From an uncultured Desulfobacterales bacterium (lineage in GTDB: Bacteria; Desulfobacterota; Desulfobacteria; Desulfobacterales; SpSt-501), in the NCBI GenBank assembly GCA_938048455.1, contig CALIUY010000016.1:14796-78795 (forward strand): 64,000 bases of DNA, given 5' to 3'. The notes beneath the pieces are model-generated. The model had not been told where the DNA came from. It ran no database searches and saw nothing but the letters and a program-made list of their open reading frames with translations. The position numbers and the translations under genes are program-made. Numbering within the stretch: position 1 is the stretch's first letter; every line of letters begins with the position of its first letter. This document shows positions 1 to 64,000 of the stretch, in pieces.

Positions 1-543
1 ACCGAGAAGCCCGTAAAGCAGCAGAAGCGCCACCTCGTTCACCATCGGAGCGGCGATCAGAAACGAAAAGGTGACGCCCAGCGGAATGCCCGCGGTGACG
101 AAGCCGATGAACAGCGGAATCGCCGAGCAGGAGCAGAAGGGCGTGGCGACCCCGAGCAGGGCGGCGAGCACATTCCCCACGGCCTCCCGCCGGCCGGCGA
201 GGATGCGGCGCGTGCGTTCGGCGGTGAAGTAGGTGTTCAGAATGCCCACGGCGAAGACGACGACCGTCAGCAGCATCAACACCTTCGGCGTGTCGTACAA
301 GAAGAACTCGACCGCCGCGGCGAAATGCGAGCCGGCCTCCAGGCCGAACACATCGTATGTCAGGGCATGCGCCGCCTGGGGAAGCGCCCGGTAAACCGCC
401 CAACCGGCGCCGAGCACGACGAGGAACAGCGTCGCCTCCCAAAGTCGGATCTTCCGCGAGGCGGCGCCGCCCGTCGGCGCCGCAGGCTTGGCGGTCGCTC
501 CGCAGCAGGAGGAGGAAAACTCGGAGATCGGTTTCAACGACAT
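1..543 (-). CDS. COG0701/ArsP-type permease, N-terminal part (gene runs off the left edge)
   Basis: Absent from the ORF track because there is no stop in the window. Reverse-strand ATG at 543 is preceded by AAGGAG. Translation MSLKPISEFSSSCCG...TPFCSCSAIPLFIGFVTAGIPLGVTFSFLIAAPMVNEVALLLL carries the TPFCSCS..PLF signature I associate with the PF03773 permease family. Paralogue of 28894-30309. Confidence 0.8.
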   Translation of the reverse strand, partial: MSLKPISEFSSSCCGATAKPAAPTGGAASRKIRLWEATLFLVVLGAGWAVYRALPQAAHALTYDVFGLEAGSHFAAAVEFFLYDTPKVLMLLTVVVFAVGILNTYFTAERTRRILAGRREAVGNVLAALLGVATPFCSCSAIPLFIGFVTAGIPLGVTFSFLIAAPMVNEVALLLLYGLLG

Positions 544-609
544 GGGGACTCCTTTACGGTTCGCTTCGGGGAGAGTTTGGGGCTTCCGGGTGCCGCGGGG
601 GGTCGTTGC

Positions 610-2052
610 TCAAGCGGAAGGCTTTTCCTTGCCCTCCCGGGGTTGACGCGATGCGGACGGCTGAAGGGCCTGCCGCAGGATTTCGATCGGGTGGCGGACG
701 GGATAGGAGAGAAGCTGCTCGAACTGCAGTCTGCAGCTCAGGCAATCGGTTACGATCGCCTGAGGATGGATCTCCCGAATGCGGCGCATCAAACGGTCGC
801 CGAGTGCGATCGAGGCCTCGTGAAAATCCTGTTTGAACCCCATCACGCCGGCCAGACCGCAGCAATGGAGGTTTCCCTCGAGAGCGGTCGGCTCCAGTTC
901 CGGTACCCGCCGCAGCAGCTCAAGGTAAGGCCGGCCGAACTGCTGCTCCCGCTGATGGCAGGGTGGATAGTAAAGGGCCTGCAACCGGAGCGGGGAAAAT
1001 CCCTGCGGTCCTTCGCCCTCCCGCTCACGCTGCAGAAGGTATTCGCCGACGTCGTAGACTTTCTCGGCGACGGCGATGCGCTGCAGGGGGTCGAGCCCCG
1101 AGAAATAGCCGTCGTCTTTCAGGATGTTTTTGAACATGGCGCGGTCGAAGACTTCCATCCCGCCCACGGGCCGCCCCCCCGCCCGGGCGCGCGCCGGCAC
1201 CTGGATAAAACGCGCGTCGGCCCCCACGCGCTGCTGATAGGCTTCGGAAAAATAAGCCCCCTCGGCGAGCAGCCCGCGCAGCATGAAGCTGCAGGTCGGG
1301 CAGGAGCAGAGAATGTCGTATCCCTCCTCCACCGCCGCGGAAAGGACGGCAAGGTTTTGGGCCGCGGCCCGCAGGGTGAACTCGCGGTCGCCCTCGAGGA
1401 AGGAAGGCATGCCGCAGCAAGAAAGCGGCGGGCAGAAAACGGTCAACCCCCAAGCCTGCAAAACCTCGACCGTGGAGCGAGCGACCTCCGGGAAAAGGTA
1501 GGTCGCCGTGCAGCCCGCAAAATAGACGACCCGCCTTCCTTCCGCAGCCTGCGGTTTTCGGTCAAGCCCGCGTTTCCGCACCCAGGCCAGGAAATTCTCC
1601 TTGGAGAAAGCGGGAAGCCGGCGCTCGGAATGGATCCCGAGCCACCGCTTCAGACGCTTTCCCATCCGCGGAGAGGAGAGCAGCCGGTCGGTCATTCGCG
1701 GGAAAGCGCCGCAGATTCTCCCGAGCCGAGCGACATCTTCAATCAGGCGCACGCGCGGGGGAAGCCCGTCGCGGGCGACGAAAGCGGTCTTGGCGCGGAT
1801 GATGTCCGCGCGGATGTTGGGGCAGGGGCAAAGCGCACAGAAATTGCACTTCTCGACCATGCCGCGCAGTTCATCGGAGGAGGGCTTACGGCCGGTCTCC
1901 ATTTCCCGATCATGGAGACGGTAAAGCTCGGGGAAAAAGAGACAGGCCTCGTCCAGAATCGGGCGGCAGCAGTCGCAATCGGCGCAGTCGCGGATAATCC
2001 TCCGCGCGATCTCTTCCGGCACGGCCGCTGGGGGGGAATCCTTCGCCTTCAT
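610..2052 (-). CDS. HdrD/GlpC-like Fe-S oxidoreductase with two CCG domains
   Basis: ORF 610..2277 trimmed to ATG 2052 (GAGGA 6 nt upstream; the longer N-terminus is S/G/R-rich). Two ferredoxin-type Cys clusters (CADCDCCRP, CNFCALCPCP) are followed by two CCG motifs (LSCCGMP, LHCCGLAG). Confidence 0.85.
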   Translation of the reverse strand: MKAKDSPPAAVPEEIARRIIRDCADCDCCRPILDEACLFFPELYRLHDREMETGRKPSSDELRGMVEKCNFCALCPCPNIRADIIRAKTAFVARDGLPPRVRLIEDVARLGRICGAFPRMTDRLLSSPRMGKRLKRWLGIHSERRLPAFSKENFLAWVRKRGLDRKPQAAEGRRVVYFAGCTATYLFPEVARSTVEVLQAWGLTVFCPPLSCCGMPSFLEGDREFTLRAAAQNLAVLSAAVEEGYDILCSCPTCSFMLRGLLAEGAYFSEAYQQRVGADARFIQVPARARAGGRPVGGMEVFDRAMFKNILKDDGYFSGLDPLQRIAVAEKVYDVGEYLLQREREGEGPQGFSPLRLQALYYPPCHQREQQFGRPYLELLRRVPELEPTALEGNLHCCGLAGVMGFKQDFHEASIALGDRLMRRIREIHPQAIVTDCLSCRLQFEQLLSYPVRHPIEILRQALQPSASRQPREGKEKPSA

Positions 2053-2059
2053 GATATCC

Positions 2060-2371
2060 TCAGGTTTCGGGCCGCCGGGGATGCACGAAAAGCCGCCAGC
2101 AGCCGTAATCTCCCATGTACACGGGAAGAATCCCCCCCTCCGGTGGGATCTCCTCGAGAAGCCGGCGCTCGATGAACAGCTCGATTCCGGCCGCTTGCAA
2201 CCGTTCGCAGGATCGATGGTCCAAGGGCTTGCCGATCCGACCGATCGGCCCATCGACTCCGTGTCATCAGCCGACAACGGTCTTGCCGGAGAAGACGCTC
2301 AGGATGCCTCCCCGGTCGGCGATGAACAGCTGCTGTTCTTTAGAAAGCTCGATGCTCCAGGATCGTTTCAC
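2060..2371 (-). CDS. Candidate selenoprotein with vicinal Sec-Sec (UU), possibly thioredoxin/ArsD-like fold
   Basis: The frame starts at GTG 2371 (GTGA overlap with the arsR stop) and ends at TGA 2060-2062. It contains two consecutive in-frame TGA codons at 2264-2269 (codons 35-36). Translation: MKRSWSIELSKEQQLFIADRGGILSVFSGKTVVG-U-U-HGVDGPIGRIGKPLDHRSCERLQAAGIELFIERRLLEEIPPEGGILPVYMGDYGCWRLFVHPRRPET. Protein-like composition continues in the same frame across the TGAs, and a hairpin at 2225-2251 follows. Alternative reading: a 34-aa peptide ended by a tandem stop. Confidence 0.5.
2225..2251 (-). promoter_or_regulatory. Candidate bacterial SECIS hairpin after the tandem UGA
   Basis: RNA GGGCCGAUC-GGUCG-GAUCGGC (7 bp, GU-containing 5-nt loop; a further GG/CC closure is possible). 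It starts 12 nt after the second UGA. Confidence 0.4.
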
Positions 2372-2787
2372 CGCCTCCCCCTTCCCCGGCCTGGCGCTTC
2401 GCCGGCCCGCAACGGGCGTTGTCGGACCGGGCCCGGGGCCGGCAGATCGCAACGGGCCTTCCGACGCCAAACCTCCGCCGACCTTTCGCGCCGCCCCGGA
2501 CTCGACGAAGCATCCTGCAGGCGGGCGCGGACGACGGAAAGCGCCTGCCTGACCGCAGGTGCGGCTTGCCGTCCGATTCGCCGGTAATACATCCAGCGGC
2601 CCCGTTTCTCCGCCGCCACCAGCCCCGCACGCCGCAGGATACCCATGTGCTGCGAGACCGTGGACGGCGCCAGCCCAAGCAGCTGCGCCACCTCGCACGC
2701 ACAGAGTTCTCCGTCCTCGAGAGCGAAAAGCACGCGCAGACGGTTTTCGTCGGCGAGCGCCCGAAGAAGATGGACGAGATCCCTCAT
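2368..2787 (-). CDS. arsR: ArsR/SmtB-family metalloregulator
   Basis: LRALADENRLRVLFAL..GELCACEVAQLLGLAPSTVSQHMGILRRAGLV is a winged HTH with a CxC site in the ELCxCE position. The last ~45 aa are R/P/G-rich and look unusual. Confidence 0.85.
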   Translation of the reverse strand: MRDLVHLLRALADENRLRVLFALEDGELCACEVAQLLGLAPSTVSQHMGILRRAGLVAAEKRGRWMYYRRIGRQAAPAVRQALSVVRARLQDASSSPGRRERSAEVWRRKARCDLPAPGPVRQRPLRAGEAPGRGRGRR

Positions 2788-2847
2788 CCCGTTATCCTGT
2801 CCGTTCCCGGCGGCGGAAGCAGGCTGACACCCCGAGGCCGGCTCCGC

Positions 2848-3942
2848 TCAGGGCTTGCAACTCAGGTAGCACACCCCCGCCGGCGTCTCGATCGCGTAAG
2901 GGAAATATTTCTTGCGGAAAGCAAGCGCCACGTTGACCAGGCTGATCAAGATCGGCACCTCGAGCAAGGGCCCGATGACGGTGGCAAAAGCCTGTCCGGA
3001 ATGGATGCCGAAGATGGCCACGGCCACCGCGATGGCCAGTTCGAAGTCGTTGCTGCCGGCGGTGAACGATACGGTGGTGGTCTGGGCGTAGTTCGACTTG
3101 ATTTTGTAGGCGATGAAAAAGGTCACAAACCACATCAGGAAGAAATAGATGGCCATCGGCAACGCGACGATCAACACATCGAGCGGCGTTTTGACGATCT
3201 TGTCGCCCTGGAGCGAAAACATGACGATGATGGTGAAGAGCAGGGCGACCAAGGTGATCGGCGAAATTTTGGGGATAAAGCGGGTTTCATACCATTCTCG
3301 GCCCTTGGCCTTGAGAAGCGAAAACCGGGTCACCACCCCCCCGATAAAGGGGATGCCCAGATAGATGAACACCGTCTTGGCGGCTTCGCCCATGGAGATG
3401 CTCACATCCAGACCCTTCACCAGCCCGAGCCAGTTCAGCCCGAGGGTGATGAAGAGATAAATCATCGGCGCGTAAAAAAGGACCTGAAAAACGGCGTTGA
3501 AGGCGACGAGCCCGACCGCCAGCTCGCGGTCGCCTTCCGCCAGTTCGTTCCAAACGATCACCATGGCGATGCAGCGGGCGAGGCCGACCAGGATGACTCC
3601 GATCATGTACTCCGGATGGTGGCGCAAGAAGAGAATCGCCAGCACGAACATCACCAGCGGCCCGATGACCCAATTCTGCAACAAGGAGATGACCAGCAGC
3701 CTTTTGTGCTGCAGCACCTTGCCCATCTCTTCGTATTTCACCTTTGCCAGCGGAGGATACATCATCAAAATCAGGCCGATGGCGATGGGAATCGAAGTGG
3801 CCCCGATTTGCATGCCGGATATGATCTGCGTGGCCGCCGGGAGGTAGTATCCCATCAGGATCCCCGTTGCCATGGCGAGGAAAATCCAAAGCGTAAGAAA
3901 GCGGTCCAGAAAGTTCAGGCGCTGGATATTCGTCGCTGCCAT
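2848..3942 (-). CDS. acr3: ACR3-family arsenite efflux transporter
   Basis: ORF 2848..3996 trimmed to ATG 3942 (AAGGAGG 6 nt upstream). [16 protein letters not shown]...[18 protein letters not shown] is typical of the Acr3/ArsB(ACR3) family. Polytopic membrane protein. Confidence 0.9.
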
Positions 3943-3994
3943 CGCGGCCTCCTTTCCAACGCGCCCGCGCGGCTTTCGCACCGGCGCGATGAAC

Positions 3995-4014
3995 ATTTCG
4001 TCGGGGAACGAAAT
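3995..4014. promoter_or_regulatory. Inverted repeat ATTTCGT-N6-ACGAAAT, candidate ArsR operator
   Basis: Perfect 7-bp arms that overlap the -10 element and predicted start site of the acr3 promoter. Confidence 0.55.
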
Positions 4015-4040
4015 ATAGAGAAGCCGAAAAATTCTGTCAA
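4012..4040 (-). promoter_or_regulatory. Sigma70-type promoter of the acr3-arsR operon
   Basis: Reverse strand TTGACA-17 nt-TATATT, about 70 nt upstream of ATG 3942. Confidence 0.65.
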
Positions 4041-4131
4041 GCGCCGGCGACGCGGGAAAAAAGGCGACGAGGGGGGTGCAGAACTCGAACCGAACTGCCG
4101 AAGGATGCGGTGGCCGGCCCGCAAAAGCGCC

Positions 4132-5064
4132 TCAACGGCGCGAAATGCGGCGTTTGAGCCGCTCGATCGCCTCCGCCCAACCTCCTCGCCTCAGAATGCG
4201 GCGCAGGGCGGGCAGCCGCTCGCGGGCCGCCCGTTCGCCCGCGGCGATCAACTCCCGGACGGAGGCGAAGTCCGTCCAATGAAAATTTCCCAGATCGGGC
4301 TCGATGAGCACATCGCAGGCTCGGCGTCCGGCGGCGCGCAGGTGAAGCATCATGATTTCGGTGGCGCGTTCCAGGACATCGATCCCGTCGCGGAGAGCCC
4401 GGCCGGCCTCGAGGCGGGAGCCGACGTCGACCCCGACGACCGTTTCGGCGCCGAGTTCGCGGGCGACTCCTGCAGGCACCGCTTCGAGCAGCGCCCCGTC
4501 GGCCAGCAGCATCCCCTGATGGGCGACGGGCGGCATGAGGCCGGGAAGCGCGCTGCTCGCCATCACCGCGCGGTGGAGCGAACCCTCCCGCAGAATCACC
4601 CGACGCCCCGTGACCAGATCCACGGCGGTGGCGGCGAAGGGGATCCGCACACCGTCGAAGGTGAGATCCGGGATCAGGCCCGAGAGGCACTGCCGAACCT
4701 CGCGTTCGGAAAGAAGCGATCCCCGCAGCAGAGCGACGTTGAGCAGATATTCCTTGGCCGCGAAATCCCCGATGCGCTCGAGCACGCCCTCGCGGATTCC
4801 GGCCGCGGGACGGCTGGGCTTCAGCCGGCGGAGCACGCCGGATGCGGCACCGCCGGGGGCGAAGAGCCGCATCGCCGCCTGCTTCAGGGCGTCCGCATCG
4901 GGGCACAAGGCGTAGGCGGCGCCGATCACCGCGCCGATGCTGCTGCCCACGATCAGATCGGGGATCCGCCCCTCCTGCTGAAGGACGGCGAGCACGCCGA
5001 TGTGGGCAAGCCCCCGCGCCCCGCCTCCGCTCAGGGCCAGCCCGAAGCGCGGCATCACGGCCAT
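4132..5064 (-). CDS. Patatin-like phospholipase
   Basis: SGGGARG oxyanion motif, GSSIG (GxSxG) nucleophile elbow and a later DGA motif. Confidence 0.85.
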   Translation of the reverse strand: MAVMPRFGLALSGGGARGLAHIGVLAVLQQEGRIPDLIVGSSIGAVIGAAYALCPDADALKQAAMRLFAPGGAASGVLRRLKPSRPAAGIREGVLERIGDFAAKEYLLNVALLRGSLLSEREVRQCLSGLIPDLTFDGVRIPFAATAVDLVTGRRVILREGSLHRAVMASSALPGLMPPVAHQGMLLADGALLEAVPAGVARELGAETVVGVDVGSRLEAGRALRDGIDVLERATEIMMLHLRAAGRRACDVLIEPDLGNFHWTDFASVRELIAAGERAARERLPALRRILRRGGWAEAIERLKRRISRR

Positions 5065-5089
5065 GGCGTCACCCAGGGCGCCGGGGAGC

Positions 5090-6079
5090 TCAAGGAGAGC
5101 CTTTCGAAGGCGCCGCTCGATTGGCGCCGGATGGCACGCGCTGCATGCGCCGATAGAAAACGACCGCGGTCGCCATCTGAAAGACGAACGCCAGGGCTAC
5201 GGCAAACTGCGCCAGCTCCGGCAGGCTCAACGCCGCCACGGCCACGGCGATGGGGAGGTTTTTCATGCCCGAGGAAAAGGTGAGGGCGATGTTCTTCTCC
5301 GGGCTCAGAAAAGAACGCCCGATCGCCCAGGCGGCGACGAAAAGGATCGGAAAGACGAAGACCAGTGCGGCCGCCAGCGGGCCGAGCACGGCCAGGTTCG
5401 CGCGCAGCAAGGGTACGGATGTGTTCACGGCCATAAACATCAGGATCACCGCCGCCGCTCCCGAGAGGGCCGGCATCCAGGGAACCCACGGCGTCATGTC
5501 GCGCCTTCGCTCCAGGATTTCGCGCACCAGCAGTCCGACCACCAGCGGCACGAGCACGCTCTCCAACACGCCGGCGAAGAGCACCCCGACCTCCACCGCG
5601 AGATAGGCACCGGCGAAGAGTTGCATCAAGAGGGGGATGAGAAAGGGGGCGGCGATCATCGTTGCGGCGTTGATGACCGTGGCCAGCGGGACATCTCCCT
5701 TGAGCAGCCCCGTCCAGACGATGGCCATGCCCGCGCACGGCACCGCACCGATCAAGATCAAGCCGGCGGCCAAATCCGGGGCGTCCGCCAACCACAACAC
5801 GGACAAAACCCAGCAGATCAGGGGCGCGGCCGCAAAATTCAGGGCCAGGCCCAAGACGAAGGCCTTGGTTTCCTTCAGCGCGCGCCCGAGGCTGCGCAGC
5901 CGCAGGGAGAACCCCATGGCGCCGATCATGAGGAAAACCAGGGCGAAGGCGAAGCGACGGATGAAGCGGCCCGGGGCCGGACTCCATCCACCGCTTACGA
6001 GACCGAGCAAAAGCGCAGCAACGATCAACTGGGAATACCGCTCGCGCATGAAATCGACAAATTTTCCGCTCACCTCCAC
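5090..6079 (-). CDS. Bile acid:Na+ symporter (BASS/SBF-like) family transporter
   Basis: 329-aa polytopic protein. IGAVPCAGMAIVWTGLLKGDVPLATVINA resembles the SBF-family core. Confidence 0.7.
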   Translation of the reverse strand: MEVSGKFVDFMRERYSQLIVAALLLGLVSGGWSPAPGRFIRRFAFALVFLMIGAMGFSLRLRSLGRALKETKAFVLGLALNFAAAPLICWVLSVLWLADAPDLAAGLILIGAVPCAGMAIVWTGLLKGDVPLATVINAATMIAAPFLIPLLMQLFAGAYLAVEVGVLFAGVLESVLVPLVVGLLVREILERRRDMTPWVPWMPALSGAAAVILMFMAVNTSVPLLRANLAVLGPLAAALVFVFPILFVAAWAIGRSFLSPEKNIALTFSSGMKNLPIAVAVAALSLPELAQFAVALAFVFQMATAVVFYRRMQRVPSGANRAAPSKGSP

Positions 6080-6198
6080 TCCTCCCTACTTTCCGCCGAT
6101 GGAGTTTTCCGAAATCCGGTCGCCGTTGCGGACCCGGTGGACGCAATCGCCGAGCGCGTCGCCCACAGGGCTCCGGCGAGGTTTCCCTCTGAACGCCT

Positions 6199-7353
6199 TC
6201 AAGGATTCCCTGGCTCCCTCTGCTCCTCGCCGACCGGGGGGCGGCAGAGCGGCTGCGGGGTCCCCTGTCCCGCGCGGGTGAAGACGATCTGCCAGAGTTG
6301 AATCGCCCGCGCCCGGAAAGCCCCGGCGCAGGAAAGGAGGTAGTAGTCCCACATCCGCTTGAAACGCGCACCGTATTTCGGCTGCAGCTCCGGCCAGGCT
6401 TCCTCGAAGCGACGCTGCCAAGCCGTCAGCGTCCGATCGTAGTGAGGCCCCAGGTTGTGGACATCCTCGACGACGAAAAGACCCTCGGCAGCGCGCGAGA
6501 TCTGCGCCAGCGAGGGCAGCATGCCGTTCGGAAAGATATAGCGCGTGATCCAAGGATCGCAGCCCCGACGCGATTCGTTCGCTCCGATGCTCTGGAGCAG
6601 GAAGACGCCGTCCGCGGCGAGGAGGGAGGCGACTTTTTGCATGAAGCGGCGGTAGTTTTGGGAACCGACGTGCTCGAACATGCCCACGGAGACGATCTTG
6701 TCGTAGACACCGTCGATCTCACGGTAATCGGCTTCGACCGCCTCGATCGGAAGTCCGCGGCAAAACTCCCGGACATGGGCGAGCTGACCGCGGGAGAGGT
6801 TGACGGCCGTAACGCGGCAACCCCTGCGTTCGGCCGCATAACGGGCGAAGCCCCCCCAGCCGCAGCCGATGTCCAGCAGACGGTCGGTGGCTTTCAGCCC
6901 GATCTTGCGGCAGATGAGCTCCAGCTTCCGTCTCTGGGCCTGCTCCAAATCGTCGCCGTCGCCGAAGAACGCGCAGCTGTACTGGTTGTAGGAATCGAGA
7001 AAAGAAAGAAAGAGATCGTTTCCCAACTCGTAGTGATGGTCGACGACGCGTCGGGCCCGGGCGCGCGACTGGAGATTGAGCACGAGCGCGGGCAGGGATC
7101 GCAGGAGAAGGCCGAAGCCTCCGCGCACGCGGCCCTCGATCCCGCTCCGCAGGAGGTGATCGAAGAACTCGTCCAGCCGCGGGCAGTCCCACCAGCCGTC
7201 CATGTAAGATTCGCCGAGACCGAGATTCTTCTCGGCGATCACCCGGCCGTAGAAGCGCGGGTCGTGGACCTCGAGATCCCAGGGTCGCCCCCCGCCTATC
7301 GTCACCCCGGCCGCGGCGAGAAGCGCGGTGACCAGCCGCTCATCATGGCGCAT
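6199..7353 (-). CDS. cfa: Cyclopropane-fatty-acyl-phospholipid synthase
   Basis: CMAS-family pattern: HYELGNDLFLSFLD, SAM-binding LLDIGCGWGGFARYAA, YDKIVSVGMFEHVG, C-terminal WDYYLLSCAGAFRAR. Confidence 0.9.
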   Translation of the reverse strand: MRHDERLVTALLAAAGVTIGGGRPWDLEVHDPRFYGRVIAEKNLGLGESYMDGWWDCPRLDEFFDHLLRSGIEGRVRGGFGLLLRSLPALVLNLQSRARARRVVDHHYELGNDLFLSFLDSYNQYSCAFFGDGDDLEQAQRRKLELICRKIGLKATDRLLDIGCGWGGFARYAAERRGCRVTAVNLSRGQLAHVREFCRGLPIEAVEADYREIDGVYDKIVSVGMFEHVGSQNYRRFMQKVASLLAADGVFLLQSIGANESRRGCDPWITRYIFPNGMLPSLAQISRAAEGLFVVEDVHNLGPHYDRTLTAWQRRFEEAWPELQPKYGARFKRMWDYYLLSCAGAFRARAIQLWQIVFTRAGQGTPQPLCRPPVGEEQREPGNP

Positions 7354-7493
7354 CGCCGTTTACCCCACACCGGTGTCGCCCACCCGAAGAGCCTCCGATG
7401 CAACCGGGCGAAGATTGTTCACCCCGGATTCCGAAGCCGCCGATCTCCTCGTTGATATCCTCATTCGGCTCAGGCGAAGCGGTTCGCGCTTGG

Positions 7494-7584
7494 GGAGGCC
7501 TCGCAGCGCTCCTCGAACGGCGCTCTCCCCGCCAAGGGGCCGGCGCCGGGACGAGCGACTTTCTCCGGACAGCGCGAGGCCTCC
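7494..7584. repeat. 11-bp inverted repeat GGAGGCCTCGC / GCGAGGCCTCC separated by 69 nt
   Basis: Arms at 7494-7504 and 7574-7584, in the spacer between the SelW-like stop and the cfa start. Confidence 0.5.
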
Positions 7585-7606
7585 TCCGTGGAGCTTCGCC
7601 GCCCGT

Positions 7607-7909
7607 TTAGGCCATGGGGAAAAACCCCCGCTTCTCCAGCTTCCTTCCGGGAAGGAGCCGGGCGTGAGGAAGGATCTTCAGCAGAACCTCTTCGTCCATC
7701 GGCAGCCGGCGGCATGACCCCTGGTTGCTGAAAATCACCTCGTCTTCGAGGCTCACCTCGAAGATCCCGTTGTGTCCGTCCACGAGTTCGGCCCGGAGAC
7801 CGAAGAAGGCTTCGATGGCTGCAGCCAGACTGACCGCACGTTCACGAAAGCCTCACTCCAAGCAGTAGACAATGCGGATGCGGGGCTTACCGCCCGTCTG
7901 CGATTCCAT
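7607..7909 (-). CDS. SelW/SelT/SelH (Rdx) family selenoprotein, CxxU
   Basis: Missed by the ORF track because of an in-frame TGA at 7853-7855 (codon 19). ATG 7909 has AAGGAG 8 nt upstream; TAA is at 7607-7609. Translation: MESQTGGKPRIRIVYCLE-U-GFRERAVSLAAAIEAFFGLRAELVDGHNGIFEVSLEDEVIFSNQGSCRRLPMDEEVLLKILPHARLLPGRKLEKRGFFPMA. This fits the Rdx pattern I.YCxx(C/U)..RA...L....G..G.FEV...ifS....R.P...E. Confidence 0.8.
7808..7852 (-). promoter_or_regulatory. Candidate bacterial SECIS element of the SelW-like gene
   Basis: Immediately after the UGA: lower stem GGCUUUCG/CGAAGCC, enclosing the upper hairpin GCGGUC-AGUCU-GGCUGC (7821-7837, GU in the loop). Confidence 0.45.
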
Positions 7910-7943
7910 AGGTCGTTCTCCTTTCCGAAGAAGATTTTGGATT

Positions 7944-8237
7944 TCAGGCGAAAATCCGCCGCAGGGCCTCTTCCAACGGGCCCCATTCGTTTTCGAGCAC
8001 CTCGATGCCGCGGGCCCTGAGCCATTCCCTGTGAAAGCTCCAGATCCCGTTACATACCACTTTGCGCACTCCCCGTTCCACGAGAAACCGACAGACCTCC
8101 CAGGGGTCCTCGGCGTGCAGCTCCTGGAATTTCGGGCTCCGATCGCCCTTCAGCCCCTCGAGGAACAACACCTCGTCGCAAAACCCGAAGCAGGGGGCGA
8201 TCCGCTTGTTCAAGAGGATCACGGCGATCCGATCCAC
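7944..8237 (-). CDS. NifX/NifB-C-terminal-like (dinitrogenase FeMo-cofactor-binding fold) protein
   Basis: DRIAVILLNKRIAPCFGFCDEVLFLEG...VRKVVCNGIWSFHREWLRARGIEVL resembles the NifX-like family. The maximal ORF is 7944..8345. I prefer GTG 8237 (alternative ATG 8276) because a -24/-12 promoter lies at 8293-8307, inside the long ORF. Confidence 0.65.
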   Translation of the reverse strand: MDRIAVILLNKRIAPCFGFCDEVLFLEGLKGDRSPKFQELHAEDPWEVCRFLVERGVRKVVCNGIWSFHREWLRARGIEVLENEWGPLEEALRRIFA

Positions 8238-8292
8238 TTCCACCTCGCCTTGCCGGTTTCCCCGGGAGCGTCCCATCGCGTCCGCAGGGACA

Positions 8293-8307
8293 GCAAAAAC
8301 GATGCCT
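8293..8307 (-). promoter_or_regulatory. Sigma54 (-24/-12) promoter for the NifX-like/SelW-like operon
   Basis: Reverse strand AGGCATCGTTTTTGC: GG and GC with the canonical 10-nt spacing. Confidence 0.6.
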
Positions 8308-8440
8308 GGGTGTTCATCGCTTCTTGGATCTGCCGAGGTTTCCACACCCCAACGTCAGCCCGCCCGGCCTGGGAAGCCTCCCCCCGCGAAGCCCGCTAAG
8401 CCCCTCGGGCAAGATCTTGTCGAAAAAGGATGCCATGCTT

Positions 8441-8461
8441 ATGTTTCACCCGTTGAAACAT
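8441..8461. promoter_or_regulatory. Palindrome ATGTTTCA-N5-TGAAACAT, candidate activator-binding site (UAS)
   Basis: Perfect 8-bp arms. Centred about 150 nt from both divergent -24/-12 promoters (8293-8307 and 8596-8610). Confidence 0.55.
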
Positions 8462-8595
8462 CTCGACCGCTTTTCACCCCTCTCCGGCAGACAAACCGGC
8501 ACGCAGGCGCCCGATCGACGTGTAGTTCGGCCGGCGGCGGGCACGGTGACGCTTTCCCGGGGGGCTGATTCGCTCGCCGAATTGCCGATCCCGCC

Positions 8596-8610
8596 CGGCA
8601 TAAGCTTTGC
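8596..8610 (+). promoter_or_regulatory. Sigma54 (-24/-12) promoter for the radical SAM gene
   Basis: CGGCATAAGCTTTGC with canonical GG-N10-GC spacing, 53 nt before ATG 8663. Confidence 0.6.
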
Positions 8611-8662
8611 TTGACTCCTGTCGCAGGACGCCGCGTGTCCCTAGCGAAAAGGAGGTTCAGGA

Positions 8663-9817
8663 ATGGCGACGCAAACCTCGGCCGACGTCCCACGGACCCC
8701 CTTTTTTGTCCGCAAAGCCCCTGTCCCGACAATCGGAGACACCCCGCTTAGGCGGACGAGCCGATTCCGTCGCGCCTGCCGCAGTTGGCTTTTCCCCTAC
8801 TTGCGGTCGCGTCTGGCGGCCGACGGGTTCCACCCCGTACTGTCCTTTTTCTACACCGACCTCAATTGCAACCTGAATTGCAGCTACTGTTACAGCCGGG
8901 GGAAAAACATCCCCGGGATGAGCTGGGAAACGGCTTGCGCCGCCGTGGAGTGGCTCGAGCGACAGGGCTGCCGGGTGCTCGCCTACATGGGGGGAGAGCC
9001 CCTGGTGCGCAAGTCCTTCATCGTCGAGCTCACACGCCTGGCGGCGGACAAGGGCTTCTTCGTCTATCTGCCGACCAACGGCATCCTCATGGACCGCGAC
9101 TTCATCGACGCGATCGGTGAAGCCGGAATCGCCGCCGTGAACCTCGCCGTCGACGCCATGGACGGCTATGCGGGGATTCCCAAGAACCTGAAACGCATCC
9201 TGCCGCAGTTCGAATACCTCGTCGAGCAGGAAAAACGCTACGGCTACCACACCTTTCTCAACATCAACATCACCGGCAAGAACGTCGAAGACGTGATGGC
9301 GCTGACGGAAACGGCTCATCGCTATGGGATCGCGACCGATTACCACATCAGCGAGCCGCCGCCGATCGAATACGAGGGCTTCGATCCCTCCCGAACCGAT
9401 GTCTGGATCCACGAATCGCAGATCGCCGCCGTCGACGAGCTGATCGACTGGCTGATCGCCAAAAACCGTGCCGGCTACACCATGGTCAACTCGATCGCCC
9501 ACCTGCAGGCGATGAAACGCTTCATCCGCCGCGAACTTCCTCCCTGGCCTTGCCAGGCGGGGCGGATCTCCATGGTCATCCGGCTGGACGGGAGCTTCGC
9601 CCCCTGTTTCGAGTATTACGCGAGCCAGGAGGACTGGGGCGACTTCCTTCGGGGACCGCGATTCGACGGCGAGCGGCTCGCGCGCCTCAAGGCGCGCTGC
9701 AGCCCGGGGTGCCTCTCGACCTGCAACTTCCAGGTCAGTCACTATTCGCAGTCCTGGCTGCGCTCGCTCCAGTGGGTGGCCAAACACGCCTACTCGCAGT
9801 GGTTCGGGGTCTCCTGA
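8663..9817 (+). CDS. Radical SAM protein with Cys-rich (SPASM/twitch-like) C-terminus
   Basis: CNLNCSYC (CxxxCxxC) after an N-terminal basic segment; C-terminal CQAG..APCFEYY..CSPGCLSTC. AAGGAGG lies upstream of the ATG. Confidence 0.85.
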   Translation: MATQTSADVPRTPFFVRKAPVPTIGDTPLRRTSRFRRACRSWLFPYLRSRLAADGFHPVLSFFYTDLNCNLNCSYCYSRGKNIPGMSWETACAAVEWLERQGCRVLAYMGGEPLVRKSFIVELTRLAADKGFFVYLPTNGILMDRDFIDAIGEAGIAAVNLAVDAMDGYAGIPKNLKRILPQFEYLVEQEKRYGYHTFLNINITGKNVEDVMALTETAHRYGIATDYHISEPPPIEYEGFDPSRTDVWIHESQIAAVDELIDWLIAKNRAGYTMVNSIAHLQAMKRFIRRELPPWPCQAGRISMVIRLDGSFAPCFEYYASQEDWGDFLRGPRFDGERLARLKARCSPGCLSTCNFQVSHYSQSWLRSLQWVAKHAYSQWFGVS

Positions 9818-9842
9818 GCGATTCTCTCTCCCGCGCCGCGTT

Positions 9843-10763
9843 TTATGCGCCGTCCGCGGGGGGAGCCGCACAGCTCCCCCCGCGGACGAGAAGTACCGGT
9901 TTGTCGCTGTATTCGGCAACGTTGCGCGAAACCGAACCCCAGAGAATCCCCTTCACCCGTCCCTTGCCGTGGGTGCCCATGAAGACGAGGGTGACGTCTT
10001 CCCCGCGGGCAAGCTGAAGCAGGGCCGCACGCGGATTGCCCACGGCAAGCCGCGTGCGCACGGCAAACCCTTCGGATCGCAAGCGCTGCTCCGTTTCTTC
10101 CAGCCGGCGGCGGTCGATTCGTTCGAATTCCCGGAATTTCTCCTCCGGCTGCAAGGACATGGCCTTTTCCTCCATGACATGGACCACCACGATCTCCCCG
10201 ATCCCGGAGCCCTTCAAGCGGCAAAGCGCCTCCAGGGCCGCGCGCGAGCACTCCGACCAATCGACGGGAAACAGGACGCGGCGGAAGGGATCCCGACAGG
10301 CGGCGCCCTCCGGGGATACCCGGCCGCCGTAAACTTCGGGGCACTTGGGGATGTAGACGGGAAAGCTGCCGTAGCGGACGAGGCGGTCGGTGGTCGAGCC
10401 GAAGAGAATTTCATCGAACCCGCTGCGGCGCTCGCGCCCGCTGACGATCAGGGAAACGTTCTCTTCATCGGCCACCTGGAGAATCCGGCGCCAGGGAACT
10501 CCGATCTCGATCCGGACCTTCGCCCGCAGTCCCTGCGCCTCGGCGATGCGGACCGCCTCATCCATCCGCGAGGAGAGCTCCGCCGCCAGGGAATCGAGCA
10601 TCTGCCGGGCGTGTCGCCCCTTCACGGGAAAATGCTCATCGGCTTGGATCACATGCACCAAAACGATCTCTTCGGTTCCGACACGCCGCAGGTTGGTGAC
10701 ACAGCCGAAGACCTCCCGGTAATAGGCCTCCAGGGCCGTGGCATAGAGAATCCTGCGGAACAT
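9843..10763 (-). CDS. Tandem universal stress protein (UspA-domain x2)
   Basis: Two Usp-like repeats (ILYATAL..LVHV and VLFPVDWSE..VVHV..GTHGKGRVKGILWGSVS). AAGGAGGGG lies upstream of ATG 10763. Confidence 0.85.
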   Translation of the reverse strand: MFRRILYATALEAYYREVFGCVTNLRRVGTEEIVLVHVIQADEHFPVKGRHARQMLDSLAAELSSRMDEAVRIAEAQGLRAKVRIEIGVPWRRILQVADEENVSLIVSGRERRSGFDEILFGSTTDRLVRYGSFPVYIPKCPEVYGGRVSPEGAACRDPFRRVLFPVDWSECSRAALEALCRLKGSGIGEIVVVHVMEEKAMSLQPEEKFREFERIDRRRLEETEQRLRSEGFAVRTRLAVGNPRAALLQLARGEDVTLVFMGTHGKGRVKGILWGSVSRNVAEYSDKPVLLVRGGSCAAPPADGA

Positions 10764-10809
10764 ATCCCCTCCTTCTTGTCAGCGCAAGGCCGCCTGTGAC
10801 TCGCCAGGA

Positions 10810-10824
10810 GCAACTCCGGTGCCA
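10810..10824 (-). promoter_or_regulatory. Sigma54 (-24/-12) promoter for the usp gene
   Basis: Reverse strand TGGCACCGGAGTTGC (consensus TGGCAC-N5-TTGC), 47 nt before ATG 10763. Confidence 0.7.
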
Positions 10825-10921
10825 GCCGCGCAGCTCTTCCCGGCCTGCGCTCCGAAATGCGGCCGGGCGCCGCCGAAAAGGCTAGGAGCCTCAAAAAGCT
10901 CGCCGAGCGTTTCGGCTGCGG

Positions 10922-10940
10922 ATGTTTCAAGCCCTGAAAC
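10922..10940. promoter_or_regulatory. Palindrome ATGTTTCA-N5-TGAAAC, second copy of the candidate UAS
   Basis: Same half-sites and spacing as 8441-8461. Lies between the divergent -24/-12 promoters at 10810 and 11087. A further TGTTTCC...TGAAACA pair follows at 10941-10972. Confidence 0.55.
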
Positions 10941-11086
10941 TGTTTCCGCGGTCAGCACCCCCTGATGAAACAAGGTCGTGCTTTCCCCCTTTCCCAGGGG
11001 AGAGCCCGAACCGATCGCCTCGCCGGAGTCCGCGGCGCACGCCCCGCGACTCGAACCCGAGTCCAGATCCCTTTCGGGAAAAACTC

Positions 11087-11101
11087 TGGCACAGGTGTTG
11101 C
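11087..11101 (+). promoter_or_regulatory. Sigma54 (-24/-12) promoter for the TauE-family gene
   Basis: TGGCACAGGTGTTGC, 48 nt before ATG 11149. Confidence 0.75.
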
Positions 11102-11148
11102 TCTCTTCGGCAATGATCGTGCTTTTTCGAGCCAAAGGAGGAAGACCC

Positions 11149-12060
11149 ATGAACAGCAGCCGAGATTCCACGTGGCGCAACTACCTCCCTTCGGGCATAC
11201 TGCTGGCGATCCTGATCGTCCTTACCGCCTGGTCCTTTGCCATCGGCATCGCCGCACGCGGAGGTCCTCCGGTCGATGCCGGCCGAGGGCTCGCTCTGGT
11301 CATCATCGGATTGGCCGCGGGCTTCTTGGGGGGCATCATCGGCACCGGCGGCTGCAGCGTGATGCTTCCCGCCATTCATTTCTGGATGGGCTATTCCACG
11401 CCGGTCGCCGTCGGCACGACCCTCTTTGCGGTCATTTTCACGGCGATCTCCGGCGGCTACGGGCACCTCGTCCGACGCAATCTGGACGTGAGCGCCACCC
11501 TTTGGCTGGGCGGAGCGGGGATCGTGGGCGTGTTGATCGGCTCCTGGCTTTTCACCCTGCTCAGCCGCCAGATCGCTCTTTTGGGATTGATCCTCGGACT
11601 GGCTTTTCTCTGGCCGGCTGGCCGCATGATCTGGGAAGGACTCCGCAAGGGGACGCATCCCGCTGCGGAAGGAAACCGCATCCCGCGCCACACCGGCGGC
11701 TGGATCGCGTTCGGATTCCTGATCGGCATTTTCACCGGCATCGTCGGGCTGGGAGGCGGCTACGCCCTGGTACCGGGGCTGATCTATCTTTTCGGCGCTC
11801 CGGTCTATGTCACCATGGGGACTTCGCTCGCCACGATGATCCCGCTGGCCGTTGTGGGCGGCGGGATCAAGCTGATCCAGGGCTACGTCGCCATTGGAGC
11901 CGGGCTGCTTCTGGCCGCGGGGACGGTCGTCGGCGCCCAGATCGGGGCGGCGGTGATCAAGAAGTTCAAGCCGGCGACCCTGAAGCTGATCTTCGGCGTT
12001 TACTTTCTCTACGTCGCCGTGAAGTTCGTGCTGGCCTATTTCGGCATTCAGATCTTCTGA
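11149..12060 (+). CDS. TauE/SafE (DUF81) family anion exporter
   Basis: ORF 10978..12060 trimmed to ATG 11149 (AAAGGAGG upstream). Duplicated G-rich TM motifs (GFLGGIIGTGG and GIVGLGGG). Confidence 0.85.
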   Translation: MNSSRDSTWRNYLPSGILLAILIVLTAWSFAIGIAARGGPPVDAGRGLALVIIGLAAGFLGGIIGTGGCSVMLPAIHFWMGYSTPVAVGTTLFAVIFTAISGGYGHLVRRNLDVSATLWLGGAGIVGVLIGSWLFTLLSRQIALLGLILGLAFLWPAGRMIWEGLRKGTHPAAEGNRIPRHTGGWIAFGFLIGIFTGIVGLGGGYALVPGLIYLFGAPVYVTMGTSLATMIPLAVVGGGIKLIQGYVAIGAGLLLAAGTVVGAQIGAAVIKKFKPATLKLIFGVYFLYVAVKFVLAYFGIQIF

Positions 12061-12128
12061 GGATTCTCCCGCTCCTTGGCTCAGGGACGACCCGCAGGAC
12101 GCCAGGGAATGCAGCCGCGGGCGCGAAT

Positions 12129-12374
12129 TCAATTTTTCGAAAAGAACAGGCGCCGGATCAACAGAAAACACAGACCGATGACCACCACCCAGAAAAGAAG
12201 GTTCAGCAGCGGATGGGGGAAATAGGGGAACCCGAAAAAATTCGGCGGGCAAGACCAGGAGTTCCAGGGCGGAAACCCCCGGCCCCACGGTCCCGCAAGG
12301 GCCGTCGAGGCGCGTGAAAGACCGAAAAACGAGGTCATCCAAAAACCGGATCGGCTAAAGCGGAAAGGCTTCAT
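12129..12374 (-). CDS. Hypothetical small membrane protein
   Basis: 81-aa ORF with a Gly/Pro/aromatic N-terminal part (GPWGRGFPPWNSW) and one C-terminal TM helix. Lies downstream of the TPR gene on the same strand. No family recognised. Confidence 0.3.
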   Translation of the reverse strand: MKPFRFSRSGFWMTSFFGLSRASTALAGPWGRGFPPWNSWSCPPNFFGFPYFPHPLLNLLFWVVVIGLCFLLIRRLFFSKN

Positions 12375-12439
12375 TTTCGCAAGACCTTTCGCCGGGAAGG
12401 AAGGCCGCTTGGCTGCCGCGGCTTATCCTGGAGTGACAC

Positions 12440-13072
12440 TCAGTCCCGTTCCGCCGCATCGCTCCCGTCAATCCGCCGTAAGGATCCCACGACGGCCGGG
12501 GGGACGTCCTGCCCCGAGCGAGCGCCGTCGGGCGCGGTCGCGTTGAAGCGGCGGGTCTGTCTCCAGGCCCGAATGGCCGCGTCGAGGTCCTGAAACGCAT
12601 CCAGCAGGATCAGGCCTTTGTAGAGATGGGCGTCCTCATGTTGCGGATGGAGGGCGATGGCCCGGTCCAAAGCCTCCAGCGCCTTCTCGGGCTTGCCGTC
12701 CTTCAGGTAGTGGATCCCCAGTTCCGTCCAGATTTCGGAGCGACGGGGGTCCAGCGCCAGGAAATTCTCGTAGGCTTCCGCAGCCTCCGCGGTCAGGCCG
12801 GATTCGCTGTAGGCACGGGCAAGCGCAAGCCAGGCGCCGGAATGGCCCGGATTTCTGGCCACGGCACGTTCGAGAAGCAGAATCTGCGGAACCGGAAAAG
12901 ATCGAACCATCGCGAAAAGCCGGCTTTCGCCGAAAATCCATTGATCGAGCACCCACGCCGATCCCAGGCTTCCGAAAAAGGCCGCGGCGCCCAAGAGGGC
13001 GAGGATCTTGCGCGAGGCCGTTTTTCCCCTGCGCTCAATCGCGACGGAAGCCCCGTGTCTTGCCGAGATCAT
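12440..13072 (-). CDS. Membrane-anchored TPR-repeat protein
   Basis: N-terminal TM segment followed by TPR-like repeats (AWLALARAYSESGLTAEAAEAYENFLALDP, IWTELGIHYLKDGKPEKALEALDRAIALHP). Confidence 0.7.
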   Translation of the reverse strand: MISARHGASVAIERRGKTASRKILALLGAAAFFGSLGSAWVLDQWIFGESRLFAMVRSFPVPQILLLERAVARNPGHSGAWLALARAYSESGLTAEAAEAYENFLALDPRRSEIWTELGIHYLKDGKPEKALEALDRAIALHPQHEDAHLYKGLILLDAFQDLDAAIRAWRQTRRFNATAPDGARSGQDVPPAVVGSLRRIDGSDAAERD

Positions 13073-13175
13073 GACCCTCGTTCTCCTTTTCTTCAGGGTG
13101 CCGGAGACCGGTTGCCGGCAGACGACGCGGAGCCTTGCTTTCGGTTTCGACCGGAGGTTGAAAGGTTGATGGGTT

Positions 13176-13206
13176 GGGGGGAGAGAGCCGAAGGCTCGAT
13201 CCCCCC
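13176..13206 (-). other. Stable intercistronic hairpin with UUCG tetraloop
   Basis: RNA GGGGGGA-UC-GAGCC-UUCG-GGCUC-UC-UCCCCCC between the ZraP-like paralogue 1 stop and the TPR gene. No U-tract follows. Confidence 0.5.
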
Positions 13207-13216
13207 GCGCCGCCGA

Positions 13217-13588
13217 CTACTTTTTCTCCTGATCCGCGAGCACCTTGAGCATCTCCGCCCTCAGGTTGCTCGACTCCTGCTGGAGCTCATCGATCAGATC
13301 AAAGATCTCCTTCTGCAACGCCGCCACTTTGGCCTGATCCGGGTTCGGGGTGAGCATCAAGGTTCTCAGCTCCATCTTCTTGCTGAAGAGCTGTTGCTGA
13401 AGGGGAACGGTTTTTTCCTGGTGTGCCTGCTGGAGCGCCAGAATCCGGGTGGACTGCTCCGGGGTGAGGTTCTGAACCATCGGCCCCATGCCGTAGAACC
13501 TGCCGCCCCAGGGCCCTGCGAAAGCTGCGGAAGCCACCAGTGTCAACGCCAGGGTGAGACTCAGTGCGGTCAAGGCTTTCTTTTTCAT
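13217..13588 (-). CDS. ZraP/CpxP/Spy-family periplasmic protein (paralogue 1)
   Basis: Trimmed to ATG 13588 (GGGAGG upstream). Signal peptide MKKKALTALSLTLALTLVASAAFA, Gly-rich GPWGGRFYGMGP, LTPEQ (LTxxQ) motif. Confidence 0.8.
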   Translation of the reverse strand: MKKKALTALSLTLALTLVASAAFAGPWGGRFYGMGPMVQNLTPEQSTRILALQQAHQEKTVPLQQQLFSKKMELRTLMLTPNPDQAKVAALQKEIFDLIDELQQESSNLRAEMLKVLADQEKK

Positions 13589-13634
13589 TTTTTCCTCCCT
13601 TTCCTGAATCGTGGGATTCCACGTCCTTATTTGT

Positions 13635-14093
13635 CTACCATCGGCCATACATGCGGCCGCCCTTGCCGAATCCGCCGCCGTAGCCCAAGCCGGGCATCAG
13701 GGCGAGCTGCTCCGGAGTCAGCAGTTTCCGGACCGCCAGCTGATGCTGCGTAGCCTTCTCGCGCAGCTTCGCCTCGAGCTCCAGGACCTCACGCTGCTTG
13801 GCATTGATCTTGCCCGCATCCGGATTGGGCTGGGACCACAGAAGCCGCATTTCCGTCCGTTTGCTGAAGAGCTGGCTCTGCAGCGGAGCGATTTCCTCAT
13901 AGTAAGATCGCCTCAGGTCCTGGATTTTCTGCGCCTGCTCGGGGGTGAGGTTGGGGGCCCCGGCATAAGGCACGCCATAGCCCGGGCCCATGCCGCCGCG
14001 CCCCCATCCGCCCATTCCGCCCGGGCCGGCGACAGCCCACGAAGCGACCAGAACCAGCGCCGCTGCGATAATAAGCGTGTGTGTTCTTTTCAT
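13635..14093 (-). CDS. ZraP/CpxP/Spy-family periplasmic protein (paralogue 2)
   Basis: Trimmed to ATG 14093 (AAGGAGG upstream). Signal peptide, Gly-rich N-terminus, two LTPEQ motifs, Gly-rich C-terminus ending GRMYGRW, similar in style to the E. coli ZraP tail as I recall it. Confidence 0.8.
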   Translation of the reverse strand: MKRTHTLIIAAALVLVASWAVAGPGGMGGWGRGGMGPGYGVPYAGAPNLTPEQAQKIQDLRRSYYEEIAPLQSQLFSKRTEMRLLWSQPNPDAGKINAKQREVLELEAKLREKATQHQLAVRKLLTPEQLALMPGLGYGGGFGKGGRMYGRW

Positions 14094-14134
14094 TGCGATC
14101 ATCCTCCTTTCGCTGGGGTTCTGCCGCTCTTCTT

Positions 14135-14150
14135 TGCAGGTCACATGCCA
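14135..14150 (-). promoter_or_regulatory. Sigma54 (-24/-12) promoter for ZraP-like paralogues 2 and 1
   Basis: Reverse strand TGGCATGTGACCTGCA, about 40 nt before ATG 14093. Confidence 0.75.
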
Positions 14151-14300
14151 GAAGCGCTACAAAAGAAAGGATGATCTATAACGCATTGAAATATATTGTA
14201 TAATTATCTACTGCGGGAGTTGGCGGCGGGATCGGGATGGCGGAAAAAAATGTCGAGGATTTTAGCGCGGCTGAAGCCACGGTCGATCGATAAGTCTATT

Positions 14301-14311
14301 GTTTCAAGACA
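14301..14311. repeat. 11-mer GTTTCAAGACA (copy 1)
   Basis: Identical AT-rich 11-mer also at 15025-15035. This copy lies about 150 nt upstream of the 14135-14150 promoter. Confidence 0.5.
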
Positions 14312-14406
14312 TTATTTATTTCCTGGGGCTCGACAGAAAAAGAAGCGCGCGGGACTTGTGAACGTCGAATGACGAAAGAGAAGAGGAAAAGCGAAGCCGT
14401 TATCAG

Positions 14407-14425
14407 AACCCAGTACTTTTGGGTT
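14407..14425 (-). terminator. Weak hairpin after ZraP-like paralogue 3
   Basis: RNA AACCCA-AAAGUAC-UGGGUU followed by a pyrimidine/U-rich stretch. The stem is short, so this is tentative. Confidence 0.3.
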
Positions 14426-14436
14426 GCCGGAGGAAA

Positions 14437-14934
14437 CTACCACCTGCCGCCGTGCATACGGCCCCTGCGGCCGGCCCCCAGGCCGTATTCCGATCCCGAG
14501 CCCATGCCATAGCCCCCCTGCGATAGGCGCTCGCGCTGCTCGGGGGTCAGCAGGGATTGGATTTCGAACCGCTGCCGAGTCGTCATTTCCCGCAGACGAA
14601 GGTCCAGCTCGGCCAGTTCGCGCTGCTTGGCGAGGATTTTCTCCTGATCCGGATTGGGATGCGCCCAGAGAGCGCGCAGTTCGGACCGCTTGGCGAGCCG
14701 CTGGTTTTGCAGCGGGGCCGCTTCAGCCCGGTGTTTTCGGCGAAGCTCTTCGATCTTTCGCATCTGCTCGGGGCTCAGGTCCGGGATTTCGGCATAACGC
14801 CCGCCGTAGCCGGAGCCCGCGCCCGGCCCGCGTCCCATGCCGCCTCCGCCCCAGATCCCTTCGGGCTCTGCGAGGGCGATAGAGGTGGTGATCGCCAGCA
14901 CCCCCAACACGATCGCTGTTTGTTTGTGCCGCAT
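14437..14934 (-). CDS. ZraP/CpxP/Spy-family periplasmic protein (paralogue 3)
   Basis: Signal peptide, Gly-rich N-terminus, LSPEQ and LTPEQ motifs, Gly-rich tail ending GRMHGGRW. Confidence 0.8.
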   Translation of the reverse strand: MRHKQTAIVLGVLAITTSIALAEPEGIWGGGGMGRGPGAGSGYGGRYAEIPDLSPEQMRKIEELRRKHRAEAAPLQNQRLAKRSELRALWAHPNPDQEKILAKQRELAELDLRLREMTTRQRFEIQSLLTPEQRERLSQGGYGMGSGSEYGLGAGRRGRMHGGRW

Positions 14935-14979
14935 GGAAAGAATCCTCCGTTCTCGATACCAGGGGTCAAGGCATGGCGG

Positions 14980-14995
14980 GCGGCCCGCGTGCCGG
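14980..14995 (-). promoter_or_regulatory. Possible sigma54 promoter for ZraP-like paralogue 3 (weak -12)
   Basis: Reverse strand CCGGCACGCGGGCCGC. The GG-N10-GC spacing is correct, but the -12 reads CCGC instead of TTGC. Confidence 0.3.
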
Positions 14996-15024
14996 AAATT
15001 ACGACCTGCTGAGCGGTTGGGAAG

Positions 15025-15035
15025 GTTTCAAGACA
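15025..15035. repeat. 11-mer GTTTCAAGACA (copy 2)
   Basis: Lies in the divergent region between ZraP-like paralogue 3 and the kinase gene. Confidence 0.5.
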
Positions 15036-15182
15036 GACAAGATAGATTAGATCGACAAAAAACAGCAAGTTCAAAAAGCGCCGGATTTTCCGCCCGCGGC
15101 GATTTTGCCGATCCGAGAAAACCCGGCACGCCTTCTTGCCCGCAATCGGGAAAGAGAGTAGGTTGAACTCAGGGAGTCATCC

Positions 15183-16928
15183 ATGATCATGATGACGCCA
15201 AAGACGCCGCCGAGTCGTGATCCTTCCAGGGAGAAAAAACTTTTTCTTCAGCCGCTTGCGGTCGTCGCGATTTCCGTCGTCATCGGCCTTCTTTTTTGGG
15301 CGACGGCGATGTTGACCGGTCGCCGGCTCGAGAAGGCGCTCCTCGAGGGTGTCCAGGCGCACGCACGCTCCATTCTCCAAGGGATCGAGCTTCTGGCCGA
15401 ACGCAAGTTCGAGCGCTGGGAGAAGCTGCTTCATGTGGGGGGATCCGATCCGTTTTCCCTGGATTCATCGTTCGAAGAAGTCTTTGCGCTGCGGGAGGTG
15501 ATGATTTCCGATCTGCTCTCCCGGGCCACGGAACTCGACGGCGCCCTGTCCGCCGGATCGGGGCCGGAAGAGTTCCTCGCGGAAGCCCTCGCTTCGGGGG
15601 AAATCGCGGCTCTGGCCGTCTTCGATGCGGCAGGCCGAACCCTCTACACCGCCGGCACCCTGCCGGAGGCCTTTTCCCTGGAGCTCTCCGCACTCCTGCC
15701 GCCAGGGGAAGAAATCGCCGTGAGGCTCGAGGCGGAGGAACCCTTCGCCCAAGGCTACGTCGGACTGCGAAGGCGCAACGCCGGCGGAGCGGTATTTCTT
15801 TTTTTCGAGCGCGAGGGAATCCGGCGCTGGACGCTGCGGCGGGCGCTCCGCGAGGCGGCCGAGGAGGTCGGCTGGCGAGAGGAGGTCGCCCATCTGGTTC
15901 TCCTGGACGACGGCGGCCGAACGATCGTCTCGCTGGGCGATACACCGCAAGATCGGCTGTCGGCCCCCCCGCCCGCGGAAGGGGAAATGCGCCGTCTGAC
16001 CCAAAAAGAAGGAGATCTCCTCGAGGCGGCGCGTCGCATCCGTTTCGAGGGCGAAAATCCTTTTCTCGCCCGCATCGGGCTGCGCGCCCGAACCCTCGAT
16101 GAATTGGTCCGCGACCATCGCCGCAGCGTCTATCTCTCCGCGGCGCTGATGGTCGGCTTGGGCCTGCTGTTCATCCTGCTGCTCACCTGGAATCAGAACC
16201 GTCACCTGCGGCGGATCGAGGCGCTGCAACGACGCCTGCACCAGACCGAGCGCCTCTCTTCCCTCGGAAAACTCGCCGCCGCCGTGGCCCACGAAATCCG
16301 AAACCCCCTGAACGCCGTGAGCCTCGCCATCCAGCGCCTGCAACGCGAAGCCGAGACGGGAAAGGGAAACCCGGCGGAAACGGCAAAGCTCCTGCAGACC
16401 GTGCGCAGCGAAATCCGGCGCCTGGACCGCATCGTCGAGGATTTCCTCATGCTCTCCCGCGCCGGCAGGATCGAGCTCCGCGCCGTCTCTTTGCGCGCGC
16501 TGATCGAATCGCTGCTCACCCTTCTCGGCGAGGAGGCCGGAGCGCGCGCGGTGACCTTGGAATCCGTCTTTCCGGAGACGGATCTCGTCTTGACCGGTGA
16601 CGAAAACCGCTTGCGCCAGGCGTTGCTCAACTTAATGAAAAACGCGCTCGAGGCCCTGCCTCAAGGCGGCACCGTCCGCGTCGCCCTCCGGAGCCGCCCG
16701 CCCGGGGAGGCCGAGATCGAAATCCGCGACACGGGGGTCGGGATCCCGCAGGCGAGCCTGACCGCAATCTTCGACCCGGATTACACGACCAAGCCCGGCG
16801 GCCTGGGATTGGGGCTTCCCATCGCCCTGCAGATCATCCGCGCCCATGGGGGCGAGCTCACCGTGCACAGCGCCCCCGGAGAGGGTACGGTTTTCACGCT
16901 CCGGCTGCCGCTTGCCGGAGGAAACTAG
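15183..16928 (+). CDS. Sensor histidine kinase (ZraS/AtoS-like)
   Basis: TM segment, long sensor region, H-box AAVAHEIRNPLNAV, N-box LLNLMKNALEA, G-boxes DTGVGIP and GLGLGLPIA. AGGGAG lies upstream of ATG 15183. Confidence 0.9.
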   Translation: MIMMTPKTPPSRDPSREKKLFLQPLAVVAISVVIGLLFWATAMLTGRRLEKALLEGVQAHARSILQGIELLAERKFERWEKLLHVGGSDPFSLDSSFEEVFALREVMISDLLSRATELDGALSAGSGPEEFLAEALASGEIAALAVFDAAGRTLYTAGTLPEAFSLELSALLPPGEEIAVRLEAEEPFAQGYVGLRRRNAGGAVFLFFEREGIRRWTLRRALREAAEEVGWREEVAHLVLLDDGGRTIVSLGDTPQDRLSAPPPAEGEMRRLTQKEGDLLEAARRIRFEGENPFLARIGLRARTLDELVRDHRRSVYLSAALMVGLGLLFILLLTWNQNRHLRRIEALQRRLHQTERLSSLGKLAAAVAHEIRNPLNAVSLAIQRLQREAETGKGNPAETAKLLQTVRSEIRRLDRIVEDFLMLSRAGRIELRAVSLRALIESLLTLLGEEAGARAVTLESVFPETDLVLTGDENRLRQALLNLMKNALEALPQGGTVRVALRSRPPGEAEIEIRDTGVGIPQASLTAIFDPDYTTKPGGLGLGLPIALQIIRAHGGELTVHSAPGEGTVFTLRLPLAGGN

Positions 16929-16942
16929 GGAGGGGCTCATCC

Positions 16943-18304
16943 ATGCAGGCGCTCGATATCCTGATCGCCGAAGACGAGCGCGTCCAGCGCGAAATGCTGC
17001 GCGATTTCCTCGCCGGCCAGGGCCATCGGGTCGTGGAGGCCGAGAACGGGGCCGTCGCTCTGGAAAAAATCAAGGCCGCGACCTTCGATCTCGCGATTTT
17101 GGATTACCGCATGCCCGACCGGACCGGCCTCGAGGTCCTCGAGGAGGCCCGTCGGCTCAACCCCGAGCTCGACGTGATTCTCCTGACCGCTTACGGCACC
17201 GTGGACAGCGCGGTGGCGGCCATGAAGGCGGGAGCGGCCGACTATCTCGGAAAGCCGCTCGACTTGGAGGAACTGCTGTGCGTGATCGAGCGCATCGCCC
17301 GCCACCGCACCCTGCAACGCGAAAACGAACGGCTCCGCGAACAGCTTGCCGAAACGGGTCTGAAACCCGAAGATCTCGTCTTCCGCAGCTCCCCGATGGC
17401 CGAACTCGTCAACCTCGCCGGCCGCGTCGCCGCCAGTCAAGCCACCGTTCTCCTGCGGGGGGAGAGCGGAACGGGAAAGGAGCTCTTCGCGCGCCTGATC
17501 CATCGCCTGAGCCCGCGCGCCGCCAAACCGCTCCTCATCGTGAACTGCGCCGCGCTCAGCGAAACCCTGATCGAAAGCGAGCTCTTCGGCCACGAGCGCG
17601 GCGCTTTCACCGGCGCCACCCAGCGCCGGATCGGCCGCTTCGAGCAGGCCGACGGCGGAACCCTCTTTCTCGACGAGATCGGGGACGTCTCCCCCGCCGT
17701 CCAGGTCAAGCTGCTGCGCCTGATCCAGGAGGGGGAATTCCAGCGCGTCGGCGGAAACCAGACGCTCCGGGCCGATGTGCGCCTGATCAGCGCGACTCAC
17801 CAGGATCTCGAGTCCAAAATCGCCTCCGGCGCCTTTCGGGAAGACCTCTACTATCGCTTGAACGTCGTTTCGCTGTCCATTCCGCCGCTCCGCGAGCGCC
17901 GCGCCGACATCCCGCCGCTTGTCGACCATTTCGTCACCCGCTTCGCCCGCGAAAACCGCAAGGCCCTAAAGGGGGTGAGCCGGGAAGCGATGGACCAGCT
18001 CGTCAAGTACGACTACCCGGGCAACGTGCGCGAGCTCGAAAACATCATCGAGCGGGCCGTCGTTCTCGCCCGCGGGGAGCTCATCACCACGGAGGAGCTG
18101 CCCTTCGGTCGTCGGCAGGCCGGCGAGGAATCTGCAGCCGTGCGGCAAAGCCTGCGTCAGGCTTTGGAACATCTCGAACGGCGCATGATCGCCGAGGCCT
18201 TGGAAGAAGCCGGCGGAAACCAGAGCCGCGCCGCGCAGCGGTTGGGTTTGAGCGAGCGGATGCTGCGCTACAAGCTGAAAAAGTACCGCCTCAAGCCGGC
18301 TTGA
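16943..18304 (+). CDS. Sigma54-dependent response regulator (NtrC/ZraR-like)
   Basis: Receiver (DLAILDYRMPDRTG), AAA+ (GESGTGKE, GAFTGA, FLDEIGD), Fis-type HTH (NQSRAAQRLGLSERMLRYKLKKY). Confidence 0.9.
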   Translation: MQALDILIAEDERVQREMLRDFLAGQGHRVVEAENGAVALEKIKAATFDLAILDYRMPDRTGLEVLEEARRLNPELDVILLTAYGTVDSAVAAMKAGAADYLGKPLDLEELLCVIERIARHRTLQRENERLREQLAETGLKPEDLVFRSSPMAELVNLAGRVAASQATVLLRGESGTGKELFARLIHRLSPRAAKPLLIVNCAALSETLIESELFGHERGAFTGATQRRIGRFEQADGGTLFLDEIGDVSPAVQVKLLRLIQEGEFQRVGGNQTLRADVRLISATHQDLESKIASGAFREDLYYRLNVVSLSIPPLRERRADIPPLVDHFVTRFARENRKALKGVSREAMDQLVKYDYPGNVRELENIIERAVVLARGELITTEELPFGRRQAGEESAAVRQSLRQALEHLERRMIAEALEEAGGNQSRAAQRLGLSERMLRYKLKKYRLKPA

Positions 18305-19679
18305 CCGGCGGGCTTTTGGGTTTCTCCCCGTTGGGAGAAAAGGGGGAGGAGAGGCCGTATTTGCGCATGCGTCGCCAGAGCGTCGTGCGGCTGATTCCGA
18401 GGGCGCGCGCCGCGGCGAGACGATTGCCCCGCAAGCCGGCAAGCACGGTACGGATCTTCTCGGCCTGAGCCGCGGTCTCCGGCGGCGGGCAACAGCGGCT
18501 TTCCGAGACCTCTTCCCGGATTTCCTGCGGCAGGTGTTCCGGCCGGATCAGCTTTTCGCGGCAAGTGACGAAAGCGTACTCGATGATGTTTTCGAGCTCG
18601 CGGATATTTCCGGGGAACGGATAGTCGAGAAGAAGATTCAACACCTCCGGGGCCACTCCCTGGATCTCCCGGCCCTTGATCATGTTGAACCGGCGCACAA
18701 CGTGGTCAACCAACAGGGGAATGTCCTCCCGGCGCTCGCGCAGCGGCGGGAGGCTCACCTTGACGACGTTCAGGCGGTAATAGAGATCTTCCCGGAACCG
18801 CCCCTCGCGCACCTGGGCCTTCAGGTCCAGGTTGGAGGCCGTCACCAGCCGAAAGTCGGATCGCCGCGGCCGGTTCGACCCGAGCGGGGTGAACACTCCG
18901 TCTTCGAGCACACGCAGCAGGTCGGCCTGGAACGCCGTCGAGGTGCTGCCGATTTCATCCAGAAACAGGGTTCCGCGGTCAGCGGCCAGGATCCGGCCGG
19001 ACTTGTCGCGCACGGCCCCCGTAAAGGCGCCCTTGGCGTAGCCGAAGAGCTCGGATTCAAGGAGCGTATCCGGCAGAGCGGCGCAGTTTACGGCGATGAA
19101 CGGGCCGTCGCTGCGCCGGCTGAGGCCGTGGATCGCCCGGGCGATCAGCTCCTTTCCCGAACCGGTCGGTCCCTCGATCAAAACCGCACTGTCGCTCACC
19201 GCGATGTCCGGCAAAAGAGCGAGCAGGGCGCGGATCCGCGGGTGGCGGCCGACAATGTCCTCCGGGGTATAACGCCGATCGATGTGGCGGCGAAGCTGCT
19301 CGATCTCGGTCAAGTCGCGCAGCGTCTCGACGGCCCCCAGGATCCGGCCGTTTTCGTCTTTCAGCGGGGCCACATTGAGGCGCACCATGACCCGTCCGCC
19401 GCCTTTGGCGATCAGGACGACGCGCTGATCGGCGGGGGGGCATTCGCCCTGCAGGCAGTCATCGAGGGGACAGCGGCGGGCGCACAGATCGGCCCGCAGG
19501 ACGTCGAAGCATTTGCGCCCCACGGCCTCGGCGGACGAAAAACCGGTGATCCGCTCGGCGGCGGGATTGAGGTAGGTGACCCGCTTTTGCGCGTCGATCG
19601 TGATCACGCCCTCGCTCACGCTCTCGACGATCGTGCAGCAGTGGGTGGGCGACAGGGTCAGGATGCGGAAACGCGCCAA
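18291..19679 (-). CDS. Sigma54-dependent activator with PAS domain and Cys cluster
   Basis: PAS (VSEGVITIDAQKRVTYLNPAAERITG), Cys cluster CFDVLRADLCARRCPLDDCLQGEC, AAA+ (GPTGSGKE, GAFTGA), C-terminal HTH (NRLAAARALGISRTTLWRRMRKYG). Confidence 0.9.
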   Translation of the reverse strand: MARFRILTLSPTHCCTIVESVSEGVITIDAQKRVTYLNPAAERITGFSSAEAVGRKCFDVLRADLCARRCPLDDCLQGECPPADQRVVLIAKGGGRVMVRLNVAPLKDENGRILGAVETLRDLTEIEQLRRHIDRRYTPEDIVGRHPRIRALLALLPDIAVSDSAVLIEGPTGSGKELIARAIHGLSRRSDGPFIAVNCAALPDTLLESELFGYAKGAFTGAVRDKSGRILAADRGTLFLDEIGSTSTAFQADLLRVLEDGVFTPLGSNRPRRSDFRLVTASNLDLKAQVREGRFREDLYYRLNVVKVSLPPLRERREDIPLLVDHVVRRFNMIKGREIQGVAPEVLNLLLDYPFPGNIRELENIIEYAFVTCREKLIRPEHLPQEIREEVSESRCCPPPETAAQAEKIRTVLAGLRGNRLAAARALGISRTTLWRRMRKYGLSSPFSPNGEKPKSPPVKPA

Positions 19680-19761
19680 GGCGACTCCTTTCGCGCACGG
19701 GGCGCGGTTTCGCCGGCAAGCGCGGCGAAGGGCGGGCTCCAGGCCTTGCCGACGCTTGCCT

Positions 19762-21027
19762 TCAGGGGCAGACGATGATGTTCCGCGCCCAGAGGCAATC
19801 GCCGCAGGTCGGATGGCGGTTGCCGAAGCAGTCCTCCTCGTTGGACTCGGAAAAGTCGCAGCCGCCGCAGTGGACGCAGGGGGAAAAGTCGAAATCGAGC
19901 ACGCGGCGGCGGAAGCTTCGGTATTCCTCCCGGTTCCAGATCGCGGCGATCTCCTCAGCAGCGATGTTGCCCACCACCCAGCGCCGGATCCGTTTCTCGC
20001 GCCCCAGGACGAAGCAGCGGTAGGAATGCATGAGGGGAATGCAGGGGCTGACGCCGCCGTCCCAGGCGACGGCGGCCGCCCCTTGATCGACGAAACGGCA
20101 ATGCCCGTCGGCCTGGGGGTTGCGCGGCCGCGGCGCCAACGGCTCGGCCGCGCAGCCGGACCAGAAGAGCTCGTTCAGGGCCTGCAGGTTCTCCGGCCGG
20201 GCATCCACCCGTGGAGCGGTTACCCGCGGGTAGAAGGGCGACCCGCTGCTCGTCCAAGGCTTTTCGGCCGACATCCAGTAAAGGATTTCCTCTTTCAACT
20301 CCTCCGTGTAGGGCATCAGGTTCGTGAGGATGATGAAAGCGGCCCCCATCTCGAAGGCCAGCCGTCTGAGCCCCTTCAGCTCACTCAAATTCTCGCGCGT
20401 GAGAACGAATTCAATGCCGATCTCGGGCTTCGCCCGGCGCCGTTCGTGGCGCAACAGGCGCAGCTCGCGCAAGTTCTCCTGGACCACCTTCAGATCCGCC
20501 CCCCCGTGTCCGGCGGCGTGGCCCGCGGGGGAAACCCCGTCCACGGAGACCACCAGCCGGTCCAGACCGGCCGCGAGCAAATCGCGGGACATCGAAGGCG
20601 AAAGAAGCAGACCGTTGGTGACGAGCTCCGTCTCCGCGCCCAGGGCGGAGGCGGCGGCGACCATCTCCGCGATCCGGGGGTGCAACAGCGGCTCCCCCAT
20701 GCCCCAGAAAGACATGGCGCGAAACGAGGGAACCCGCCTGAGCGATTCGATCAGGCGCTCGAAAAGATCACCGGCAAGGGTTCCGGTCGGCTCATCCCAG
20801 CTTCTGCGGATGCAGCTTCGGCAGTCGAGGTTGCAGCGTGTCGTCGGCTCGAGATAGATCTTTGTAAGCGGGGGGTCCTGAGGAAAAACCAGCAGCCCAT
20901 GCGGGCTGGGGCGGACTTCCACCGCCGCGCCGGGCTCGAGGCCCCAGCGCCGCCTCAGCGCCTCCGGAAGCACCAAGCGCCCTTCGGCGTCGAGTTCCAG
21001 AACCAGGGGAGGATCGGTCTCAGACAT
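19762..21027 (-). CDS. Radical SAM/SPASM protein with N-terminal AbrB/SpoVT-like domain
   Basis: N-terminal LELDAEGRLVLPEALRRRWGLEPGAAVEV (swapped-hairpin style), CNLDCRSC radical SAM motif, C-terminal Cys-rich CVHCGGCDF..CFGNRHPTCGDCLW. Confidence 0.85.
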   Translation of the reverse strand: MSETDPPLVLELDAEGRLVLPEALRRRWGLEPGAAVEVRPSPHGLLVFPQDPPLTKIYLEPTTRCNLDCRSCIRRSWDEPTGTLAGDLFERLIESLRRVPSFRAMSFWGMGEPLLHPRIAEMVAAASALGAETELVTNGLLLSPSMSRDLLAAGLDRLVVSVDGVSPAGHAAGHGGADLKVVQENLRELRLLRHERRRAKPEIGIEFVLTRENLSELKGLRRLAFEMGAAFIILTNLMPYTEELKEEILYWMSAEKPWTSSGSPFYPRVTAPRVDARPENLQALNELFWSGCAAEPLAPRPRNPQADGHCRFVDQGAAAVAWDGGVSPCIPLMHSYRCFVLGREKRIRRWVVGNIAAEEIAAIWNREEYRSFRRRVLDFDFSPCVHCGGCDFSESNEEDCFGNRHPTCGDCLWARNIIVCP

Positions 21028-21051
21028 GGGATCGGCTCAATCTCGGGCAAC

Positions 21052-21831
21052 TCATTTCGTCTTGCCGCTTTTGGCGCCGGCAGGCGCCGCGGGGAGGCCG
21101 AGCCTGCGCCGCAGTTCGGCCTCCTCGAGAAGCCCGGAGTGATAGCGCGCATCCGGGAAAATGTAGGTCGGCGTTCCGCTCACCCCTTTGCGGGAGAGAA
21201 GCTCGCGGGTTTCCTCGACCACGCCCTCGCCTTCGGCGCACTGGTTTTCGGAGAGATAGCCGTTGTGGAAATCATCCAGGGATTTCTTGTCGCAAATCAC
21301 GGCGATCGACTGCGGCCGCGAATCCTTGTAGGAGTCCAGGGGGAAAAAGAGGATCCGCGCCGTGATCTCTCCTTGAGCGGCAAGCTTCTTCAGCGTCTCC
21401 TCCCCTTTTTTGCAATAGGGGCAGTGCGGGTCGGTGGCGTAATAGAGGGTCTTCGGGCCGTCCCCCAGACGGATCACGGTGAGCGCCTCGAGCCGCTTCA
21501 TCTCTTCGGCCGTGAAGAGGTTCACCTGCTCGATCTTTTCGCGTGTCAGATTGCGGCCGGTTTTCGCCTCATAGAGCTGACCCATGAGGAGATATTCGCC
21601 CGACGGGCCGGTGTAGAAAATGTGGACCCGCTGATTCAGGCGCACCTGGATTTCGCAGAGGTTCTCAAACTCCGTCGGCTGAAGCGCAACCAGGCTCCGG
21701 TCCGGGGCCTCGAAGCGCGAGATCACCTGCTGGATCTTCTCGCGCGGCGGGCACTGCGCGTCGACCTTTCCCGCAAAAAGCGCAATCAAAGCGATCGTCC
21801 CGGCCACCGCAAAGGCTTGGCTTCGTTTCAC
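21052..21831 (-). CDS. DsbC/DsbG-like periplasmic thiol:disulfide isomerase
   Basis: Signal peptide, N-terminal dimerisation-like domain, thioredoxin fold with CPYC. Confidence 0.8.
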   Translation of the reverse strand: MKRSQAFAVAGTIALIALFAGKVDAQCPPREKIQQVISRFEAPDRSLVALQPTEFENLCEIQVRLNQRVHIFYTGPSGEYLLMGQLYEAKTGRNLTREKIEQVNLFTAEEMKRLEALTVIRLGDGPKTLYYATDPHCPYCKKGEETLKKLAAQGEITARILFFPLDSYKDSRPQSIAVICDKKSLDDFHNGYLSENQCAEGEGVVEETRELLSRKGVSGTPTYIFPDARYHSGLLEEAELRRRLGLPAAPAGAKSGKTK

Positions 21832-21888
21832 GGCCGTTCTCCTTTCTTCGACCCCATCGTCGGCTGCACCCTCTCTTCCGCGCCCGAC

Positions 21889-22428
21889 TCAGCGGCCGGG
21901 GAAGCCCGTCTCCACGGGCAGGTTCGCCTCCCGCCACACCGTCCAGCCGTTCACGAGCACGCGGGCGTGGCGGAAACCCGCATCGCGGAAAAACAGGGCA
22001 AGCTCGTGGCTCAAGGAACAGGTCTCCCCGTCGCAGTAAGTGATCACCGGCGTTTCCAGATCCAGGTCGGCCGTTTCCTCGATAAACCGCAGATCGACTT
22101 CCTGGAGCGGAAGGCTGCGGGCTCCGCGGATATGGCCGCGGGCGTATTCTTGGGGAGGCCGCGCGTCAAAGAAGACGGCGGCCCGCGTAAAAAAGAGTTT
22201 TTCCGCCTCCTCGAGCGCGATGTCCATTCGCTCGCCGGTCGGGGCGGTGAACCTTGCGGCGGGCGAAAAATCCCCCACCAGGGGGATCCCGTCCGGCCGC
22301 AGGGCGTTCACCGAAAGCGCGACGGCCACACTCCAGACCAGAAGCGCCGCCGTCTGCCAGGCGGCCCGGCTCCATACCGGCAAGGAGCTTTCGAGGGAGG
22401 AGACGCGTTTGGGGTCGACGTCGGCCAT
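21889..22428 (-). CDS. Membrane-anchored rhodanese-domain protein
   Basis: ORF 21889..22479 trimmed to ATG 22428. One TM helix, then a rhodanese domain (FFDARPPQEYARGHIRGARSLP, active-site loop YCDGETCSLS). Confidence 0.75.
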   Translation of the reverse strand: MADVDPKRVSSLESSLPVWSRAAWQTAALLVWSVAVALSVNALRPDGIPLVGDFSPAARFTAPTGERMDIALEEAEKLFFTRAAVFFDARPPQEYARGHIRGARSLPLQEVDLRFIEETADLDLETPVITYCDGETCSLSHELALFFRDAGFRHARVLVNGWTVWREANLPVETGFPGR

Positions 22429-22462
22429 AGAAACCACTTCTTTTCCTTTCCGGTTTCTGAAT

Positions 22463-22987
22463 TCAAGAATCGAAGTCAAACCGGCTCAGGTAGCCCTCCA
22501 ACCTCCCGCGGGCTTCCTCGTCAAGCTCGGGGCAATCGGCGGCCGACTTCACCCCCTCGGCGGCCCTCGCGGCGAAGACCATGCAGGTCGGCTCCCCGCA
22601 GCGCCGGCAATTGGTCCGCGGCAGCAGCTTCAGGATCTCGAGCACCTGGGGCTTGGGCGCTCCCTCGTCGCTCGGAGTGATCGTGGCGCGGTTCTCCCAG
22701 GCCTGGTTGATTTCGCGTTTCAGCCATTCGAGAATCTTGTCGGCCTCGGCCTCGTCATTCAGGGCGTTGATGGCGATCTCGCGGCCGTGGATGGTGATCA
22801 GTCGGCCGCGCGAACGCAGCACGAGCGCCGGCGGATCCTTCAAATACTCGAACCCGCCCAAAACCGCGTTCAGATAAGGCAGCACCGCGGAGACATCCTG
22901 ATGCAGGGTCGCGATGCAGTGCAGCGACTCAAAGCGCGGATTGCACTCCGCGCGGAAAATCCTCTTGGTGTATCCTTCAAGCAGCAT
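22463..22987 (-). CDS. Fe-S-binding protein with RnfB/CdhD-type N-terminal-cluster motif at its C-terminus
   Basis: Trimmed to ATG 22987 (GGAGGAGG upstream). LPRTNCRRCGEPTCMVFAARAA matches the Cx2Cx4C Fe-S cluster domain pattern. Confidence 0.65.
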   Translation of the reverse strand: MLLEGYTKRIFRAECNPRFESLHCIATLHQDVSAVLPYLNAVLGGFEYLKDPPALVLRSRGRLITIHGREIAINALNDEAEADKILEWLKREINQAWENRATITPSDEGAPKPQVLEILKLLPRTNCRRCGEPTCMVFAARAAEGVKSAADCPELDEEARGRLEGYLSRFDFDS

Positions 22988-23073
22988 ACGACCTCCTCCC
23001 GGCGAACACGCCGCTTCGCCGGCCTGGCTTTTCAGGGATGCGCGGGGCCGTAGCCGACCTCGAAGACAGGCAT

Positions 23074-23268
23074 TCAATGGCGCGCGAGCGCTTTCTCCAC
23101 CCGCTTGAGCAGCTCCTCGCGCACGAAGGCCAGCGCCTCCTCGGCCTGCCCGTCGAAGGCGATCGCGAGCAGCCGCTGCACCTCCTCGGGCCCGAGCGCA
23201 ATCAGAACCGGTTTCAACGGAAAGCTCACCTTCTCCTCCTCACGATGGGTTTCCCGATCGCCGGTCAT
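23074..23268 (-). CDS. Hypothetical small protein (64 aa)
   Basis: The ORF starts 3 nt after the stop of the upstream gene. Helical, acidic sequence (LIALGPEEVQRLLAIAFDGQAEEALAFVREELLKRVEKAL). No family recognised. Confidence 0.45.
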   Translation of the reverse strand: MTGDRETHREEEKVSFPLKPVLIALGPEEVQRLLAIAFDGQAEEALAFVREELLKRVEKALARH

Positions 23269-23271
23269 TTG

Positions 23272-24420
23272 CTATTCGACCACACCGGTCACCATCACCT
23301 GGAGCGCCGGACGGGCGGGGTGATCGGTTTCGATCACCACCATGTCGGCGATCCGGCCGGGCTCCTTGCGGGTGCTGAAAATCGTGAGCTCGTAGACCGT
23401 CCCCGAAGGACCGCTTTTCTGGGCCAACTGAAAGCGAATGTCGCGTCCTTTCACGGCCCGGAGGTTCCGGATGGCGAAGGGCCGCTCGGGGCGCGGCAGG
23501 ATTCGGGCGACGGCGCTCGCCGTCTCTCCCGCTTTCGCCCGCAACAGGACACTTTTGGGCTGGATGTCGGCGAAGGCCTCGACCCGCCCGCTGAGCATCA
23601 GCTCCAGAACAGCGGCGGCGGGGTCGTTGGTGTGCACCACCACCGCTTCGCGGATATCCCGGCCGGCGTATCCCGCGGTCTTGAATTCCACCCGGATCGT
23701 GCCTTGGCCTCCGGCAGGGATGAGCCTCGTCGACGAGGCCGCCGTGCAGCCGCAACCCGTTTTCAGCTTTTCGATTCGCAGCTCGGCCGTCCCCCGGTTC
23801 TCGACCACGAATTCATGACGCACGAGGTCGCCCTCGATGGCCGTGCCGAAGTCGTGGTGGGGTTTTGGCACCACAACGGCAGGGGAGCCGGCCTCGGCGA
23901 CGCCGCTGCCGCCAGCGGACAGCCAGAAGATCGCCAGCAGCAACGGCGCGGTTTTGCCGGCCGCCCGGCGGGCGAAAAACACGCTGTAAAAAAGGACCAG
24001 CGCCACGGCGAGAAACAGGCCGTCCCGCAGCAAAACCCAGTGGGTCGCCAGCGCCGGGCCCTCGCTTCCGGTGCTGAAGCAGCCGCAGTGGACGTCCAGG
24101 CCGCGGGCGGCGTTGAAAGCGAGCGCGCCGACAAACACCAGCAGCAGACCGTTGGCCGACAGCACGGCGCCGGGGAGCCAAAAACCGGTGATCAAGCACA
24201 GACCGAGGAAAAGCTCCATCCACGGAAGCGCCAGCGCGACCAGATGCACGAGGACATCGGGAAGGATTTGATAATTGTAGACGTCCTTGGCGAAGGCCGC
24301 CGGGTGGGCGATCTTGTCCAGGCTCGCGTAGACGAAGATCCCCCCCAGGAGCAACCGGGCCCCGAGCTGCATCCAATCGGCGGCCCCCCTGCGCAGCGGA
24401 CGCCCGGACTCAGTGTGCAT
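23272..24420 (-). CDS. MauE/DoxX-family membrane protein fused to a DUF1573-like beta-sandwich domain
   Basis: Trimmed to ATG 24420, which overlaps the upstream stop by 11 nt. The N-terminal 4-TM region has CGCF; the C-terminal HDFGTAIEGDLVRHEFVVENRGTAELRIEKLKTGCGCT is typical of DUF1573. Confidence 0.75.
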   Translation of the reverse strand: MHTESGRPLRRGAADWMQLGARLLLGGIFVYASLDKIAHPAAFAKDVYNYQILPDVLVHLVALALPWMELFLGLCLITGFWLPGAVLSANGLLLVFVGALAFNAARGLDVHCGCFSTGSEGPALATHWVLLRDGLFLAVALVLFYSVFFARRAAGKTAPLLLAIFWLSAGGSGVAEAGSPAVVVPKPHHDFGTAIEGDLVRHEFVVENRGTAELRIEKLKTGCGCTAASSTRLIPAGGQGTIRVEFKTAGYAGRDIREAVVVHTNDPAAAVLELMLSGRVEAFADIQPKSVLLRAKAGETASAVARILPRPERPFAIRNLRAVKGRDIRFQLAQKSGPSGTVYELTIFSTRKEPGRIADMVVIETDHPARPALQVMVTGVVE

Positions 24421-25408
24421 GCCCAGCCTCCTTTCCGTTGAGGCAAGAAAGGCCGCAGAGGAGTTCGCCGTTGCCGCAGTCCGCGGTTTCGAACTGGAAG
24501 ACCGGATGATCGATCCCGAAGCGCTCGCGGAGATGGCATCGCAGCGTCTGGGCCAGAGCCTCCGTGCGGCTGACCGCCTGATCGGGCACGACCACGTGGC
24601 AGGAAAAGGCCACGCCGCTCGAGGAGAGATTCCAGGCATGGAGGTAGTGAACGCTCCGGACGCCGGGGATCTTTTCCATATCGCGCTTCACGGTCGCAAG
24701 ATCCAGCCCCCGGGGCGTGGAATTCATGAGGATCAGGCCCGATTCGCGGGCGATGCTCCAGGAATTCTTGAGGATGAAGATCACGATGGCGAACGAAAGC
24801 AGCGGGTCGAGCCAATACCAGGGACGCACGGTGAGAATGGCCCCCCCGATCAACACGGCGACCGAGGTCAGCATATCGCCCACCATGTGCCAGAACGCGC
24901 CGCGCACGTTGAGGCTGTGCCGGGCGTCCCGATGAAGAAGCCAGGCCGACAGGCCGTTTCCCGCGACCCCCACCGCGGCAAGCCCCATCACGAGCTCCCC
25001 CGTCACCACCGTGGGATGCCGCAAGCGATCAACGGCTTCGACGAGGATGACCGCCGAGGCCCCCGCGAGCAGGGCGACCTGCACGAGCGCGGCCAACACC
25101 TCGGCGCGCCGAAAGCCGAAGGTGTGCCGCACGGAGGCACCGCGCCGACCGATGCGGAAGGCGAAATAGGCGATCATCACGGCTGCGAAATCGCCGAAAT
25201 TGTGCGTGGCATCCGAGATGAGCGCCATGCTGCCGGCGGCGAGTCCCCCCGCCACCTGAGCGAGGGGAATCAAGAGATTCAACCCCAGGGTGACGAGAAG
25301 GCGGGTGCCGGTGTGTCCGTCCCCCTCTTCGGCGGGGACCGACCCGGAACCCCCTCCAGGGGTCGCCGGAGGCGGAGTTTCAAGCGGAAAGCCGTGCCGC
25401 GTGCTCAT
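24410..25408 (-). CDS. Cation diffusion facilitator (CzcD/ZitB-like) metal exporter
   Basis: ISDATHNFGD and WHMVGD (HxxxD-type) motifs in TM helices; C-terminal cytoplasmic domain. The ATG 25408 start is preferred over TTG 25441. Confidence 0.85.
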   Translation of the reverse strand: MSTRHGFPLETPPPATPGGGSGSVPAEEGDGHTGTRLLVTLGLNLLIPLAQVAGGLAAGSMALISDATHNFGDFAAVMIAYFAFRIGRRGASVRHTFGFRRAEVLAALVQVALLAGASAVILVEAVDRLRHPTVVTGELVMGLAAVGVAGNGLSAWLLHRDARHSLNVRGAFWHMVGDMLTSVAVLIGGAILTVRPWYWLDPLLSFAIVIFILKNSWSIARESGLILMNSTPRGLDLATVKRDMEKIPGVRSVHYLHAWNLSSSGVAFSCHVVVPDQAVSRTEALAQTLRCHLRERFGIDHPVFQFETADCGNGELLCGLSCLNGKEAGHAH

Positions 25409-25445
25409 GGACAGGTTTTCCCGACACCCGGGCGGCGGCAAAAAA

Positions 25446-26162
25446 TCATGCCGACCAGAGAAGCCAAACCGGGTTGAGCAGAAAGTAGATCCCCAGCAGG
25501 CCGATCACGGCCCCGGCCGCCTTGCGGAACCAGGCTCCGGCCCCCTGCCAGGCGCTGTTTTCGACGAGCCGCCGGACGGCCGCGGTCGAACTGCCGGCGA
25601 CGGCGATCGGCAGGCAGTGGCCGATCCCGAAAAGAAGGATCAAGGCGATCCCCTGGAGCGGTTCCCGCTGAACGGTGATCATGGCCAGAATGGGGGCGAT
25701 GAATCCGAAGGTGCAGGAACCGGACAGGATGCCGTAGCCCAGTCCCAGAGCGAAAGCGCCGCGGCGGCCCCGGAAATTCAAGCGGTAGAGCAGGCTGCCC
25801 GAGGCCGAGCAGGACTCGACCCCCATCATGCCGAGCGCGACCCAGATCAGGACCGCACCCACGAGGATCTGCCACCAGGAACCGATATCCCCCAACATCC
25901 GGCCGAGAAGCGCGCATGCCGCTCCGATCAGACCGATCGTGAGAAAAAGCCCGGCGCTGAAGAGCCCGGCGTAAACCGCGGCCTGCCGGGGAACGAGCGC
26001 TTTTTCCTGGCCGCCGACGTAGGCGACGATCAGCGGGATCGAGGCGAGATGGCAGGGGCTGAAGAGCACGCTGACCATCCCCCAGATGAAGGCGCCGGCG
26101 GCGGCAAGCCCGCTTCCTCCGACCATCCACTCGTTTGCGGCAACAAAAAGCGCTTCCAGCAC
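25446..26162 (-). CDS. CcdA/DsbD-type thiol-disulfide electron-transfer membrane protein
   Basis: LFSPCHLASIPL and SGSCTFGF half-site Cys motifs; 6-TM architecture. Confidence 0.85.
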   Translation of the reverse strand: MLEALFVAANEWMVGGSGLAAAGAFIWGMVSVLFSPCHLASIPLIVAYVGGQEKALVPRQAAVYAGLFSAGLFLTIGLIGAACALLGRMLGDIGSWWQILVGAVLIWVALGMMGVESCSASGSLLYRLNFRGRRGAFALGLGYGILSGSCTFGFIAPILAMITVQREPLQGIALILLFGIGHCLPIAVAGSSTAAVRRLVENSAWQGAGAWFRKAAGAVIGLLGIYFLLNPVWLLWSA

Positions 26163-26172
26163 GACACTCTCC

Positions 26173-27075
26173 TCAGCGGATGCCGATCTGCGCGAGCACC
26201 CGGTTCACCTCGACCTCGGGGAAAAACCCTTCGTGGCGGAAGACCTCTTTGCCCTGGCGGTCAAAAAAGACCTGGACCGGAATCGCCCGGATCCCGTAAC
26301 GGGCGGCGAGAAGTTTCTCCTCGCCCACATGAACGAACACGACGTTCAAGCGCGGCCCATGCGCTTGGCGGAGCTTTTCGAGGATGGGCTGCATCATGTC
26401 GCACGGCACACAGCCGGAGGCCCCGAACTCCACGAGTGTGGGCTTCCCGGAAAAACGCGCCCGATCGACGGGATTGTCCTGCGCGGTCTCGGCCTTGCTT
26501 TGGAGCCAGGAGGCGTTGACCTCCAGGGGAACCCTTTTTTCGAGTGCCGCGAGAAAATCGACGACGGCCTGCTCCTGTTTTTGCTGCAGGAGCATCTGAC
26601 GGATCGCCCCCGAGACCTGCTCGTAGGGCGCCCCGCCGATCATCTCCCGGTTCTGCTCGTAGAAGGCTCGGACTTCGGTCTGGGAGACGCTCGCTTTGGC
26701 GCTTAGGCGACGGAAGAGAGCTTCGACCGCCTGGTCCTCCGATACCCCGGGGCCTGCGAGTCCCTGGCGCTTTGCTTCGCGAACGAGGATCCGACGGCCG
26801 GCCTCGCGCTCCAAAAGAAAGAAGCGGTTTCTCTCGAGCTGAGGCCTCCAGTCCGAGGGCGCCTCCTGCAACAGCCGCTCCAGCTCCTCGGCACGGATTT
26901 CCAGCTCTTCGCTTCGGAAGAGCACCGCGGCGGGAAGCGCGGACAGGCGCGCCGCACGCAGCACCCCTCCCGCCAGGCCGGGATAGCGTTCGTCTACGGT
27001 CGCCGCGGCGGCGGGGGAGGCGGCGAAAGCGAACACGGAGATCAGGAGCAAGACAAACGCCGCGGCCGCTTTCAT
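26173..27075 (-). CDS. Periplasmic SurA-N-like chaperone domain fused to thioredoxin (CVPC)
   Basis: Trimmed to ATG 27075 (ATGA overlap with the upstream stop). Signal peptide MKAAAAFVLLLISVFAFA, a helical chaperone-like region, then EFGASGCVPCDMM..AIPVQVFF. Confidence 0.75.
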   Translation of the reverse strand: MKAAAAFVLLLISVFAFAASPAAAATVDERYPGLAGGVLRAARLSALPAAVLFRSEELEIRAEELERLLQEAPSDWRPQLERNRFFLLEREAGRRILVREAKRQGLAGPGVSEDQAVEALFRRLSAKASVSQTEVRAFYEQNREMIGGAPYEQVSGAIRQMLLQQKQEQAVVDFLAALEKRVPLEVNASWLQSKAETAQDNPVDRARFSGKPTLVEFGASGCVPCDMMQPILEKLRQAHGPRLNVVFVHVGEEKLLAARYGIRAIPVQVFFDRQGKEVFRHEGFFPEVEVNRVLAQIGIR

Positions 27076-27452
27076 TTGACCCCCATCTTCGCCAGTTGCT
27101 CGACGATCGCCTTTTCGCTCATGAACCCCATGTGGCGAAAGACTTCCTTTCCGTTCTTGTCGAAGAAGATCTGTGTGGGAATGGCCCGGATGCCGAAGCG
27201 CCGGGCCTGCTCGGGATAGCGATAGATATCGATGACGATCACCGCCGCGCGGTCCCGGTAATCCTGCTCGACCTTTTTGAGGATCGGGGCCATCAGCTTG
27301 CAAGGCACGCACTGGTCGGACCCCAGGTCGAGCAGGGTCACCATGCCTTGGACCGGAACGTGGCGAAAGTCCTCCGCCGCGGCTTGCGCCGAACCGCAGG
27401 AGACGAGGATGAGGAAAGCCAGGAGCGATCCTGCCCGGCGCACCGTATTCAT
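27072..27452 (-). CDS. Periplasmic thioredoxin (CVPC)
   Basis: Signal peptide, LLDLGSDQCVPCKLM, AIPTQIFF cis-Pro region. Confidence 0.85.
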   Translation of the reverse strand: MNTVRRAGSLLAFLILVSCGSAQAAAEDFRHVPVQGMVTLLDLGSDQCVPCKLMAPILKKVEQDYRDRAAVIVIDIYRYPEQARRFGIRAIPTQIFFDKNGKEVFRHMGFMSEKAIVEQLAKMGVK

Positions 27453-27868
27453 CCGCAGCAGCCTCCGAAAGCCGTCCGGAGCGCCGCGCCTTCCCGCTCC
27501 GCGCAGGCGGCGCGAACGGCTTCTTTCACGCGACGCACATCCTGCGGATGGAGCTCGAAGTTTTTGTTCTTTTCGATTCCCAGCTCCGTGAGCACGATGT
27601 GGCGGAAGGATTCGATGCCGGCCCGCCGGAGGGTCGCCCGGGCGCAGCCGACGGGACAGCCGTCGATCGCCGCGATCAGCGGCACATCATTCGCGGACTG
27701 AATGAAGCCCTGAAGCCCGCCGCCGATTCCGGCGAGGCAATACATCGTCCCGAACCTTTCCTGCGTGAGCTCCACCGCGGCCTGGTTGGCGATCTGCCCC
27801 ACATTCGAGCCGCCCGAGCAGGCGAGAATCATCACCGCATTGCCGTTCGCGCAACAATTGTCAACCAT
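27449..27868 (-). CDS. DGC-domain putative metal-binding protein
   Basis: ILACSGGSNVGQIANQAA and AIDGCPVGCA motifs, characteristic of the DGC domain. Confidence 0.75.
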   Translation of the reverse strand: MVDNCCANGNAVMILACSGGSNVGQIANQAAVELTQERFGTMYCLAGIGGGLQGFIQSANDVPLIAAIDGCPVGCARATLRRAGIESFRHIVLTELGIEKNKNFELHPQDVRRVKEAVRAACAEREGAALRTAFGGCCG

Positions 27869-27978
27869 CGATGTCTCCTCCGGAAAGAAATTCGTTCAGG
27901 GTCGCGCAACCGAACCGTCATTCCGGACGGGGTCCGCGATCCTGAGGGATCGGGAACTGCGGACACGAGTGGATCCCT

Positions 27979-28030
27979 GAAAACAAAACCCCGACGCCAC
28001 CCCCTGCGGACATCCTCCGGGCGGCGCCGG
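27979..28030 (-). terminator. Rho-independent terminator after the small thioredoxin gene
   Basis: RNA CCGGCGCCGCCC...GGGGUGGCGUCGG forms a 12-bp stem (two G-U pairs), followed after 2 nt by UUUUGUUUU. Confidence 0.7.
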
Positions 28031-28049
28031 AGCGGTTTTCGCTTCCGGC

Positions 28050-28283
28050 TCAACGCTTGAGCCACTGCTTGACTTCTTCTTTGGTGGGAATCTTACCGAC
28101 GCATTTCACCTCTCCATCCACCACCACGGAAGGGGTGCCGAACACTCCGTAGTCGGCGATTTTCAGCATGTCGGTCACCTTCTCGACCACGGCATCGGCA
28201 CCGACCTCCGCCAAGGCTTCTTTGACGATGCGCTCGGTCTGCTGGCACTTGGGGCATCCGGGCCCCAGCACTTTGATGTTCAT
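28050..28283 (-). CDS. Small thioredoxin-fold protein (redox-active disulfide protein 2 type, CPKC)
   Basis: 77 aa. MNIKVLGPGCPKCQ...GTPSVVVDGEVKCVGKIPTKEEV. Confidence 0.85.
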   Translation of the reverse strand: MNIKVLGPGCPKCQQTERIVKEALAEVGADAVVEKVTDMLKIADYGVFGTPSVVVDGEVKCVGKIPTKEEVKQWLKR

Positions 28284-28367
28284 CTTGCCGAATCTCCTTT
28301 CCCCTCACGGTTCTTCTGGAAGAATTACATAACTTCCGCCCGATCGCAAGGCGTGCCGATCTCGTCG

Positions 28368-28868
28368 TCATCCGCCGGCGGCCGCTCGAAGCCACTCTCG
28401 AAGCTGGCTGCGCGCGGGAACCCGGCCGACGGCGACCACCTTGCCGTTGATCACGAGCGCCGGGCTGCCCATCACCCCGTAACAGGCGATTTCCTGGATG
28501 TCGCGCACGTGCTCGAGGTCGGCGGGGAGCTTGAGCTCGGCGAGAACCGCCATCAGGTCTTTCTCGAGGCGGTCGCATTGCGGGCAGCCGGGCCCCAGGA
28601 CCTTGATCCTCAGCCCGCCTTCTTCTGTTTCGGGAAGCGGCTGCCCGATGAACTTGCGGTACTCCCGGTAGAGAGCCGCGCGATAGGACTCCCGGGCCGA
28701 GGGAACGACATAGTTCTTTTCGCTCACCCGGGCGAGCAGGGCTTCTTCGATGACGGCACGATCCCGGTCGGCGAAATCCCGTGCGACCTCTTCCAGAATG
28801 GATTTCAGGCCGATGATGCCGACGAGATGGCTGCCGATGCGAATCTGGATTACTTCCGTGTCGCCCAT
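28368..28868 (-). CDS. Two-domain protein: unknown N-terminal domain plus small thioredoxin fold (CPQC)
   Basis: Trimmed to ATG 28868 (AGGAG 8 nt upstream). The C-terminal IKVLGPGCPQCDRL...GSPALVINGKVVAVGRVP is paralogous to 28050-28283. Confidence 0.75.
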   Translation of the reverse strand: MGDTEVIQIRIGSHLVGIIGLKSILEEVARDFADRDRAVIEEALLARVSEKNYVVPSARESYRAALYREYRKFIGQPLPETEEGGLRIKVLGPGCPQCDRLEKDLMAVLAELKLPADLEHVRDIQEIACYGVMGSPALVINGKVVAVGRVPARSQLREWLRAAAGG

Positions 28869-28893
28869 GATGCCGCTCCTGTCCTCACGGGAT

Positions 28894-30309
28894 TCAGAAA
28901 AAGGTTCCGAACAGCATTCCGCAGACCGTGGAAAGAACAATGACCAAGCTGCAATAAAGCACGGTTTTCTGGGTGCCGATGACGCTGCGGATGACGAGCA
29001 TGTTGGGCAGGCTGAGCGCCGGGCCGGCAAGCAGCAGCGCGAGCGCCGGGCCCTTGCCCATGCCGGCGGAGATCAGGCCCTGCAGGATCGGAACCTCGGT
29101 CAGGGTGGCGAAGTACATGAAGGCCCCGACCACGGCGGAAAAGAGATTGGCCCCCAGCGAGTTTCCGCCGACCCAGCGCTTGACCCACTCCGAGGGGATG
29201 ATGCCCTCCGTGCCGGGCTGCCCCAGAAGCAGACCGGCCACGAGCACCCCGCCGAGAAGAAGAGGGGTGATCTGCTTGGCGAAATCCCAGGAGGAAAGAA
29301 ACCAGGACTCCGTTTCCCCCCGGGTCGAGGCGAGAAGCCAGCCGAAGACCAGGATCCCGGCCGAAAAGGCGGCAAGCGGCCGGCCGGGGAAGAAAAGGGC
29401 GAAGGCGATCACCACCGCAGCACCGACGGCGACCTTGGCCGCTTTCACCCGGAACCAGGCGACGAGGATGCCGCCGAGCGCCGCCGCGGCGATCCCCGCA
29501 AGCCACCACTTCACGGAAAAAACCGCATTCCAGAGCCGGTCGGATGCGTCCTCGGAGCGGCTCCACGTGGCGAAGATCAGGACCATGACAAGCAGGGCGA
29601 ATTGCAGCGCGTTCTGCCACAGGGGACGCGTCACGGGAGCCTCCGGCAGGTGAAGCGCGGCCTGGGCTTTCTGGGCCTCCTCCTTGCGGTAGATCAGGTA
29701 CATGAGGAAACCGATCACGATGCTGAAAAGGATCGCCCCTACGGCGCGGGCGATCCCGATCTCCAGGCCGAGGATGCGTGCGGTCATCACGATGGCGAGC
29801 ACGTTGATCGCCGGACCCGAGTAGAGAAAGGCGATCGCCGGCCCCAAGCCCGCCCCCCGTCTCCAGATGCCGGCGAACAGGGGAAGCACGGTGCAGGAAC
29901 ATACGGCAAGGATGCTGCCGGAAACGGAGGAGACCCCGTAGGCGAGCACCTTAGAGGCGCCGGCGCCGAGGTATTTCATGACCGCCGCCTGGGAGACGAA
30001 GGTGGCGATCGCCCCGGCGATGAAAAATGCGGGCACCAGGCAGAGCAGCACGTGCTCGCGGGCATACCACTTTGTCAGCGCAAGCGAGGAGATCACCGCC
30101 TCTTGCAGGCGCGCGCTCTCGACCGGAAGGAAATAGAAGACGAGAAACGCCGCCACGATCGCCAGAAGCGGTTTGGCGATGTTGCGCCAATCGATCAGGC
30201 TCGGCTGACCGCCGCTTTCTTCGGTGACGGGGGCGGTACTGTTTTCTACGGATTCTCCGGTTGCCGGATAGGCGGAGGTGGTTTTCATCGGGGTTTTCCT
30301 CTTCTCCAC
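28894..30309 (-). CDS. COG0701/ArsP-type permease
   Basis: 471-aa polytopic protein. AVCSCTVLPLFAGIWRRGAGLG signature and a duplicated half. Paralogue of 1-543. Confidence 0.85.
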   Translation of the reverse strand: MEKRKTPMKTTSAYPATGESVENSTAPVTEESGGQPSLIDWRNIAKPLLAIVAAFLVFYFLPVESARLQEAVISSLALTKWYAREHVLLCLVPAFFIAGAIATFVSQAAVMKYLGAGASKVLAYGVSSVSGSILAVCSCTVLPLFAGIWRRGAGLGPAIAFLYSGPAINVLAIVMTARILGLEIGIARAVGAILFSIVIGFLMYLIYRKEEAQKAQAALHLPEAPVTRPLWQNALQFALLVMVLIFATWSRSEDASDRLWNAVFSVKWWLAGIAAAALGGILVAWFRVKAAKVAVGAAVVIAFALFFPGRPLAAFSAGILVFGWLLASTRGETESWFLSSWDFAKQITPLLLGGVLVAGLLLGQPGTEGIIPSEWVKRWVGGNSLGANLFSAVVGAFMYFATLTEVPILQGLISAGMGKGPALALLLAGPALSLPNMLVIRSVIGTQKTVLYCSLVIVLSTVCGMLFGTFF

Positions 30310-30378
30310 ATCAAGGGGCGCAAAAAATCCCCACCGACATCCCCCCTGAGGGAGGGTTGGACTATGATTGACCTTAGG

Positions 30379-30762
30379 TCATGAAAAGGGAACGGATTGC
30401 CTTCCGGTGATGAGCTCTCTGCGGACAAGACGCGCGCGGGATACTTCCTCCAGGATCGCCGGATCTTCCTCCAACCAGGTGGAAAGCTCGCGCAACAGCT
30501 TGGCAGCGAAGGGGTTGGCGGAATCGCGGGAAAGCTCGTAGTTCACCCACAGCCCATCTTTCGAAGATACAACAAAACCCATTTCTTCCAATAACTTAAG
30601 GTGTTTTGATACGGTCGGCTGCGAAATATGCAACAATGCCGTCAACTCGCAAACACATAGGCACCGGCGATGTTGCAAGTATTTAAGGATACGCACCCTG
30701 CTGGGATCGGCCAGCGCTTTCATCGTTCTTGTGAGCAAATTCAAAGACGAAAGAATATTCAT
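30379..30762 (-). CDS. arsR: ArsR/SmtB-family metalloregulator (CVC site)
   Basis: MKALADPSRVRILKYL..RRCLCVCELTALLHISQPTVSKHLKLLEEMGFV. ORF 30379..30879 trimmed to ATG 30762 (alternative 30723). Notably lower GC than the surroundings. Confidence 0.85.
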   Translation of the reverse strand: MNILSSLNLLTRTMKALADPSRVRILKYLQHRRCLCVCELTALLHISQPTVSKHLKLLEEMGFVVSSKDGLWVNYELSRDSANPFAAKLLRELSTWLEEDPAILEEVSRARLVRRELITGRQSVPFS

Positions 30763-30769
30763 GTTGGGC

Positions 30770-30798
30770 AATATAGTAAGGTCCCCGTTGCCTGTCAA
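30770..30798 (-). promoter_or_regulatory. Sigma70-type promoter of the arsR-permease-thioredoxin cassette
   Basis: Reverse strand TTGACA-17 nt-TATATT. The -10 ends 7 nt before ATG 30762, which implies a leaderless transcript or use of ATG 30723. Confidence 0.6.
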
Positions 30799-30894
30799 GG
30801 ATGCTTTCTTGACCGCAAACAACGCGAATGATAAAAAGGGCGCCCATAGTGAACAATTACTGTAAATCCTAAAAGGCATTCATCGATTTAGTTC

Positions 30895-31869
30895 ATGTTT
30901 TCTTTTTCCCCGCAGCGTTCGGCCTTGGGTTTTTTCCTCAAGACAGGATTTGCCGCCGTTGCGCTCGCCGCGTTTTTCAGCCTTCCGCTTGCCTGCGGGC
31001 CGGACGGGGAATACCGAGCGGTGGACTTTACCTCCCGGCCGGTTTCATTGCCGGTCTCCGCCAAGAACATCCCGCAGGAGGGGCGGCTTCGGGTCGCGGT
31101 GGCGGCGATGATTTCCCCCAAGGAAACCCTGATTCACTACAGAGAACTCCTCGATTACCTGGGACGGGAATCCGGCCAGACGATCAGCCTCCTGCAGCGT
31201 CGCACCTACGGCGAGGTGAACGATCTGTTCCCCCGCGGCGAAGTCGATCTCGCCTTCCTCTGCTCCGGCCCCTACGCCGTCGCCCGCCAACGGATCGGCT
31301 TTCTCGCCATCGCCGTGCCGGTGGTGAGAGGGGAGCCGTTTTATCGAGCCTATCTGATCGTCCCCCGCCAAAGCCCGGCGACCGGAATCGAGGATCTGCG
31401 TGGCAAGGTCTTCGCCTTCACCGATCCCGAATCGAACACCGGGCACCTGGTGCCACGGTACTGGCTTGCCGCACGGGGAGAGCGGCCGGAGACGTTTTTT
31501 CGAAAGACCATTTTCACTTACAGCCACGACAACTCCATTCTCTCCGTCGTCCGCGGTCTCGTCGACGGCGCCGCCGTGGACGGACACCAGTGGGAGTTTT
31601 TCGCCCGCAACCGGCCCGAGCTCACTTCCCCCGGGCGTATCCTTTTGCGCTCCGAGCCCTTCGGCAGCCCGCCGATCGTCGTCTCGCCGGCGCTGTCCAT
31701 CACCCTCCGCACACGGCTGCAGGAGATTCTACTCTCCATGCACGCCGACGCCGAAGGCCGGCGCATCCTCCAGGCCCTGGGGATCGATCGTTTCGTAGCC
31801 CCGGAGGAGTCCTGGTACGAGCCGATCCGCCGCATGCACGCGGGGTTGAACCTCGGCAGGGGGAGCTGA
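30895..31869 (+). CDS. PhnD-like (phosphonate-binding-type) periplasmic binding lipoprotein
   Basis: Lipobox LPLACG. LRVAVAAMISPKETLIHYRELLDYL..GEVDLAFLCSGPY..AFTDPESNTGHLVP fits the PhnD/Phosphonate-bd fold. Confidence 0.75.
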   Translation: MFSFSPQRSALGFFLKTGFAAVALAAFFSLPLACGPDGEYRAVDFTSRPVSLPVSAKNIPQEGRLRVAVAAMISPKETLIHYRELLDYLGRESGQTISLLQRRTYGEVNDLFPRGEVDLAFLCSGPYAVARQRIGFLAIAVPVVRGEPFYRAYLIVPRQSPATGIEDLRGKVFAFTDPESNTGHLVPRYWLAARGERPETFFRKTIFTYSHDNSILSVVRGLVDGAAVDGHQWEFFARNRPELTSPGRILLRSEPFGSPPIVVSPALSITLRTRLQEILLSMHADAEGRRILQALGIDRFVAPEESWYEPIRRMHAGLNLGRGS

Positions 31870-31873
31870 CCCG

Positions 31874-34102
31874 ATGCGTCCTCTGCCGCTCAAGAATACG
31901 CTCTGGGTGGCGACCGCCCTGCTCGTGCTGGCCTCCGGGGTGCTCATCTCGCTTTTCGCCGCGCAACGCTACAGCCTAAGTCTGATGGAGGCGGCATCGG
32001 CGCAGGCGGAGCAAGCCGCGCACAAACTCACACTGGACGCCGCGGAGCGCATCCTGATTCACGATCTCCTCGGCCTGCAGCGGCTGCTCGAGGACCAGAT
32101 CGCCAGTCATCCTTCCGTTTCCTACATTTTCATCCTGCACGAGGGCGAGGTCATCAGCCACACCTTCGAAAACGGCGTGCCCGCCGAGCTGATCGCCGCC
32201 AATCAAGCCGCCTCCCGCGAGGGCGCAACCCTGGTTCGCATTGCCTCCGAGGCCGGGGAGCGTTTTCTCGATGTCGCCTGGCCGATCTTCGACGGCCGCT
32301 TGGGGACCTTGCGTATGGGGTTCTCCGAAGAGCCCCTGCGCAAAAAAGTGGACGCCCTCAGGATGGAAATTTTCCTGACCACGGCTTTCATCCTGGCTGC
32401 GGCCCTGGGCGCCGCCCAGATGTCCGCCTATCGCCTGACTCGTCCTCTGCGACGGCTCGCCGCTTCCGTAAGCCGGGCCATCGAGGACTCCGGTGCCCCT
32501 CCCGACGCCGCAGCCCGCCCGCAGGAAGAGGTCTCCCGCCTGGAAACCGCCTTCAACGATCTTCTCCGGCGCATCAAGGAGCATGCGCGAAAGCTGGAGT
32601 CCTCCAACCGTGAACTCGCCGAACGGCACCAACAACTGGATCGCGCTCATCGTCGGCTCGAGCTCGCACTCTCCATCTCACAGGAGCTCTCCTCGCGCGT
32701 CGAGCTTTTCGACGTCTGCCGGCATCTCCTGCATGCTCTTAAAGAGGTCTCGATCTGCCCGCAGATCTCCCTTGCGCTCGTGGATCCGGAAACGGGGGAG
32801 GTCTTCCTGGCAACGAACAGCGGCATCGCCCGGCTCGGGGAAGAGGCCGCGGAGCCGATCCGTGACGCCATCCGCGAGGGCCGCGGCGTACGCCACTTTG
32901 AGCGAGAAAAGATTGCGATCGACGGGCTGCCGGCCGACTGGGGAATGTCCAGGCGACTGGCCCTGCTCCCCTTTCACCATCGCGAGGAGCCCCTGGGGGC
33001 GATGGCCGTCGGATGCCCTACGGATTGCTCCTGCGTTACCCGCGAGCTCGAGCTGGTCGAGCTCATCCTGAACCAAGCCGCCGGGTCCCTGCGTCGCGCC
33101 CTGGGCCACGAGCGGGCCTCACGCAACTTGCAAGCCCGCGTCGAGCCTTCCTCGGGCTTCTGCGGATTGATCGGCAAGGACCCAAAAATGTTATTGATTT
33201 ACCGACTGATCGAGGATGTGGCGCCGACGGATGCGACCATTCTGATCCAGGGCGAGAGCGGAACGGGAAAGGAACTCGTCGCGCGCGCCATTCACGAGAC
33301 CAGCCCGCGCCGGGATAAGCCCTTTGTCGTGATCAACTGCTCGGCCTACCCGAGCACCCTGCTCGAAAGCGAACTCTTCGGTCACGAAAAAGGGGCTTTC
33401 ACCGGAGCCACCCGCCGCCGGCTGGGGCGCTTCGAGCAGGCCCACGGCGGAACGGTCTTTCTCGACGAGATCGGAGAAATCCCGGCCTCGGCCCAGATCA
33501 AGCTCCTTCGCGTGCTGCAGAGCCAGAAGTTCGAGCGCCTGGGCGGAGAAGAGACGCTCTCCGTGGATGTACGCATCCTCGCCGCGACCAACCGCAACCT
33601 CGTGGAGGAGGTGAAGGCGGGTCGTTTCCGGGAGGACCTCTTCTACCGGCTGAACGTGATCCCGATCCAACTGCCGCCGCTGCGCGAGCGGAGAAACGAC
33701 ATCCCGCTTCTCGCCCTGCATTTTCTGCAACGCTTCGCCGGGCGGCAACACAAGGAGATTTCCGGGTTTTCCCGGGAAGCGATGCGTCTGCTCCTCCACC
33801 ACCGCTGGGTGGGCAACGTGCGCGAGCTGGAAAACACGATCGAGCACGCCGCGGTACTCGCCAAGGGCCGGCGGGTGGAGGTGACCGACCTGCCTCCTTC
33901 GCTCGCCGCGGATCTCCAAAAGTCGACCGCCGAACAGGTGATCGGAAAAACGATCACCGGCAATGAAGCCCGCCTCCTGCGAGAGGTCCTTCAAGAGTGC
34001 AATTGGAACAAGACCGAGGCGGCCCAGCGGCTGGGAATCAGCCGCAGCACGCTATACGAGAAGATAAAAAGATACGGCATTCTTCCCCCCACCCTGCACT
34101 GA
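31874..34102 (+). CDS. Membrane-anchored sigma54-dependent activator (2 TM - HAMP - GAF - AAA+ - HTH)
   Basis: TM helices near residues 10-30 and 165-185, HAMP-like linker, GAF-like region, AAA+ (GESGTGKE, GAFTGA, FLDEIGE), HTH (NKTEAAQRLGISRSTLYEKIKRYG). Confidence 0.9.
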   Translation: MRPLPLKNTLWVATALLVLASGVLISLFAAQRYSLSLMEAASAQAEQAAHKLTLDAAERILIHDLLGLQRLLEDQIASHPSVSYIFILHEGEVISHTFENGVPAELIAANQAASREGATLVRIASEAGERFLDVAWPIFDGRLGTLRMGFSEEPLRKKVDALRMEIFLTTAFILAAALGAAQMSAYRLTRPLRRLAASVSRAIEDSGAPPDAAARPQEEVSRLETAFNDLLRRIKEHARKLESSNRELAERHQQLDRAHRRLELALSISQELSSRVELFDVCRHLLHALKEVSICPQISLALVDPETGEVFLATNSGIARLGEEAAEPIRDAIREGRGVRHFEREKIAIDGLPADWGMSRRLALLPFHHREEPLGAMAVGCPTDCSCVTRELELVELILNQAAGSLRRALGHERASRNLQARVEPSSGFCGLIGKDPKMLLIYRLIEDVAPTDATILIQGESGTGKELVARAIHETSPRRDKPFVVINCSAYPSTLLESELFGHEKGAFTGATRRRLGRFEQAHGGTVFLDEIGEIPASAQIKLLRVLQSQKFERLGGEETLSVDVRILAATNRNLVEEVKAGRFREDLFYRLNVIPIQLPPLRERRNDIPLLALHFLQRFAGRQHKEISGFSREAMRLLLHHRWVGNVRELENTIEHAAVLAKGRRVEVTDLPPSLAADLQKSTAEQVIGKTITGNEARLLREVLQECNWNKTEAAQRLGISRSTLYEKIKRYGILPPTLH

Positions 34103-34204
34103 CCGGTCACCCTCTCAAAAATGCCCCGGTCTACAAGAGATTCCCACCCGGAATCATCCGGTTTCGAAACATCAAAAAAATATAGAAAATCAAATTTTTA
34201 ACCA

Positions 34205-34269
34205 ATATCTGGTTCTCGGGTGTCCGGGAATCGTACACCCAACCATACGAAAGCGATATCCCTGGTTCT
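34205..34269 (+). promoter_or_regulatory. Direct repeats ATATC..CTGGTTCT x2, candidate UAS of the ttr-like operon
   Basis: CTGGTTCT at 34209-34216 and 34262-34269 (53 nt apart), each preceded by ATATC. They lie 110-170 nt upstream of the -24/-12 promoter, with an AT-rich tract between. Confidence 0.4.
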
Positions 34270-34375
34270 TGCCGGGACAGGAGCGTCAAGCAGGTCCGAA
34301 AAATAATTTCACGATTTAAAATTAATCGCTTGGGATTATAGATCCCCTCCTGACTGCGAAGCCCTTGTCTTCATT

Positions 34376-34390
34376 TGGCACCTCTCTTGC
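34376..34390 (+). promoter_or_regulatory. Sigma54 (-24/-12) promoter of the receiver-ttrBCA-like operon
   Basis: TGGCACCTCTCTTGC is a perfect consensus, 46 nt before the start at 34436. Confidence 0.8.
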
Positions 34391-34435
34391 TCACGGACAT
34401 AAAATTTAGGTTGACAACCACCAAGGCTTTCCGCC

Positions 34436-34828
34436 GTGATGGCCGGCAATGTCATTCTCATAATCAACGACAGCCTCGAAGAACGCACCCTGATGGCGGC
34501 GATCTTGGATGAGATGAACCTCCGGCTGCGCCGCGCGGATTCCGTCGCCGCCCTCGCCGCAGCGGCCCGGGAAGAAAGCCCCGCGGCGCTGATCGTGGAC
34601 ATCGACGACGTCTCCATGACCAACCGAATGATCCGCGAAATCGCCACCGGTTTTCCCCGCCTCCCGGTTCTGGGCATCTCCTCGCAGCGGTTCCACCCGG
34701 ATCTCGCCGAATCCATCCGCGATTGCATCTATGCCTGTCTTCACCGGCCTTTAGACCCGGATGAGCTGCGCTACTGGCTGAAGAGCATCCTGAAGGACGG
34801 CCCCCCCTTGGAGGAGGTTTCCCCCTGA
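34436..34828 (+). CDS. Stand-alone CheY-like receiver-domain protein
   Basis: [25 protein letters not shown] receiver-like pattern. First gene after the sigma54 promoter at 34376. Confidence 0.65.
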
Positions 34829-34916
34829 CGGCGGCTCGAACAAACAGGCGCGGGGAAGCCAACGGTCCGGCGCGCCGAAAAATACCGGAAGATCTCCCGC
34901 ATCACGAGGAGGGAAC

Positions 34917-35669
34917 ATGAGCAGATTTCTGGCAGTGGAGGACCAGCTCGTTCGCATGCAGCGCGATTTGAAACGCGCGCTCGCCGCGGATCCCAAATCC
35001 GTGCGCTGGGGGATGGTGATCGATCTGGCCAAGTGCATCGGTTGTCATGCCTGCACGGTCGCCTGCGTGGCCGAAAACAAGCTGCCCCCCGGCGTCGTCT
35101 ACCGACCGGTGCTCGAGGAGGAAGCGGGCACTTACCCTGCGGTGCGCCGACGGTTTGTCCCCCGTCCGTGCCTGCAATGTCAGAACCCGCCTTGCACCAA
35201 GGTCTGCCCCGTCACGGCCACATACAAAAACGAGGCCGGCGTCGTGGTCGTCAATTACAACCGCTGCATCGGCTGCCGCTACTGCCTCGTCGCCTGCCCT
35301 TACAGCGCCCGCACCTCCGATTTCGGCGACTGGTACACCCGCGAAACGCCCGAGGGTCTAGGAGTCCTGCAGGGAAGGCAAACGGCGGCCGAGGGCTACG
35401 AGACGGAGGCGTCCGCGGAGTACGGCAAAAAGTGGCCGCCGCGGGGCAAGGGCTCCCCCATCGGCAACGCCCGCAAATGCCATTTTTGTCTCCACCGCGT
35501 CGCCGTCGGCATGCTGCCCGCCTGCGTGACCACCTGCATCGGCCGGGCGACCATCTTCGGCAACCGCAACGATCCCGAAAGCCTCGTCTTTGAGCAGATC
35601 GGCTCGGCCCGCGCCTTCCAGCTCAAAGCCGAACTGGGAACCCAGCCCGCGGTGTATTATCTCGCATAA
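34917..35669 (+). CDS. ttrB: 4Fe-4S subunit of a molybdopterin oxidoreductase (TtrB/PsrB/NrfC type)
   Basis: Four Cys clusters: [47 protein letters not shown]. The gene order FeS-membrane-catalytic matches ttrBCA. Confidence 0.8.
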
Positions 35670-35683
35670 GGGAAGGAGGAGGC

Positions 35684-36934
35684 ATGCATTATCGATTTTT
35701 TCCCCTGCTGAGCATCCTAGCCGTCGCCGGCCTGGCGGTCGGCAGCTACGGGATGGTCGACCGGCTCTGGAACGGCCTTAACCCCGTGGCCTTCGGAAGC
35801 TACGTGCCCTGGGGCCTGTGGGTGGCCTTCTACCTCTTCTTCCTGGGCCTCTCCGCCGGCGCCTTCCTGGTGACGATCCTGACCTATCTTCTGGGAATCA
35901 AACCGTTTTTAGGCATCGGGCCGCTTTCGGCCTTTATGGTGCTGGTCTGCCTCTTCTGCGAAATGCTCTTCATCCTGCTCGACCTCGGCACCATGCACCG
36001 CGCCTTCTACCAATTCTTTCTCACGCCGAGCTTCAGCTCCCTGCTGACATGGATGTTCGTCCTCTTCAACCTGATGGGGCTCATCTACACCCTGAAGACC
36101 TACTTTCTCGTCCGCGGCGATATCATCCGCAAAGCGCAAGGCACCCGGGGCCCGCTGGGGGCGATCTATCGGCTGCTCTCTTTCGGCCGCAGGGAGTACG
36201 ACGCCGCGATGGACGCCGCGGATGAACGGCGGGTGCATCAGCTCGCCTGGATCAGCCTGCCGGTGGGGATGCTCTTCTACGCCACCAACGGCGCCTTCTT
36301 CGCCATTCTGATCAACCGCCCGATCTGGAACAGCGCGCTTACGCCGCTTCTTTTCGTCGCCGCCGCGCTGCTGAGCGGCGGCGCCTTGGTCGCCTTTCTC
36401 ACCTACATGTACATCGACAACGCCGCCGGGCTGCGCGACACGCTGATGCGCTACCTCGGCCGCTCGATCCTCTTTCTGCTCTGCCTGTTTCTCGTGCTCG
36501 AGGCGATGCAGTTCTTCGTCGGCTATCAGACCGGACGCACCGACATCGTCACCAGCCTGAACCACATCACCCTGGGCCGGGGCTGGTGGATCTTCTGGGT
36601 CGTGCATCTCGGCCTGGGAAGCCTGATCCCGCTCGTGCTGCTCGTCTTCGGGGGGGGAAGCCCGCGCGCGACGGCCTGGGCCTGCTTTCTCATCTTCGCC
36701 ACTTTCGTCGCCGTGCGCTACAACTTCGTCATCCCGGATCTCGCCGTCTACAAGCTGGAGGGCCTGGAGTACGTCTTCCGCCACCCCCGGCTGTCGACCG
36801 AGTACGTGCCCAACCTGAACGAGTGGCTTGTCAGCCTGTGGATCATCTCCGCCGGGCTCCTGGCTTTCCTGTTGGGAACCCGCTATCTGCCGATCGTTCA
36901 TCCACACCCGAGAGGAGTCGACCATGCCGCGTAA
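35684..36934 (+). CDS. ttrC: NrfD/PsrC-family integral membrane quinol-interacting subunit (TtrC-like)
   Basis: 416-aa polytopic protein of NrfD type (WGLWVAFYLFFLGLSAGAF). Confidence 0.75.
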   Translation: MHYRFFPLLSILAVAGLAVGSYGMVDRLWNGLNPVAFGSYVPWGLWVAFYLFFLGLSAGAFLVTILTYLLGIKPFLGIGPLSAFMVLVCLFCEMLFILLDLGTMHRAFYQFFLTPSFSSLLTWMFVLFNLMGLIYTLKTYFLVRGDIIRKAQGTRGPLGAIYRLLSFGRREYDAAMDAADERRVHQLAWISLPVGMLFYATNGAFFAILINRPIWNSALTPLLFVAAALLSGGALVAFLTYMYIDNAAGLRDTLMRYLGRSILFLLCLFLVLEAMQFFVGYQTGRTDIVTSLNHITLGRGWWIFWVVHLGLGSLIPLVLLVFGGGSPRATAWACFLIFATFVAVRYNFVIPDLAVYKLEGLEYVFRHPRLSTEYVPNLNEWLVSLWIISAGLLAFLLGTRYLPIVHPHPRGVDHAA

Positions 36935-39900
36935 CATCCCCTCCCCCGTGAACCCGGATCTGGAAAAGGCTGCGGGTTTGAACCGCCGGGATTTCTTGAA
37001 GACGAGCGCCCTGCTCGGCGGGACCGTGCTGCTCGCCGGCTCCACGCCCCCTGCCTGGTCCCGGGGGGACGCCGCCGCCGAAGCCTCCGGCGCCTATGTC
37101 CACCATCGGCCCGAAAACCAGATTCTCTCCGCCTGCCAGCAGTGCAACACCAACTGCGGGATGAAGGTCAAACTGGTGGACGGCAAGGTGGCGAAGATCG
37201 ACGGCAACCCTTACAACCCCTGGTGCTTGACGCCCCAGATCGCCGAAGAGACGCCGCTCGCCCAGGCGGCGACCATCGAGGGCTCGCTCTGCCCCAAGGG
37301 ACAGGCCGGCATCCAGACGCTCTATGATCCCTACCGCATCGTCCAGGTGCTCAAGCGCGCCGGCAAGCGGGGGGAAAACAAGTGGAAAACAATCCCCTTC
37401 GACCAGGCCGTGCAGGAGATCGTCAACGGCGGCGACCTCTTCGGCGAGGGACCGGTCCAGGGACTCAAGGACATCGTCGTGCTGCGCGATCCCAAGATCG
37501 CCAAGGCCCTGGCCGATGACGCCGCCCTGGTTGCGGCGAAGAAAATGACGATTGAGGAGTTCAAACAGAAGCACGCCGACAACCTCCATCTGCTGATCGA
37601 TCCCGACCACCCCGATCTGGGTCCGAAGAACAACCAGTTCTGCCTGAATTGGGGTCGTCTGAAAAACGGCCGGGCCGATCTGCTCCGGGATTTCTTCGCC
37701 CGCTCCTGCGGCTCGGTCAATTACCACGGTCACACGACGGTCTGTCAGGGATCGCTCTACTTCGCCGGCAAGGCGATGAGCGACCAGTTCGTCGAAGGAA
37801 AATTCACCGGCGGAAGCAAATTCTACTGGCAGGCGGACACGGGGAACGCCGAGTTCTGCATCTTCGTCGGCGCCAATCCCTTCGAGGCGAACTACGGGCC
37901 GCCGCTTCGCGGCCAGAAGGTCACCGAAGGCACCGTCGACGGTCGCATGAAAATCGCGGTCATCGATCCGCGCTGCTCGAAAACCGCCGCCCGAGCCTGG
38001 AAATGGCTGCCGGTCGAACCGGTGAACGGAGTCCCGGCGATCGCCATGGCCCTGATCCGCTGGATCATCGAGAACCGGCGCTTCGACGCCGTCTATCTCG
38101 CCAACGCGAACAAGGCGGCGGCCCGGGCCGACGGCGAGCCCACCTGGTCGCAGGCCGCCTGGCTGGTGAAAATCGGCGATGACGGCAAACCCGGCAAATT
38201 TCTGCGGGCCTCCGATCTCGGTCGCCCGACCGAGAAACGCACCCGCAAGGACGGATCCACCTGGGAATTCGACGCCTTTCTCGTCAAGTCCGGCGAGGAA
38301 CTGATCGCTTTCGACCCCAACGACGAGAAAAACGCCGTGGAGGGCGAGATTCTCGTGGACACCGAGGCAAACGGCATCCGGGCGAAAAGCGTGCTGCAGA
38401 TCATTTTCGAGGCGGCGCAAGCCAAAAGCTTCGCGGCCTGGTGTGAAACGGCCGGTGTGCGCGCCGCCGACGTGATCGACATCGCCAAGGAGTTCGTCAG
38501 CCACGGCAAGAAGGCCGTGGCCGACCTGCACCGCGGCGTCTCCCAGCACACGAGCGGCTTTTACAACGTCGCCGCCTGGTATACGGTCAACGCCTTGATC
38601 GGCAACACGGGCTGGCAGGGCGGGCTCTGCAAGGCCACCACCTGGAATCACGACGGCAACCGGCCGGGCAAACCCTTCGATACAACCAAGCGTTTCGCCG
38701 GCACCATCCGCGCCTGGGGCGTGAACATCATCCGCCACAGCGCGGTCTACGACAAGAGCACCCTCTTTCAAGGGTTTCCGGCCAAGCGGCCCTGGTATCC
38801 CTTCTCTTCCGACATCTATCAGGAGGTCATCCCCAGCATCGGCGATCAGTATCCGTATCCGATCAAAGCCCTCTTGCTCTATATGGGATCCCCGGTCTAC
38901 GCCCTGCCTGCGGGACACACGCTGATCGAAATCTTAAAGGATACCCGAAAGCTCCCTCTCTTCATCGCCTCCGACATCGTCATCGGCGAGACCACGATGT
39001 ACGCCGACTACATTTTTCCGGACACGACCTACCTCGAGCGTTGGGAATTCCCCGGGGCCCACCCTTCGGTCGCCCCCAAGGTCTTTCCCATCCGGCAACC
39101 GGCCGTGGCGCCGCTCGTCGCAACCGTAAAGGTTTTCGGCGAAGAGATGCCGATGAATCTGGAGGCGCTGATTCTGGCCCTGGCGGAAAAGCTGAAGCTT
39201 CCGGGCTACGGCGAAAACGCCCTGGGGCCGGGGCTGCACCTCAAGCGGGAGGAAGATCTCTATCTGCGCATGGTCGCCAACGTGGCCTGGGGCGACAAGG
39301 AGGACGGCTCGGAGCGCGTGCCGGCAGCGGACGCCGAGGAGATGCGCATCTTCCTGGAAGCCCGTCGCCATCTGCCGAAGACCGTCTTCGACCCCGAGCG
39401 CTGGAAGAAGGTGGTGGGCGAAGATCTCTGGCCCCATGTCGTCTGGGTCCTCAACCGCGGCGGCCGGTTTCAGAGCTATGCCAAGGCTTACAAAGACGGG
39501 CGTCTCGTGAACGCCTACGACAAGATGATCGGGCTCTACTTCGAAAACCTCGCCACGACGAAGCATGCCATGACCGGAAAACCCTATCATCCCTATCCGG
39601 ACTTCGTCCCCGGGCCTTCGGATTGCAAGGGAAATCTCCTTCGCGACCGCGAGGCGGGTTACGACATGACCCTCATCACCTACAAGTACATCACCCAAAC
39701 CAAAACCCGCACCGTGGGAAACTACTGGCTGAATGCGGTCTATCCTGAAAACTACATCGAAATCTCGGCGGCCGACGCCCGCCGCCTGGGTCTTAAATAC
39801 GGCGATCGGGTGCGGATCGTCTCCGCCACCAACGAAGACGGCGTCTGGGATCTCGGAAACGGCACCCGTCTTCCCATCGCGGGCAAGGTCAAAGTCCTCC

Positions 39901-40136
39901 AGGGGCTCCGGCCGGGGGTGGTCGCCTTCTCGCTCGGCCACGGTCACTGGGCGCAAGGGGCTCTCGCCTTCGAAATCGACGGCAAGACCTTCCGTCGGGA
40001 CGAACGCCGCTTCCGCGGCTTACATGCCAACGCCGCCATGCGGGTCGACCCGGTGCTCGGCAACACGACCCTCGGGGACATGGTGGGGGGAAGCGCGGTG
40101 TTCTATCAGAGTCAGGTGAAGATCGTGCGCGCCTGA
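36924..40136 (+). CDS. ttrA: Molybdopterin oxidoreductase catalytic subunit, TtrA-like (tetrathionate reductase family)
   Basis: ATG 36924 (GAGGAG upstream; 11-nt overlap with the previous gene). Tat motif NRRDFLK; Fe-S motif CQQCNTNCG..CPKG. KRAGKRGENKWKTIPFDQAVQEIVNGGDLFGEGPVQGL and YPYPIKALLLYM..KLPLFIASD..ADYIFPDT closely resemble Salmonella TtrA as I remember it. About 1070 aa. Confidence 0.75.
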   Translation: MPRNIPSPVNPDLEKAAGLNRRDFLKTSALLGGTVLLAGSTPPAWSRGDAAAEASGAYVHHRPENQILSACQQCNTNCGMKVKLVDGKVAKIDGNPYNPWCLTPQIAEETPLAQAATIEGSLCPKGQAGIQTLYDPYRIVQVLKRAGKRGENKWKTIPFDQAVQEIVNGGDLFGEGPVQGLKDIVVLRDPKIAKALADDAALVAAKKMTIEEFKQKHADNLHLLIDPDHPDLGPKNNQFCLNWGRLKNGRADLLRDFFARSCGSVNYHGHTTVCQGSLYFAGKAMSDQFVEGKFTGGSKFYWQADTGNAEFCIFVGANPFEANYGPPLRGQKVTEGTVDGRMKIAVIDPRCSKTAARAWKWLPVEPVNGVPAIAMALIRWIIENRRFDAVYLANANKAAARADGEPTWSQAAWLVKIGDDGKPGKFLRASDLGRPTEKRTRKDGSTWEFDAFLVKSGEELIAFDPNDEKNAVEGEILVDTEANGIRAKSVLQIIFEAAQAKSFAAWCETAGVRAADVIDIAKEFVSHGKKAVADLHRGVSQHTSGFYNVAAWYTVNALIGNTGWQGGLCKATTWNHDGNRPGKPFDTTKRFAGTIRAWGVNIIRHSAVYDKSTLFQGFPAKRPWYPFSSDIYQEVIPSIGDQYPYPIKALLLYMGSPVYALPAGHTLIEILKDTRKLPLFIASDIVIGETTMYADYIFPDTTYLERWEFPGAHPSVAPKVFPIRQPAVAPLVATVKVFGEEMPMNLEALILALAEKLKLPGYGENALGPGLHLKREEDLYLRMVANVAWGDKEDGSERVPAADAEEMRIFLEARRHLPKTVFDPERWKKVVGEDLWPHVVWVLNRGGRFQSYAKAYKDGRLVNAYDKMIGLYFENLATTKHAMTGKPYHPYPDFVPGPSDCKGNLLRDREAGYDMTLITYKYITQTKTRTVGNYWLNAVYPENYIEISAADARRLGLKYGDRVRIVSATNEDGVWDLGNGTRLPIAGKVKVLQGLRPGVVAFSLGHGHWAQGALAFEIDGKTFRRDERRFRGLHANAAMRVDPVLGNTTLGDMVGGSAVFYQSQVKIVRA

Positions 40137-40162
40137 ACCCGAAAAGCCACGGAGAACGACCC

Positions 40163-40873
40163 ATGAAACCTTTCGCGGAACTGCTCCGGCAATCGGCCGC
40201 CGCCCATGGGCACTTGTGTCCGGGGCAGGTGGTCGGCGTACGCATGGCGATGCTCGGCTGCCGGCTGATCGGACTGGAGGAGCCGACGCGCCGCGAGCAG
40301 ATCAAGAAACTGATCGTCTTCGTGGAAATGGACCGTTGCACGGCCGACGCCGTCGCCCACGTCACCGGGGCGAAGCTCGGCCGCCGCAGCCTGAAGTTCG
40401 TCAACTACGGCATCATGGCCGCCTCCTTTCTCAACCTGGAGGCCGGCAAGGCCGTGCGCGTGCTCTCCACCGAGGAGGCGCGCGATCTCGCCGCGGTTTA
40501 CGCCCCGGAGATCTGCGGCCGGTCGCGGCAACAGCTGATCGGGTATTGCCGCATGCCGGACAGTGTCCTCTTCCGCGTGCAGGAGGTGCGCATTGCCTTG
40601 CGGCCGGTCGATCTCCCCGGCCCGAGCCGCAGCAAGGTCGCCTGCGACCGCTGCGGACAAATCGTGCGGGACGGCCGCGAAGTCCGCCGCGAGGGGATGA
40701 CCCTCTGCCGCCCCTGCGCCGAGGGGGCTTACTTCACTCAGGCGCGCGAGATTTGTTGGCCGCAGATGAACTGGACTCCCGGAGAGCCGCCCGGCCTGGA
40801 TGCGCCGCATGACACGGCTGAGGCCCGCTCGAATGGAGAACGGCCGCCCGCCGAGGTGATTGTGCTGCGCTGA
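40163..40873 (+). CDS. FmdE/FwdE-family protein with C-terminal zinc ribbon
   Basis: HGHLCPGQVVGVRMA and FVEMDRCTADAV motifs; CDRCGQ..CRPC ribbon. Confidence 0.8.
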   Translation: MKPFAELLRQSAAAHGHLCPGQVVGVRMAMLGCRLIGLEEPTRREQIKKLIVFVEMDRCTADAVAHVTGAKLGRRSLKFVNYGIMAASFLNLEAGKAVRVLSTEEARDLAAVYAPEICGRSRQQLIGYCRMPDSVLFRVQEVRIALRPVDLPGPSRSKVACDRCGQIVRDGREVRREGMTLCRPCAEGAYFTQAREICWPQMNWTPGEPPGLDAPHDTAEARSNGERPPAEVIVLR

Positions 40874-40939
40874 GGGGGTGGGCTTGCCGCGGAAGCTCCT
40901 TTACCTTACTTTGTACCTTGGAAACATGGACGGGATGCG

Positions 40940-41971
40940 ATGATGAAGAAAATCCGCCTGCAGGACGCCGTGGGGACCCGGCTCGCCCACGACATCACCG
41001 AAATCCGCCCCGGAGAGTTCAAGGGTCCGGCCTTCCGCAAGGGCCATACCGTCTGCGCGGAGGATCTCTGCCGTCTCCAGAAATTAGGCAAAAACCATCT
41101 CTACGTGCTCGAGGTGGGGGAAGACGAGATTCACGAAAACGAGGCCGCGGCCATGCTCGCCGCGGCTCTTGCCGGCCCGGGAACCCAATGGGAAAACGAT
41201 CCGCGGGAGGGCAAGATCGCGATCCGCGCCGCCGGCGACGGGCTGCTTTACGTCAATGCGGCGGCGCTCGCCGCCTTCAACCTCGTCGAGGAGGTGATGT
41301 GCGCGACCCTCCACACCCACAGCCTCGTCGCCGCCGGCAAAATCGTGGCCGCCACACGGGCGATCCCTCTCGTGATGAAGCGCGCGGCGATCGAACGCGC
41401 GGCGGCCATCGCCCGCCAGGAAGGCGGGGTAGTCCAGGTCCGGCCGCTTCGCCGGGCGAAGGCGGGCGTGGTGATCACGGGAAGCGAAGTCTATCACGGC
41501 CTGATTCAAGACCGCTTCGCCCCCATCCTCACGGAGAAGATCCGCGCGCTGGGAGGCGAGGCGGCCTTCGTGCGCTTTGCGCCCGACGACACCGGCCTCA
41601 TCCGCCGGGCGATCACCGATCTGCTCGCCGAAGGCTGCGACCTGCTTTTGCTCTCCGGCGGCATGAGCGTCGACCCCGACGATGTGACGCGTCTGGCCAT
41701 CCGCGAGGCCGGCGCCCATGAAATCCACTACGGCGCCGCCGCCCTGCCGGGGGCGATGTTTCTGGTGGCCTGGATCGGCGACACCCCTCTCCTCGGGGTG
41801 CCCGCCTGCGGCCTGTATCACCGCACCACGGTCCTGGATCTCATCCTGCCGCGCATTCTCGCCGGCGAACGCATCGGGAAAAAGGAACTCGCCTTTCTCG
41901 GTCACGGGGGGCTGTGCCAGGATTGCAAGCCCTGCGTCTTCCCGCACTGCGCGTTCGGCAAAGGGGCCTGA
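40940..41971 (+). CDS. Molybdopterin-binding (MoeA domain III / MoCF_biosynth-like) protein
   Basis: VVITGSEVYHGLIQDRF..DLLLLSGGMSVDPDD..PGAMFLVAW..PLLGVPAC pattern. Lacks a full-length MoeA N-terminus. Confidence 0.7.
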   Translation: MMKKIRLQDAVGTRLAHDITEIRPGEFKGPAFRKGHTVCAEDLCRLQKLGKNHLYVLEVGEDEIHENEAAAMLAAALAGPGTQWENDPREGKIAIRAAGDGLLYVNAAALAAFNLVEEVMCATLHTHSLVAAGKIVAATRAIPLVMKRAAIERAAAIARQEGGVVQVRPLRRAKAGVVITGSEVYHGLIQDRFAPILTEKIRALGGEAAFVRFAPDDTGLIRRAITDLLAEGCDLLLLSGGMSVDPDDVTRLAIREAGAHEIHYGAAALPGAMFLVAWIGDTPLLGVPACGLYHRTTVLDLILPRILAGERIGKKELAFLGHGGLCQDCKPCVFPHCAFGKGA

Positions 41972-42004
41972 TTCCTCGACCGTCCAGGAAGGAGCAACAT
42001 CCCG

Positions 42005-42559
42005 ATGACGCTTCCGGAAGGCCCCCCGATCCGCCTGGGGGCGTTGGATCCCCAATTTTCCCGCGAGATCAAGAAGCTCGCAGGCACCGATTTCCACGCC
42101 TGCCTGCAGTGCCGCAGCTGCAGCGGGGGCTGCCCCTTCAGCGATCACATGGACTACATGCCCAACGGCGTCATGCGCCTGGTGCAGCTCGGCCTCAAGC
42201 AGGAGGCGCTCTCCTGCAACACGATCTGGATCTGTGTGGGCTGCCACACCTGTTCGATCCAGTGCCCCATGGCGATCGACATCCCCGGCGTCATGGACGC
42301 CTTACGGGAGAAGGCGCTCGCCGAAAACATCGAGGCGATCGAGCCCGACATCCTCGCGTTTCACCGTGAGGTGCTGCACTCGATCGCCCGCTACGGGCGC
42401 ACCCACAAGTTGGAAATCATGCTGCGCTACAAGCTGAAAAAACGCGATCTGTTCAGCGACCTCGACGTGGGCCTGCGGATGCTCGCCAAGCGCAAACTCG
42501 ATCTCTCCCCCTCGCGCATCACGGACCTCGAGGCGATCGAAAAGGTGTTTCGTCCATGA
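42005..42559 (+). CDS. hdrC: Heterodisulfide reductase subunit C-like
   Basis: CLQCRSCSGGCP and CVGCHTCSIQCP, with the typical HdrC C-terminal helices. Confidence 0.8.
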   Translation: MTLPEGPPIRLGALDPQFSREIKKLAGTDFHACLQCRSCSGGCPFSDHMDYMPNGVMRLVQLGLKQEALSCNTIWICVGCHTCSIQCPMAIDIPGVMDALREKALAENIEAIEPDILAFHREVLHSIARYGRTHKLEIMLRYKLKKRDLFSDLDVGLRMLAKRKLDLSPSRITDLEAIEKVFRP

Positions 42560-43419
42560 ACGCCGCCGGCCGCTCCGCGCCGATCGAAGTCTCCTATTTT
42601 CCGGGATGTTCGCTCGCCACCACGGCGAAGGAGAACAACCAGTCGCTGATCGAGTCCTGCGCCCGTCTGGGAATCCGCTTGATCGAAATTCCGGACTGGA
42701 ACTGCTGCGGCAGCTCTTCGGCCCACAGCATCAGTCACCGGCTGGCCTTCGATCTCGCCTGCCGCAACCTCGCGCTCGCCCCCGCAGGGCGGCCGCTGAT
42801 CACGGCCTGCCCGAGCTGCACTCTGCGCCTGAAGCATGCCCAGCATCTCCTGCGACACGACCCCGAAGCCCGCAGGCGCTACGAATCGCTCTGGGGACGC
42901 CCCTACGACCCGGATCTGCACGTCCGCCATTTTTTCGGCCTGCTGGTGGAGATCGACTGGCGCTCCCGCATCGGAAACGGCGAAATCGCGGCCCTCGACC
43001 TCACCTTCGCCCCCTATTACGGGTGCATGCTCAACCGACCGGCGCCCCTGAGACCGAGTTCGGACCACCACGGGATCATGGAGCGGGTGCTCGGCGACCT
43101 GGGGATGCGCTCCGTGCTCTGGGCCTCTTCGACCCAATGCTGCGGAACCTTTCTCACCGTCGCCCGGCCCGACATCGTCACCCCCAAGGTGAACGCGATC
43201 CTGCAGAACGCGGCCGACAGCGGAGCCGAGTGCGTGGTCACCGCCTGCGCCATGTGCCACATGAACCTCGAGGTGCGCTGCACGCTGAAAGCCCCCATCC
43301 CGATCTTTCACTTCTCGGAGCTGATCGCGCTGGCTTTCGGCTCGGCCCGGCGCGACTGGTTCTCGCGCCACCTCATCGACCCGCGGCCGCTGTTGCGGCG
43401 CAAGGGGCTCGCCGAGTAA
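42556..43419 (+). CDS. hdrB: Heterodisulfide reductase subunit B-like (two CCG domains)
   Basis: YFPGCSL..WNCCGSS and APYYGCML..TQCCGTF..ACAMCH. ATGA overlap with hdrC. Confidence 0.8.
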   Translation: MNAAGRSAPIEVSYFPGCSLATTAKENNQSLIESCARLGIRLIEIPDWNCCGSSSAHSISHRLAFDLACRNLALAPAGRPLITACPSCTLRLKHAQHLLRHDPEARRRYESLWGRPYDPDLHVRHFFGLLVEIDWRSRIGNGEIAALDLTFAPYYGCMLNRPAPLRPSSDHHGIMERVLGDLGMRSVLWASSTQCCGTFLTVARPDIVTPKVNAILQNAADSGAECVVTACAMCHMNLEVRCTLKAPIPIFHFSELIALAFGSARRDWFSRHLIDPRPLLRRKGLAE

Positions 43420-43487
43420 GGCCGCTTTCGCCCCCCGTCTTCCTGTCAGCGACATTCGTCCAGCACCCGGCGGACGTCGGGCAGACA

Positions 43488-43667
43488 TCAGCCCCCGCGG
43501 GGGTTCAGCGCCGCACAGCGGCAAGCCCCCAGGCGCTTGGCGGCGACGATCTCCTCGAGAATCCGCGAACGGCCGTGGTTTCGAAAATCCGCCGCGATCT
43601 CGCCCCGCGTGTACCCGAAGCAAAAGCAGATCGTCTCCTCTTCCGGCGGCTTGTCTTCATCGGTCAT
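43488..43667 (-). CDS. BFD-like [2Fe-2S]-binding small protein
   Basis: 59 aa, MTDEDKPPEEETICFCFGYTRGEI...LGACRCAALNP (CxC...CxC). The start overlaps the moeA stop by 11 nt. Confidence 0.65.
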   Translation of the reverse strand: MTDEDKPPEEETICFCFGYTRGEIAADFRNHGRSRILEEIVAAKRLGACRCAALNPRGG

Positions 43668-44886
43668 GAGGATCCGGCACCTCCAAGAGATCCGCCCCCA
43701 CGATCTCCCCTGCGGCCGCCCCCGCCCGTTCTTCCGGCAGCACGAGAAGTCCCTGTTTGTCGGCCAGCGAGCGCAACACGCTTGCCCCGCGCAGGGGGAA
43801 GGCCAAGGGCGTTTCCTCCCCGGCGACAAGCCGCACGGGAACAAAGCGGGTCCAGCCGCGCTCCCCGCCCACGGCCTCGAGCAGCCGCACCCGGATGCGG
43901 GCAAACGCGGGCAGGTCATCGCCTCGCATCCGCAGCAGGGCCGGAAGGGCGAGCGCGAGGAAAGCCGTCTCGTTGGCCGCAGGACCGCCCGGCAGGAGAA
44001 AAAGGGGTTTGCCGGCGATCAGGCCGAAGCCGACCGGTTTTCCCGGGCTCATCCGCACGCGGTGATACACCCCTTCCATCCCCAGCTCGAGCGCGGCCCT
44101 CCAGGTCAGGTCCCTTTCGCTGCCCCAAGCGCCGCCGCAGGTGATCAGCGCGTCGCAGCGGGAAAGCGCCTGCTCCAGCGCGGCGGCGATCGCCGCGCGC
44201 CGGTCGGGGACAACGCCGCTCCGGGAGGGAAAGCCGAAGCGGGAAAGCCAGGCCGTGATCTGCACGAGGTTGCTGGCGTAGAGTTTGCCTTCCGCCAGCG
44301 GCTCCCCGGGAAGCGCAAGCTCGCTGCCGGCGGCAAGGACGGCCACGCGGGGATTGCCCACGACCGGCACCCGGGCGTGGCCGGAAGCGGCGATCAGACC
44401 GAGAAGCGCCGGCGACAGCCGCGCGCCCTTGCAAGCGATCCGCTCTCCGGCACGAACATCGGCCCCGCGGGGCAGGACGTTACGACCCGGCTCGGCGGTG
44501 TTGCGGCACAGGACCGATCCGTCCTCGACCACGGCATACTCCTCGGAGAGAACCGCATCGGCCCCCTCCGGAAGCGGGGCTCCCGTGGTGACCCGGTGCG
44601 CCTGGCCGCGTTCGATCCGTCCGCCGTGCGGGTCTCCCGCCCCCGAATGCCCGGCCAGCCGCAGCCGCACCGGTTGTTCCGGCGAGGCGTACCGGAGATC
44701 CTCGGAGAAAACCGCATAGCCGTCCCGGCGCGATGTCGCCAGGAGAGGGCAGTCCACACGGGCGAAAACCTCGGCGGCCAGGCTGCGGCCGATCGCCGTG
44801 ACCAAGGGCCGTTCCTCCGCCGGCAGCGGGGACACCCGGGCCAGCGTCAGAGCGAGAGCTTCGCGGAAGCCGATGGCCGTGTCCAT
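43657..44886 (-). CDS. moeA: Molybdopterin molybdotransferase
   Basis: LATSRRDGYAV, full four-domain length (409 aa), C-terminal LLVLPE pattern. Confidence 0.85.
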   Translation of the reverse strand: MDTAIGFREALALTLARVSPLPAEERPLVTAIGRSLAAEVFARVDCPLLATSRRDGYAVFSEDLRYASPEQPVRLRLAGHSGAGDPHGGRIERGQAHRVTTGAPLPEGADAVLSEEYAVVEDGSVLCRNTAEPGRNVLPRGADVRAGERIACKGARLSPALLGLIAASGHARVPVVGNPRVAVLAAGSELALPGEPLAEGKLYASNLVQITAWLSRFGFPSRSGVVPDRRAAIAAALEQALSRCDALITCGGAWGSERDLTWRAALELGMEGVYHRVRMSPGKPVGFGLIAGKPLFLLPGGPAANETAFLALALPALLRMRGDDLPAFARIRVRLLEAVGGERGWTRFVPVRLVAGEETPLAFPLRGASVLRSLADKQGLLVLPEERAGAAAGEIVGADLLEVPDPHDR

Positions 44887-44997
44887 GGAGACCTCTCAAG
44901 CGGGGCCGCGGGGCCCGCCGGTTGCAGATCCCAGGGAGATTACGATAAAATCCCTCTATCATGGATCCGAATTCGCCTCCAAGGAGGAAAAGGAATC

Positions 44998-45414
44998 ATG
45001 TTTCCTGCTATGTCCTGGCTTCGGCCGCTGGCCCTACTCCTTGCCGCCTGGATGTTTCTCACGGCGCTTCCTGTGGGGCCGGTTTTCGCCGCCCTGGTTC
45101 CCACCGCCGATCTCTTGCCGCAGGACCGTTCGTCCGACGAGGCGCGTGAAACGATCCGGGGTCTTCTCGCCCGCGAGGAGGTGCAGGCCCGTCTCCGGAC
45201 GCAGGGGATCGACCCGGAAGAAGCTTGGGCCCGCGTCGCCGCCCTTTCCGATGCCGAGGCGCAGGAGATTGCCCGCCGGATCGATTCGCTGCCCGCCGGC
45301 TCAGGCGCCGTGGGCGTCCTGGTCACGGCGGTTTTGATCATTTTTCTCGTTCTCCTGCTGACCGACCTTCTCGGTTTGACGGATGTCTTTCCCTTCGTGC
45401 GCAAGCACCGTTAA
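44998..45414 (+). CDS. PA2779-family-like small membrane-anchored protein
   Basis: ATG 44998 (AAGGAGGAAAAGG upstream). Signal/TM, then EVQARLRTQGIDPEEAWARVAALSDAEAQEIARRIDSLPAGSG and a C-terminal TM. The pattern is recalled from the PA2779 family, so the assignment is tentative. Confidence 0.5.
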   Translation: MFPAMSWLRPLALLLAAWMFLTALPVGPVFAALVPTADLLPQDRSSDEARETIRGLLAREEVQARLRTQGIDPEEAWARVAALSDAEAQEIARRIDSLPAGSGAVGVLVTAVLIIFLVLLLTDLLGLTDVFPFVRKHR

Positions 45415-45438
45415 TTCGTCCGCCGCCCCCGGGGGCCG

Positions 45439-46680
45439 ATGAGCGCCGCCCCGCCGATCGAGGCCGATCCCTCCTGGAAACGAACCCTCGCCGTGATGGT
45501 GTTCTGCCAGGTGATCTCCTCGATCGGTTTCTCGAGCGTCTTTCCCTTTCTTCCCCTTTACGTCAGGTCTCTCGGGTCGGTCACCGGAACCGATACCGAT
45601 CTTCTCGCCGGGCTCGTCTTCTCCGGGCAGGCGCTCTCCATGGCCGTCGCCTCGCCGTTCTGGGGCGCGCTCGCCGACCGCTGGGGAAAAAAGCTCATGG
45701 TGGAGCGCGCCATGTTCGGAGGCGCCGTCCTTTTGGGCCTGATGGCCTTCGTGCGCTCGGCCGAGGAACTGGTCGTGCTGCGGACCCTCCAGGGGATGGT
45801 CACGGGGACGATCGCCGCAGCGAACGCCCTGGTCGCGGCCGCAGCCCCCCGCGAGCGAGCCGGGTGGGCCATGGGCCTGCTCCAGGTCGGGCTGGCTGCG
45901 GGAGTGGGCCTCGGCCCCGTGATCGGCGGTGCGGTGGCCGACGCCTTCGGCTACGCGGCCGCTTTCTATGTGACCAGCGGGCTGCTGGCGCTCGCCGGCG
46001 CGATCGTCGCCCTCGGGGTGCACGAGCCGCAATCTTCCGGGGAGCGGCCGCGGCGGGCGCACCCCGGGTTCCGCGGGGAGTGGCGGCACGTTCTCGGAGC
46101 GGTGGGCGTTCTTCCCGCCTATCTGCTGCGCTTCATCGACTCGCTCTGCCGGATGGCCTTCATTCCCATTCTCCCCCTCTTCGCTCTCGAGCTCCTTTCC
46201 GACCCCGGCGCGGTGAACCGGTTCACCGGATTGGTGATCGGGACCTCTTCGGTCGCCGCCGCCATCGCCGCCGTTTTTCTCGGACGCCTGGGTGACCGCA
46301 CCGGCCACCGACCGATCGTCGCCGCCTGCGCCCTCACCGGAGGCATCGCGTTTCTGCTGCAGGTCTATATTGAACGAAGCGGGGGCTTTTTTCTGCTCCA
46401 GCTGCTGGCCGGCATCGCCCACGGCGGCATCGTCACCGGAGTGAGCGCGCTGCTCGCCCGCTATACGGACTGCGGTGAGGAGGGGGCGGTCTACGGGCTG
46501 GACAACTCGGTCAACGCCGCCGCCCGCGCGCTCGCCCCGATGGTCGGCGTGACGATCGGCCTGCTCTTCGGCTACCGTTCCGTGTTCGGGGCCGTGGCCT
46601 TTTTTTACCTCGCGGCGGCCCTGGTCGCCTTCCGCCGCCTGCCCCGTCCCGGCACCTGCCCGCCGCCCTCCGGGCCCTGA
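45439..46680 (+). CDS. MFS transporter
   Basis: 12-TM pattern with the WGALADRWGKK loop motif. Confidence 0.8.
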   Translation: MSAAPPIEADPSWKRTLAVMVFCQVISSIGFSSVFPFLPLYVRSLGSVTGTDTDLLAGLVFSGQALSMAVASPFWGALADRWGKKLMVERAMFGGAVLLGLMAFVRSAEELVVLRTLQGMVTGTIAAANALVAAAAPRERAGWAMGLLQVGLAAGVGLGPVIGGAVADAFGYAAAFYVTSGLLALAGAIVALGVHEPQSSGERPRRAHPGFRGEWRHVLGAVGVLPAYLLRFIDSLCRMAFIPILPLFALELLSDPGAVNRFTGLVIGTSSVAAAIAAVFLGRLGDRTGHRPIVAACALTGGIAFLLQVYIERSGGFFLLQLLAGIAHGGIVTGVSALLARYTDCGEEGAVYGLDNSVNAAARALAPMVGVTIGLLFGYRSVFGAVAFFYLAAALVAFRRLPRPGTCPPPSGP

Positions 46681-46776
46681 GGGGCCGATACCTTTGCATC
46701 TTCCACCGGCGGTGTTACCCTGCGGTGCGCGTCCGTCCCCTTGGGTTTCGCTCGCCCCGGAAAGGAGGAACCATCC

Positions 46777-47775
46777 ATGAAAGCGCTTGCTTCGATTCTT
46801 TCTTGCCTGCTGCTCAGCAGCGCCGCCTTCGCCGCCGACCCCGCCCTGGTCGAGAAAGCGCGGGCCGAAAAAAAGGCGGCCTTCTACGCGAACATCACCG
46901 CCGTGGAACCCATCCTCGAGTCCTTCAAGGCCGCAACCGGAGTCGTCGCCGAGTACACCCGGCTCTCCACCTCCAAGTTCGTTTCCACCGTGCTGACCGA
47001 GCATCAGGCCGGAAAGCTCTCCGCCGACGTGCTCCAAGCACCGCTTCCGATTCTTGAGCTGCTCCAGGAAAAGGGCGTGCTCGCGGATTATCGCCCGGCG
47101 GCCCTCGCCGCCTATCCGGAGTGGACGCGACGGGACGGCCGCATTTTCACCTTCGGCATCGAGGCCGTCGCCTTGATCTACAACCGGGAACTCGTTAAAG
47201 CCTCCGATGTTCCCCGGCGCTACGAGGATCTCGCCGACCCGAAATGGAAGGACAAAATCGTGATGGCCGATCCTTCCTCGCATGCCACGACCATTTCCTG
47301 GCTGGTGGCGCTGAAGGAAAAGGTTTTCGCCGAGGAGGCTTCCTGGAGGCGGTTTCTTCAGGGGCTGGCGGCCAACCGGCCGATGTTCGTCGCCTCCTTC
47401 GGGCCCACCCCCGCGCCAGTCGAAAGCGGCGAAAAATGGATTGGGATCTCGATGCCCAAATACATCGTGACCAAGGCCCCGGCCCCGCTGGATTGGGCCC
47501 GGGTCGAGCAGCCGCTGTTCGGCACCCCGCGCGCCATGGCGCTCGCCGCGGCCGCCCCCCGACCGCACGCCGCGCGGCTTTTCGCGGAATACTGGCTGTC
47601 CCGGGAGGCGATGATGATCCTCGCCGAGCGGGTCGGCGAATACGTCCTGCATCCGGGCATCTTCCCGCCGATCGCGGGCATGGAAAAGGCGCGCGTCGAG
47701 GCCATCCGCGAGTTGCCCGACGAGGAGATCCGCCGCTGGGGCGCTGAATTCAAAAAAATCTTTGCCGCTCCCTGA
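46777..47775 (+). CDS. ABC transporter substrate-binding protein (Fe3+/FbpA-AfuA type)
   Basis: Trimmed to ATG 46777 (AAAGGAGG upstream). Signal peptide; family-1 solute-binding pattern (YANITAVEP, IVMADPSSHATT). Confidence 0.7.
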   Translation: MKALASILSCLLLSSAAFAADPALVEKARAEKKAAFYANITAVEPILESFKAATGVVAEYTRLSTSKFVSTVLTEHQAGKLSADVLQAPLPILELLQEKGVLADYRPAALAAYPEWTRRDGRIFTFGIEAVALIYNRELVKASDVPRRYEDLADPKWKDKIVMADPSSHATTISWLVALKEKVFAEEASWRRFLQGLAANRPMFVASFGPTPAPVESGEKWIGISMPKYIVTKAPAPLDWARVEQPLFGTPRAMALAAAAPRPHAARLFAEYWLSREAMMILAERVGEYVLHPGIFPPIAGMEKARVEAIRELPDEEIRRWGAEFKKIFAAP

Positions 47776-47849
47776 GCTTGAAGGGCTTGCCCCCGTCGGC
47801 GGGCCCGGACCGCCCTTGCCCGCCGCCCGGGGGCTTCCTAGAGCCGCCC

Positions 47850-48938
47850 ATGGACATCCGCATCCAAGGCGTGAGCCGGCGCTTTCTCGCCCACGGAAAA
47901 GTCATTCCGGCGCTCGACGGCGTCAGCCTCGACATCCCGGCCCGCAGCATCTTCACCCTGCTCGGTCCCAGCGGCTGCGGCAAGACCACCCTCCTGCGCT
48001 GCATCGTCGGCCTCGACGCTCCCGACGAAGGGGAAATCCGAATCGGAGGGGAAGTCGTTTTTTCGCAAGCTCAAGGGATCTTCGTTCCGCCGGAAAAGCG
48101 CGGACTGGGGATGGTCTTTCAGACCTACGCCATCTGGCCGCACATGAGCGTGTTCCAGAACGTCGCCTATCCGCTCGAAGTCCGAGGGCTTTCCCGCGAC
48201 GAGATCCGCAAGCGGGTCGGGCGGGTGCTCGAGTTCGTTCAACTTTCGGGCTTCGAGTCCCGACCGGCGACCCGCCTCTCCGGCGGTCAGCAGCAGCGGG
48301 TGGCGCTCGCCCGAGCGCTGGTCGCCGAGCCGCGGGTCATTCTCTTCGATGAGCCCCTCTCCAACCTCGACGCCAAGCTGCGGGAGGAAACGCGTAAGGA
48401 GCTGCGCGCGTTTCTCACGCGGCTGCAGATCACGGCCGTTTACGTGACCCATGACCGCACCGAGGCGCTTTCCCTCTCCGACCGCATCGCGGTCATGAAA
48501 GACGGCCGGGTCCTCGAGGTGGGAACCCCGCGGGAGGTTTACTTTCATTGCGGCAGCCGTTTCGTGGCCGATTTCATCGGGCGGGCGAACCTGATCGCGG
48601 GGCGCATCCGCGGCCGAGATAAGGATCTCGCCCTCGTCGATTCGGAAATCGGCCCGCTGCGTTGCGCCGCTCGCGAAGGCCTGAGTCCCGGCGCCGCGGT
48701 GACGGTGTGCCTCCGGCCCGAAAATCTCCGTCTGCTGCCGGCCGCGGGGCAAGGAGAGCTCAACCGCCTGCGGGGACGGATCGAAACGCTGCTCTTCGTC
48801 GGCGAAGCCTGGGAAGGGGAGATCTCCGTCGGTGCCAAACGGCTGCTCGTGCAGCTTCCCGCCGCAAGCGAGCTTCGCGAGGGAAACGAGATCGATCTCG
48901 GCTTTGTGCCCCGGGAGGCGGTCCTGCTCGCGCCATGA
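47850..48938 (+). CDS. ABC transporter ATP-binding protein
   Basis: Walker A GPSGCGKTT, signature LSGGQQQRVALARAL, Walker B ILFDEPLS, C-terminal TOBE-like domain. Confidence 0.9.
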   Translation: MDIRIQGVSRRFLAHGKVIPALDGVSLDIPARSIFTLLGPSGCGKTTLLRCIVGLDAPDEGEIRIGGEVVFSQAQGIFVPPEKRGLGMVFQTYAIWPHMSVFQNVAYPLEVRGLSRDEIRKRVGRVLEFVQLSGFESRPATRLSGGQQQRVALARALVAEPRVILFDEPLSNLDAKLREETRKELRAFLTRLQITAVYVTHDRTEALSLSDRIAVMKDGRVLEVGTPREVYFHCGSRFVADFIGRANLIAGRIRGRDKDLALVDSEIGPLRCAAREGLSPGAAVTVCLRPENLRLLPAAGQGELNRLRGRIETLLFVGEAWEGEISVGAKRLLVQLPAASELREGNEIDLGFVPREAVLLAP

Positions 48939-50653
48939 GAAAATCCTTTCTCTCGCCGGGCACCGGCGAGAACCGCCGTCCGTTGACCTTCGGGCTGCTT
49001 GTTCTCGTCGGTGGGCTCACGGTCTGCCCGGTCGTTCTGCTTCTTCTGGGCAGCCTCACCGAGGGGCTCGGCGCCTTCGGCCGCCTGACGCTCGCCAAGT
49101 ACCGCGCGGCTTATGCCGACCCGGGCTTCGCGGCCATCCTCTACAACACCTTCGTGTTCACCGTGGGCTCGGCGACGGTCTGCACGGCGCTCGCCTTTTT
49201 TCTCGCCTACCTCAACACACGGACCAACCTGCCGGGCAAGGTTCTCTTCCGCATCCTCTCCGTCGTGCCCATGATGATCCCCCATATCCTTTTCTGCGTG
49301 AGCTGGGTTTTGCTCCTCAATCCCTCGAACGGGCTGCTCAATCTGCTCTTGCGGGAGGCGCTGGGTCTTTCCGCTTCCCCGTTCAACATCTACACCCTGC
49401 CGGGGATGATCCTGGTCGAGGCGCTGCTGGATCTGCCCATCGCCTATCTGGTCCTCGCCCCGGCGCTTTCGGCCTTCGATGCGACTCTCGAGGAGTCTTC
49501 CCATGTTTGCGGCGCTTCGAGGTGGCATACGTTTTTCCGGGTGACCCTCCCGGTGCTGCGGCCGGCCGTTCTGGCCGCGTTCATCCTGGTCATCGTGCGC
49601 AGTCTCGCCTCGTTCGCCGTTCCCTCGGTCATCGGCATCCCCGGCCGGATTTATGTCTTGGCCTCGCACATCTATCGTCTGGTCGCCACCGGCTTTTCCC
49701 CGGACTACGGGCAAGCCGCCGCCGTGGGCACCAGTGCGCTCGCCGCCTCGATCGTCCTGGTCGTGCTCTACCGCCGCCTGACGGCCTCGAGCGAGCGCTT
49801 CGTCACCGTATCCGGCCGCGGCTACCGGCCTGCGATCATCGAGCTCAAACGTGCGAAGATCCCGCTCCTTGCCGTCGTCGGTCTGCTCTGCTTCGTCTGG
49901 ATCGTGCTCCCGGTGCTCGTCCTCGGCTACGTCTCGCTCCTTCCCTACTCGATGATCCCCGGGGAAAAGGCCTTCGCCCTCATGAGCCTCAAGAACTGGC
50001 GCCTGGTCCTTGCCGATCCCATCTCACGGCTCTCGTTGCGCAACAGCCTCTTGCTCGGCATCGGCGGCGCCGTTCTGGGAATGGTTCTTTCCTTCTTCGT
50101 CTCCTGGGTGATCGTGCGCGTGCGCTCCACCGCCGCGGGCATCCTGGAATCCCTCAGTTTTCTTTCCTTTTCCTTCCCGGGGATCGTCATCGGCGTGGGC
50201 TTCCTGTGGTTCTTCGTACTCACTCCGCTCTATGGCACGCTCTGGGCGCTGCTCATCGGCTACATCGCCACCTATCTTCCCTATGGCATTCGGCCGCTCA
50301 CCAGCGCTCTGGTCCAGATCCACAGCCATCTTGAGGAGTCCTCCCGCGTCTGCGGGGCGGGGCCTCTCACCACGCTGCGGCGCATTGTCTTTCCTCTTCT
50401 CGTCCCCGGGATCGTCTCCGGCTGGATTCTCATGGCCACGATGTTCGTGCGCGAGCTTTCGCTTTCCGTCGTGCTCTCCCGGCCCGGAACCGAGGTGCTC
50501 GCCGTTCAGATCCTGCGTTTTTCCGAAGACGGGCTGTGGGGCAGGCTGGCCGCGCTGGGAATCGTGATGATTCTGATCTCGACCGCCCTGGTCGTCATCG
50601 CCGGCCTGTTCGGAAGGCGGAGCCTGCGGGCCTTCGGCCTCGAAGCTTCCTGA
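48935..50653 (+). CDS. ABC transporter permease (two fused MetI-like domains, FbpB type)
   Basis: ATG 48935 (ATGA overlap with the ATPase stop). Two EAA-like loops (EESSHVCGASRWHTFFRVTLP, EESSRVCGAGPLTTLRRIVFP). Confidence 0.85.
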   Translation: MRKSFLSPGTGENRRPLTFGLLVLVGGLTVCPVVLLLLGSLTEGLGAFGRLTLAKYRAAYADPGFAAILYNTFVFTVGSATVCTALAFFLAYLNTRTNLPGKVLFRILSVVPMMIPHILFCVSWVLLLNPSNGLLNLLLREALGLSASPFNIYTLPGMILVEALLDLPIAYLVLAPALSAFDATLEESSHVCGASRWHTFFRVTLPVLRPAVLAAFILVIVRSLASFAVPSVIGIPGRIYVLASHIYRLVATGFSPDYGQAAAVGTSALAASIVLVVLYRRLTASSERFVTVSGRGYRPAIIELKRAKIPLLAVVGLLCFVWIVLPVLVLGYVSLLPYSMIPGEKAFALMSLKNWRLVLADPISRLSLRNSLLLGIGGAVLGMVLSFFVSWVIVRVRSTAAGILESLSFLSFSFPGIVIGVGFLWFFVLTPLYGTLWALLIGYIATYLPYGIRPLTSALVQIHSHLEESSRVCGAGPLTTLRRIVFPLLVPGIVSGWILMATMFVRELSLSVVLSRPGTEVLAVQILRFSEDGLWGRLAALGIVMILISTALVVIAGLFGRRSLRAFGLEAS

Positions 50654-50656
50654 CAC

Positions 50657-53113
50657 TCAGGCGGCGGTTCGCCGGCGCCGGGGCGGGACGGGGAGGTAGT
50701 GGGTGGCGGGACCCTTGCCCGCCTTGCGGAGCAACCCCCGGGCCACCAGGTCTTGCAAGTCGTAAATGGCGGTGCGCACGGGAAGGTTGCCGCCGACGAT
50801 CTCCTGATAGCGGCTGCGCGTGATGCGCCCCTCACTGAGGATCACGGGCCAGGCCCGCGCCTGCCGCGCATTGAGCCCCGCGGCCGCCATCGGCGAGGGT
50901 TCATCCCGCCGCTCCTCGCCCGCCGCGGTCGCCTCGTTTTCGGCATCCTCTTCCCAGCCTTCCACGGCGAGCGGGATATCCTCGGCCTGGATCAGCGCGC
51001 TTTCCGCCATCACCACCGCGCGCATGAGACAGTTCTGCAGCTCGCGGACGTTTCCCGGCCAATGGTGTCGTCGCAGCTTGGCGAGCGCCCCCCGGCTCAA
51101 CCCCAGACCCCTCCGTCCGGTCCGCCGCTCCTCGCGGTCGAGGAAATGGCGCACGAGCAAGGAAATGTTTTCCCGCTGCTCGCGCAACGGAACGGTGTGC
51201 AGGGTGATCACCTTCAGGCGGAAATAGAGGTCCTCGCGGAACTCCCCGCGCCGGATCAGCGCCTCGAGATCGGCGTTGCTCGCCGCGATCAGGCGCACAT
51301 CGACGGTGGTTTCACGGTCGCTTCCCAGCGGCTTGATCTTGCGCTCGGCGAGCGCGCGAAGCAGCGCCTGCTGCACGCGCGGTGAGGCGACCTGCACTTC
51401 GTCCAGAAAAAGGGTCCCGCCGTCGGCCTCGAGGAAGGCGCCCTTGCGGTCGGCCTTGGCTTCGGTGAACGCCCCTCGCACATGCCCGAAGAGGGTGTCG
51501 AGCAGCAGGTTTTCGTCCAGCGCCCCGCAGTTGATCGAAACGAAGGGGCCCGCCGCCCGCGGGCTCAGCCGGTGAATCGCCTCCGCCGCGAGCTGTTTGC
51601 CCGAGCCGGTCTCCCCCAGGATCAGAACGTCGTAGTCGACTTGGGAGGCCTTCACGATTTCGGCCTTGAGCCGCTCCACCCGCGGGCCGCGGCCGACGAT
51701 CGCCGGCACGGGATCGGCGGCGGCGGTATCTATGGGCTCGATCCGCGCTTCCTTTTTCAGGCCCGCATCCCGCAGGGCCCGCTCTTTGTGCTGCAACGCT
51801 TCGAGGTGCCGCTGCTGGTCGGCGATCAACCCGTTGATCGCCTGTTGCAGAATCGCGATCTCCTTGCCGCGGCTTCCAATCCGGATCGGTTGCATATCTT
51901 CGTGCAGGTCGGCGACGGCCTCGGCCAGGCGCAGGATCGGTCGGGTGAGGATCTTGCCGATCCAATAAATGAGCCCCGCCACGAGCAGAGCGGACCCGAT
52001 CGTGATGATCAACATCAGGTCGATGTGCCGGTAGCCCGCCGCTTGAGAGAGGCGGCTGACGTCCCGAAAGGCAAGTCCGCCGATCGGTGTCGGAGCCGCC
52101 GCCGCCTGCCGGAAGCGCACCGGGGCGTAAGCAAGAAAATGGCTGCCGCCGATCGCCCCCGACGGGGGTGCAGCCAGAGCAACGACGCCGTGTTTGCCGC
52201 GCATCACGTCCTCCACCATCGTCCAGTATTCCTCGCAGGTGGAATCGGGGCGGAAAGCGAAGGGCTGACCCTTTCGACCGAGGGTCCCGGGATAGCGGGA
52301 CCGCACCTGATGCGTGTTGAGTTCCCCGTCAGCCCTGCCGGGCGGTTCCGACTCGAACAAAACCCAGCCTTCGGGATCGAAAAAGTAGAAAAATCGCGCT
52401 TCCGCGGTGCGCGGAAAACCTCGGGTCGGCGAGTCGTCCGCGTTGTGCAAAGACAGAATGTTTCTCAGACGGCGCGCGTCCAGCAAAAGCAGAAGAAAAC
52501 CGCGGTCCTCCGGGTATCTGAAAGCCGGGGTCGCCAGGGAAAACACCTGGCGGGTGATGCGCTGGTTTTCGTTCTCGGGCTCGGGAAAAGGAAATTCCAT
52601 CTCCAGGAGCGCTGAAATTGCAACCTGTTCTTTCTCCAAATTTTTGAAACTCTCCAATGCGGAAAGCAAGTTCGGCCTGACGGATTCGGCCTGGACCTGC
52701 ACGATACGCGTGCCGTTTGCCAGATAGACGAGATGATCGGGGTTCTTGCGCGATAAAAAAACAATACCGAGAATGTCGTTTTCACGGCGCGCGGCAGATT
52801 TTGCAAGAAATCGGATCAGAACTTCGGGATGGACTGTATTCGATGATAAATCGATGAGTTGTTCACGCAACCGATCCAGTAGACCCTCGATCTCATTGCG
52901 CAAGGATAGCGTTTCCAGAAGGGTGGAGCGCTCAAGGGCACTGTTGATGAATTGTCGGGATACCATGTAAGTGAAATAGCCGGTCAAGGTCATCAGCACG
53001 ATGACCGGAGGAATGAGGCCCAGCATCAAGCGGGTCTTGAGACTGCTCGTCAGAAGCGCGTTGCGCAGTCTTTCGAAACTCGAATCCGGAGTTTCCCCTT
53101 TCAACCAGCGCAT
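50657..53113 (-). CDS. Membrane-anchored sigma54-type activator (TM - ~315-aa periplasmic domain - TM - HAMP - AAA+ - winged helix)
   Basis: TM helices near residues 28-50 and 365-387. AAA+ has GETGSGKQ and FLDEVQ, but GAFTEA replaces GAFTGA. The C-terminus (YQEIVGGNLPVRTAIYDLQDLVARGLLRKAG) is not a Fis-type HTH. Confidence 0.85.
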   Translation of the reverse strand: MRWLKGETPDSSFERLRNALLTSSLKTRLMLGLIPPVIVLMTLTGYFTYMVSRQFINSALERSTLLETLSLRNEIEGLLDRLREQLIDLSSNTVHPEVLIRFLAKSAARRENDILGIVFLSRKNPDHLVYLANGTRIVQVQAESVRPNLLSALESFKNLEKEQVAISALLEMEFPFPEPENENQRITRQVFSLATPAFRYPEDRGFLLLLLDARRLRNILSLHNADDSPTRGFPRTAEARFFYFFDPEGWVLFESEPPGRADGELNTHQVRSRYPGTLGRKGQPFAFRPDSTCEEYWTMVEDVMRGKHGVVALAAPPSGAIGGSHFLAYAPVRFRQAAAAPTPIGGLAFRDVSRLSQAAGYRHIDLMLIITIGSALLVAGLIYWIGKILTRPILRLAEAVADLHEDMQPIRIGSRGKEIAILQQAINGLIADQQRHLEALQHKERALRDAGLKKEARIEPIDTAAADPVPAIVGRGPRVERLKAEIVKASQVDYDVLILGETGSGKQLAAEAIHRLSPRAAGPFVSINCGALDENLLLDTLFGHVRGAFTEAKADRKGAFLEADGGTLFLDEVQVASPRVQQALLRALAERKIKPLGSDRETTVDVRLIAASNADLEALIRRGEFREDLYFRLKVITLHTVPLREQRENISLLVRHFLDREERRTGRRGLGLSRGALAKLRRHHWPGNVRELQNCLMRAVVMAESALIQAEDIPLAVEGWEEDAENEATAAGEERRDEPSPMAAAGLNARQARAWPVILSEGRITRSRYQEIVGGNLPVRTAIYDLQDLVARGLLRKAGKGPATHYLPVPPRRRRTAA

Positions 53114-53232
53114 GGCAAGAATTCATCCGCAATTGCAGAACAGCAAGGTTGCATGCTGCCAGATACCTTCAACATCTACCAATCGGTCAAGAAAATCAAG
53201 TCAAATCAAAAGGTCGAATTTTGCCAGAAGCG

Positions 53233-53247
53233 TGGTACAGGGATTGC
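53233..53247 (+). promoter_or_regulatory. Sigma54 (-24/-12) promoter of the small-protein/TauE/lipoprotein operon
   Basis: TGGTACAGGGATTGC with canonical spacing, 76 nt before ATG 53323. Divergent from the activator gene 50657-53113. Confidence 0.75.
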
Positions 53248-53322
53248 TTCGCCGTTGACGATCGCGAAGGCCATGCAATTCTCCATAACCTGCCCATCAA
53301 CAAACGGAAAGGAGGCAATCGC

Positions 53323-53613
53323 ATGCAACTACTGAAACGAATCTGGATCGCGTTGGGCGCGTTCAGTCTTTCCACCCAGGTCGCCCTCGCCGCCGGCGGA
53401 GGTGGGGAGCCGATCGTGATCGTCGCCGATTCGCGCAAGCTCACCGGTATCATGGCCTGGTGGGCTAACCTTTACAACGAAAGCCACTTATACTTCACCC
53501 TGCTCACCATCATCATCATTCCCGTGGTCGGTGTCGTTTTCGGGCTCCTCGCCGACCTGGTGATGCATTTCGTGGGCATCGATCTCTCCTCGCGCGACTT
53601 GGCCGAGCACTGA
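53323..53613 (+). CDS. Small secreted/membrane protein (signal peptide plus C-terminal TM)
   Basis: ATG 53323 (AAAGGAGG upstream). MQLLKRIWIALGAFSLSTQVALA...LYFTLLTIIIIPVVGVVFGLLADLV. Confidence 0.6.
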   Translation: MQLLKRIWIALGAFSLSTQVALAAGGGGEPIVIVADSRKLTGIMAWWANLYNESHLYFTLLTIIIIPVVGVVFGLLADLVMHFVGIDLSSRDLAEH

Positions 53614-53668
53614 AAAAAACCGCCTTCCCGGAGCTCATCGCGGGACGGCGAGAGAAAGGAGATTGCGC

Positions 53669-54727
53669 ATGGATTGGCTGTATGTCCTCATGCCCATCGC
53701 GGGCGTCAAAATTTTCTGGCCCGGGCTCATCATCCTGGGCGTCGGCGTGGGAGTGATCGGCGGTTTCTTCGGTATGGGGGGAGCCTGGATGGTGACCCCG
53801 GGCTTGAACATTTTGGGGTTCCCGATGGCCTTCGCCATCGGCACCGACATCGCGCACATGGCGGGAAAATCGCTCATCTCCACCATGCGGCACGGCAAGT
53901 TCGGCAACGTGGACTACAAGCTGGGCCTGATCATGTTGGTGGGGACGGTGGTCGGCTTCGAGGTCGGCGCGCAGATGATCATGTGGCTCGAGCGTATCGG
54001 CCAGGTCGGTCCGGTGGTGCGGTGGATGTATCTCGTCCTGCTCGCCCTGATCGCCTGGATGGTCTTCGCCGACGTCGCCAAACGCCGCCGCAAGGAAAAA
54101 GAGGCGCTCGCGGCGGGAAAGGAAGTCGACAAGCTCGCCACCGGAATCGAGTGGCACAAGACGCTGCACAAGATCAAGATCCCCCCGATGGTGACCTTCA
54201 AACAGGCGGGAATCACCTGCTCGGCCTGGCTGCCGATCCTGGTCTCCTTCTTCACCGGCTGGCTGGCGGGCATTCTCGGCATCGGCGGCGGCCTGATCCG
54301 CATGCCGGCCCTCATTTACCTCGTCGGCTGCCCGACCCACGTGGCCGTCGGGACCGATCTCTTCGAGGTCATGATCTCCGGCCTCTACGGGGCGGCCTCC
54401 TACACTTACAAGGGCCGGACCGAACTCGTGGCCGCGATCATCATGCTCGTCGGTGCGGCGATCGGGGCGCAGGTCGGATCGGTGGCGACCAAGTACATCA
54501 AGGGCTACGGCATCCGCATCGCCTTCGGCCTGGCGGTCGTCGGCTGCTTCATCTCCGTCCTGCTCAAGTTGATCCCGACCTACTACCCGCCGCTTTACAC
54601 CATCTGCGACGTGAGCGCGACCATCCTCATCCTGGGTCTCGTCGCCGCGATGTCGGCTTACATCACGGTCAAGATGGTCCAGGGGGCGGCACGGGAAGTC
54701 GCCATGAAAAAAGGCAAAGCGGCCTGA
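53669..54727 (+). CDS. TauE/SafE (DUF81) family anion exporter
   Basis: ATG 53669 (AAGGAG 8 nt upstream; the track starts at TTG 53663). GGFFGMGGAWM and GILGIGGGLI repeats. Confidence 0.85.
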   Translation: MDWLYVLMPIAGVKIFWPGLIILGVGVGVIGGFFGMGGAWMVTPGLNILGFPMAFAIGTDIAHMAGKSLISTMRHGKFGNVDYKLGLIMLVGTVVGFEVGAQMIMWLERIGQVGPVVRWMYLVLLALIAWMVFADVAKRRRKEKEALAAGKEVDKLATGIEWHKTLHKIKIPPMVTFKQAGITCSAWLPILVSFFTGWLAGILGIGGGLIRMPALIYLVGCPTHVAVGTDLFEVMISGLYGAASYTYKGRTELVAAIIMLVGAAIGAQVGSVATKYIKGYGIRIAFGLAVVGCFISVLLKLIPTYYPPLYTICDVSATILILGLVAAMSAYITVKMVQGAAREVAMKKGKAA

Positions 54728-54762
54728 CCGCGATCGCCGCGGTCATTCGCCAAGGAGGGAAT

Positions 54763-55356
54763 ATGTCGAAGAATCGCCTGTGGCTGCATCTGCTTTTCGT
54801 TCTGCCCCTCGGTCTTGTCCTGGGCTGCGCCGAGGGGGGGAAAGTCGATCAGGGTCGGGTGGTCGAGTTCGATGCCGCAAAAAGGCTCGTCACCATCATC
54901 CGGGACGTGAAAAACGACACCCTCAACCCGGATTATTCCTATCTGCCGCCGCTCACCTACGCTTTGCCCGAGGATCCGGCCGAAACCGGGCCGCTGCCGC
55001 GGGCCGGGGGACGGCTGAAACTCGATGCCGACAAGAACCAGCTGAAAATCTACAATCCCGCCGCCAAAAACTTCCTGTGGATCGATTTCAAGCCGATTGA
55101 AAAAATCACCCGCGTGGAGCCGAACAACCCGCTCGTCCGCGGGAAGAGCTTCCCGATCATCGACCGGCAGAAAAGAACCATCACCATCTACTCTCCGCGC
55201 CAGAAGATCTACGAGACGATCGAAGTGGCCGAGGAATACCTGAAATGGCCCGACTCCACCTGGGCCGCGGGGGACGAGGTGCGGATCTATTACAAAGAAG
55301 AGGGCAAGTCGTTGCGTTTCATGAACATCACCCAGACCGACATTTTCAAAAAGTGA
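54763..55356 (+). CDS. Lipoprotein (DUF4881-like)
   Basis: ATG 54763 (AAGGAGGG upstream). Lipobox LVLGC. Beta-rich sequence; family recalled tentatively. Confidence 0.6.
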   Translation: MSKNRLWLHLLFVLPLGLVLGCAEGGKVDQGRVVEFDAAKRLVTIIRDVKNDTLNPDYSYLPPLTYALPEDPAETGPLPRAGGRLKLDADKNQLKIYNPAAKNFLWIDFKPIEKITRVEPNNPLVRGKSFPIIDRQKRTITIYSPRQKIYETIEVAEEYLKWPDSTWAAGDEVRIYYKEEGKSLRFMNITQTDIFKK

Positions 55357-55368
55357 GCCCGCCATCCG

Positions 55369-55407
55369 GGGGGGAGCGGCCGATTCCGACCGCTCCCCCC
55401 GGAGCGG
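55369..55407 (+). other. Intercistronic GC-rich hairpin with an alternative pairing
   Basis: GGGGGGAGCGG-N10-CCGCTCCCCCC (11 bp). The 3' arm can instead pair with the following GGAGCGG (CCGCTCC-CCCC-GGAGCGG), just before the SD of the next small gene. No U-tract. Confidence 0.45.
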
Positions 55408-55418
55408 AAAAGGAGGAA

Positions 55419-55646
55419 ATGATGCCGATCCTCTTCGCCGTTGGGGTGAACCTGGCCGTGCTGGCCGAGCTCTGCCTGGCGATGGCTTTCGCCGCCCAAG
55501 CTCCCCCGGAGCAATTCACCGGCGTCTTTTTCAAAATCTTTTTCGGGCTTCTCGCCCCCACACTCGTCGTGGCCGCGCTCGGCAAGCGCTTGCTGCGCGC
55601 TCGCGCGACACACGGCGATCCCGCCGGAAAACCCGGGGCCGCCTGA
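55419..55646 (+). CDS. Hypothetical small membrane protein (75 aa)
   Basis: AAAAGGAGG lies upstream of the ATG. Two hydrophobic helices. Confidence 0.5.
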   Translation: MMPILFAVGVNLAVLAELCLAMAFAAQAPPEQFTGVFFKIFFGLLAPTLVVAALGKRLLRARATHGDPAGKPGAA

Positions 55647-55659
55647 AGGGGTGTGCGCC

Positions 55660-55911
55660 ATGAATCGAGATTTCTCCGCGCCGATCTACATGGTCAAGAA
55701 AACGGCGGACGGCCTGACGGTCTTTTTCCGCGCCGGCCGGCGCCGGGGAATCCGGCCGGGCGACCGGCTCGCGGTGCTGAACGAGGAGGGGCTGCCCGTG
55801 GGCGAAATCCGGGTTCGCTCCTGCTCGGAGGAGGACGCCGAGGGAGCCGCTCTGGGCGAGGTCGCGATCGGCATGGGCTGCCGGGTCGAGCTTTCGCGTT
55901 CTTCCGCCTAA
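55660..55911 (+). CDS. Hypothetical small protein (83 aa)
   Basis: ORF 55651..55911 trimmed to ATG 55660. Coding-like composition; no family recognised. Confidence 0.45.
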   Translation: MNRDFSAPIYMVKKTADGLTVFFRAGRRRGIRPGDRLAVLNEEGLPVGEIRVRSCSEEDAEGAALGEVAIGMGCRVELSRSSA

Positions 55912-58598
55912 CCTCCGCCGCCGTCCCGATCTCCCCCGGACGAGAGCGGCGTACAGCCCCCCCCCCCGCCTCCTTCCGCGTCCAGCTGGAAATTGCCTTC
56001 GAGAAAACAGCGCGTCAGCTGCCGCACATGCTCCTCGGTGTGCATCATCATGTCCATCTGCCGGGTGAAAAGGAGCAGGCTGCCCAGCATGGTGAGCAGG
56101 GCCTCGACCTGGGGCCGCTCCTGCTTGCCGACCCGCGCCCGCACGTTGTCCCCCTGAAGGTCCACGAGAAAGCCGTGGTGGGCGAGAACCTGCTCGATCA
56201 TGCGGGCGCGGCGCGCCCGCCGTACATCGTCCGCCGCCCCGCCCTTGAACTGGAAGTGAATGTAATTCTTGGCCGCCGTTTCGCCGCAATAGGAGTCGAG
56301 CACGCTGTAGTGATAACCCACGCGGGAGCTGAAATTGAGGTACTTGTCCGAGATGATGGCGTAGCTGCGGTCGCCGAAGCGCTCGCTTCCCGCTCCGGGC
56401 TGGGAGAGCATCTGCTCGCTCAACACGGAGACGAAGCCGCTCAGGTTGACGGGACGGATGTGCGGCGAGCAGAGGGCGGGGTGGAGCATCCCCCGGAGCA
56501 GCGCGCGGAAAGGAACGGAGACGACCTGCTCCGGGGTGACCTGCGAGGCCCGGGTCGCATCCACGGAAAGACCGCCGAAGAGGTCGATCACATACAGGTC
56601 GAGAGGCACGGGGGCCTTGAGCCGCACGGAGATGCGGCTGCGGTCGGTTACGAGATCGCCGAGCTGGAAGATCACCGCATAAGCCGTTTCGTGAACGAAG
56701 CGCATGATGTCGTGAATCGTGCGGCAGTGTTCCTCGCTGAATTGCGGCGACTTGGGGTCGGTCAGGTAGAGCGGCACGATGAGATCGGCGCGCCGCCGCA
56801 AGGCCTGGTAGGCGGGGCCGCGGACCGTCACTCCCCCGCGCTGCGGCTGCGCCTCGAGGATTTCCGCCACCCGCCCCAAATACACCCGCCCGCGGTAGGC
56901 GTCGACGGTCACCTCCCGGCCTTCGGGGATCACCGCGGTCGCCCGCCGGGTGTTGAGCAGGGTGGGGACCAGGTATTCGCGGGCGAGCGAGGCCATGTGG
57001 CAGACGAGCCCGCCGTAATCGGTCACGATCGCCTGGGCCTTGTTCATGGCGATCACGTACTGCGGGGAGGGGTGCACGGCGACGAGGACGCCCCCGTCCG
57101 GGAAGGAGGCGAGATCCTGCTCGCTGCGGACATGGACGGCGACCCCGCAGCCCACGCCGGCGCAGGCGATCTCGGCCTCTTCGATCAGGGTCTGCGCATC
57201 GGGGGGGGGCGGGGGAAGGGAGCAAGACCGGCCGGGTTCGCAGGCCTCGATCCGCAACGGCCGGGCCTGCAAAATGACGATCGTTCCCGTCTCGTCGAGT
57301 GCCCATTCCACGTCCTGCGGCGCCCGGAAGTGCTCTTCCAGCCGGAGAGCGGCCGCGGCCAGCTCCTCGGCCTGGGGATCGCTCAGGCAGGGCAGACGGC
57401 GCTCCGCTTGGGGGATCTCCTCCTCGACCACGGAACCCCCGGGGAGGCCGACCAGGCGGACGGGTTGTTCGGCGATCCGCTTTTCGACCAGCCGCGGCGG
57501 GTTGGTTTTCTCGAAGACGTAGGCATCCGGGGCGACGATGCCGTCGACCGCATAGGGCCCAAGCCCCCGGACGGCCTGCAGGAGGACCCGATTGTCGAAG
57601 GGATCGACCGGGTTGCGGGTGTAGAGCACCCCGCTGGCACGCGCCGGAATCATCTCCAGACAGGCGACCGCCATCGAGGCCTCGTGAAAGGGGATCCCCA
57701 TGTGCAGCCGGTAGGCGATCGCCCGGGGGGAAAAGAGGCTCGCCAGAATGTTTTTGTATTCCACGAGCACCCGCGCGCGCGGCACATTGAGGACCGTGAG
57801 GTACTGTCCGGCGAAGGAAAGGGTCGCATCTTCGCCGATCGCGCTGCTGCGCAGGGAAACGCACAGCGGCCGACGCGCGGGCGGAACCGCGGCCTCCAGC
57901 TCGTCGAAGGCCTCCAGGATCACCCGCCCCAGGCTGGGGGGCACCTCGGCCTCGGCGATCAGCATCTGGATCTGCTCGCTGACCTGCAGGATGGTCTCGG
58001 TCTCGATGATGTCGACCTTGGCCTTCAAGCGGCGGACGACCTCCTCCAGGCGGTTGGCGGCCATGAAATGCTCGAAGGCGGCGGTCGTCACGGCGAACCC
58101 CCGCGGCACCGCAAGACCGACGCGGTTTCGGACCTCGGCGAGGTTGGCGTTCTTTTCCCCCACGAAGGCGGCCATCTCCCGGGAGGGGATCTCCGCGTAG
58201 CGCAGGATGAATTCCAGGGGGGGGGAGGAAGGTCGCGACGCCGGTCGGTCCGGCGTCTCGCCTTTGACGGCGTTCTGGATCGCCTCCAGGACACGGCGCA
58301 GGTGGGGATAGGGACGCCCCGACATCTTTTCGATGCACTCGATCATTCGGCCGCAATGAAAGAAGGTTCTCAGAGTCTGGGCTTCGATGTAAGACAGCCC
58401 GAAGGCGGATTGGCCGCGCAGTTTCTCCTCGATGTCGGCGATGATTTTGAGCAGTTCGGTGTTGGATTCGAGCAGGAGCTTGAAATTTTCGTAGCGGACG
58501 GCGAAGCGGGACATCAATTCCTGGCGGGGAGTCGAACGCAGGGATCGCAAGAGGTTGAAAATCGGAAGATCCAGGATTTTCACGCGGCCGCCGGCCAT
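55908..58598 (-). CDS. PEP-utilising enzyme / pyruvate-water-dikinase-like protein
   Basis: Trimmed to ATG 58598. PPDK_N-type ATP-grasp (VSLRSSAIGEDATLSFAGQYLTVLNV, SGVLYTRNPV) and swivel domain (VTDYGGLVCHMASLAREYLVPT). Confidence 0.8.
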   Translation of the reverse strand: MAGGRVKILDLPIFNLLRSLRSTPRQELMSRFAVRYENFKLLLESNTELLKIIADIEEKLRGQSAFGLSYIEAQTLRTFFHCGRMIECIEKMSGRPYPHLRRVLEAIQNAVKGETPDRPASRPSSPPLEFILRYAEIPSREMAAFVGEKNANLAEVRNRVGLAVPRGFAVTTAAFEHFMAANRLEEVVRRLKAKVDIIETETILQVSEQIQMLIAEAEVPPSLGRVILEAFDELEAAVPPARRPLCVSLRSSAIGEDATLSFAGQYLTVLNVPRARVLVEYKNILASLFSPRAIAYRLHMGIPFHEASMAVACLEMIPARASGVLYTRNPVDPFDNRVLLQAVRGLGPYAVDGIVAPDAYVFEKTNPPRLVEKRIAEQPVRLVGLPGGSVVEEEIPQAERRLPCLSDPQAEELAAAALRLEEHFRAPQDVEWALDETGTIVILQARPLRIEACEPGRSCSLPPPPPDAQTLIEEAEIACAGVGCGVAVHVRSEQDLASFPDGGVLVAVHPSPQYVIAMNKAQAIVTDYGGLVCHMASLAREYLVPTLLNTRRATAVIPEGREVTVDAYRGRVYLGRVAEILEAQPQRGGVTVRGPAYQALRRRADLIVPLYLTDPKSPQFSEEHCRTIHDIMRFVHETAYAVIFQLGDLVTDRSRISVRLKAPVPLDLYVIDLFGGLSVDATRASQVTPEQVVSVPFRALLRGMLHPALCSPHIRPVNLSGFVSVLSEQMLSQPGAGSERFGDRSYAIISDKYLNFSSRVGYHYSVLDSYCGETAAKNYIHFQFKGGAADDVRRARRARMIEQVLAHHGFLVDLQGDNVRARVGKQERPQVEALLTMLGSLLLFTRQMDMMMHTEEHVRQLTRCFLEGNFQLDAEGGGGGGCTPLSSGGDRDGGGG

Positions 58599-58694
58599 GG
58601 CGCCCCCCCTGTCCGGAAAACGGTTTTCACCCCGGCCCGACGCAGACCAAGGTACACGAAAGGGGGGAAAAAGACGAGTCGTACGACGCACCCC

Positions 58695-58723
58695 TTGTCA
58701 ATCCCGGACCGCCGCCCTATAAA
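58695..58723 (+). promoter_or_regulatory. Possible sigma70-type promoter of metY
   Basis: TTGTCA-17 nt-TATAAA, 46 nt before ATG 58769. Confidence 0.45.
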
Positions 58724-58768
58724 ACGGTTCCAGCCCCGAGCGGGCACCCCCCTCAAGGAGAGTCGCCC

Positions 58769-60079
58769 ATGGACCGTCCCACGTCGCACCTGGAAACCCT
58801 GGTCCTGCACGCCGGACACACCCCCGACGCCCAGACGCTTTCGCGCGCCGTGCCCATCTACCAGACGACGAGCTTCGTCTTCCGCGACACGCGCCATGCC
58901 GCCGACCTTTTCGCCCTGCGGGACACGAGCGGGTTCATCTACACCCGCATCGGCAACCCCACGACCGACGTGCTCGAACGACGGCTGGCCGCGATCCACG
59001 GCGGATCGGCCGCGATCTGCACGGCATCCGGCATGGCGGCCGTCTTCTACGCCGTGGCGGCGATCACCGGGGCGGGCCAGAACCTCGTCTCGGGCTCCAA
59101 CCTCTACGGCGGGACCCATGTTCTTTTCGAAAACACGCTCAAACGTTTCGGGATCGAAGTGCGCTTCGTCGACACCTCCCGTCCCGAGGCGGTGGAAGCC
59201 GCGATCGACGGCAAGACGCGTCTTCTCTACACCGAAAGCATCGGCAACCCGCGCGGCAACGTCGACGATTTCGAGGCCCTGGCCGCCGTCGCCCGCCGGC
59301 ATCGCATCCCCTTCGTCGTCGACAACACCGTTTCCCCGCCTCCGATCTTCAACCCCTTCGACCACGGGGCGGACCTCGCCGTCTATTCCCTCACCAAGAT
59401 CATCGGCGGCCACGGCAACAGCATCGGCGGAGCGGTGGTGGAGGCCGGCCGGTTCGACTGGGCGGGCGCCGGGAAATATCCCGAAATCACGGCCCCCGAT
59501 CCGAGCTACCACGGGCTGAATTTCTGGGAGGCCCTCTGCGCGCTCGAGGGCACGCCCTGCAGCGCCTTCTGCGTCAAGCTGCGCACCGGGCTGATGCGCG
59601 ATATCGGCGCGGCGCTCAGCCCGATGAACAGCTTTCTGATCCTGCAGGGTCTGGAGACGCTCCCGCTGCGGGCGCGAGCCCATTGCGAAAACGCTCGCGC
59701 CGTGGCCGCGTTTTTGTCCACCCACCCCCGGGTCCGCTGGGTGAACTATGCCGGGCTTCCGAGCCACCCGGACCACGAGCGGGCGAAACGCTATTTTCCC
59801 CTGGGGCCCGGCGCCGTCTTGGGCTTCGGGCTCGAGGGCGGTCTCGAGGCCGGCCGCCGCTTCATCGAATCGGTCCGGCTCTGTTCCCATCTGGCGAACA
59901 TTCTCGATGCGCGCACCCTGGTCATCCACCCGGCCACGACGACCCACTCCCAGCTCTCCCCCGAGGAGCAGCGCCGGGCGGGGGTGGAGCCGGAGATGGT
60001 CCGGATCTCGGTCGGAATCGAGCACATCGAGGACATCCTGGCGGATCTGGACCAGGCGCTCCACGCCGCCCACGCCTGA
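58769..60079 (+). CDS. metY: O-acetylhomoserine sulfhydrylase
   Basis: Cys/Met PLP-enzyme pattern: PIYQTTSFVF, YTRIGNPT, SLTKIIGGHG (PLP Lys); 436 aa. Confidence 0.85.
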   Translation: MDRPTSHLETLVLHAGHTPDAQTLSRAVPIYQTTSFVFRDTRHAADLFALRDTSGFIYTRIGNPTTDVLERRLAAIHGGSAAICTASGMAAVFYAVAAITGAGQNLVSGSNLYGGTHVLFENTLKRFGIEVRFVDTSRPEAVEAAIDGKTRLLYTESIGNPRGNVDDFEALAAVARRHRIPFVVDNTVSPPPIFNPFDHGADLAVYSLTKIIGGHGNSIGGAVVEAGRFDWAGAGKYPEITAPDPSYHGLNFWEALCALEGTPCSAFCVKLRTGLMRDIGAALSPMNSFLILQGLETLPLRARAHCENARAVAAFLSTHPRVRWVNYAGLPSHPDHERAKRYFPLGPGAVLGFGLEGGLEAGRRFIESVRLCSHLANILDARTLVIHPATTTHSQLSPEEQRRAGVEPEMVRISVGIEHIEDILADLDQALHAAHA

Positions 60080-60091
60080 CGCCGGCGAATC

Positions 60092-61291
60092 TCAGCGCGT
60101 CTCTTGGACCGCCGGAGCGAGCGGGCCTCCGGAAGCCGGGAGCGGATCGTCAAGCGCGGCAAGCGCGCGGCGGGCGATGTCCAAGGCGGCTTGGGGTCGC
60201 GCCAGACGGCGGGCCTGCCGCCGCAGGCGCCGCAGCCGGGCGGGGTCGGAGAGCAGCGTTTCGATTTTCCAGGGCAGGGTGGCGAGCGGCCCGATTTTCA
60301 CCGCCGCTCCGTTTTCGAGCAAATAGTCGGCATTGCGGCTTTCCTGGCCGGGAATGGGGTTGACGATGGCGAAAGCCGCCCCCCGCGCCAGGATCTCGGA
60401 GGCGGTCAGCCCTCCCGGCTTGCTGATCACGAGGTCGGCGGCCGCGAGCCACCGGTCCAGGACCGAGGTATAGCCCAGGATCTGCCGGCGATGAGGCGCG
60501 CGCGGCGGAAGCGCGGCCAGCCGCCGCTCGAGCGTCGCGTTGCGGCCGCAGACGACGGCGAGGTCGAGGGGTCGCTCGATCGCCTGCACGGCCTGGACGA
60601 TCGCCTCGACCGGTCCCACGCCGAAGCCGCCGGAAAGAACCAGAACCAGCGGCCGCCCCCCCGGAAGGCCAAGCTCCCGGCGGGCCTCCTCACCGGAGAG
60701 CGGCTGGCCGAACACGGGGTGAATGGGGATGCCGGTCACCGCCATCCGCGCTGTGGGGATCCCCAAGGCCGCGGCGTAGGCCGCGCTCTCGGCCGTCGCC
60801 AGGAAGTAGTGTTCACAAGGCTCCTGCACCCAGAGCCGGTGCACCATGAAGTCGGTCACCACCGTCATCTGGGGGACGCCGATCCGCCCCGAGCGGCGCA
60901 GGGCCGCGATGATCTCGGCCGGAAGGAAATGGGTGTTGATCACGAGATCCCAGGGCTCAGCGGTCAAAAGCCGGAGAAACGGCTTGAGGTTCAGCTTTTC
61001 CAGCGCGATCCGCAAGGGCGAGCCGGCAGGCTGTCTCTCCTTCGTCGGCCGGTCGAGAACGTCGTAGACGAAACCGAGCAGATGCGGCGCCCGGTTGGCG
61101 AAGTCGAGGTAGCCCTTGCCGTAGAGGCGGCGAAAGGTCTTGCTGGCGAGGCCGAGCACGTCGACCGCCTCGATCGTGCAACGCGGACGGAGTTTCCGGA
61201 ACGCGAGCGTCACCGCCTCGGCCGCGCGCACGTGACCCGCCCCGACCGAGGCCGAAAGAACGAGGATGCGGCAGGATCGCGCCTTGTTCAT
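60092..61291 (-). CDS. GT28-family glycosyltransferase (MGDG synthase / UgtP-like)
   Basis: Trimmed to ATG 61291. ILVLSASVGAGHVRAAEA N-terminal domain and SKPGGLTASE..PIPGQE C-terminal domain. Confidence 0.8.
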   Translation of the reverse strand: MNKARSCRILVLSASVGAGHVRAAEAVTLAFRKLRPRCTIEAVDVLGLASKTFRRLYGKGYLDFANRAPHLLGFVYDVLDRPTKERQPAGSPLRIALEKLNLKPFLRLLTAEPWDLVINTHFLPAEIIAALRRSGRIGVPQMTVVTDFMVHRLWVQEPCEHYFLATAESAAYAAALGIPTARMAVTGIPIHPVFGQPLSGEEARRELGLPGGRPLVLVLSGGFGVGPVEAIVQAVQAIERPLDLAVVCGRNATLERRLAALPPRAPHRRQILGYTSVLDRWLAAADLVISKPGGLTASEILARGAAFAIVNPIPGQESRNADYLLENGAAVKIGPLATLPWKIETLLSDPARLRRLRRQARRLARPQAALDIARRALAALDDPLPASGGPLAPAVQETR

Positions 61292-61500
61292 CGTCTCCCC
61301 GCAGGCACCGCGCTGCGGGATCGATTGCGACCCGGGCTGCGGGGAGTCCCGGCCGGACAAGAGGTGCCCTGGCCGGGCTCGCCTACCGGGAAGTCATCGA
61401 AAACTAACCGCAGCCTAACCCCGGATGAACGAAAAGACAACATCCTCGGGCGTTCGATGCGCAGATCCCGCTTCGGGTTCGTGCAGGAAAGGGATGATCC

Positions 61501-62193
61501 ATGGCCAAGGAACGCATCCTGGTCGTCGATGACGAAGAGGATATCGTCGAGCTGGTTCGCTTTCATCTGACCCGCGAAGGGTTCCTGGTCGACTCGGCCG
61601 CCAGCGGCGAAGAGGCACTCGCCAAGGTCCGCCAGGGCGCTTTCGCCCTGATCGTGCTCGACCTCATGCTTCCCGGGGTGGACGGGCTGGAAGTCGCCCG
61701 GGCGCTCAAGGCCGAGCCGCGCACCGCAGGCCTTCCCATCCTGATGCTCACGGCGAAAGGCGAAGACGCCGACATCGTCACCGGCCTGGAGCTCGGTGCC
61801 GACGATTACGTCACGAAACCCTTCAGCCCGCGGGTGCTGCTCGCGCGCATCAAGGCCGTGCTGCGCCGACGGGCGCGCACGGCGGTCGACGACCAGACCG
61901 TGCTGACGATCCACGAGCTCGAGATCCACCCCGGAAGACGCAGCGTGCTCGCCGGCGGCCAACCGGTCGATCTCACCTACACCGAGTTCCAGCTGCTCTC
62001 CTTTTTGGCGCGGCGGCCCGGATGGGTCTTCACCCGCTCGCAGATCGTCGACGCCGTGCGCGGAACCGATTACCCCGTGACCGATCGAAGCGTGGATGTC
62101 CAAGTGGTGGGCCTGCGCAAGAAGCTCGGCGCTTACGGCCGCTACATCGAGACCGTGCGCGGGGTGGGCTACCGCTTCCGCGAAAAGCCATGA
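61501..62193 (+). CDS. phoB: OmpR/PhoB-family response regulator
   Basis: Receiver (ILVVDDEEDI, VLDLMLPGVDG, MLTAKG) plus winged helix (LTYTEFQLLSFL, VRGVGYRF). Confidence 0.8.
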   Translation: MAKERILVVDDEEDIVELVRFHLTREGFLVDSAASGEEALAKVRQGAFALIVLDLMLPGVDGLEVARALKAEPRTAGLPILMLTAKGEDADIVTGLELGADDYVTKPFSPRVLLARIKAVLRRRARTAVDDQTVLTIHELEIHPGRRSVLAGGQPVDLTYTEFQLLSFLARRPGWVFTRSQIVDAVRGTDYPVTDRSVDVQVVGLRKKLGAYGRYIETVRGVGYRFREKP

Positions 62194-64000
62194 AACCGCC
62201 CCGCAAGCTTCTCTGGCGTCTCTTTTTTTCCTACCTCTTCATCGCCCTCGGGGCTTTGTTCCTTGCCGGCTGGCACTTCCTGCACACGCTGGAGAAGTTT
62301 TTCGAAGACCAGCTCACCGCGGATCTCTTCGGCCGGGCGCGGATGATCGAGCCCCAGATCCGGCCCCTGCTCGATCCGGTGCAGGCCCCGGCCGTGGATG
62401 CCCTCTGCAAGCTCTCCGGGCGTCACACGGGCACCCGCTTCAGCGTCATCCTGCCCGACGGGACGGTCGTGGGCGACACCTGGGTGGCCCCGGAATCCCT
62501 CGACAACCACGCCGGTCGGCCGGAAATCGCCGCGGCTTTAGCCGCCGGCTCCGGCCGTTCCCGGCGCTACAGCTACACCCTGCGCCAGAACGTGCTCTAC
62601 GCCGCCGTCGCGGCCGATACCGACGGGCACCGCCTCGGCGTGATCCGGGCCGCCATTCCGCTCTCCCGCATGGAAGCCCAGATCGGCGACATGCGACTCG
62701 AGTTCCTTGCCGTGGGGGGGATCGTCGCCCTGCTCGCCCTCGGGGTGACCTTGCTCATTTCCCGGCAGTACGGGCGCAAGATCGACGAGCTCAAGGAAGG
62801 CGCCGCCCGGCTGGCGCGCGGCGAGCTGGGGCACCGGCTGCGGGCTCCCGACTCCGAGGAGCTGGGCGGCCTGGCCGAATCCTTGAACCGCATGGCCGAG
62901 GAACTCGAATCCCGCCTGCAGACGGTTATCCGCCAGCGCAACGAGCTCGAGGCCGTGCTGTCGAGCATGCTGGAGGGCGTCCTCGCCGTCGACCGCGGCG
63001 AGCGGATCCTCAGCCTGAACCCGGCGGCCGCCCGCTGGTTCGACCTCGATGCGGAGCGGGTGCGCGGGAAAACCGTGCCCGAGGCGATCCGCAACCTCGC
63101 CATTCAGCAGTTCATCGCCCAGGCGCTCCAGACGCCCGGCTCGCTCGAGGAGGACATCACCGTGTATCGCGGCGGGGAGCGCACGCTCAACATCAAGAGC
63201 ACCCCCCTGCGGGGCGGCGGCGATGAAGCGATCGGCGTGCTGATCGTATTCAGCGACGTGACCCGGCTGCGGCGGCTGGAAGAGGTGCGCCGCGACTTCG
63301 TCGCCAACGTCTCCCACGAAATCAAGACCCCGCTCACGGCCATCCAGGGTTTCGTCGAGACCCTGCAGCAACACGGCACGGGGGAGGCGGAGGAAACCGC
63401 GCGGTTTCTGCAGATCATCGCCCGGCATGTCGGCCGCCTGAACGCGATCGTGGACGACCTGCTGCTGCTCTCGCGGATCGAAAACGAGGACGAACGCGGC
63501 GAGCTGGCCCTCGAGGCGGTCCGCCTGCGCGATCTCTTCCACGGCGCCGTCCAGGTCTGCCGGCCCAAGGCCGAAGACCGAAGAATCGCGATCGCCATCG
63601 AGACGGACCCGCAACTCACGCTGGATGCGGACCCCGTGCTCCTCGAGCAGGCCTTGGTCAATCTGCTCGACAACGCGATCAAGTACAGCGAGCCCGGCCA
63701 GTCCGTTCACCTGCGCGGCCGATCGACGGGGGCAAGGGTGGTCATCGAGGTGCAGGACCACGGCATCGGGATCGAAAAAAAACATCTTCCCCGGCTTTTC
63801 GAGCGCTTCTACCGCGTGGACAAGGCCCGCAGCCGCAACCAGGGAGGAACGGGACTCGGCCTGGCGATCGTGAAACATATCGCCCAGGCGCACGGAGGGC
63901 GCGTGACGGTGGAAAGCCAGCTCGGGGAAGGAAGCCTCTTCCGCCTGGAGCTGCCGCGGGGAGGTGGGCAGGAGGCGGCGGGGGGAAACCATCAGCCGAA
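62190..64000 (+). CDS. phoR: PhoR-like sensor histidine kinase (3' end beyond the window)
   Basis: Not in the ORF track (no stop in the window). ATG 62190 (ATGA overlap with phoB). TM, HAMP, PAS, H-box FVANVSHEIKTPLTAIQG, NLLDNAIKYS, DHGIGI, GGTGLGLAIVKH. Confidence 0.8.
   Translation, partial: MKPPRKLLWRLFFSYLFIALGALFLAGWHFLHTLEKFFEDQLTADLFGRARMIEPQIRPLLDPVQAPAVDALCKLSGRHTGTRFSVILPDGTVVGDTWVAPESLDNHAGRPEIAAALAAGSGRSRRYSYTLRQNVLYAAVAADTDGHRLGVIRAAIPLSRMEAQIGDMRLEFLAVGGIVALLALGVTLLISRQYGRKIDELKEGAARLARGELGHRLRAPDSEELGGLAESLNRMAEELESRLQTVIRQRNELEAVLSSMLEGVLAVDRGERILSLNPAAARWFDLDAERVRGKTVPEAIRNLAIQQFIAQALQTPGSLEEDITVYRGGERTLNIKSTPLRGGGDEAIGVLIVFSDVTRLRRLEEVRRDFVANVSHEIKTPLTAIQGFVETLQQHGTGEAEETARFLQIIARHVGRLNAIVDDLLLLSRIENEDERGELALEAVRLRDLFHGAVQVCRPKAEDRRIAIAIETDPQLTLDADPVLLEQALVNLLDNAIKYSEPGQSVHLRGRSTGARVVIEVQDHGIGIEKKHLPRLFERFYRVDKARSRNQGGTGLGLAIVKHIAQAHGGRVTVESQLGEGSLFRLELPRGGGQEAAGGNHQP

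Follow-up and report, generated by a model that had tools for sequence, protein, structure and literature searches.

Arsenic-resistance gene catalogues have been built mostly on aerobes and facultative bacteria. Sulfate-reducing sediments and paddy soils are sites of arsenic mobilisation, methylation and thiolation, and the redox biochemistry of anaerobes there is poorly known. Among the redox enzymes of anaerobes, HdrB has CCG domains that hold non-cubane clusters reducing CoM-S-S-CoB (PDB 5odc and related entries).

A 2018 review of ars genes covers arsR, arsA, arsB, arsC, arsD, arsH, arsI, arsJ, arsM, arsN, arsO, arsP, arsT and acr3, and a CCG/Fe-S enzyme is absent from it (PMC6205960). Disulfide reduction does occur in actinobacterial ars clusters (arsRBOCT), which encode the thioredoxin reductase ArsT and the thioredoxin ArsX (PMC6514093, PMC6205960). 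ArsP of the Campylobacter jejuni type is cited as a methylarsenite efflux permease (Chen et al. 2015, via PMC6514093 and PMC11653729), and arsM and arsP are reported to have co-evolved (PMC11653729). For Pseudodesulfovibrio mercurii ND132, an arsenic-induced arsR-arsP-arsE(-DGC) operon is described (bioRxiv 10.1101/2022.10.17.512643).

Here we analyse a 64,000-nucleotide stretch of DNA (the window) from an uncultured Desulfobacterales bacterium, which has a gene for a CCG-domain Fe-S protein among ars genes at its left edge. The explanation that we prefer, with a probability of roughly 0.5, is that positions 1-4040 are most of a seven-gene ArsR-repressed operon (acr3, arsR, a gene for a Sec-Sec or UU protein, the CCG gene, an ArsP-family permease, an unknown 222-aa protein and ArsN2); that the CCG protein represents a distinct family, soluble and of ~470 aa, recurring in ars/thiol-redox islands of Desulfobacterota; and that it would act as the dedicated low-potential thiol/selenol-disulfide oxidoreductase of the island. 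A full-text search, with most subscription journals outside its coverage, found no literature that links ars operons with a protein of the CCG/HdrD/GlpC-like kind. Being present in ars operons of ~50 species, the CCG enzyme is a candidate for a new gene of arsenic detoxification in strict anaerobes, with a chemistry that we infer. Its location near arsM, ArsP and the Sec-Sec protein makes the gene a concrete, clonable candidate for the missing arsenic redox chemistry of anaerobes.

A putative ArsR-controlled operon

The row lies on the minus strand and is headed by a promoter with an inverted repeat (3995..4040; TTGACA-17-TATATT, with ATTTCGT-N6-ACGAAAT across the -10 box), read from the sequence; the repeat is the presumed ArsR operator. 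Behind it come acr3, for an arsenite efflux permease (2848..3996; TIGR00832, 453 bits vs. a cut-off of 283), and the repressor gene arsR (2368..2787; PF01022, 57.5 bits; NF033788, 87.6 bits), which has an ELCACE metalloid site in its translation. The TIGR00832 match begins only at residue 27, so the real start of acr3 is probably the ATG at 3942. The UU gene (2060..2371) has a GTG start that overlaps the arsR stop, and is followed by the CCG gene (610..2052) and by the 5' half of a gene for an ArsP_1-family permease (1..543; PF03773/COG0701, with a TPFCSCS motif) that runs off the window. The genes are closely packed, the spacers from acr3 to the window edge being 60 nt, a 4-nt GTGA overlap (arsR/UU), 7 nt and 66 nt, with further spacers of 37 and -4 nt outside the window. 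Gene order, strand and positions, from promoter/operator to permease, are as the first-pass annotation of this DNA had them.

An ArsR with an ELCACE site, an acr3 gene and an operator-like repeat over the -10 box, all of them hallmarks of an ArsR-controlled operon, are present together. Upstream of the row there is no consensus promoter other than TTGACA-17-TATATT; a promoter scan found no other minus-strand promoter-like site for the row from 3999 to past arsN2, and a terminator scan found no terminator-like site in its intergenic spacers. Matches in either scan were overall at background (12 vs. 7.4 +/- 2.7 for terminator-like sites), and both scans are informative only for such intergenic absence. 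Gene content, order, close packing, intact motifs and a conserved neighbourhood were observed directly; the same row is found in two relatives (loci L006 and L049) at 82-87% protein identity, and variants of it in dozens of species. Judged from sequence, the arrangement is far beyond chance, and the row would be co-transcribed and induced by arsenic.

Past the left edge of the window, the row goes on with the gene for the unknown 222-aa protein (unk222) and then arsN2, while an hgcC-like gene and arsM are convergent with it. The full-length row permease has 369 aa, with its stop 566 nt outside the window, and scores 241.6 bits against PF03773 and under the cut-offs of its nearest curated equivalogs, SaoE and SO_0444 (far below). 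It resembles ArsP in having PF03773 and in its linkage to arsM, which fits arsM-arsP co-evolution, but is placed at family level only, and methylarsenite transport is putative. arsM (PRK11873, 346 bits) and arsN2 lie 1.7-2.5 kb outside the left edge; arsM is 1.1 kb past the permease 3' end and convergent with arsN2, as it is in five relatives. Elsewhere in the genome, another contig carries a second acr3 along with three arsC copies of the LMWP type; no ArsH was found in the genome, ArsA has no match above cut-off, and the ArsB family has one marginal match only. The claim that arsC, arsA, arsB, arsM and arsH are all missing is therefore correct inside the window, but does not extend beyond it to arsM and arsC. 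The description of the row as a non-canonical module without arsM is a window-edge artefact, because arsM sits just past that edge.

The CCG protein

The CCG gene, present in one copy in this genome, encodes a 480-aa HdrD/GlpC-like Fe-S protein with two PF02754 domains (74.6 bits vs. a gathering threshold of 20.6). Both CCG motifs (C...CCG...CxxC) are complete (C181/C212-C213/C251/C254 and C365/C397-C398/C437/C440) and invariant in 20 homologues. The N-terminal cysteines C23, C26, C29 and C37, and C69, C72, C75 and C77, are also invariant and fit two ferredoxin-type clusters, with no Pfam Fer4 match at E <= 0.01. There are 19 invariant cysteines across the 20 homologues, and the alignment reveals a family-specific insert separating the CCG domains. 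This bears out the two CCG domains proposed earlier, and the cysteines fit the two 4Fe-4S motifs of that proposal. No transmembrane segments are predicted in the CCG protein, and the UU protein is likewise soluble. Among 8000 candidates scored, 1074 homologues were found at E <= 1e-20, and the family is tight, with 47-87% identity. Its hits in genomes number 224, and its homologues in metagenomes >1000. In-frame stops in nine CCG homologues were considered as possible selenocysteine codons, and proved to be overrun C-terminal stops plus one internal TAG.

In the CCG motifs (C-Xn-CCG-Xm-CxxC) the protein resembles HdrB, HdrD and DsrK, and its N-terminal cysteines could hold two clusters as in HdrD and DsrK. 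HdrB is the sole match of the family profile among PDB sequences (E 3e-7) and a clear fold match; the best folds for the AF2 model (pLDDT 82.6) are LutA, EtfD and HdrB. However, the protein scores only 32 bits against the HdrB model (TIGR03288, cut-off 345), and unlike HdrD and DsrK it is encoded without an HdrE/DsrM-type cytochrome b partner and without HdrA/C nearby. In addition, CoM-S-S-CoB is impossible as a substrate in such a bacterium, and the context is arsenic resistance rather than energy metabolism. GlpC shares the whole architecture of two Fe-S cysteine clusters and two CCG domains (PRK11168, E 1.9e-67), but the scores are below both GlpC cut-offs (227.9 vs. 278 bits for PRK11168, 143.4 vs. 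279.9 for TIGR03379), the adjoining genes are ars genes and not glpA/glpB, and the insert between the CCG domains sets the protein apart. Current names for the family are GlpC (JGI annotation) and "heterodisulfide reductase-related".

The UU selenoprotein

The UU gene has 103 codons, with TGA-TGA at codons 35-36, and encodes a cytoplasmic protein. Across 10 homologues, which come from nine species, neither the UU pair nor the motif GUUxxVxGPIGRIGxP...MGDYG varies, and the genome has selA, selB, selD and tRNA-Sec. A candidate bacterial SECIS hairpin (2208..2263, minus strand) lies just 3' of the UGA-UGA, with a GGUCG apical loop ~22 nt downstream; its MFE is -32.1 kcal/mol, and the z-score of -1.37 is, in GC-rich sequence, not significant alone. 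Assignment of this hairpin as a SECIS is suggestive. The gene in this way combines the features expected of a bacterial selenoprotein, namely a conserved in-frame UGA, Sec machinery in the genome and a downstream hairpin, the last with only the modest z-score given above.

The protein has its redox-active pair at the same place as the CC/Se family (NF041239), to which it matches weakly (26.5 bits, E 5e-6; below the cut-off of 40); a genome scan with NF041239 at E <= 1e-4 misses the UU gene itself. It differs from that family in having two Sec and not one, and in its neighbours. Within 1.5 kb of the canonical CC/Se genes (19 loci, in 16 of 401 genomes) there is neither a CCG nor an ars gene, and a general CC/Se-CCG link is rejected. 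In its AF2 model, the UU protein is weakly like the A-type carrier fold of SufA/IscA/DsrR, below significance (VIA Z 4.0-3.1; Foldseek E 0.4-1). The idea of a chaperone, either ArsD-like or of thioredoxin fold, was also considered and is unsupported: there is no Pfam ArsD match, and neither ArsD nor a thioredoxin is among the listed Foldseek and VIA matches. A UU profile search of the PDB gave spurious RecA-concatemer matches only.

Neighbourhood of the CCG gene across species

We compared 80 CCG loci, each from another species; none of the ars-linked ones comes from an isolate. Core ars genes adjoin the CCG gene in 48 of them and thiol-redox genes (secreted CxxC thioredoxin, CcdA, ArsE or RnfB-type Fe-S) in 44, with both present in 32. 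For the 48 of 80, the chance expectation for a random gene near acr3 is below 1% (1-3 acr3 per 3-6 Mb genome, 16-kb span). Of 66 evaluable loci, 27 have acr3 as a same-strand gene directly upstream of CCG, within 1.5 kb. These frequencies uphold the view of the CCG protein as an ars-operon gene with a conserved neighbourhood, and since that neighbourhood is conserved in relatives, the objection that the first-pass annotation had raised against itself, non-conservation, falls away. The ars label is scattered across the whole CCG tree (FastTree, 17 changes), contradicting a single derived clade of ars-linked CCG genes, so the ars link is old and no one-clade accident. In a phylum-wide sample of acr3 loci the CCG gene was found in 0 of 30, and it is therefore an optional accessory. 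Of the 80 loci, 19 include a sigma-54 activator or a PAS histidine kinase in their flanks, and 20 have neither an ars nor a redox neighbour, many of these on short contigs.

Immediately upstream of the CCG gene, UU is found in six loci and a CxxC thioredoxin in nine; the 32 upstream neighbours classed as "other" are a mixed set and yield no further family of small redox carriers. A signal peptide on the thioredoxin of this slot rules it out as a substrate that the CCG protein could reduce directly in the cytoplasm. The proposal of a small redox protein beside the CCG protein is in this way right as to position, but the thioredoxin is secreted. No electron-donor gene adjoins the CCG gene, and cytochrome b, HdrA and HdrC are absent from the row, where every gene is assigned, and not recurrent in the 80 loci.

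Proposed role of the CCG protein and alternatives

In the role that we favour, electrons would enter the CCG protein via its two ferredoxin-type [4Fe-4S] clusters, from ferredoxin or quinol as donor, and would pass at the paired CCG (non-cubane cluster) site to a dithiol or diselenol carrier in its oxidised form. Both substrate and direction of electron flow are what we infer. In the clade of the window, the carrier may be the product of the Sec-Sec gene, which is separated from the CCG gene downstream of it by 7 nt. Thiols and selenols that bind As(III) or methyl-As(III) would then stay reduced, and the metalloid could exit through Acr3 or ArsP. The CCG protein could be regarded as an anaerobe counterpart of the actinobacterial ArsT/ArsX pair, a disulfide-reducing system within an ars operon proposed to supply reducing power; but whereas ArsT is an NADPH flavoenzyme, the CCG protein is an Fe-S protein without flavin or pyridine-nucleotide domain, and the carrier here would be Sec-Sec or other thiol proteins. 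Counting against a disulfide role, CCG domains also occur in enzymes without disulfide chemistry, LutA, GlpC and EtfD, which are top folds here; counting against UU as the carrier, half of the clade of the window lacks it. More tentatively, and at less than even odds, the CCG protein may define an unrecognised ars class of anaerobes, an Fe-S reductase driven by ferredoxin or quinol that would regenerate a Sec-Sec arsenic carrier or directly reduce pentavalent or thiolated arsenicals. If true, this would give bacteria of sulfidic habitats an arsenic detoxification independent of ArsC and NADPH.

The first-pass annotation had gone further in one direction, with an obligate triad in which the CCG protein would recycle the UU diselenide and the UU protein, as a chaperone, would supply the ArsP-type permease with methyl-As(III) or As(III). 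The potential of a vicinal diselenide would be too low for ordinary thioredoxin systems, and a low-potential reductant would be needed for it. The triad genes are adjacent here (7-nt and 66-nt spacers) and in five other loci, the UU pair together with a conserved C-terminal cysteine could form a three-ligand As(III) site, and the carrier fold that the UU model weakly resembles is one for metals or clusters. As a fixed unit the triad nevertheless has much against it: the clade of the window has 14 members, of which just 7 have UU (six lack the UU gene, as do nearly all loci outside the clade), the majority of CCG genes are without UU and without a permease downstream, and the permease travels with arsM, unk222 and arsN2, in one locus (L016) as a separate operon on the opposite strand. 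The strict triad is therefore clade-specific, since UU and the downstream permease accompany CCG only there. With canonical CC/Se genes lacking a CCG neighbour and the UU fold matches below significance, we consider an obligate triad improbable, and diselenide recycling and metalloid hand-off to the permease are putative.

An arsenic reductase would be a different kind of enzyme, converting arsenate, methylarsonate or thioarsenate to trivalent forms for efflux or methylation, and standing in for ArsC, with ferredoxin or quinol as driver, in sulfidic, strictly anoxic habitats. The CCG gene takes the slot after acr3 that arsC often holds, and the operon in the window is without arsC. Thioarsenates, which such an enzyme could use, are expected in sulfate-reducing conditions (PMC6205960). 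Within 1.5 kb of acr3, arsC is found in 7 of the 34 CCG loci with acr3 at this distance from CCG vs. 14 of 30 loci of the phylum sample without CCG (Fisher p = 0.035, uncorrected for relatedness), a weak depletion between two differently drawn samples that still leaves arsC present in those seven. This genome in addition has its three LMWP-type arsC copies on another contig, and we know of no CCG enzyme that reduces an oxyanion; we regard this role as unlikely. A general function, either in redox stress or as a GlpC/LutA/EtfD-like subunit for electron transfer or of a quinone-linked dehydrogenase, with its ars placement due to thiol-stress co-regulation or hitch-hiking, would agree with GlpC as top curated match (PRK11168, 228 bits), with LutA and EtfD among the best folds, and with the kinase- or activator-flanked loci and those without ars or redox neighbours. 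But the score is under the GlpC cut-offs (278 and 280 bits), of the possible partner genes the one considered, cytochrome b, is not among the recurrent neighbour clusters or in the row, and the gene sits within an ArsR-controlled row with 7-nt and 66-nt spacers. Linkage to ars genes across the whole family tree, in 48 of 80 loci vs. <1% expected, makes such a general role quite doubtful.

A companion thiol-redox cluster

A second cluster of thiol-redox and ArsR genes (22466..30780, minus strand) was delineated by tblastn of relatives' genes on the genome, Pfam and synteny. It comprises arsR, a PF03773 permease, two ArsE/Thioredoxin_3 genes, two CxxC thioredoxins, CcdA, CDF, MauE/DoxX and an RnfB-type Fe-S protein. 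Its permease, the second of the window with PF03773 (28894-30309, minus strand; 230 bits), is adjoined by the arsR gene (30466-30780, minus strand) and by the two Thioredoxin_3/ArsE genes, forming an ArsR-permease-ArsE block (28053-30780); an ArsR gene and thioredoxin-fold genes beside this COG0701 permease had been noted before and are indeed there. The block has the same arrangement as the ND132 operon cited above and heads the acr3-CCG island in relatives, although CCG and UU proteins are not among the genes given for the ND132 ars operons. The two clusters of the window had been taken as the same logic appearing twice. They are better read as a single island that is split in this genome, because they are contiguous in three relatives; an island joining the permease/ArsE/thioredoxin/CcdA cluster with the acr3 operon changes the annotation of such loci. 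In five relatives, these three included, the companion cluster lies directly upstream of arsR-acr3-CCG.

An Fe-S protein with two CCG domains in an arsR-acr3 row

Rechecking gene order, spacers and profile matches bore out the coordinates and domain calls that the first-pass annotation had given for the row at the start of the window. The minus strand has a consensus promoter (TTGACA, 17 nt, TATATT; 4040-4012), the -10 box of which is overlapped by a perfect inverted repeat (ATTTCGT-N6-ACGAAAT; 4014-3995). There follow acr3 (2848-3996; 453 bits on TIGR00832), arsR with an ELCACE site (2368-2787), an ORF of 103 codons with TGA-TGA as codons 35-36 (2060-2371; the Sec-Sec or UU protein), the gene for a 480-aa HdrD/GlpC-like Fe-S protein with two CCG domains (610-2052; the CCG protein), and a PF03773 permease (type 1) that leaves the window at base 1. 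The spacers are, in gene order, 60 nt, a GTGA overlap, 7 nt and 66 nt. The longest acr3 ORF begins with an ATG that falls within the operator repeat, only ~8 nt from where transcription probably starts. Because the TIGR00832 match begins only at residue 27 of this ORF, the ATG at 3942, preceded by AAGGAAG, is likelier to be the true start. No minus-strand promoter-like site was predicted in the row downstream of the operon promoter, and no terminator-like site in any of its intergenic spacers, making co-transcription of the row plausible; terminator-like matches overall were at background (12 vs. 7.4 ± 2.7).

The CCG gene is single-copy, with its nearest paralogues in the genome below 30% identity. 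Among the candidates scored from a large protein database, 1074 homologues were found at E ≤ 1e-20; homologues are ~470 aa in length and share 50-87% identity. Nineteen cysteines are invariant among 20 aligned homologues: C23, C26, C29 and C37 together with C69, C72, C75 and C77 fit two ferredoxin-type clusters, and two full CCG motifs are formed by C181, C212-C213, C249, C251 and C254 and by C365, C397-C398, C437 and C440. HdrB was the sole match of the family profile among PDB sequences (E 3e-7), and the AF2 model (pLDDT 82.6) matches the folds of LutA, mycobacterial EtfD and HdrB. Given the intact cysteine motifs, the profile match and these folds, we place the protein among genuine CCG/Fe-S proteins, with a predicted HdrD/GlpC architecture.

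The CCG gene is an accessory of an arsenic/thiol-redox island

With one genome scanned per species, 224 related loci were obtained, and maps were made for the best 80 (47-87% identical; mostly Desulfobacterales and Syntrophobacteraceae, with two Acidobacteriota) by tblastn of the window proteins and of Pfam/NCBIfam-annotated representatives of recurrent neighbour clusters. The maps depend on the queries chosen and on rough ORF prediction, many contigs offer short flanks, and related genomes among the 80 are not independent; within these limits, a core ars gene (acr3, arsM, arsN2, arsC or an ArsP-type permease) is found no more than 8 kb from the CCG gene in 48/80 loci. By simple arithmetic (1-3 acr3 per 3-6 Mb genome), < 1% of genomes would have a randomly chosen gene this close to acr3. 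The ars neighbourhood of the CCG gene is conserved in relatives. Thiol-redox genes (secreted CxxC thioredoxin, CcdA, RnfB-type Fe-S protein, CDF plus MauE/DoxX, ArsE/Thioredoxin_3) occur within the same distance in 44/80 loci, both classes in 32 and neither in 20, many of these on short contigs; a PAS kinase and/or sigma-54 activator is present in 19. Where the position could be evaluated, acr3 lies on the same strand ≤ 1.5 kb upstream of the CCG gene in 27 of 66 loci. In a FastTree phylogeny of the 80 CCG proteins the ars label is scattered across the whole tree (17 changes), and the window's protein belongs to a 14-member clade with 100% support that is entirely ars-linked.

Seen from acr3, which is present in 243/401 sampled Desulfobacterota genomes, the picture differs: among the 30 acr3 loci of this sample with the highest scores, not one has the CCG gene within 1.5 kb. 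The link is therefore one-sided, and the CCG gene is an optional addition to an arsenic/thiol-redox island that is itself common. At the same 30 loci the acr3 neighbours include arsC (14), ArsE (11), thioredoxin (7), CcdA (5) and RnfB-type Fe-S protein (5). Since ArsE-type mini-thioredoxins, secreted CxxC thioredoxins, CcdA and RnfB-type Fe-S proteins are common beside acr3, a thiol-redox relay looks like a regular component of the ars islands of Desulfobacterota.

The window holds a second cluster on the minus strand (22466-30780; tblastn, Pfam), comprising arsR, a 471-aa PF03773 permease (type 2; 28894-30309), two ArsE, two CxxC thioredoxins, CcdA, CDF, MauE/DoxX and an RnfB-type Fe-S protein. 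In relatives (for example loci L012, L084, L007, L038 and L041) the usual order is arsR, type-2 permease, one or two ArsE, thioredoxin, CcdA, CDF/MauE and Fe-S protein, followed by arsR, acr3, thioredoxin or UU gene, CCG gene, type-1 permease, a gene for a 222-aa protein (unk222) and arsN2, with arsM and hgcC opposite. The window cluster has the same genes in the same order as the stretch directly upstream of arsR-acr3-CCG in relatives. The first-pass annotation saw one logic used twice; its second permease, ArsR and thioredoxin cluster is real, but the two clusters are better described as one island interrupted by about 18 kb of other genes. The arsR-permease-ArsE arrangement was already known; in Pseudodesulfovibrio mercurii ND132, arsenic induces it (bioRxiv 10.1101/2022.10.17.512643).

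The row continues past the window edge

We fetched the 10 kb to the left of the window (L002) and annotated it with Pfam and NCBIfam models. The type-1 permease is 369 aa at full length (PF03773, 241.6 bits). It is followed after 37 nt by unk222, a soluble 222-aa protein (L002:8728-9396, minus strand, 604-1272 nt past the left edge) with no match among Pfam or NCBIfam models, and then, after an ATGA overlap, by ArsN2 (NF040501, 150 bits); therefore, the row has seven genes in all. At 51-90% identity (tblastn), unk222 is present in 11 of the best 80 of 224 related loci, between the permease (or CCG gene) and arsN2, and is a further uncharacterised ars-island gene. Its Cys/His motifs GTCTTKH and MVHCF look conserved. 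Convergent with the row are ArsM (PRK11873, 346 bits) and, upstream of arsM, an HgcC-like Cys-rich AbrB-type protein (L002:7142-7435, plus strand; NF040962, 119 bits vs. a cut-off of 70), a pairing kept in loci L006, L007, L012, L049, L081 and L084. NF040962 is the model 'HgcAB-associated protein HgcC'; the partner here is arsM, not hgcAB.

The Sec-Sec protein and the proposed role of the CCG protein

Across ten homologues in nine species, neither the UU pair nor the motif GUUxxVxGPIGRIGxP...MGDYG varies; the genome encodes selA, selB, selD (with its own in-frame TGA) and tRNA-Sec. A hairpin with a GGUCG loop lies 3' of the UGAs (z-score just -1.37). ARAGORN called two tRNA-SeC genes, on contigs C22 (145919-146016, minus strand) and C17 (172454-172545, plus strand), the latter just upstream of a weak partial selB-model match; the second call could be spurious or could reflect a real duplicate. 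The UU protein is predicted to be soluble. Its AF2 model (pLDDT 75), with the Sec-Sec pair in a disordered loop, weakly but consistently resembles the A-type Fe-S carrier fold of SufA, IscA and DsrR (VIA Z 4.0-3.1; Foldseek E 0.4-1); neither ArsD nor thioredoxin is among the fold matches listed. Together with a C-terminal Cys conserved in most homologues, the Sec-Sec pair could form a three-ligand metalloid site.

The CCG protein has intact HdrB-type CCG sites, lies within an ArsR-controlled row and occurs recurrently amid thiol and selenol proteins. The best-supported reading, to which we give a probability of about one half, is that it would act as a dedicated thiol/selenol-disulfide oxidoreductase keeping arsenic-binding carriers reduced. 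By proposed function it would be the Fe-S counterpart, in anaerobes, of ArsT and ArsX (PMC6514093, PMC6205960), with the Sec-Sec protein as its obvious candidate client in the window's clade; what we infer here is the donor of the electrons and the way they flow, the substrate, and any transfer to Acr3 or ArsP. A different role, direct reduction of As(V), MAs(V) or thioarsenate, is hinted at by arsC being rarer next to acr3 at loci with the CCG gene than at those without (7/34 vs. 14/30; p = 0.035, uncorrected for relatedness and with samples drawn differently). The protein might also be a general quinone-linked electron-transfer subunit. Homologues carry the JGI name "GlpC"; the protein itself has no hydrophobic segment, scores below the curated cut-offs for GlpC (228 vs. 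278 bits) and HdrB (32 vs. 345 bits), and by these scores is placed outside every curated functional family.

The first-pass annotation had proposed that CCG protein, UU protein and permease form an obligate triad. The type-1 permease does follow the CCG gene in 11/12 loci of the window's clade at ≥ 60% identity, but outside the clade it accompanies arsM, unk222 and arsN2, and locus L016 has it in an operon of its own on the opposite strand. The UU gene is beside the CCG gene in 7/14 clade members and, among the other mapped loci, only in L035 and L026. Canonical CC/Se-family genes (NF041239) have no CCG or ars neighbour within 1.5 kb in the 16/401 genomes carrying them. Since UU and type-1 permease co-occur with the CCG gene mostly in the window's clade, the strict triad is specific to that clade and, as an obligate unit, is a less likely reading; the row looks like two joined modules, one of arsR, acr3, (UU) and CCG and one of permease, unk222 and arsN2, with arsM.

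The ars operon, Acr3, ArsR, ArsM, ArsN2, the PF03773 permease with ArsE and the CC/Se family are already known. In the full-text literature searched we found no CCG/HdrD-like Fe-S protein described as conserved in ars islands, and a 2018 ars gene catalogue does not include one (PMC6205960). On entirely genomic evidence, the CCG protein is a concrete candidate for the arsenic redox chemistry of anaerobes.

Other ars genes of the genome

The row had been described as devoid of arsM, arsC, arsA, arsB and arsH. For arsM this was a window-edge artefact, the gene lying just past the edge. Searches of the genome found no ArsH, nothing above cut-off for ArsA and a single marginal match to the ArsB family. 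For arsC the statement holds only inside the window: a second ars locus lies on contig C2 (~96-107 kb), with three LMWP-type arsC copies, two arsR and a divergent acr3 that is just 31% identical to that of the window.

What the first reader, a model, noticed from the sequence alone, without database searches (positions are those of the whole stretch)
7607..7909. Hidden SelW/Rdx-family selenoprotein gene (CxxU), co-transcribed with a NifX-like gene
The six-frame track shows nothing here because of an in-frame TGA (7853-7855). The reverse frame from ATG 7909 (AAGGAG 8 nt upstream) to TAA 7607 gives a 100-residue protein. Its N-terminus, RIRIVYCLE-U-GF, and its core, G..GIFEVSLEDEVIFSNQG..RLPMDEEVL, match the Rdx (SelW/SelT/SelH) fold pattern, with Sec in the position of the second redox Cys.

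A two-tier stem-loop follows the UGA directly: GGCUUUCG/CGAAGCC enclosing GCGGUC-AGUCU-GGCUGC. The gene lies 34 nt downstream of a NifX-like cofactor-binding-fold gene and behind a -24/-12 promoter. I do not know this pairing as a described unit.
Basis: partly seen in the sequence, partly recalled or inferred. Interest (0 to 1): 0.7.

Follow-up and report, generated by a model that had tools for sequence, protein, structure and literature searches.

The report
Hidden SelW-like selenoprotein gene, sigma-54 operon
A small redox protein gene that gene finders miss because it uses the stop codon TGA to encode selenocysteine is real and belongs to a long-known bacterial family, and it sits in a conserved sigma-54-controlled operon behind a NifX-like gene, a pairing I did not find described.

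Summary
Window 7909..7607 (-) encodes a 100-residue protein with one in-frame TGA (7855-7853). With U read as C it passes the curated cut-offs of Pfam Rdx (PF10262) and NCBIfam TIGR02174 (SelT/SelW/SelH). The TGA is the second position of a C-L-E-U motif. At the same position, 84 of 85 homologous sites from metagenomes and one MAG carry TGA and one carries TGC. A hairpin 14 nt after the UGA (7838-7820, loop AGUCU) is conserved, with compensatory changes.

The upstream gene has a NifX/NafY/orange-protein fold (TM 0.65-0.77). NifX-like plus SelW-like adjacency recurs in at least six distinct lineages, but it is facultative. In all 11 fetched loci, plus the window, the NifX-like gene follows a -24/-12 promoter and the palindrome GTTTCA-N5-TGAAAC. 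In the window this palindrome occurs twice, between two divergent promoter pairs: radical SAM / NifX-SelW and Usp / TauE. The likely activator (18291-19679) is a PAS enhancer-binding protein with the Cys triad spacing of the Fe-S redox sensor OrpR.

The selenoprotein is a new member of a family known since 2005. The regulon context appears undescribed. The Sec machinery could not be checked.

The parts
7607..7909 (-). SelW-like (Rdx family) selenoprotein CDS: 100 codons plus TAA stop. It has a CLEU redox motif (C16, U19) and a subfamily-specific C-terminal tail, LLPG-x10-FPMA.
   Evidence: Translation. Pfam PF10262 at 40.5 bits and TIGR02174 at 36.9 bits, both above cut-off. PDB sequence matches to MIEN1 2ljk (E 1.4e-5) and to the bacterial Rdx proteins 3dex and 2fa8. 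Orthologues in L001-L016, L084, L085 and L091.
7853..7855 (-). In-frame TGA read as selenocysteine (U19).
   Evidence: TGA at 84 of 85 homologous sites and TGC in L054. It aligns with the second Cys of the CxxC motif of MIEN1.
7820..7838 (-). Conserved apical hairpin of the bacterial SECIS element: stem UGCGGUC/GGCUGCA, loop AGUCU (7831-7827). G26 of the loop is invariant. The hairpin starts 14 nt after the UGA.
   Evidence: Ungapped 18-sequence alignment A3: helix columns 18-24/30-36 are 84% paired and 3 pairs show compensatory changes. The hairpin is absent from the Cys homologue L054. Covariance model R1 gives a single hit in the window, at 7808-7855.
7806..7854 (-). The lower stem (GGCUUU, nt 4-9 after the U of UGA, with nt 43-48) is lineage-specific.
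   Evidence: RNAfold. The lower helix is only 44% paired across the family.
7918..7923 (-). Ribosome-binding site AAGGAG, 8 nt before ATG 7909.
   Evidence: Read from the sequence. A purine-rich stretch lies in the same position in L001, L002 and L003.
7944..8243 (-). NifX/Orp-like small protein gene (PF02579 fold). The start is uncertain: GTG 8243 or GTG 8237 is preferred, while the gene caller used ATG 8276.
   Evidence: Pfam PF02579 at 24.2 bits, just below the cut-off of 26.3. AF2 model with pLDDT 85.5. Foldseek hits to PH0822, TM1290, TM1816, NifX, NafY and orange protein 2wfb at TM 0.65-0.77.
8292..8307 (-). Sigma-54 type -24/-12 promoter, AGGCATCGTTTTTGCT, for the NifX-like/SelW-like operon.
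   Evidence: Pattern search. An equivalent element lies upstream of the NifX-like gene in 11 of 11 related loci.
8442..8460 (.). Palindrome TGTTTCA-N5-TGAAACA, a probable upstream activating sequence. It lies between the divergent radical SAM and NifX-like promoters.
   Evidence: Two occurrences in the window against 0.03 expected. It is present upstream of every NifX-like gene examined and absent from the 79 fetched loci that have no NifX-like gene upstream of SelW.
8596..8611 (+). -24/-12-like element CGGCATAAGCTTTGCT upstream of the radical SAM gene.
   Evidence: equivalent site in L084, with 1 mismatch.
8663..9817 (+). Radical SAM protein gene, divergent from the operon. No specific NCBIfam family was matched.
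   Evidence: Syntenic in L001 and L084.
9843..10763 (-). Tandem universal stress protein (Usp) gene with a perfect -24/-12 site at 10824-10809.
10923..10941 (.). Second copy of the palindrome (TGTTTCAAGCCCTGAAACT), between the divergent Usp and TauE promoters.
   Evidence: Two copies are likewise present in L001 and L003.
11149..12060 (+). TauE/SafE-family anion permease gene with a perfect -24/-12 site at 11087-11102.
18291..19679 (-). PAS / sigma-54 AAA+ / HTH_8 enhancer-binding protein, the probable activator of the regulon. Its PAS domain carries C-F-D-x6-C-x3-C.
   Evidence: Pfam. It is 60% identical over its full length to the EBP that directly precedes the NifX-SelW operon in L014. The Cys triad is found in all six EBPs next to NifX-like genes and has the same spacing as OrpR C52/D54/C61/C65.

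Best explanation
Window 7909-7607 (-) is a genuine selenoprotein gene of the bacterial SelW-like branch of the Rdx (SelT/SelW/SelH) family.

**Recoding (anatomy shown, mechanism inferred).** The UGA at 7855-7853 is most likely recoded to selenocysteine. In the established bacterial mechanism, SelB carrying Sec-tRNA(Sec) binds a SECIS hairpin inside the coding sequence. Here the hairpin lies 14 nt downstream of the UGA (7838-7820) and has a G/U-containing apical loop.

**Protein chemistry (inferred from the family).** The product is a roughly 11-kDa thioredoxin-like oxidoreductase. Its C16-x-x-U19 pair would cycle between a selenolate/thiol form and a selenenylsulfide form.

**Transcription (inferred from anatomy).** The gene is the second cistron of an operon that begins with a NifX/orange-protein-like gene of the PF02579 fold. 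The operon is transcribed from a sigma-54 promoter at 8307-8292.

**Regulation (anatomy shown, binding and signal inferred).** That promoter, and three further sigma-54 promoters (radical SAM, Usp, TauE), are arranged as two divergent pairs. Each pair is centred on the palindrome TGTTTCA-N5-TGAAACA. This palindrome is probably bound by the PAS enhancer-binding protein at 18291-19679. The PAS domain of that protein has the Cys triad of OrpR, the Fe-S redox-sensing activator of Desulfovibrio vulgaris. By analogy, the regulon would be switched by redox potential or by a thiol- or Fe-S-reactive stress.

**Role (weakest step).** Within the regulon, the SelW-like protein most likely supplies low-potential thiol/selenol reducing power to a partner or small-molecule substrate.
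For: - **Family membership:** PF10262 at 40.5 bits (cut-off 22.6) across the TGA. TIGR02174 at 36.9 bits (cut-off 34.2). Sequence matches to solved Rdx proteins MIEN1, SAV_2001 and Atu0228.
- **Sec codon:** TGA at 84 of 85 homologous sites, one TGC homologue, and conserved coding sequence on both sides.
- **SECIS:** the apical helix is 84% paired, with 3 compensatory pairs and an invariant loop G. It is missing in the Cys homologue. Model R1 gives one hit in 64 kb and finds the held-out orthologues.
- **Gene-caller behaviour fits a Sec gene:** the database holds only 58-aa fragments, or no call at all.
- **No break in the operon:** the 34-nt spacer contains no terminator-like site and no sigma-70-like promoter on the minus strand.
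- **NifX-like fold:**
- **Adjacency recurs:** window/L003, L001, L084, L091, L014 and L085/86.
- **Promoter plus palindrome:** present in 11 of 11 NifX-like loci. The palindrome occurs twice in the window against 0.03 expected, and only in loci that carry the NifX-like gene.
- **Activator:** 60% full-length identity between the window EBP and the operon-adjacent EBP of L014. The Cys triad is conserved in six EBPs and matches the published OrpR spacing.
Against: - No selA, selB, selD or tRNA-Sec lies in the 64-kb window, so Sec decoding capacity of this genome is unverified.
- The hairpin is thermodynamically only modestly better than shuffled sequence (z about -2). Its conservation is confounded with conservation of the encoded peptide R-A-x-x-L-A-A.
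- The window's -24/-12 element has 2 mismatches and is not significant on its own.
- The adjacency is facultative. Four NifX-like lineages lack a SelW-like gene, and many SelW-like genes of the same subfamily lack a NifX-like neighbour. This argues against an obligate two-protein unit.
- The palindrome differs from the published OrpR site, GGGCGYRTTTTGCGCCC.
- The EBP lies 10 kb away in the window.
Confidence: 0.85

Rival explanations
1. The SelW-like protein and the NifX-like protein are a dedicated functional pair. The selenoprotein would reduce or load the metal-sulfur cofactor or cysteines of the NifX/Orp-like carrier, so the two work as one unit.
For: The two genes lie 34 nt apart with no terminator-like site between them. 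The adjacency is kept between lineages whose NifX-like proteins share only 33-53% identity. The window-lineage NifX-like protein has a C-x3-C motif (PCFGFCDE).
Against: The adjacency is absent in 4 of about 10 NifX-like lineages, where TauE or a radical SAM gene follows instead. It is also absent for most SelW-like genes of the same subfamily. The C-x3-C motif of the NifX-like protein is not conserved: in L014 and most of alignment A5 the sequence is HFGAS/HFGSS.
Confidence: 0.3
2. The SelW-like protein is a general thiol/selenol oxidoreductase or soft-metal(loid) binding protein of an envelope or metalloid stress response. It would be merely co-regulated with whatever genes the local regulon carries.
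For: Subfamily members without a NifX-like neighbour sit beside a membrane rhodanese, MauE/DoxX, CcdA/DsbD-like, thioredoxin-like, DUF1573, ArsR, ACR3 and CDF genes. The window holds the same set at 21-26 kb, and ars genes (ACR3, ArsP) lie nearby. L084 has LMWPc (ArsC-type)/ACR3/ArsR downstream.
Against: No direct link to any metalloid was found. The protein has no signal peptide or membrane segment that would place it in the envelope (read from the sequence). Neighbourhoods of this kind are common in Desulfobacterota genomic islands.
Confidence: 0.45
3. The TGA is a true stop. The locus would then be a decayed gene, or two unrelated small ORFs (an 18-codon peptide and a 58-aa GTG-started ORF).
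For: Gene callers report only the 58-aa fragment. The Sec machinery has not been shown for this genome.
Against: The Rdx profile aligns continuously across the TGA. TGA is conserved at 84 of 85 sites in independent assemblies, with purifying-type conservation of the 17-18 codons upstream, an ATG and an RBS. The TGA aligns with Cys in L054 and MIEN1. A conserved hairpin follows it.
Confidence: 0.03
4. TGA is reassigned genome-wide (an alternative genetic code) and is not recoded locally to Sec.
For: None specific.
Against: TGA terminates many well-supported genes in the window. These include the NifX-like gene itself and genes whose Pfam domains end just before the TGA. The in-frame TGA occurs exactly at a redox Cys position of a known selenoprotein family.
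Confidence: 0.01

Closest known systems
Bacterial SelW-like selenoproteins (Rdx family; PF10262 / TIGR02174). Described by Zhang, Fomenko and Gladyshev in 2005 (PMC1088965) and by Zhang et al. in 2006 (PMC1794560). Listed as 'SELENOW-like, CxxU, 1 Sec' in the 2022 and 2026 reviews (PMC9312934, PMC13188914).
   Same: It has a CxxU motif after the first beta-strand, is about 100 aa long, and carries an in-frame UGA followed by a small hairpin with a G in the apical loop. The family is almost entirely Sec-containing, with few Cys homologues. It occurs in Deltaproteobacteria such as Desulfotalea and Geobacter sulfurreducens.
   Different: This subfamily carries a conserved C-terminal tail, LLPG-x10-FP[ML]A. 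In several lineages the gene is the second cistron of a sigma-54 operon behind a NifX-like gene. Sister sequences outside the window (L014, L085, L086) have UxxU instead of CxxU, a form the reviews do not list.
Eukaryotic SelW and MIEN1 (C17orf37), PDB 2ljk
   Same: MIEN1 is the best solved-structure sequence match (E 1.4e-5). The CxxC/U motif and the G-x-FE-[IV] core align.
   Different: Identity is low. MIEN1 has Cys where this protein has Sec. Eukaryotic SelW uses a 3'-UTR SECIS, whereas here the element lies inside the ORF.
Escherichia coli fdhF SECIS (from memory: minihelix with G23/U24 in the apical loop and a bulged U17)
   Same: It is a stem-loop that begins just after the UGA, with GU in a small apical loop, and the lower stem includes the UGA codon. 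The loop context CAGUCUG resembles the fdhF context CAGGUCUG (read from the sequence).
   Different: The loop G/U lie at +26/+27, not +23/+24. There is no bulged U; instead a variable or mismatched pair sits in mid-stem. SelB binding was not tested.
OrpR/orp system of Desulfovibrio vulgaris Hildenborough (Fievet et al. 2021, PMC8359166; 2014, PMC3897727)
   Same: A sigma-54 enhancer-binding protein with an N-terminal PAS domain carrying C-x-[DE]-x6-C-x3-C. Divergent sigma-54 operons share a palindromic site. The target genes encode small PF02579 (orange-protein/NifX-like) proteins. The PF02579 content of the orp operons is from memory of Fievet et al. 2011, which is not held in the library.
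   Different: The palindrome is different: GTTTCA-N5-TGAAAC here, GGGCGYRTTTTGCGCCC for OrpR. No Mrp/MinD-type ATPase genes are present. The cargo is instead a SelW-like selenoprotein, TauE, radical SAM, Usp and (in relatives) DGC-domain genes. In the window the EBP lies 10 kb from its presumed targets.

Membership tests
Rdx / SelT-SelW-SelH family (PF10262, TIGR02174) | Profile HMM score above the curated cut-off over most of the domain | tested here: met
   PF10262 scores 40.5 bits against 22.6, with residues 10-75 matching profile positions 1-68 of 74. TIGR02174 scores 36.9 bits against 34.2.
Rdx / SelT-SelW-SelH family (PF10262, TIGR02174) | CxxC or CxxU redox motif directly after the first beta-strand | tested here: met
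   R-I-R-I-V-Y-C16-L-E-U19-G-F. It aligns with the CEPC motif of MIEN1.
Rdx / SelT-SelW-SelH family (PF10262, TIGR02174) | Thioredoxin-like alpha/beta fold | not testable with these tools
Only sequence similarity to solved Rdx structures is available.
NF041051 SelTWH_Campy (equivalog) | Score above the equivalog cut-off | tested here: not met
   53.7 bits against a cut-off of 88. The protein is not a member of this specific equivalog.
Bacterial Sec-decoded gene | In-frame UGA that aligns with Cys in homologues and is conserved among orthologues, with coding conservation on both sides | tested here: met
   84 of 85 sites carry TGA and 1 carries TGC. Alignment A1 supports this.
Bacterial Sec-decoded gene | SECIS stem-loop immediately 3' of the UGA, with a G in a small apical loop (features as stated in PMC1088965) | tested here: met
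   The helix at nt 18-24/30-36 is 84% paired, with 3 compensatory pairs and an invariant loop G26. It is absent in the Cys homologue.
Bacterial Sec-decoded gene | selA, selB, selC (tRNA-Sec) and selD present in the genome | not testable with these tools
   None lies in the 64-kb window.
Bacterial Sec-decoded gene | Selenium actually incorporated into the protein | not testable with these tools
   This needs 75Se labelling or mass spectrometry.
NifX/NafY/orange-protein family (PF02579) | Pfam score above the gathering cut-off | tested here: not met
   24.2 bits against a cut-off of 26.3 for the 133-aa ORF. The database's precomputed annotation does list PF02579 for the 110-aa call P0003 and for nearly all relatives.
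NifX/NafY/orange-protein family (PF02579) | Ribonuclease-H-like alpha/beta fold shared by NifX, NafY core, TM1290 and ORP | tested here: met
   AF2 model with pLDDT 85.5. Foldseek matches to 2yx6 (TM 0.77), 1rdu, 1o13, 9ian_F (NifX), 1p90 (NafY) and 2wfb (ORP, TM 0.71).
NifX/NafY/orange-protein family (PF02579) | Binds a metal-sulfur cofactor | not testable with these tools
   This needs biochemistry.
OrpR-type sigma-54 regulon | EBP with PAS + sigma-54 AAA+ + HTH_8 domains, whose PAS domain carries the Fe-S Cys triad C52/(D/E)54/C61/C65 | tested here: met
   Domain hits. C-F-D-x6-C-x3-C is present in the window EBP and in five EBPs next to NifX-like genes. The spacing follows PMC8359166. No direct alignment to OrpR was possible because its sequence is not held.
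OrpR-type sigma-54 regulon | OrpR binding motif GGGCGYRTTTTGCGCCC upstream of the targets | tested here: not met
   The conserved palindrome here is GTTTCA-N5-TGAAAC.
OrpR-type sigma-54 regulon | Targets are -24/-12 promoters in front of PF02579 genes | tested here: met
   Found in 11 of 11 loci, and in the window at 8307-8292.

The most novel reading that the evidence does not exclude
The NifX-like/SelW-like operon is the core of a previously undescribed regulon that is widespread in Desulfobacterota. The regulon is run by an OrpR-like Fe-S/PAS sigma-54 activator through the palindrome GTTTCA-N5-TGAAAC. It couples a selenocysteine (CxxU, and in sister lineages UxxU) Rdx oxidoreductase to an orange-protein/NifX-type cofactor carrier, a TauE anion permease, a radical SAM enzyme and a DGC-domain protein. 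Together these would form a low-potential pathway for handling a metal-sulfur cofactor or a toxic chalcogen or metalloid species. That would give the first physiological context for bacterial SelW-like proteins and for Orp-like proteins.
Probability: 0.3. Interest if true: 0.6.

Novelty: new member of a known kind. Interest (0 to 1): 0.4.

Why it matters
**Annotation.** The gene is invisible to standard gene callers. The public protein collection holds only 58-residue fragments of its orthologues, or nothing at all. This is a concrete case of systematic under-annotation of selenoproteins.

**Biology.** Bacterial SelW-like proteins and small PF02579 (orange-protein/NifX-like) proteins both lack an established function. 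Here they are found as consecutive cistrons under a conserved sigma-54 promoter. The upstream site is sharply defined, and the probable activator looks like an Fe-S redox sensor. This gives a testable handle on three things:
- when the proteins are made;
- which regulator controls them;
- which genes they work alongside (TauE, radical SAM, Usp, DGC).

The selenoprotein itself is not a surprise to a specialist.

Tried and rejected
- **Rfam:** no family matched at gathering threshold over the window. A permissive scan of 7550-8000 gave nothing relevant. None of the Rfam families matched the hairpin.
- **Other selenoprotein genes in the window:** same-frame ORF pairs separated by one stop, and TGA codons flanked by coding-like GC3 on both sides, gave no other convincing candidate.
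- **Sec machinery:** a Pfam survey of about 40 ORFs found no selA, selB or selD, and ARAGORN found no tRNA.
rejected, because only 44% of cells pair.
- **The response-regulator-type EBP (16601-18304) as the operon's activator:** rejected in favour of the PAS EBP. It matches the L014 operon-adjacent EBP only in the AAA+/HTH part (42%, against 60% over the full length for the PAS EBP).
- **A second Sec codon at the end of the soil-clade proteins:** rejected, because the stop is TAG or TAA.
- **A remnant of the DGC gene in the 253-nt gap after the SelW-like gene:** not found. Only a paralogue exists, at 27449-27895.
- **Fievet et al. 2011 (PMC3133258):** not held in the library.
Full report
**1. 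The observation**

On the minus strand, ATG 7909 to TAA 7609-7607 reads MESQTGGKPRIRIVYCLE*GFRERAVSLAAAIEAFFGLRAELVDGHNGIFEVSLEDEVIFSNQGSCRRLPMDEEVLLKILPHARLLPGRKLEKRGFFPMA*. The only internal stop is TGA 7855-7853. AAGGAG (7923-7918) lies 8 nt before the ATG. The upstream ORF stops at TGA 7946-7944, which leaves a 34-nt spacer. A mechanical ORF list shows only a 58-aa GTG-started remnant at 7607..7783.

**2. Family**

With U replaced by C, the protein hits Pfam Rdx (PF10262) at E = 3.3e-10 and 40.5 bits, against a cut-off of 22.6. Residues 10-75 cover profile positions 1-68 of 74, so the match runs straight across the TGA. NCBIfam TIGR02174 (CXXU_selWTH) scores 36.9 bits against a cut-off of 34.2. 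The Campylobacter equivalog NF041051 is below its cut-off, at 53.7 against 88. Among solved structures, the best sequence matches are:
- human MIEN1/C17orf37 (2ljk, E = 1.4e-5), whose CEPC motif aligns with C-L-E-U;
- the bacterial Rdx proteins SAV_2001, Atu0228 and others.

**3. Is the TGA conserved?**

The word-indexed protein search returned only two relatives, both 58-aa C-terminal fragments. Their contigs show the same in-frame TGA, with an ATG 15-18 codons upstream.

A GTDB scan found one MAG, an uncultured Desulfatibacillum sp., whose orthologue is 92% identical and has the same layout. A metagenome scan gave 80 further loci. Across these, 84 of 85 homologous sites carry TGA at the Sec position and one (L054) carries TGC. 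The codons upstream of the TGA are conserved as protein: R-I-R-I-x-Y-C-[LV]-E.

This agrees with the literature. SelW-like proteins with CxxU were the most abundant selenoprotein family in the Sargasso Sea data. They have few Cys homologues, and they occur in Desulfotalea, Geobacter sulfurreducens and other bacteria (PMC1088965, PMC1794560). Reviews from 2022 and 2026 list the family as 'SELENOW-like, PF10262, CxxU, 1 Sec'.

**4. The SECIS element**

Its stability is only modest: z about -2, and 9 of 200 shuffles fold as well.

An ungapped alignment was made of the 48 nt starting at the UGA, from 18 non-identical family members. It shows the following:
- The apical helix (nt 18-24 with 30-36; window 7838-7820) is paired in 84% of cells.
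- Three of its pairs show changes on both sides: 18-36 as U-A/C-G/G-C, 21-33 as G-U/C-G/U-G, and 22-32 as G-C/U-A.
- The 5-nt loop is [AG]G[UG][CU]U, with G26 invariant.

The Cys homologue has no such hairpin. A covariance model of the apical hairpin hits the window once (7808-7855, 55 bits). It also recovers held-out orthologues (L091, L085, L086, L005, L016), but not the Cys homologue or loci without the gene.

One caveat applies. The hairpin overlaps the conserved peptide R-A-x-x-L-A-A, so RNA and protein constraints cannot be fully separated.

**5. The upstream gene**

The ORF at 7944-8243 is weakly PF02579, at 24.2 bits against a cut-off of 26.3. The gene caller starts it at 8276, but GTG 8243 or 8237 is more plausible given the promoter position. 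A profile search found a subfamily of about 45 proteins of 100-120 aa, all annotated PF02579. An AF2 model built on 56 sequences has pLDDT 85.5. Its best PDB matches are PH0822, TA1041, TM1290, TM1816, NifX in the NifEN complex, the NafY core, MJ0327 and the Desulfovibrio gigas orange protein, at TM 0.65-0.77. 'NifX-like' is therefore correct at the fold level.

**6. Does the pairing recur?**

A SelW-like gene follows the NifX-like gene directly in:
- the window and L003;
- L001 (which is the same contig as L004);
- L084 (the same sequence as L002);
- L091;
- the second copy in L014;
- L085/L086.

The NifX-like proteins in these loci are 33-89% identical to the window's.

The pairing is absent in four other NifX-like lineages. 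TauE follows in L087, L089 and L094, and a radical SAM/SPASM gene follows in L092.

Conversely, many SelW-like genes of the same tail-bearing subfamily have no NifX-like neighbour. They sit instead beside a membrane rhodanese, MauE/DoxX, CcdA-like, thioredoxin-like, DUF1573, ArsR, ACR3 or CDF genes. The window has that same set at 21-26 kb. The adjacency is therefore real and old, but facultative.

**7. Promoter and regulon**

On its own it is not significant, because 18 two-mismatch hits occur in the window against 20 expected.

In 11 of 11 related loci, however, the NifX-like gene is preceded by two elements:
- a GG-N10-GC element 42-115 nt before the start codon, several of which are perfect TGGCAC-N5-TTGC;
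- the palindrome GTTTCA-N5-TGAAAC, starting 90-140 nt upstream of the -24/-12 element.

The palindrome occurs twice in the window against 0.03 expected:
- at 8442-8460, between the divergent radical SAM and NifX-like genes;
- at 10923-10941, between the divergent Usp and TauE genes. Both of those genes have perfect -24/-12 sites, at 10824-10809 and 11087-11102.

The same four promoters are present in L084. Among the 84 loci fetched up to that point, the exact palindrome occurs only in those that carry the NifX-like gene.

**8. The activator**

A PAS/sigma-54/HTH_8 enhancer-binding protein lies directly upstream of the NifX-like gene in L014, L085, L087 and L092. The window's PAS EBP (18291-19679) is 60% identical over its full length to the L014 protein. 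The neighbouring response-regulator EBP matches only in the AAA+ part.

All six EBPs examined carry C-x-[DE]-x6-C-x3-C in the PAS domain. This is exactly the spacing of C52, D/E54, C61 and C65 of OrpR. OrpR is the [4Fe-4S] redox-sensing sigma-54 activator of the D. vulgaris orp operons (PMC8359166). OrpR's published binding site is different (GGGCGYRTTTTGCGCCC), and no Mrp/MinD ATPases are present here. I therefore call this an OrpR-like system, not a member of the orp system.

**9. How it most likely works**

Shown:
- the gene, its family, the conserved UGA and the conserved hairpin;
- the conserved promoter and palindrome architecture;
- the fold of the neighbouring protein.

Inferred from established knowledge:
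- SelB-dependent Sec insertion at the UGA;
- a CxxU selenenylsulfide redox cycle;
- co-transcription with the NifX-like gene, since no terminator-like site or promoter-like site lies in the 34-nt spacer;
- activation by the PAS EBP at the palindrome.

Inferred by analogy only: control by redox potential through an Fe-S cluster.

The physiological substrate is unknown. I rate a general thiol/selenol oxidoreductase role within a stress regulon (0.45) somewhat above a dedicated NifX-like partner role (0.3), because the adjacency is facultative.

**10. What could not be done**

The selenoprotein could not be modelled.

**11. Verdict**

The selenoprotein is a new member of a family described twenty years ago, so it is of low surprise by itself. 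The conserved sigma-54/OrpR-like regulon context and the NifX-like pairing appear undescribed: no paper in the library holds both 'selenoprotein W' and 'NifX'. These give the finding moderate interest. A UxxU variant seen in sister loci outside the window is a small extra novelty.

Noticed in passing
L014 8064-8075; L085 6390-6401; L086 (same motif, near 1183-1194): The SelW-like genes that follow NifX-like genes in these three metagenome contigs read Y-TGA-V-[ED]-TGA-G-F. Both redox positions are TGA (UxxU) ahead of a single downstream SECIS-like hairpin. The 2022 and 2026 selenoproteome reviews list SELENOW-like proteins only as CxxU with one Sec.
   Followed up: partly
window 8442-8460 and 10923-10941; promoters at 8292-8307(-), 8596-8611(+), 10809-10824(-), 11087-11102(+): Two copies of the palindrome TGTTTCA-N5-TGAAACA each sit between a divergent pair of sigma-54-type promoters: radical SAM / NifX-SelW, and Usp / TauE. 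This looks like a compact four-transcript regulon, and it is conserved in L001, L003 and L084.
   Followed up: yes
window 18291-19679 (-): This PAS sigma-54 enhancer-binding protein has C-F-D-x6-C-x3-C, the Cys-triad spacing of the Fe-S redox sensor OrpR. It also has an HCC motif 40 residues upstream. It sits directly downstream of a radical SAM/SPASM gene (19762-21036) that resembles tungsten-cofactor oxidoreductase maturases but scores below the cut-off.
   Followed up: partly
window 21052-26204 (-): This cluster holds DsbC-like thioredoxin, rhodanese, a MauE-DUF1573 fusion, CDF transporter and CcdA/DsbD-TM genes. The MauE-DUF1573 fusion matches NCBIfam NF041425 'OS_HP2 family (seleno)protein' above cut-off, and here it has no in-frame TGA. 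The same gene set directly flanks SelW-like genes in L005, L006, L009, L012 and L014.
   Followed up: partly
window 1-4131 and 28894-30378; L084 15035-20102: Arsenic-resistance-type genes surround the locus. In the window these are an ACR3 arsenite efflux gene (2848-4131, equivalog), ArsP-type permeases (1-609 and 28894-30378) and a GlpC/CCG-domain protein (610-2298). The relative L084 also carries LMWPc (ArsC-type) and ArsR genes.
   Followed up: no
window 7354-7606: A 253-nt non-coding gap lies between the SelW-like gene and the cyclopropane fatty-acid synthase gene. In L001 and L084 a DGC-domain gene (PF08859) occupies this position. The window and L003 lack it, and only a 31%-identical paralogue exists, at 27449-27895 (-).
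   Followed up: partly
window 13217-18304: Three tandem Metal_resist/LTXXQ (Spy/ZraP-like) genes lie next to a histidine kinase and a response-regulator sigma-54 activator, a ZraSR-like arrangement. The same genes flank the locus in L084.
   Followed up: no
window 31850-40136: A Cache/GAF sigma-54 activator is followed by a perfect -24/-12 site (34376-34391), two unannotated ORFs, an NrfD-type membrane subunit and a 1105-aa molybdopterin oxidoreductase. A further sigma-54 activator lies at 50657-53122, and a second TauE gene at 53564-54727.
   Followed up: no
L017-L083 (about 65 soil metagenome contigs): This is a very uniform clade of short (about 75 aa) SelW-like selenoproteins with the motif IQIRYCGE-U-NYLPQASSLQAAIK. 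It has its own hairpin variant, GGCCUCC-AGUUU-GCAGGCC. The genes end at a true TAG or TAA stop. The neighbourhoods were not examined.
   Followed up: no
P0001, P0002 (58 aa); L084 10321-10623: Public gene calls for orthologues are either truncated to the 58-residue part downstream of an internal GTG or ATG, or missing altogether. As a result the family is nearly invisible to protein-level searches.
   Followed up: yes

What the first reader, a model, noticed from the sequence alone, without database searches (positions are those of the whole stretch)
8293..11101. Two pairs of divergent sigma54 promoters share the palindrome ATGTTTCA-N5-TGAAAC: a small regulon of redox/stress genes with no activator gene adjacent
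Intergenic region 8238-8662 contains AGGCAT-N5-TTGC (reverse; NifX-like/SelW-like operon) and CGGCAT-N5-TTGC (forward; radical SAM gene). The perfect palindrome ATGTTTCACCCGTTGAAACAT (8441-8461) sits almost exactly midway, about 150 nt from each.

Intergenic region 10764-11148 contains TGGCAC-N5-TTGC on both strands (usp and the TauE-family exporter). ATGTTTCAAGCCCTGAAAC (10922-10940) lies between them.

All four promoters have the invariant GG-N10-GC spacing. A shared 7-8-bp half-site with the same 5-nt spacer in the only two such regions is unlikely to be chance, and it fits one bacterial enhancer-binding protein firing both directions. The nearest candidates are the ZraR-like regulator (16943-18304) and the PAS/Cys activator (18291-19679).
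Basis: seen in the sequence. Interest (0 to 1): 0.65.

Follow-up and report, generated by a model that had tools for sequence, protein, structure and literature searches.

The report
Enhancer sites for a redox-sensing sigma54 activator
Two short palindromes, each between a pair of back-to-back sigma54 promoters, are most likely the docking sites of one activator encoded 7-10 kb away, a relative of the iron-sulfur redox sensor OrpR; this is a sound but ordinary regulon prediction for an unstudied branch of a known regulator class.

Summary
TGTTTCA-N5-TGAAACA occurs twice in 64 kb (8442-8460 exact; 10923-10941 with one mismatch), against none in 100 shuffles. Each copy lies between two outward-facing -24/-12 promoters with correct GG-N10-GC spacing.

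The interpretation also holds and can be sharpened. The activator is most likely the PAS/Cys enhancer-binding protein at 18291-19679(-), not the ZraR-like regulator.
- In six distant genomes, homologues of this protein (60-64% identity) sit directly upstream of a NifX-like gene, often followed by TauE, Usp or radical-SAM genes. The gap between holds a sigma54 promoter and, about 100 bp upstream of it, a cluster of GTTTCA/TGAAAC hexamers.
- A close relative (L005) lacks this activator gene, three of the four target units, and both the palindrome and the promoter upstream of the surviving radical-SAM gene. It keeps the ZraR-like gene.
- The recognition helix (GISRTTLWRR) matches PrpR, whose published enhancer is CGTTTCATGAAACG.
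- The PAS domain carries C-x-D-x6-C-x3-C, the spacing of the [4Fe-4S] cysteines of Desulfovibrio OrpR.

Redox sensing and DNA binding are inferred. No transcript data exist. This is a new member of a known kind, of moderate interest.

The parts
8441..8461 (.). UAS 1: perfect palindrome ATGTTTCA-CCCGT-TGAAACAT, the proposed binding site of the PAS/Cys activator
   Evidence: Read. Unique in the window. Half-sites are conserved and the spacer is free in L004, L006, L008 and L011. Lost in L005 together with the activator gene.
8292..8307 (-). Sigma54-type promoter AGGCATcgtttTTGCT for the NifX-like / SelW-like (and probably cfa, SBF-like, patatin) operon
   Evidence: 13.1 bits. The equivalent GGGTATCGTTTTTGCT is kept in L004. 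L025 has the same operon behind a sigma54 promoter.
8596..8611 (+). Sigma54-type promoter CGGCATaagctTTGCT for the radical SAM gene
   Evidence: 14.4 bits. Conserved as TGGCAT-N5-TTGCT in L004, L006, L008 and L011. Absent in L005.
10922..10972 (.). UAS 2: ATGTTTCA-AGCCC-TGAAAC, followed by possible extra half-sites GTTTCC (10942-10947) and TGAAACA (10966-10972)
   Evidence: The core is conserved in L006 and has 1 mismatch in L004. The extra half-sites are poorly conserved.
10809..10824 (-). Sigma54-type promoter TGGCACcggagTTGCT for the tandem-Usp gene
   Evidence: 16.3 bits. Near-invariant in L004 and L006 while the flanks diverge.
11087..11102 (+). Sigma54-type promoter TGGCACaggtgTTGCT for the TauE-family gene
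   Evidence: 18.2 bits. Conserved in L004 and L006.
7944..8237 (-). NifX-like (Nitro_FeMo-Co family) small protein, 97 aa, GTG start
   Evidence: Pfam PF02579, E=1.6e-5, just below the curated cut-off. Aligns end to end with the Nitro_FeMo-Co genes next to the activator in L030-L032, which fixes the start at 8237.
7607..7909 (-). Rdx/SelW-like selenoprotein gene (100 aa) with an in-frame TGA at 7853-7855 in a C-L-E-U motif; not called by the public gene caller
   Evidence: Read. Pfam Rdx, E=3.3e-10, with U read as C. Hairpin directly after the UGA. Orthologue follows the NifX-like gene in L025.
8663..9817 (+). Radical SAM protein, 384 aa
   Evidence: Pfam PF04055. No NCBIfam equivalog reached.
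9843..10763 (-). Tandem universal stress protein, 306 aa
   Evidence: Pfam Usp, two stretches.
11149..12060 (+). TauE/SafE-family membrane protein, 303 aa
   Evidence: Pfam PF01925, E=5e-43.
18291..19679 (-). Proposed cognate activator: PAS-AAA+(GAFTGA)-HTH_8 enhancer-binding protein with C57-x-D59-x6-C66-x3-C70 and recognition helix GISRTTLWRR. It is the last gene of a thiol/disulfide and metal gene cluster.
   Evidence: Pfam. Sequence. Family conservation of the Cys motif and the helix. Genomic linkage. Absent in L005.

Best explanation
The two palindromes are upstream activating sequences (enhancers) for one sigma54-dependent activator, the PAS/Cys protein encoded at 18291-19679(-).

Proposed mechanism:
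- Dimers of its Fis-type helix-turn-helix bind the inverted GTTTCA/TGAAAC half-sites.
- The AAA+ ring then loops to sigma54-RNA polymerase held at the -24/-12 promoters about 105-155 bp away on either side. One site therefore fires two divergent units.
- Region 1 serves the NifX-like / SelW-like (plus cfa and downstream) operon and the radical SAM gene. Region 2 serves usp and tauE.
- By analogy with OrpR, the PAS domain holds a [4Fe-4S] cluster on three cysteines and gates the ATPase by redox state, so the regulon would be on at low redox potential and off when the cell is oxidised.

Shown here: the sites, their conservation, their statistical link to sigma54 promoters, and their genomic link to this protein family.
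Inferred: binding, looping, cluster binding, and the direction of the redox response.
For: 1. The sites are unique and non-random. Half-sites and -24/-12 boxes are conserved in L004 and L006 while the spacer (CCCGT, CCATA, GCACT) and flanks change.

2. L005 (radical SAM protein 90% identical) lacks the activator gene, with both flanking genes intact. It also lacks the NifX-like and SelW-like genes, and usp and tauE. Upstream of the surviving radical SAM gene, both the palindrome and the promoter are gone. The ZraR-like gene is kept.

3. Homologues of the activator at 60-64% identity (L030, L031, L032, L034, L035, L036) are each followed by a Nitro_FeMo-Co gene. Further downstream, depending on the locus, lie TauE (four loci), Usp (two) and radical SAM/SPASM (two); L035 also has CMAS. 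The gap holds a sigma54 promoter and, about 100 bp upstream of it, TGAAAC-N6-TGAAAC-N1-GTTTCA-N5-TGAAAC or a close variant. L025 (70%) has divergent sigma54 promoters around two such palindromes, driving the same NifX-like / SelW-like operon.

4. In 317 kb of such loci there are 10 exact GTTTCA-N5-TGAAAC against 0.009 expected. Nine have an outward sigma54 promoter at 104-157 bp.

5. A pattern-only scan of metagenomes for palindrome plus promoter returned radical SAM orthologues and other plausible UAS/promoter/gene sets.

6. The recognition helix GISRTTLWRR matches E. coli PrpR (GISRTTFWRR), whose intergenic region carries five GTTTCA/TGAAAC hexamers upstream of TGGCAC-N5-TTGCT. The Salmonella PrpR enhancer is given as CGTTTCATGAAACG (PMC4987338). 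A PrpR_N-type activator in L015 sits beside six such hexamers.

7. The Cys pattern C-x-D-x6-C-x3-C equals OrpR C52, D/E54, C61 and C65 (PMC8359166). It is present in all 120 listed homologues.

8. The other three activators in the window each have their own sigma54 promoter nearby: 14150(-), about 2.8 kb from the ZraR-like gene; 34376(+); and 53233(+). Their DNA-binding helices differ. The PAS/Cys protein is the only one left without a nearby promoter.
Against: - There are no transcript or binding data. Only DNA runs hold this sequence.
- Three activator loci (L023/24, L027/28, L029) show no site within 10 kb. In L028 a close TauE orthologue runs off the end of the locus, so its upstream region was not seen.
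- PrpR-family activators use the same hexamer, so an unseen activator elsewhere in the genome could bind instead.
- The window group, L004 and L006 are close relatives, so they are not independent counts.
- No IHF consensus lies between the sites and the promoters.
- The OrpR analogy rests on a motif. OrpR itself binds a different sequence (GGGCGYRTTTTGCGCCC), which is absent here.
Confidence: 0.75

Rival explanations
1. The palindromes are enhancers, but for another activator with a PrpR-type recognition helix encoded outside the 64-kb window (for example a PrpR_N-domain protein), not for the PAS/Cys protein.
For: PrpR-family proteins use the same hexamer. L015 shows a PrpR_N activator beside six GTTTCA/TGAAAC hexamers and a sigma54 promoter. 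Only 64 kb of a contig of at least 240 kb was visible. Three PAS/Cys activator loci have no site within 10 kb.
Against: The same target gene types (NifX-like, TauE, Usp, radical SAM) lie directly next to PAS/Cys activators, with the hexamer cluster in the gap, in six distant lineages. L005 lost this activator together with the sites.
Confidence: 0.12
2. The ZraR-like response regulator (16943-18304) is the activator that binds the palindromes.
For: It is the nearest activator gene, and ZraR-type systems are known to serve divergent sigma54 promoters (my knowledge of E. coli zraP-zraSR). A lone GTTTCAAGACA occurs upstream of two ZraP-like genes.
Against: L005 keeps this gene (89% identical) but has no palindrome. 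L030-L036 have the sites without such a gene. L023 and L027/28 have the gene and no palindrome. Its helix (LGLSERMLRYKLKKY) differs from the PrpR type. It has a natural target in the ZraP-like gene behind the sigma54 promoter at 14150(-). GTTTCAAGACA is not found in any relative.
Confidence: 0.04
3. The palindromes are operators for a non-sigma54 regulator (an ArsR, Rrf2 or CRP/FNR type), or conserved by chance, and the -24/-12 matches are not the working promoters.
For: There is no experimental start site. A conserved block next to UAS 1 (CTTGTCGAAAAA...CATGCTTA, 8416-8441) survives even in L005 and reads as a weak TTGTCG-N17-TATGTT sigma70-like element.
Against: The sigma70 scan finds nothing at its threshold in 7300-12700. 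The sites lie 105-155 bp from conserved -24/-12 boxes, too far for an operator acting on them. Nine of 10 sites across loci pair with outward sigma54 promoters. The promoter boxes are islands of conservation.
Confidence: 0.05

Closest known systems
OrpR (DVU2106) and the orp operons of Desulfovibrio vulgaris Hildenborough
   Same: Single-component PAS-AAA+-HTH activator. The Cys spacing in the PAS domain is identical (C-x-[D/E]-x6-C-x3-C). It controls divergent sigma54 operons that include small proteins with the dinitrogenase FeMo-cofactor (Nitro_FeMo-Co) domain. It occurs in anaerobic sulfate-reducer lineages (PMC8359166, PMC3897727, PMC6345978).
   Different: OrpR binds GGGCGYRTTTTGCGCCC, with one site per operon, and carries GAFTDA. 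Here the site is GTTTCA-N5-TGAAAC, one shared site serves each promoter pair, and the motif is GAFTGA. The target genes differ: there are no Mrp or MinD-like ATPases, but SelW-like, radical SAM, Usp and TauE genes.
PrpR and the prpBCDE enhancer of Salmonella and E. coli
   Same: The same hexamer half-site (GTTTCA/TGAAAC) and a near-identical recognition helix (GISRTT[F/L]WRR), upstream of a sigma54 promoter.
   Different: PrpR has a PrpR_N sensor domain that responds to 2-methylcitrate. Its half-sites abut (CGTTTCATGAAACG) or form direct-repeat arrays, and it serves one promoter. Here the sensor is a Cys-rich PAS domain and the half-sites are spaced by 5 nt.
ZraR with zraP-zraSR, and other shared enhancers between divergent sigma54 promoters
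   Same: One upstream site placed between two divergently transcribed sigma54 promoters (my knowledge of E. coli zraP/zraSR).
   Different: ZraR is a phosphorylated response regulator with a different site. A ZraPSR-like module is present in this window but appears to be a separate circuit.

Membership tests
sigma54-dependent (-24/-12) promoter | GG and GC dinucleotides exactly 10 nt apart within TGGCAC-N5-TTGCW | tested here: met
   All four match with correct spacing and score 13.1-18.2 bits on a consensus matrix that I approximated from memory of the Barrios et al. consensus, not a published matrix.
sigma54-dependent (-24/-12) promoter | Position a short distance upstream of a gene start, conserved in relatives | tested here: met
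   The -12 box lies about 45-55 nt from each start codon. The boxes are conserved in L004 and L006 amid diverged flanks.
sigma54-dependent (-24/-12) promoter | Transcript start about 12 nt downstream of the GC, and rpoN dependence | not testable with these tools
   Only DNA runs hold the sequence.
bacterial enhancer (UAS) of an enhancer-binding protein | Inverted repeat about 80-200 bp upstream of a sigma54 promoter, recurring at several promoters | tested here: met
   The centres lie 108-155 bp from the first base of the 16-nt promoter match (just before the -24 GG). Nine of 10 sites across 14 loci pair with outward promoters.
bacterial enhancer (UAS) of an enhancer-binding protein | Bound by the activator's DNA-binding domain | not testable with these tools
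   Needs EMSA, DAP-seq or ChIP.
OrpR-type Fe-S PAS activators | PAS + sigma54-interaction AAA+ + Fis-type HTH architecture | tested here: met
   Pfam PAS_4/PAS_9, Sigma54_activat, AAA_lid_14 and HTH_8.
OrpR-type Fe-S PAS activators | Three conserved PAS cysteines (C52, C61, C65) plus an acidic residue at C52+2 | tested here: met
   C57, D59, C66 and C70 have the same spacing (against PMC8359166). Present in all 120 top homologues.
OrpR-type Fe-S PAS activators | Binds the 17-bp site GGGCGYRTTTTGCGCCC | tested here: not met
   No match above chance in the window. The sites here are GTTTCA-N5-TGAAAC.
OrpR-type Fe-S PAS activators | [4Fe-4S] cluster and redox-gated activity | not testable with these tools
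   Needs anaerobic purification and spectroscopy.
OrpR-type Fe-S PAS activators | Sequence orthology to DVU2106 | not tested
No NCBIfam equivalog was reached (best PrdR, 328 bits against a cut-off of 795).
PrpR family | N-terminal PrpR_N sensor domain | tested here: not met
   No PrpR_N hit in the window protein. The domain is present in the L015 activator.
PrpR family | Enhancer built of GTTTCA/TGAAAC half-sites, and an SRTT[F/L]WRR recognition helix | tested here: met
Rdx/SelW-like selenoproteins (the second gene of the region-1 operon) | Rdx fold with a CxxU redox motif and a hairpin after the UGA | tested here: met
   C-L-E-U with TGA at 7853-7855. Pfam Rdx, E=3.3e-10. Hairpin of -32.3 kcal/mol, z=-1.9.

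The most novel reading that the evidence does not exclude
The PAS/Cys activator and its GTTTCA-type enhancers define a widespread, uncharacterised regulon of Thermodesulfobacteriota: NifX-like carrier, SelW-like selenoprotein, TauE, Usp and radical SAM genes, embedded in thiol/disulfide, ArsR-permease-thioredoxin and XdhC/FmdE-type gene islands. It would respond to a signal other than plain redox potential, for example sulfide or polysulfide, selenium, or a Mo/W cofactor intermediate. In some lineages a second control layer may be added by a conserved, Rfam-unknown leader of about 110 nt upstream of the NifX-like gene.
Probability: 0.25. Interest if true: 0.6.

Novelty: new member of a known kind. 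Interest (0 to 1): 0.4.

Why it matters
It assigns a binding motif, a target set and a likely signal to a very large family of sigma54 activators that has no curated NCBIfam equivalog. More than 7,800 proteins scored E<=1e-60 to the window protein, and all 120 listed homologues keep both the Cys motif and the recognition helix. OrpR is so far the only activator of this class shown to use an Fe-S PAS sensor, and its reported regulon is just two operons. If confirmed, this result would show that the sensor design has been reused with a PrpR-like DNA specificity to control a different set of small redox and metal-handling genes. It also gives a clean test case for one enhancer serving two divergent promoters. 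The value is mainly for annotating sulfate-reducer genomes; it does not change any concept.

Tried and rejected
- **IHF sites.** No WATCAR-N4-TTR match with at most 1 mismatch between the sites and the promoters.
- **Sigma70 promoters.** None at the scanner's threshold in 7300-12700. A weak TTGTCG-N17-TATGTT next to UAS 1 is left as speculation.
- **OrpR box.** GGGCGYRTTTTGCGCCC does not occur above chance.
- **Transcript evidence.** Only DNA metagenome runs hold the sequence.
- **Rfam.** No family matched in the window or in six related loci.
- **Solved structures for the NifX-like protein.** Only a marginal hit to 1rdu (E=0.21), and no hit to an orange-protein structure, so it is not filed as ORP.
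- **GTTTCAAGACA upstream of two ZraP-like genes.** Considered as a link to the ZraR-like regulator. It occurs only in the source organism, so it was dropped.
- **Terminator, or mobile-element end.** Rejected because the stem is AT-rich and short with no T tract, and the sites lie between divergent starts, not convergent ends.
- **Low-GC metagenome hits L009, L013 and L016.** No gene follows the 'promoter', so they are treated as chance.
- **Leader-RNA covariance model.** It matched only its three training loci.
Full report
**1. What is in the sequence**

The window is 61-69% G+C over most of its length. It is part of a 240-kb metagenome contig, and its closest genome relatives are Desulfatibacillum/Desulfobacterales MAGs.

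ATGTTTCACCCGTTGAAACAT lies at 8441-8461 and ATGTTTCAAGCCCTGAAAC at 10922-10940. TGTTTCA-N5-TGAAACA with at most one mismatch occurs only at these two places, and never in 100 shuffles. The relaxed core GTTTCA-N4-6-TGAAAC with at most one mismatch gives the same two sites.

Four -24/-12 elements with correct GG-N10-GC spacing face outward from the two palindromes:
- 8292-8307(-)
- 8596-8611(+)
- 10809-10824(-)
- 11087-11102(+)

The palindrome centres lie 144 and 145 bp (region 1) and 108 and 155 bp (region 2) from the first base of the 16-nt promoter match, just before the -24 GG.

**2. Genes served**

Region 1, leftward:
- A 97-aa Nitro_FeMo-Co (NifX-like) protein, 7944-8237. The public gene call starts it at ATG 8276, which would leave no leader. 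Alignment with homologues fixes the start at GTG 8237, preceded by GAGGTGG.
- An uncalled Rdx/SelW-like selenoprotein gene, 7607-7909, with an in-frame TGA in C-L-E-U.
- Probably cfa (6199-7353; above the NCBIfam cut-off), an SBF-like gene and a patatin gene. L025 has the same gene order behind a sigma54 promoter.

Region 1, rightward: a radical SAM gene (8663-9817).

Region 2: a tandem Usp gene (9843-10763, minus strand) and a TauE-family gene (11149-12060).

**3. Close relatives and a natural experiment**

L006 and L004 (radical SAM protein 96% and 89% identical) keep the half-sites and the promoter boxes, while the spacer (CCCGT, GCACT, CCATA) and the flanks change. This is the footprint expected of a protein-binding site with a free spacer.

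L005 (90%) is informative:
- It lacks the NifX-like and SelW-like genes.
- It lacks usp, tauE and the TPR gene.
- Separately, it lacks the PAS/Cys activator gene. The ZraR-like gene is followed directly by the radical SAM/SPASM gene.
- Upstream of its surviving radical SAM gene, both the palindrome and the -24/-12 box are gone.

The ZraR-like regulator is retained at 89% identity. These are three separate differences that all fall on the proposed regulon and its proposed regulator.

**4. Scan by cis-element only**

A metagenome scan for TGTTTCA-N5-TGAAAC-N125-155-GGCAY-N5-TTGC returned 16 loci. In about ten of them a gene starts 40-90 nt after the promoter. They include two radical SAM orthologues. 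One locus (L015) has an activator gene immediately upstream of a cluster of six GTTTCA/TGAAAC hexamers. That activator has a PrpR_N domain. Three low-GC hits look like chance.

**5. The activator family**

The protein at 18291-19679(-) has PAS, AAA+ (GAFTGA) and HTH_8 domains. Its homologues are very numerous. All 120 listed carry a C-x-[D/E]-x6-C-x3-C motif in the PAS domain. The great majority, about 440-490 aa long, carry a C-terminal helix of the form ALG[MI]SR[TS]TLWRK.

I fetched the surroundings of ten of them.
- In L030, L031, L032, L034, L035 and L036 (60-64% identity) the activator gene is followed by a Nitro_FeMo-Co gene. Beyond it lie TauE in four loci, Usp in two and radical SAM/SPASM in two; L035 also has FmdE and CMAS.
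- The gap between them holds a sigma54 promoter. About 100 bp upstream of it is the array TGAAAC-N6-TGAAAC-N1-GTTTCA-N5-TGAAAC (L032, L034, L036) or a degenerate version (L030, L031, L035).
- L025 (70%) has two palindromes between divergent sigma54 promoters, 2.3 kb from the activator gene.
- L023/24, L027/28 and L029 show nothing within 10 kb. In L028 a TauE orthologue 88% identical to the window's runs off the end of the locus, so its upstream region was not seen.

Over all 14 loci (317 kb) there are 10 exact GTTTCA-N5-TGAAAC against 0.009 expected. Nine have an outward sigma54 promoter 104-157 bp away, while promoter-like hits occur at only 0.11 per kb. The window, L004 and L006 are not independent. 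About five to eight independent lineages remain.

**6. Why this protein should read GTTTCA**

Its helix-turn-helix reads LGISRTTLWRRMRKYGL. E. coli PrpR ends in LGISRTTFWRRLKS, and the prpR-prpB gap holds GTTTCA-N12-TGAAAC-N4-TGAAAC-N6-TGAAAC-N6-TGAAAC upstream of TGGCAC-N5-TTGCT. The Salmonella PrpR enhancer is listed as CGTTTCATGAAACG (PMC4987338).

The other three activators in the window have different DNA-binding ends:
- ZraR-like: LGLSERMLRYKLKKY
- sCache-GAF activator: LGISRSTLYEKIKRY
- The fourth activator: a winged-helix-like tail

Each of these three also has its own sigma54 promoter nearby:
- 14150(-), upstream of a ZraP-like gene, about 2.8 kb from the ZraR-like gene
- 34376(+), just downstream of the sCache-GAF activator
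- 53233(+), divergent from the fourth activator

The PAS/Cys protein is the only activator without a nearby promoter. The four palindrome-linked promoters are the only ones without a nearby activator.

**7. Likely signal**

OrpR of Desulfovibrio vulgaris is a PAS-AAA+-HTH activator. [quoted passage not shown] It is active at low redox potential, becomes constitutive when the PAS domain is deleted, and controls two divergent sigma54 operons that encode Nitro_FeMo-Co-domain proteins (PMC8359166, PMC6345978).

The window protein has C57, D59, C66 and C70, the same spacing. I therefore infer the same kind of gating. This is analogy, not evidence. OrpR's DNA site is different and is absent here, and I could not test orthology.

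**8. Rivals**

- An unseen PrpR-type activator elsewhere in the genome cannot be excluded (0.12).
- The ZraR-like regulator is unlikely (0.04).
- A non-sigma54 operator, or chance, is unlikely (0.05). The sites are too far from the conserved promoter boxes to act as operators, and no sigma70 match is found.

No IHF consensus was found. Looping may rely on intrinsic bending or on a diverged IHF site.

**9. Verdict**

This is a standard sigma54 enhancer arrangement assigned to an unstudied, very large branch of OrpR-like activators with PrpR-like DNA specificity. It is a new member of a known kind. Interest is moderate (0.4).

Noticed in passing
window 7607-7909 (-): An uncalled selenoprotein gene of the Rdx/SelW family, with TGA at 7853-7855 in a C-L-E-U motif and a hairpin directly after it. 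The public gene call leaves 7354-7943 empty. In L025 the caller placed a wrong-strand gene over the orthologue.
   Followed up: yes
L032 11545-11665, L034 9165-9282, L036 11548-11667: A conserved leader of about 110 nt lies between the sigma54 promoter and the NifX-like start codon. It includes a stem AGUCCU/AGGGCU, and a UCAAU...AUUGA pairing that would cover the ribosome-binding site. There is no Rfam match. A covariance model found it only in these three loci, and it is absent from the window. It may be a cis-regulatory RNA.
   Followed up: partly
window 8416-8441: The block CTTGTCGAAAAAGGATGCCATGCTTA, just left of UAS 1, is conserved in all relatives, including L005, which has lost the palindrome. 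It reads as a weak sigma70-like TTGTCG-N17-TATGTT that overlaps the site. Its function is unknown.
   Followed up: partly
window 13217-18304: A ZraPSR-like module: three LTXXQ/Metal_resist genes, a histidine kinase and a response-regulator activator, with a sigma54 promoter TGGCATgtgacCTGCA at 14150(-). It sits between the PAS/Cys activator and its proposed targets. GTTTCAAGACA occurs upstream of two of the LTXXQ genes (14301, 15025) but only in this organism.
   Followed up: partly
window 19762-30309 (-): The PAS/Cys activator is the last gene of a long minus-strand cluster: ArsP_1 permease, DGC-domain protein, thioredoxins, DsbD, cation-efflux protein, MauE-DUF1573, FeS (PF04060), rhodanese, DsbC-like protein and a radical SAM/SPASM maturase. 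The same gene set precedes the activator in L023, L025, L027 and L029.
   Followed up: partly
window 50660-53122 (-) and 53233 (+): A fourth activator, with GAFTEA instead of GAFTGA and a winged-helix-like C-terminus instead of HTH_8. It is divergent from a strong sigma54 promoter, TGGTACagggaTTGCT.
   Followed up: no
L004 12474-13383: The TauE orthologue is split over two reading frames, either a frameshift or an assembly error. The neighbouring palindrome has one mismatch (CGTTCCA).
   Followed up: no
L034 14380-14403: A second, identical copy of the half-site array (TGAAACcGTTTCAtgtttTGAAAC), with about 30 nt of flank, lies 80 bp upstream of a DUF3795 gene with no sigma54 promoter. It looks like a local duplication of the enhancer.
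   Followed up: no
L007, L012, L019 (soil metagenomes): The same palindrome (TGTTTCAaatagTGAAACA) lies 149 bp upstream of GGCAC-N5-TTGC and a His-rich LTXXQ/CpxP-like gene, in contigs unrelated to the window. The contigs are too short to show the activator.
   Followed up: no
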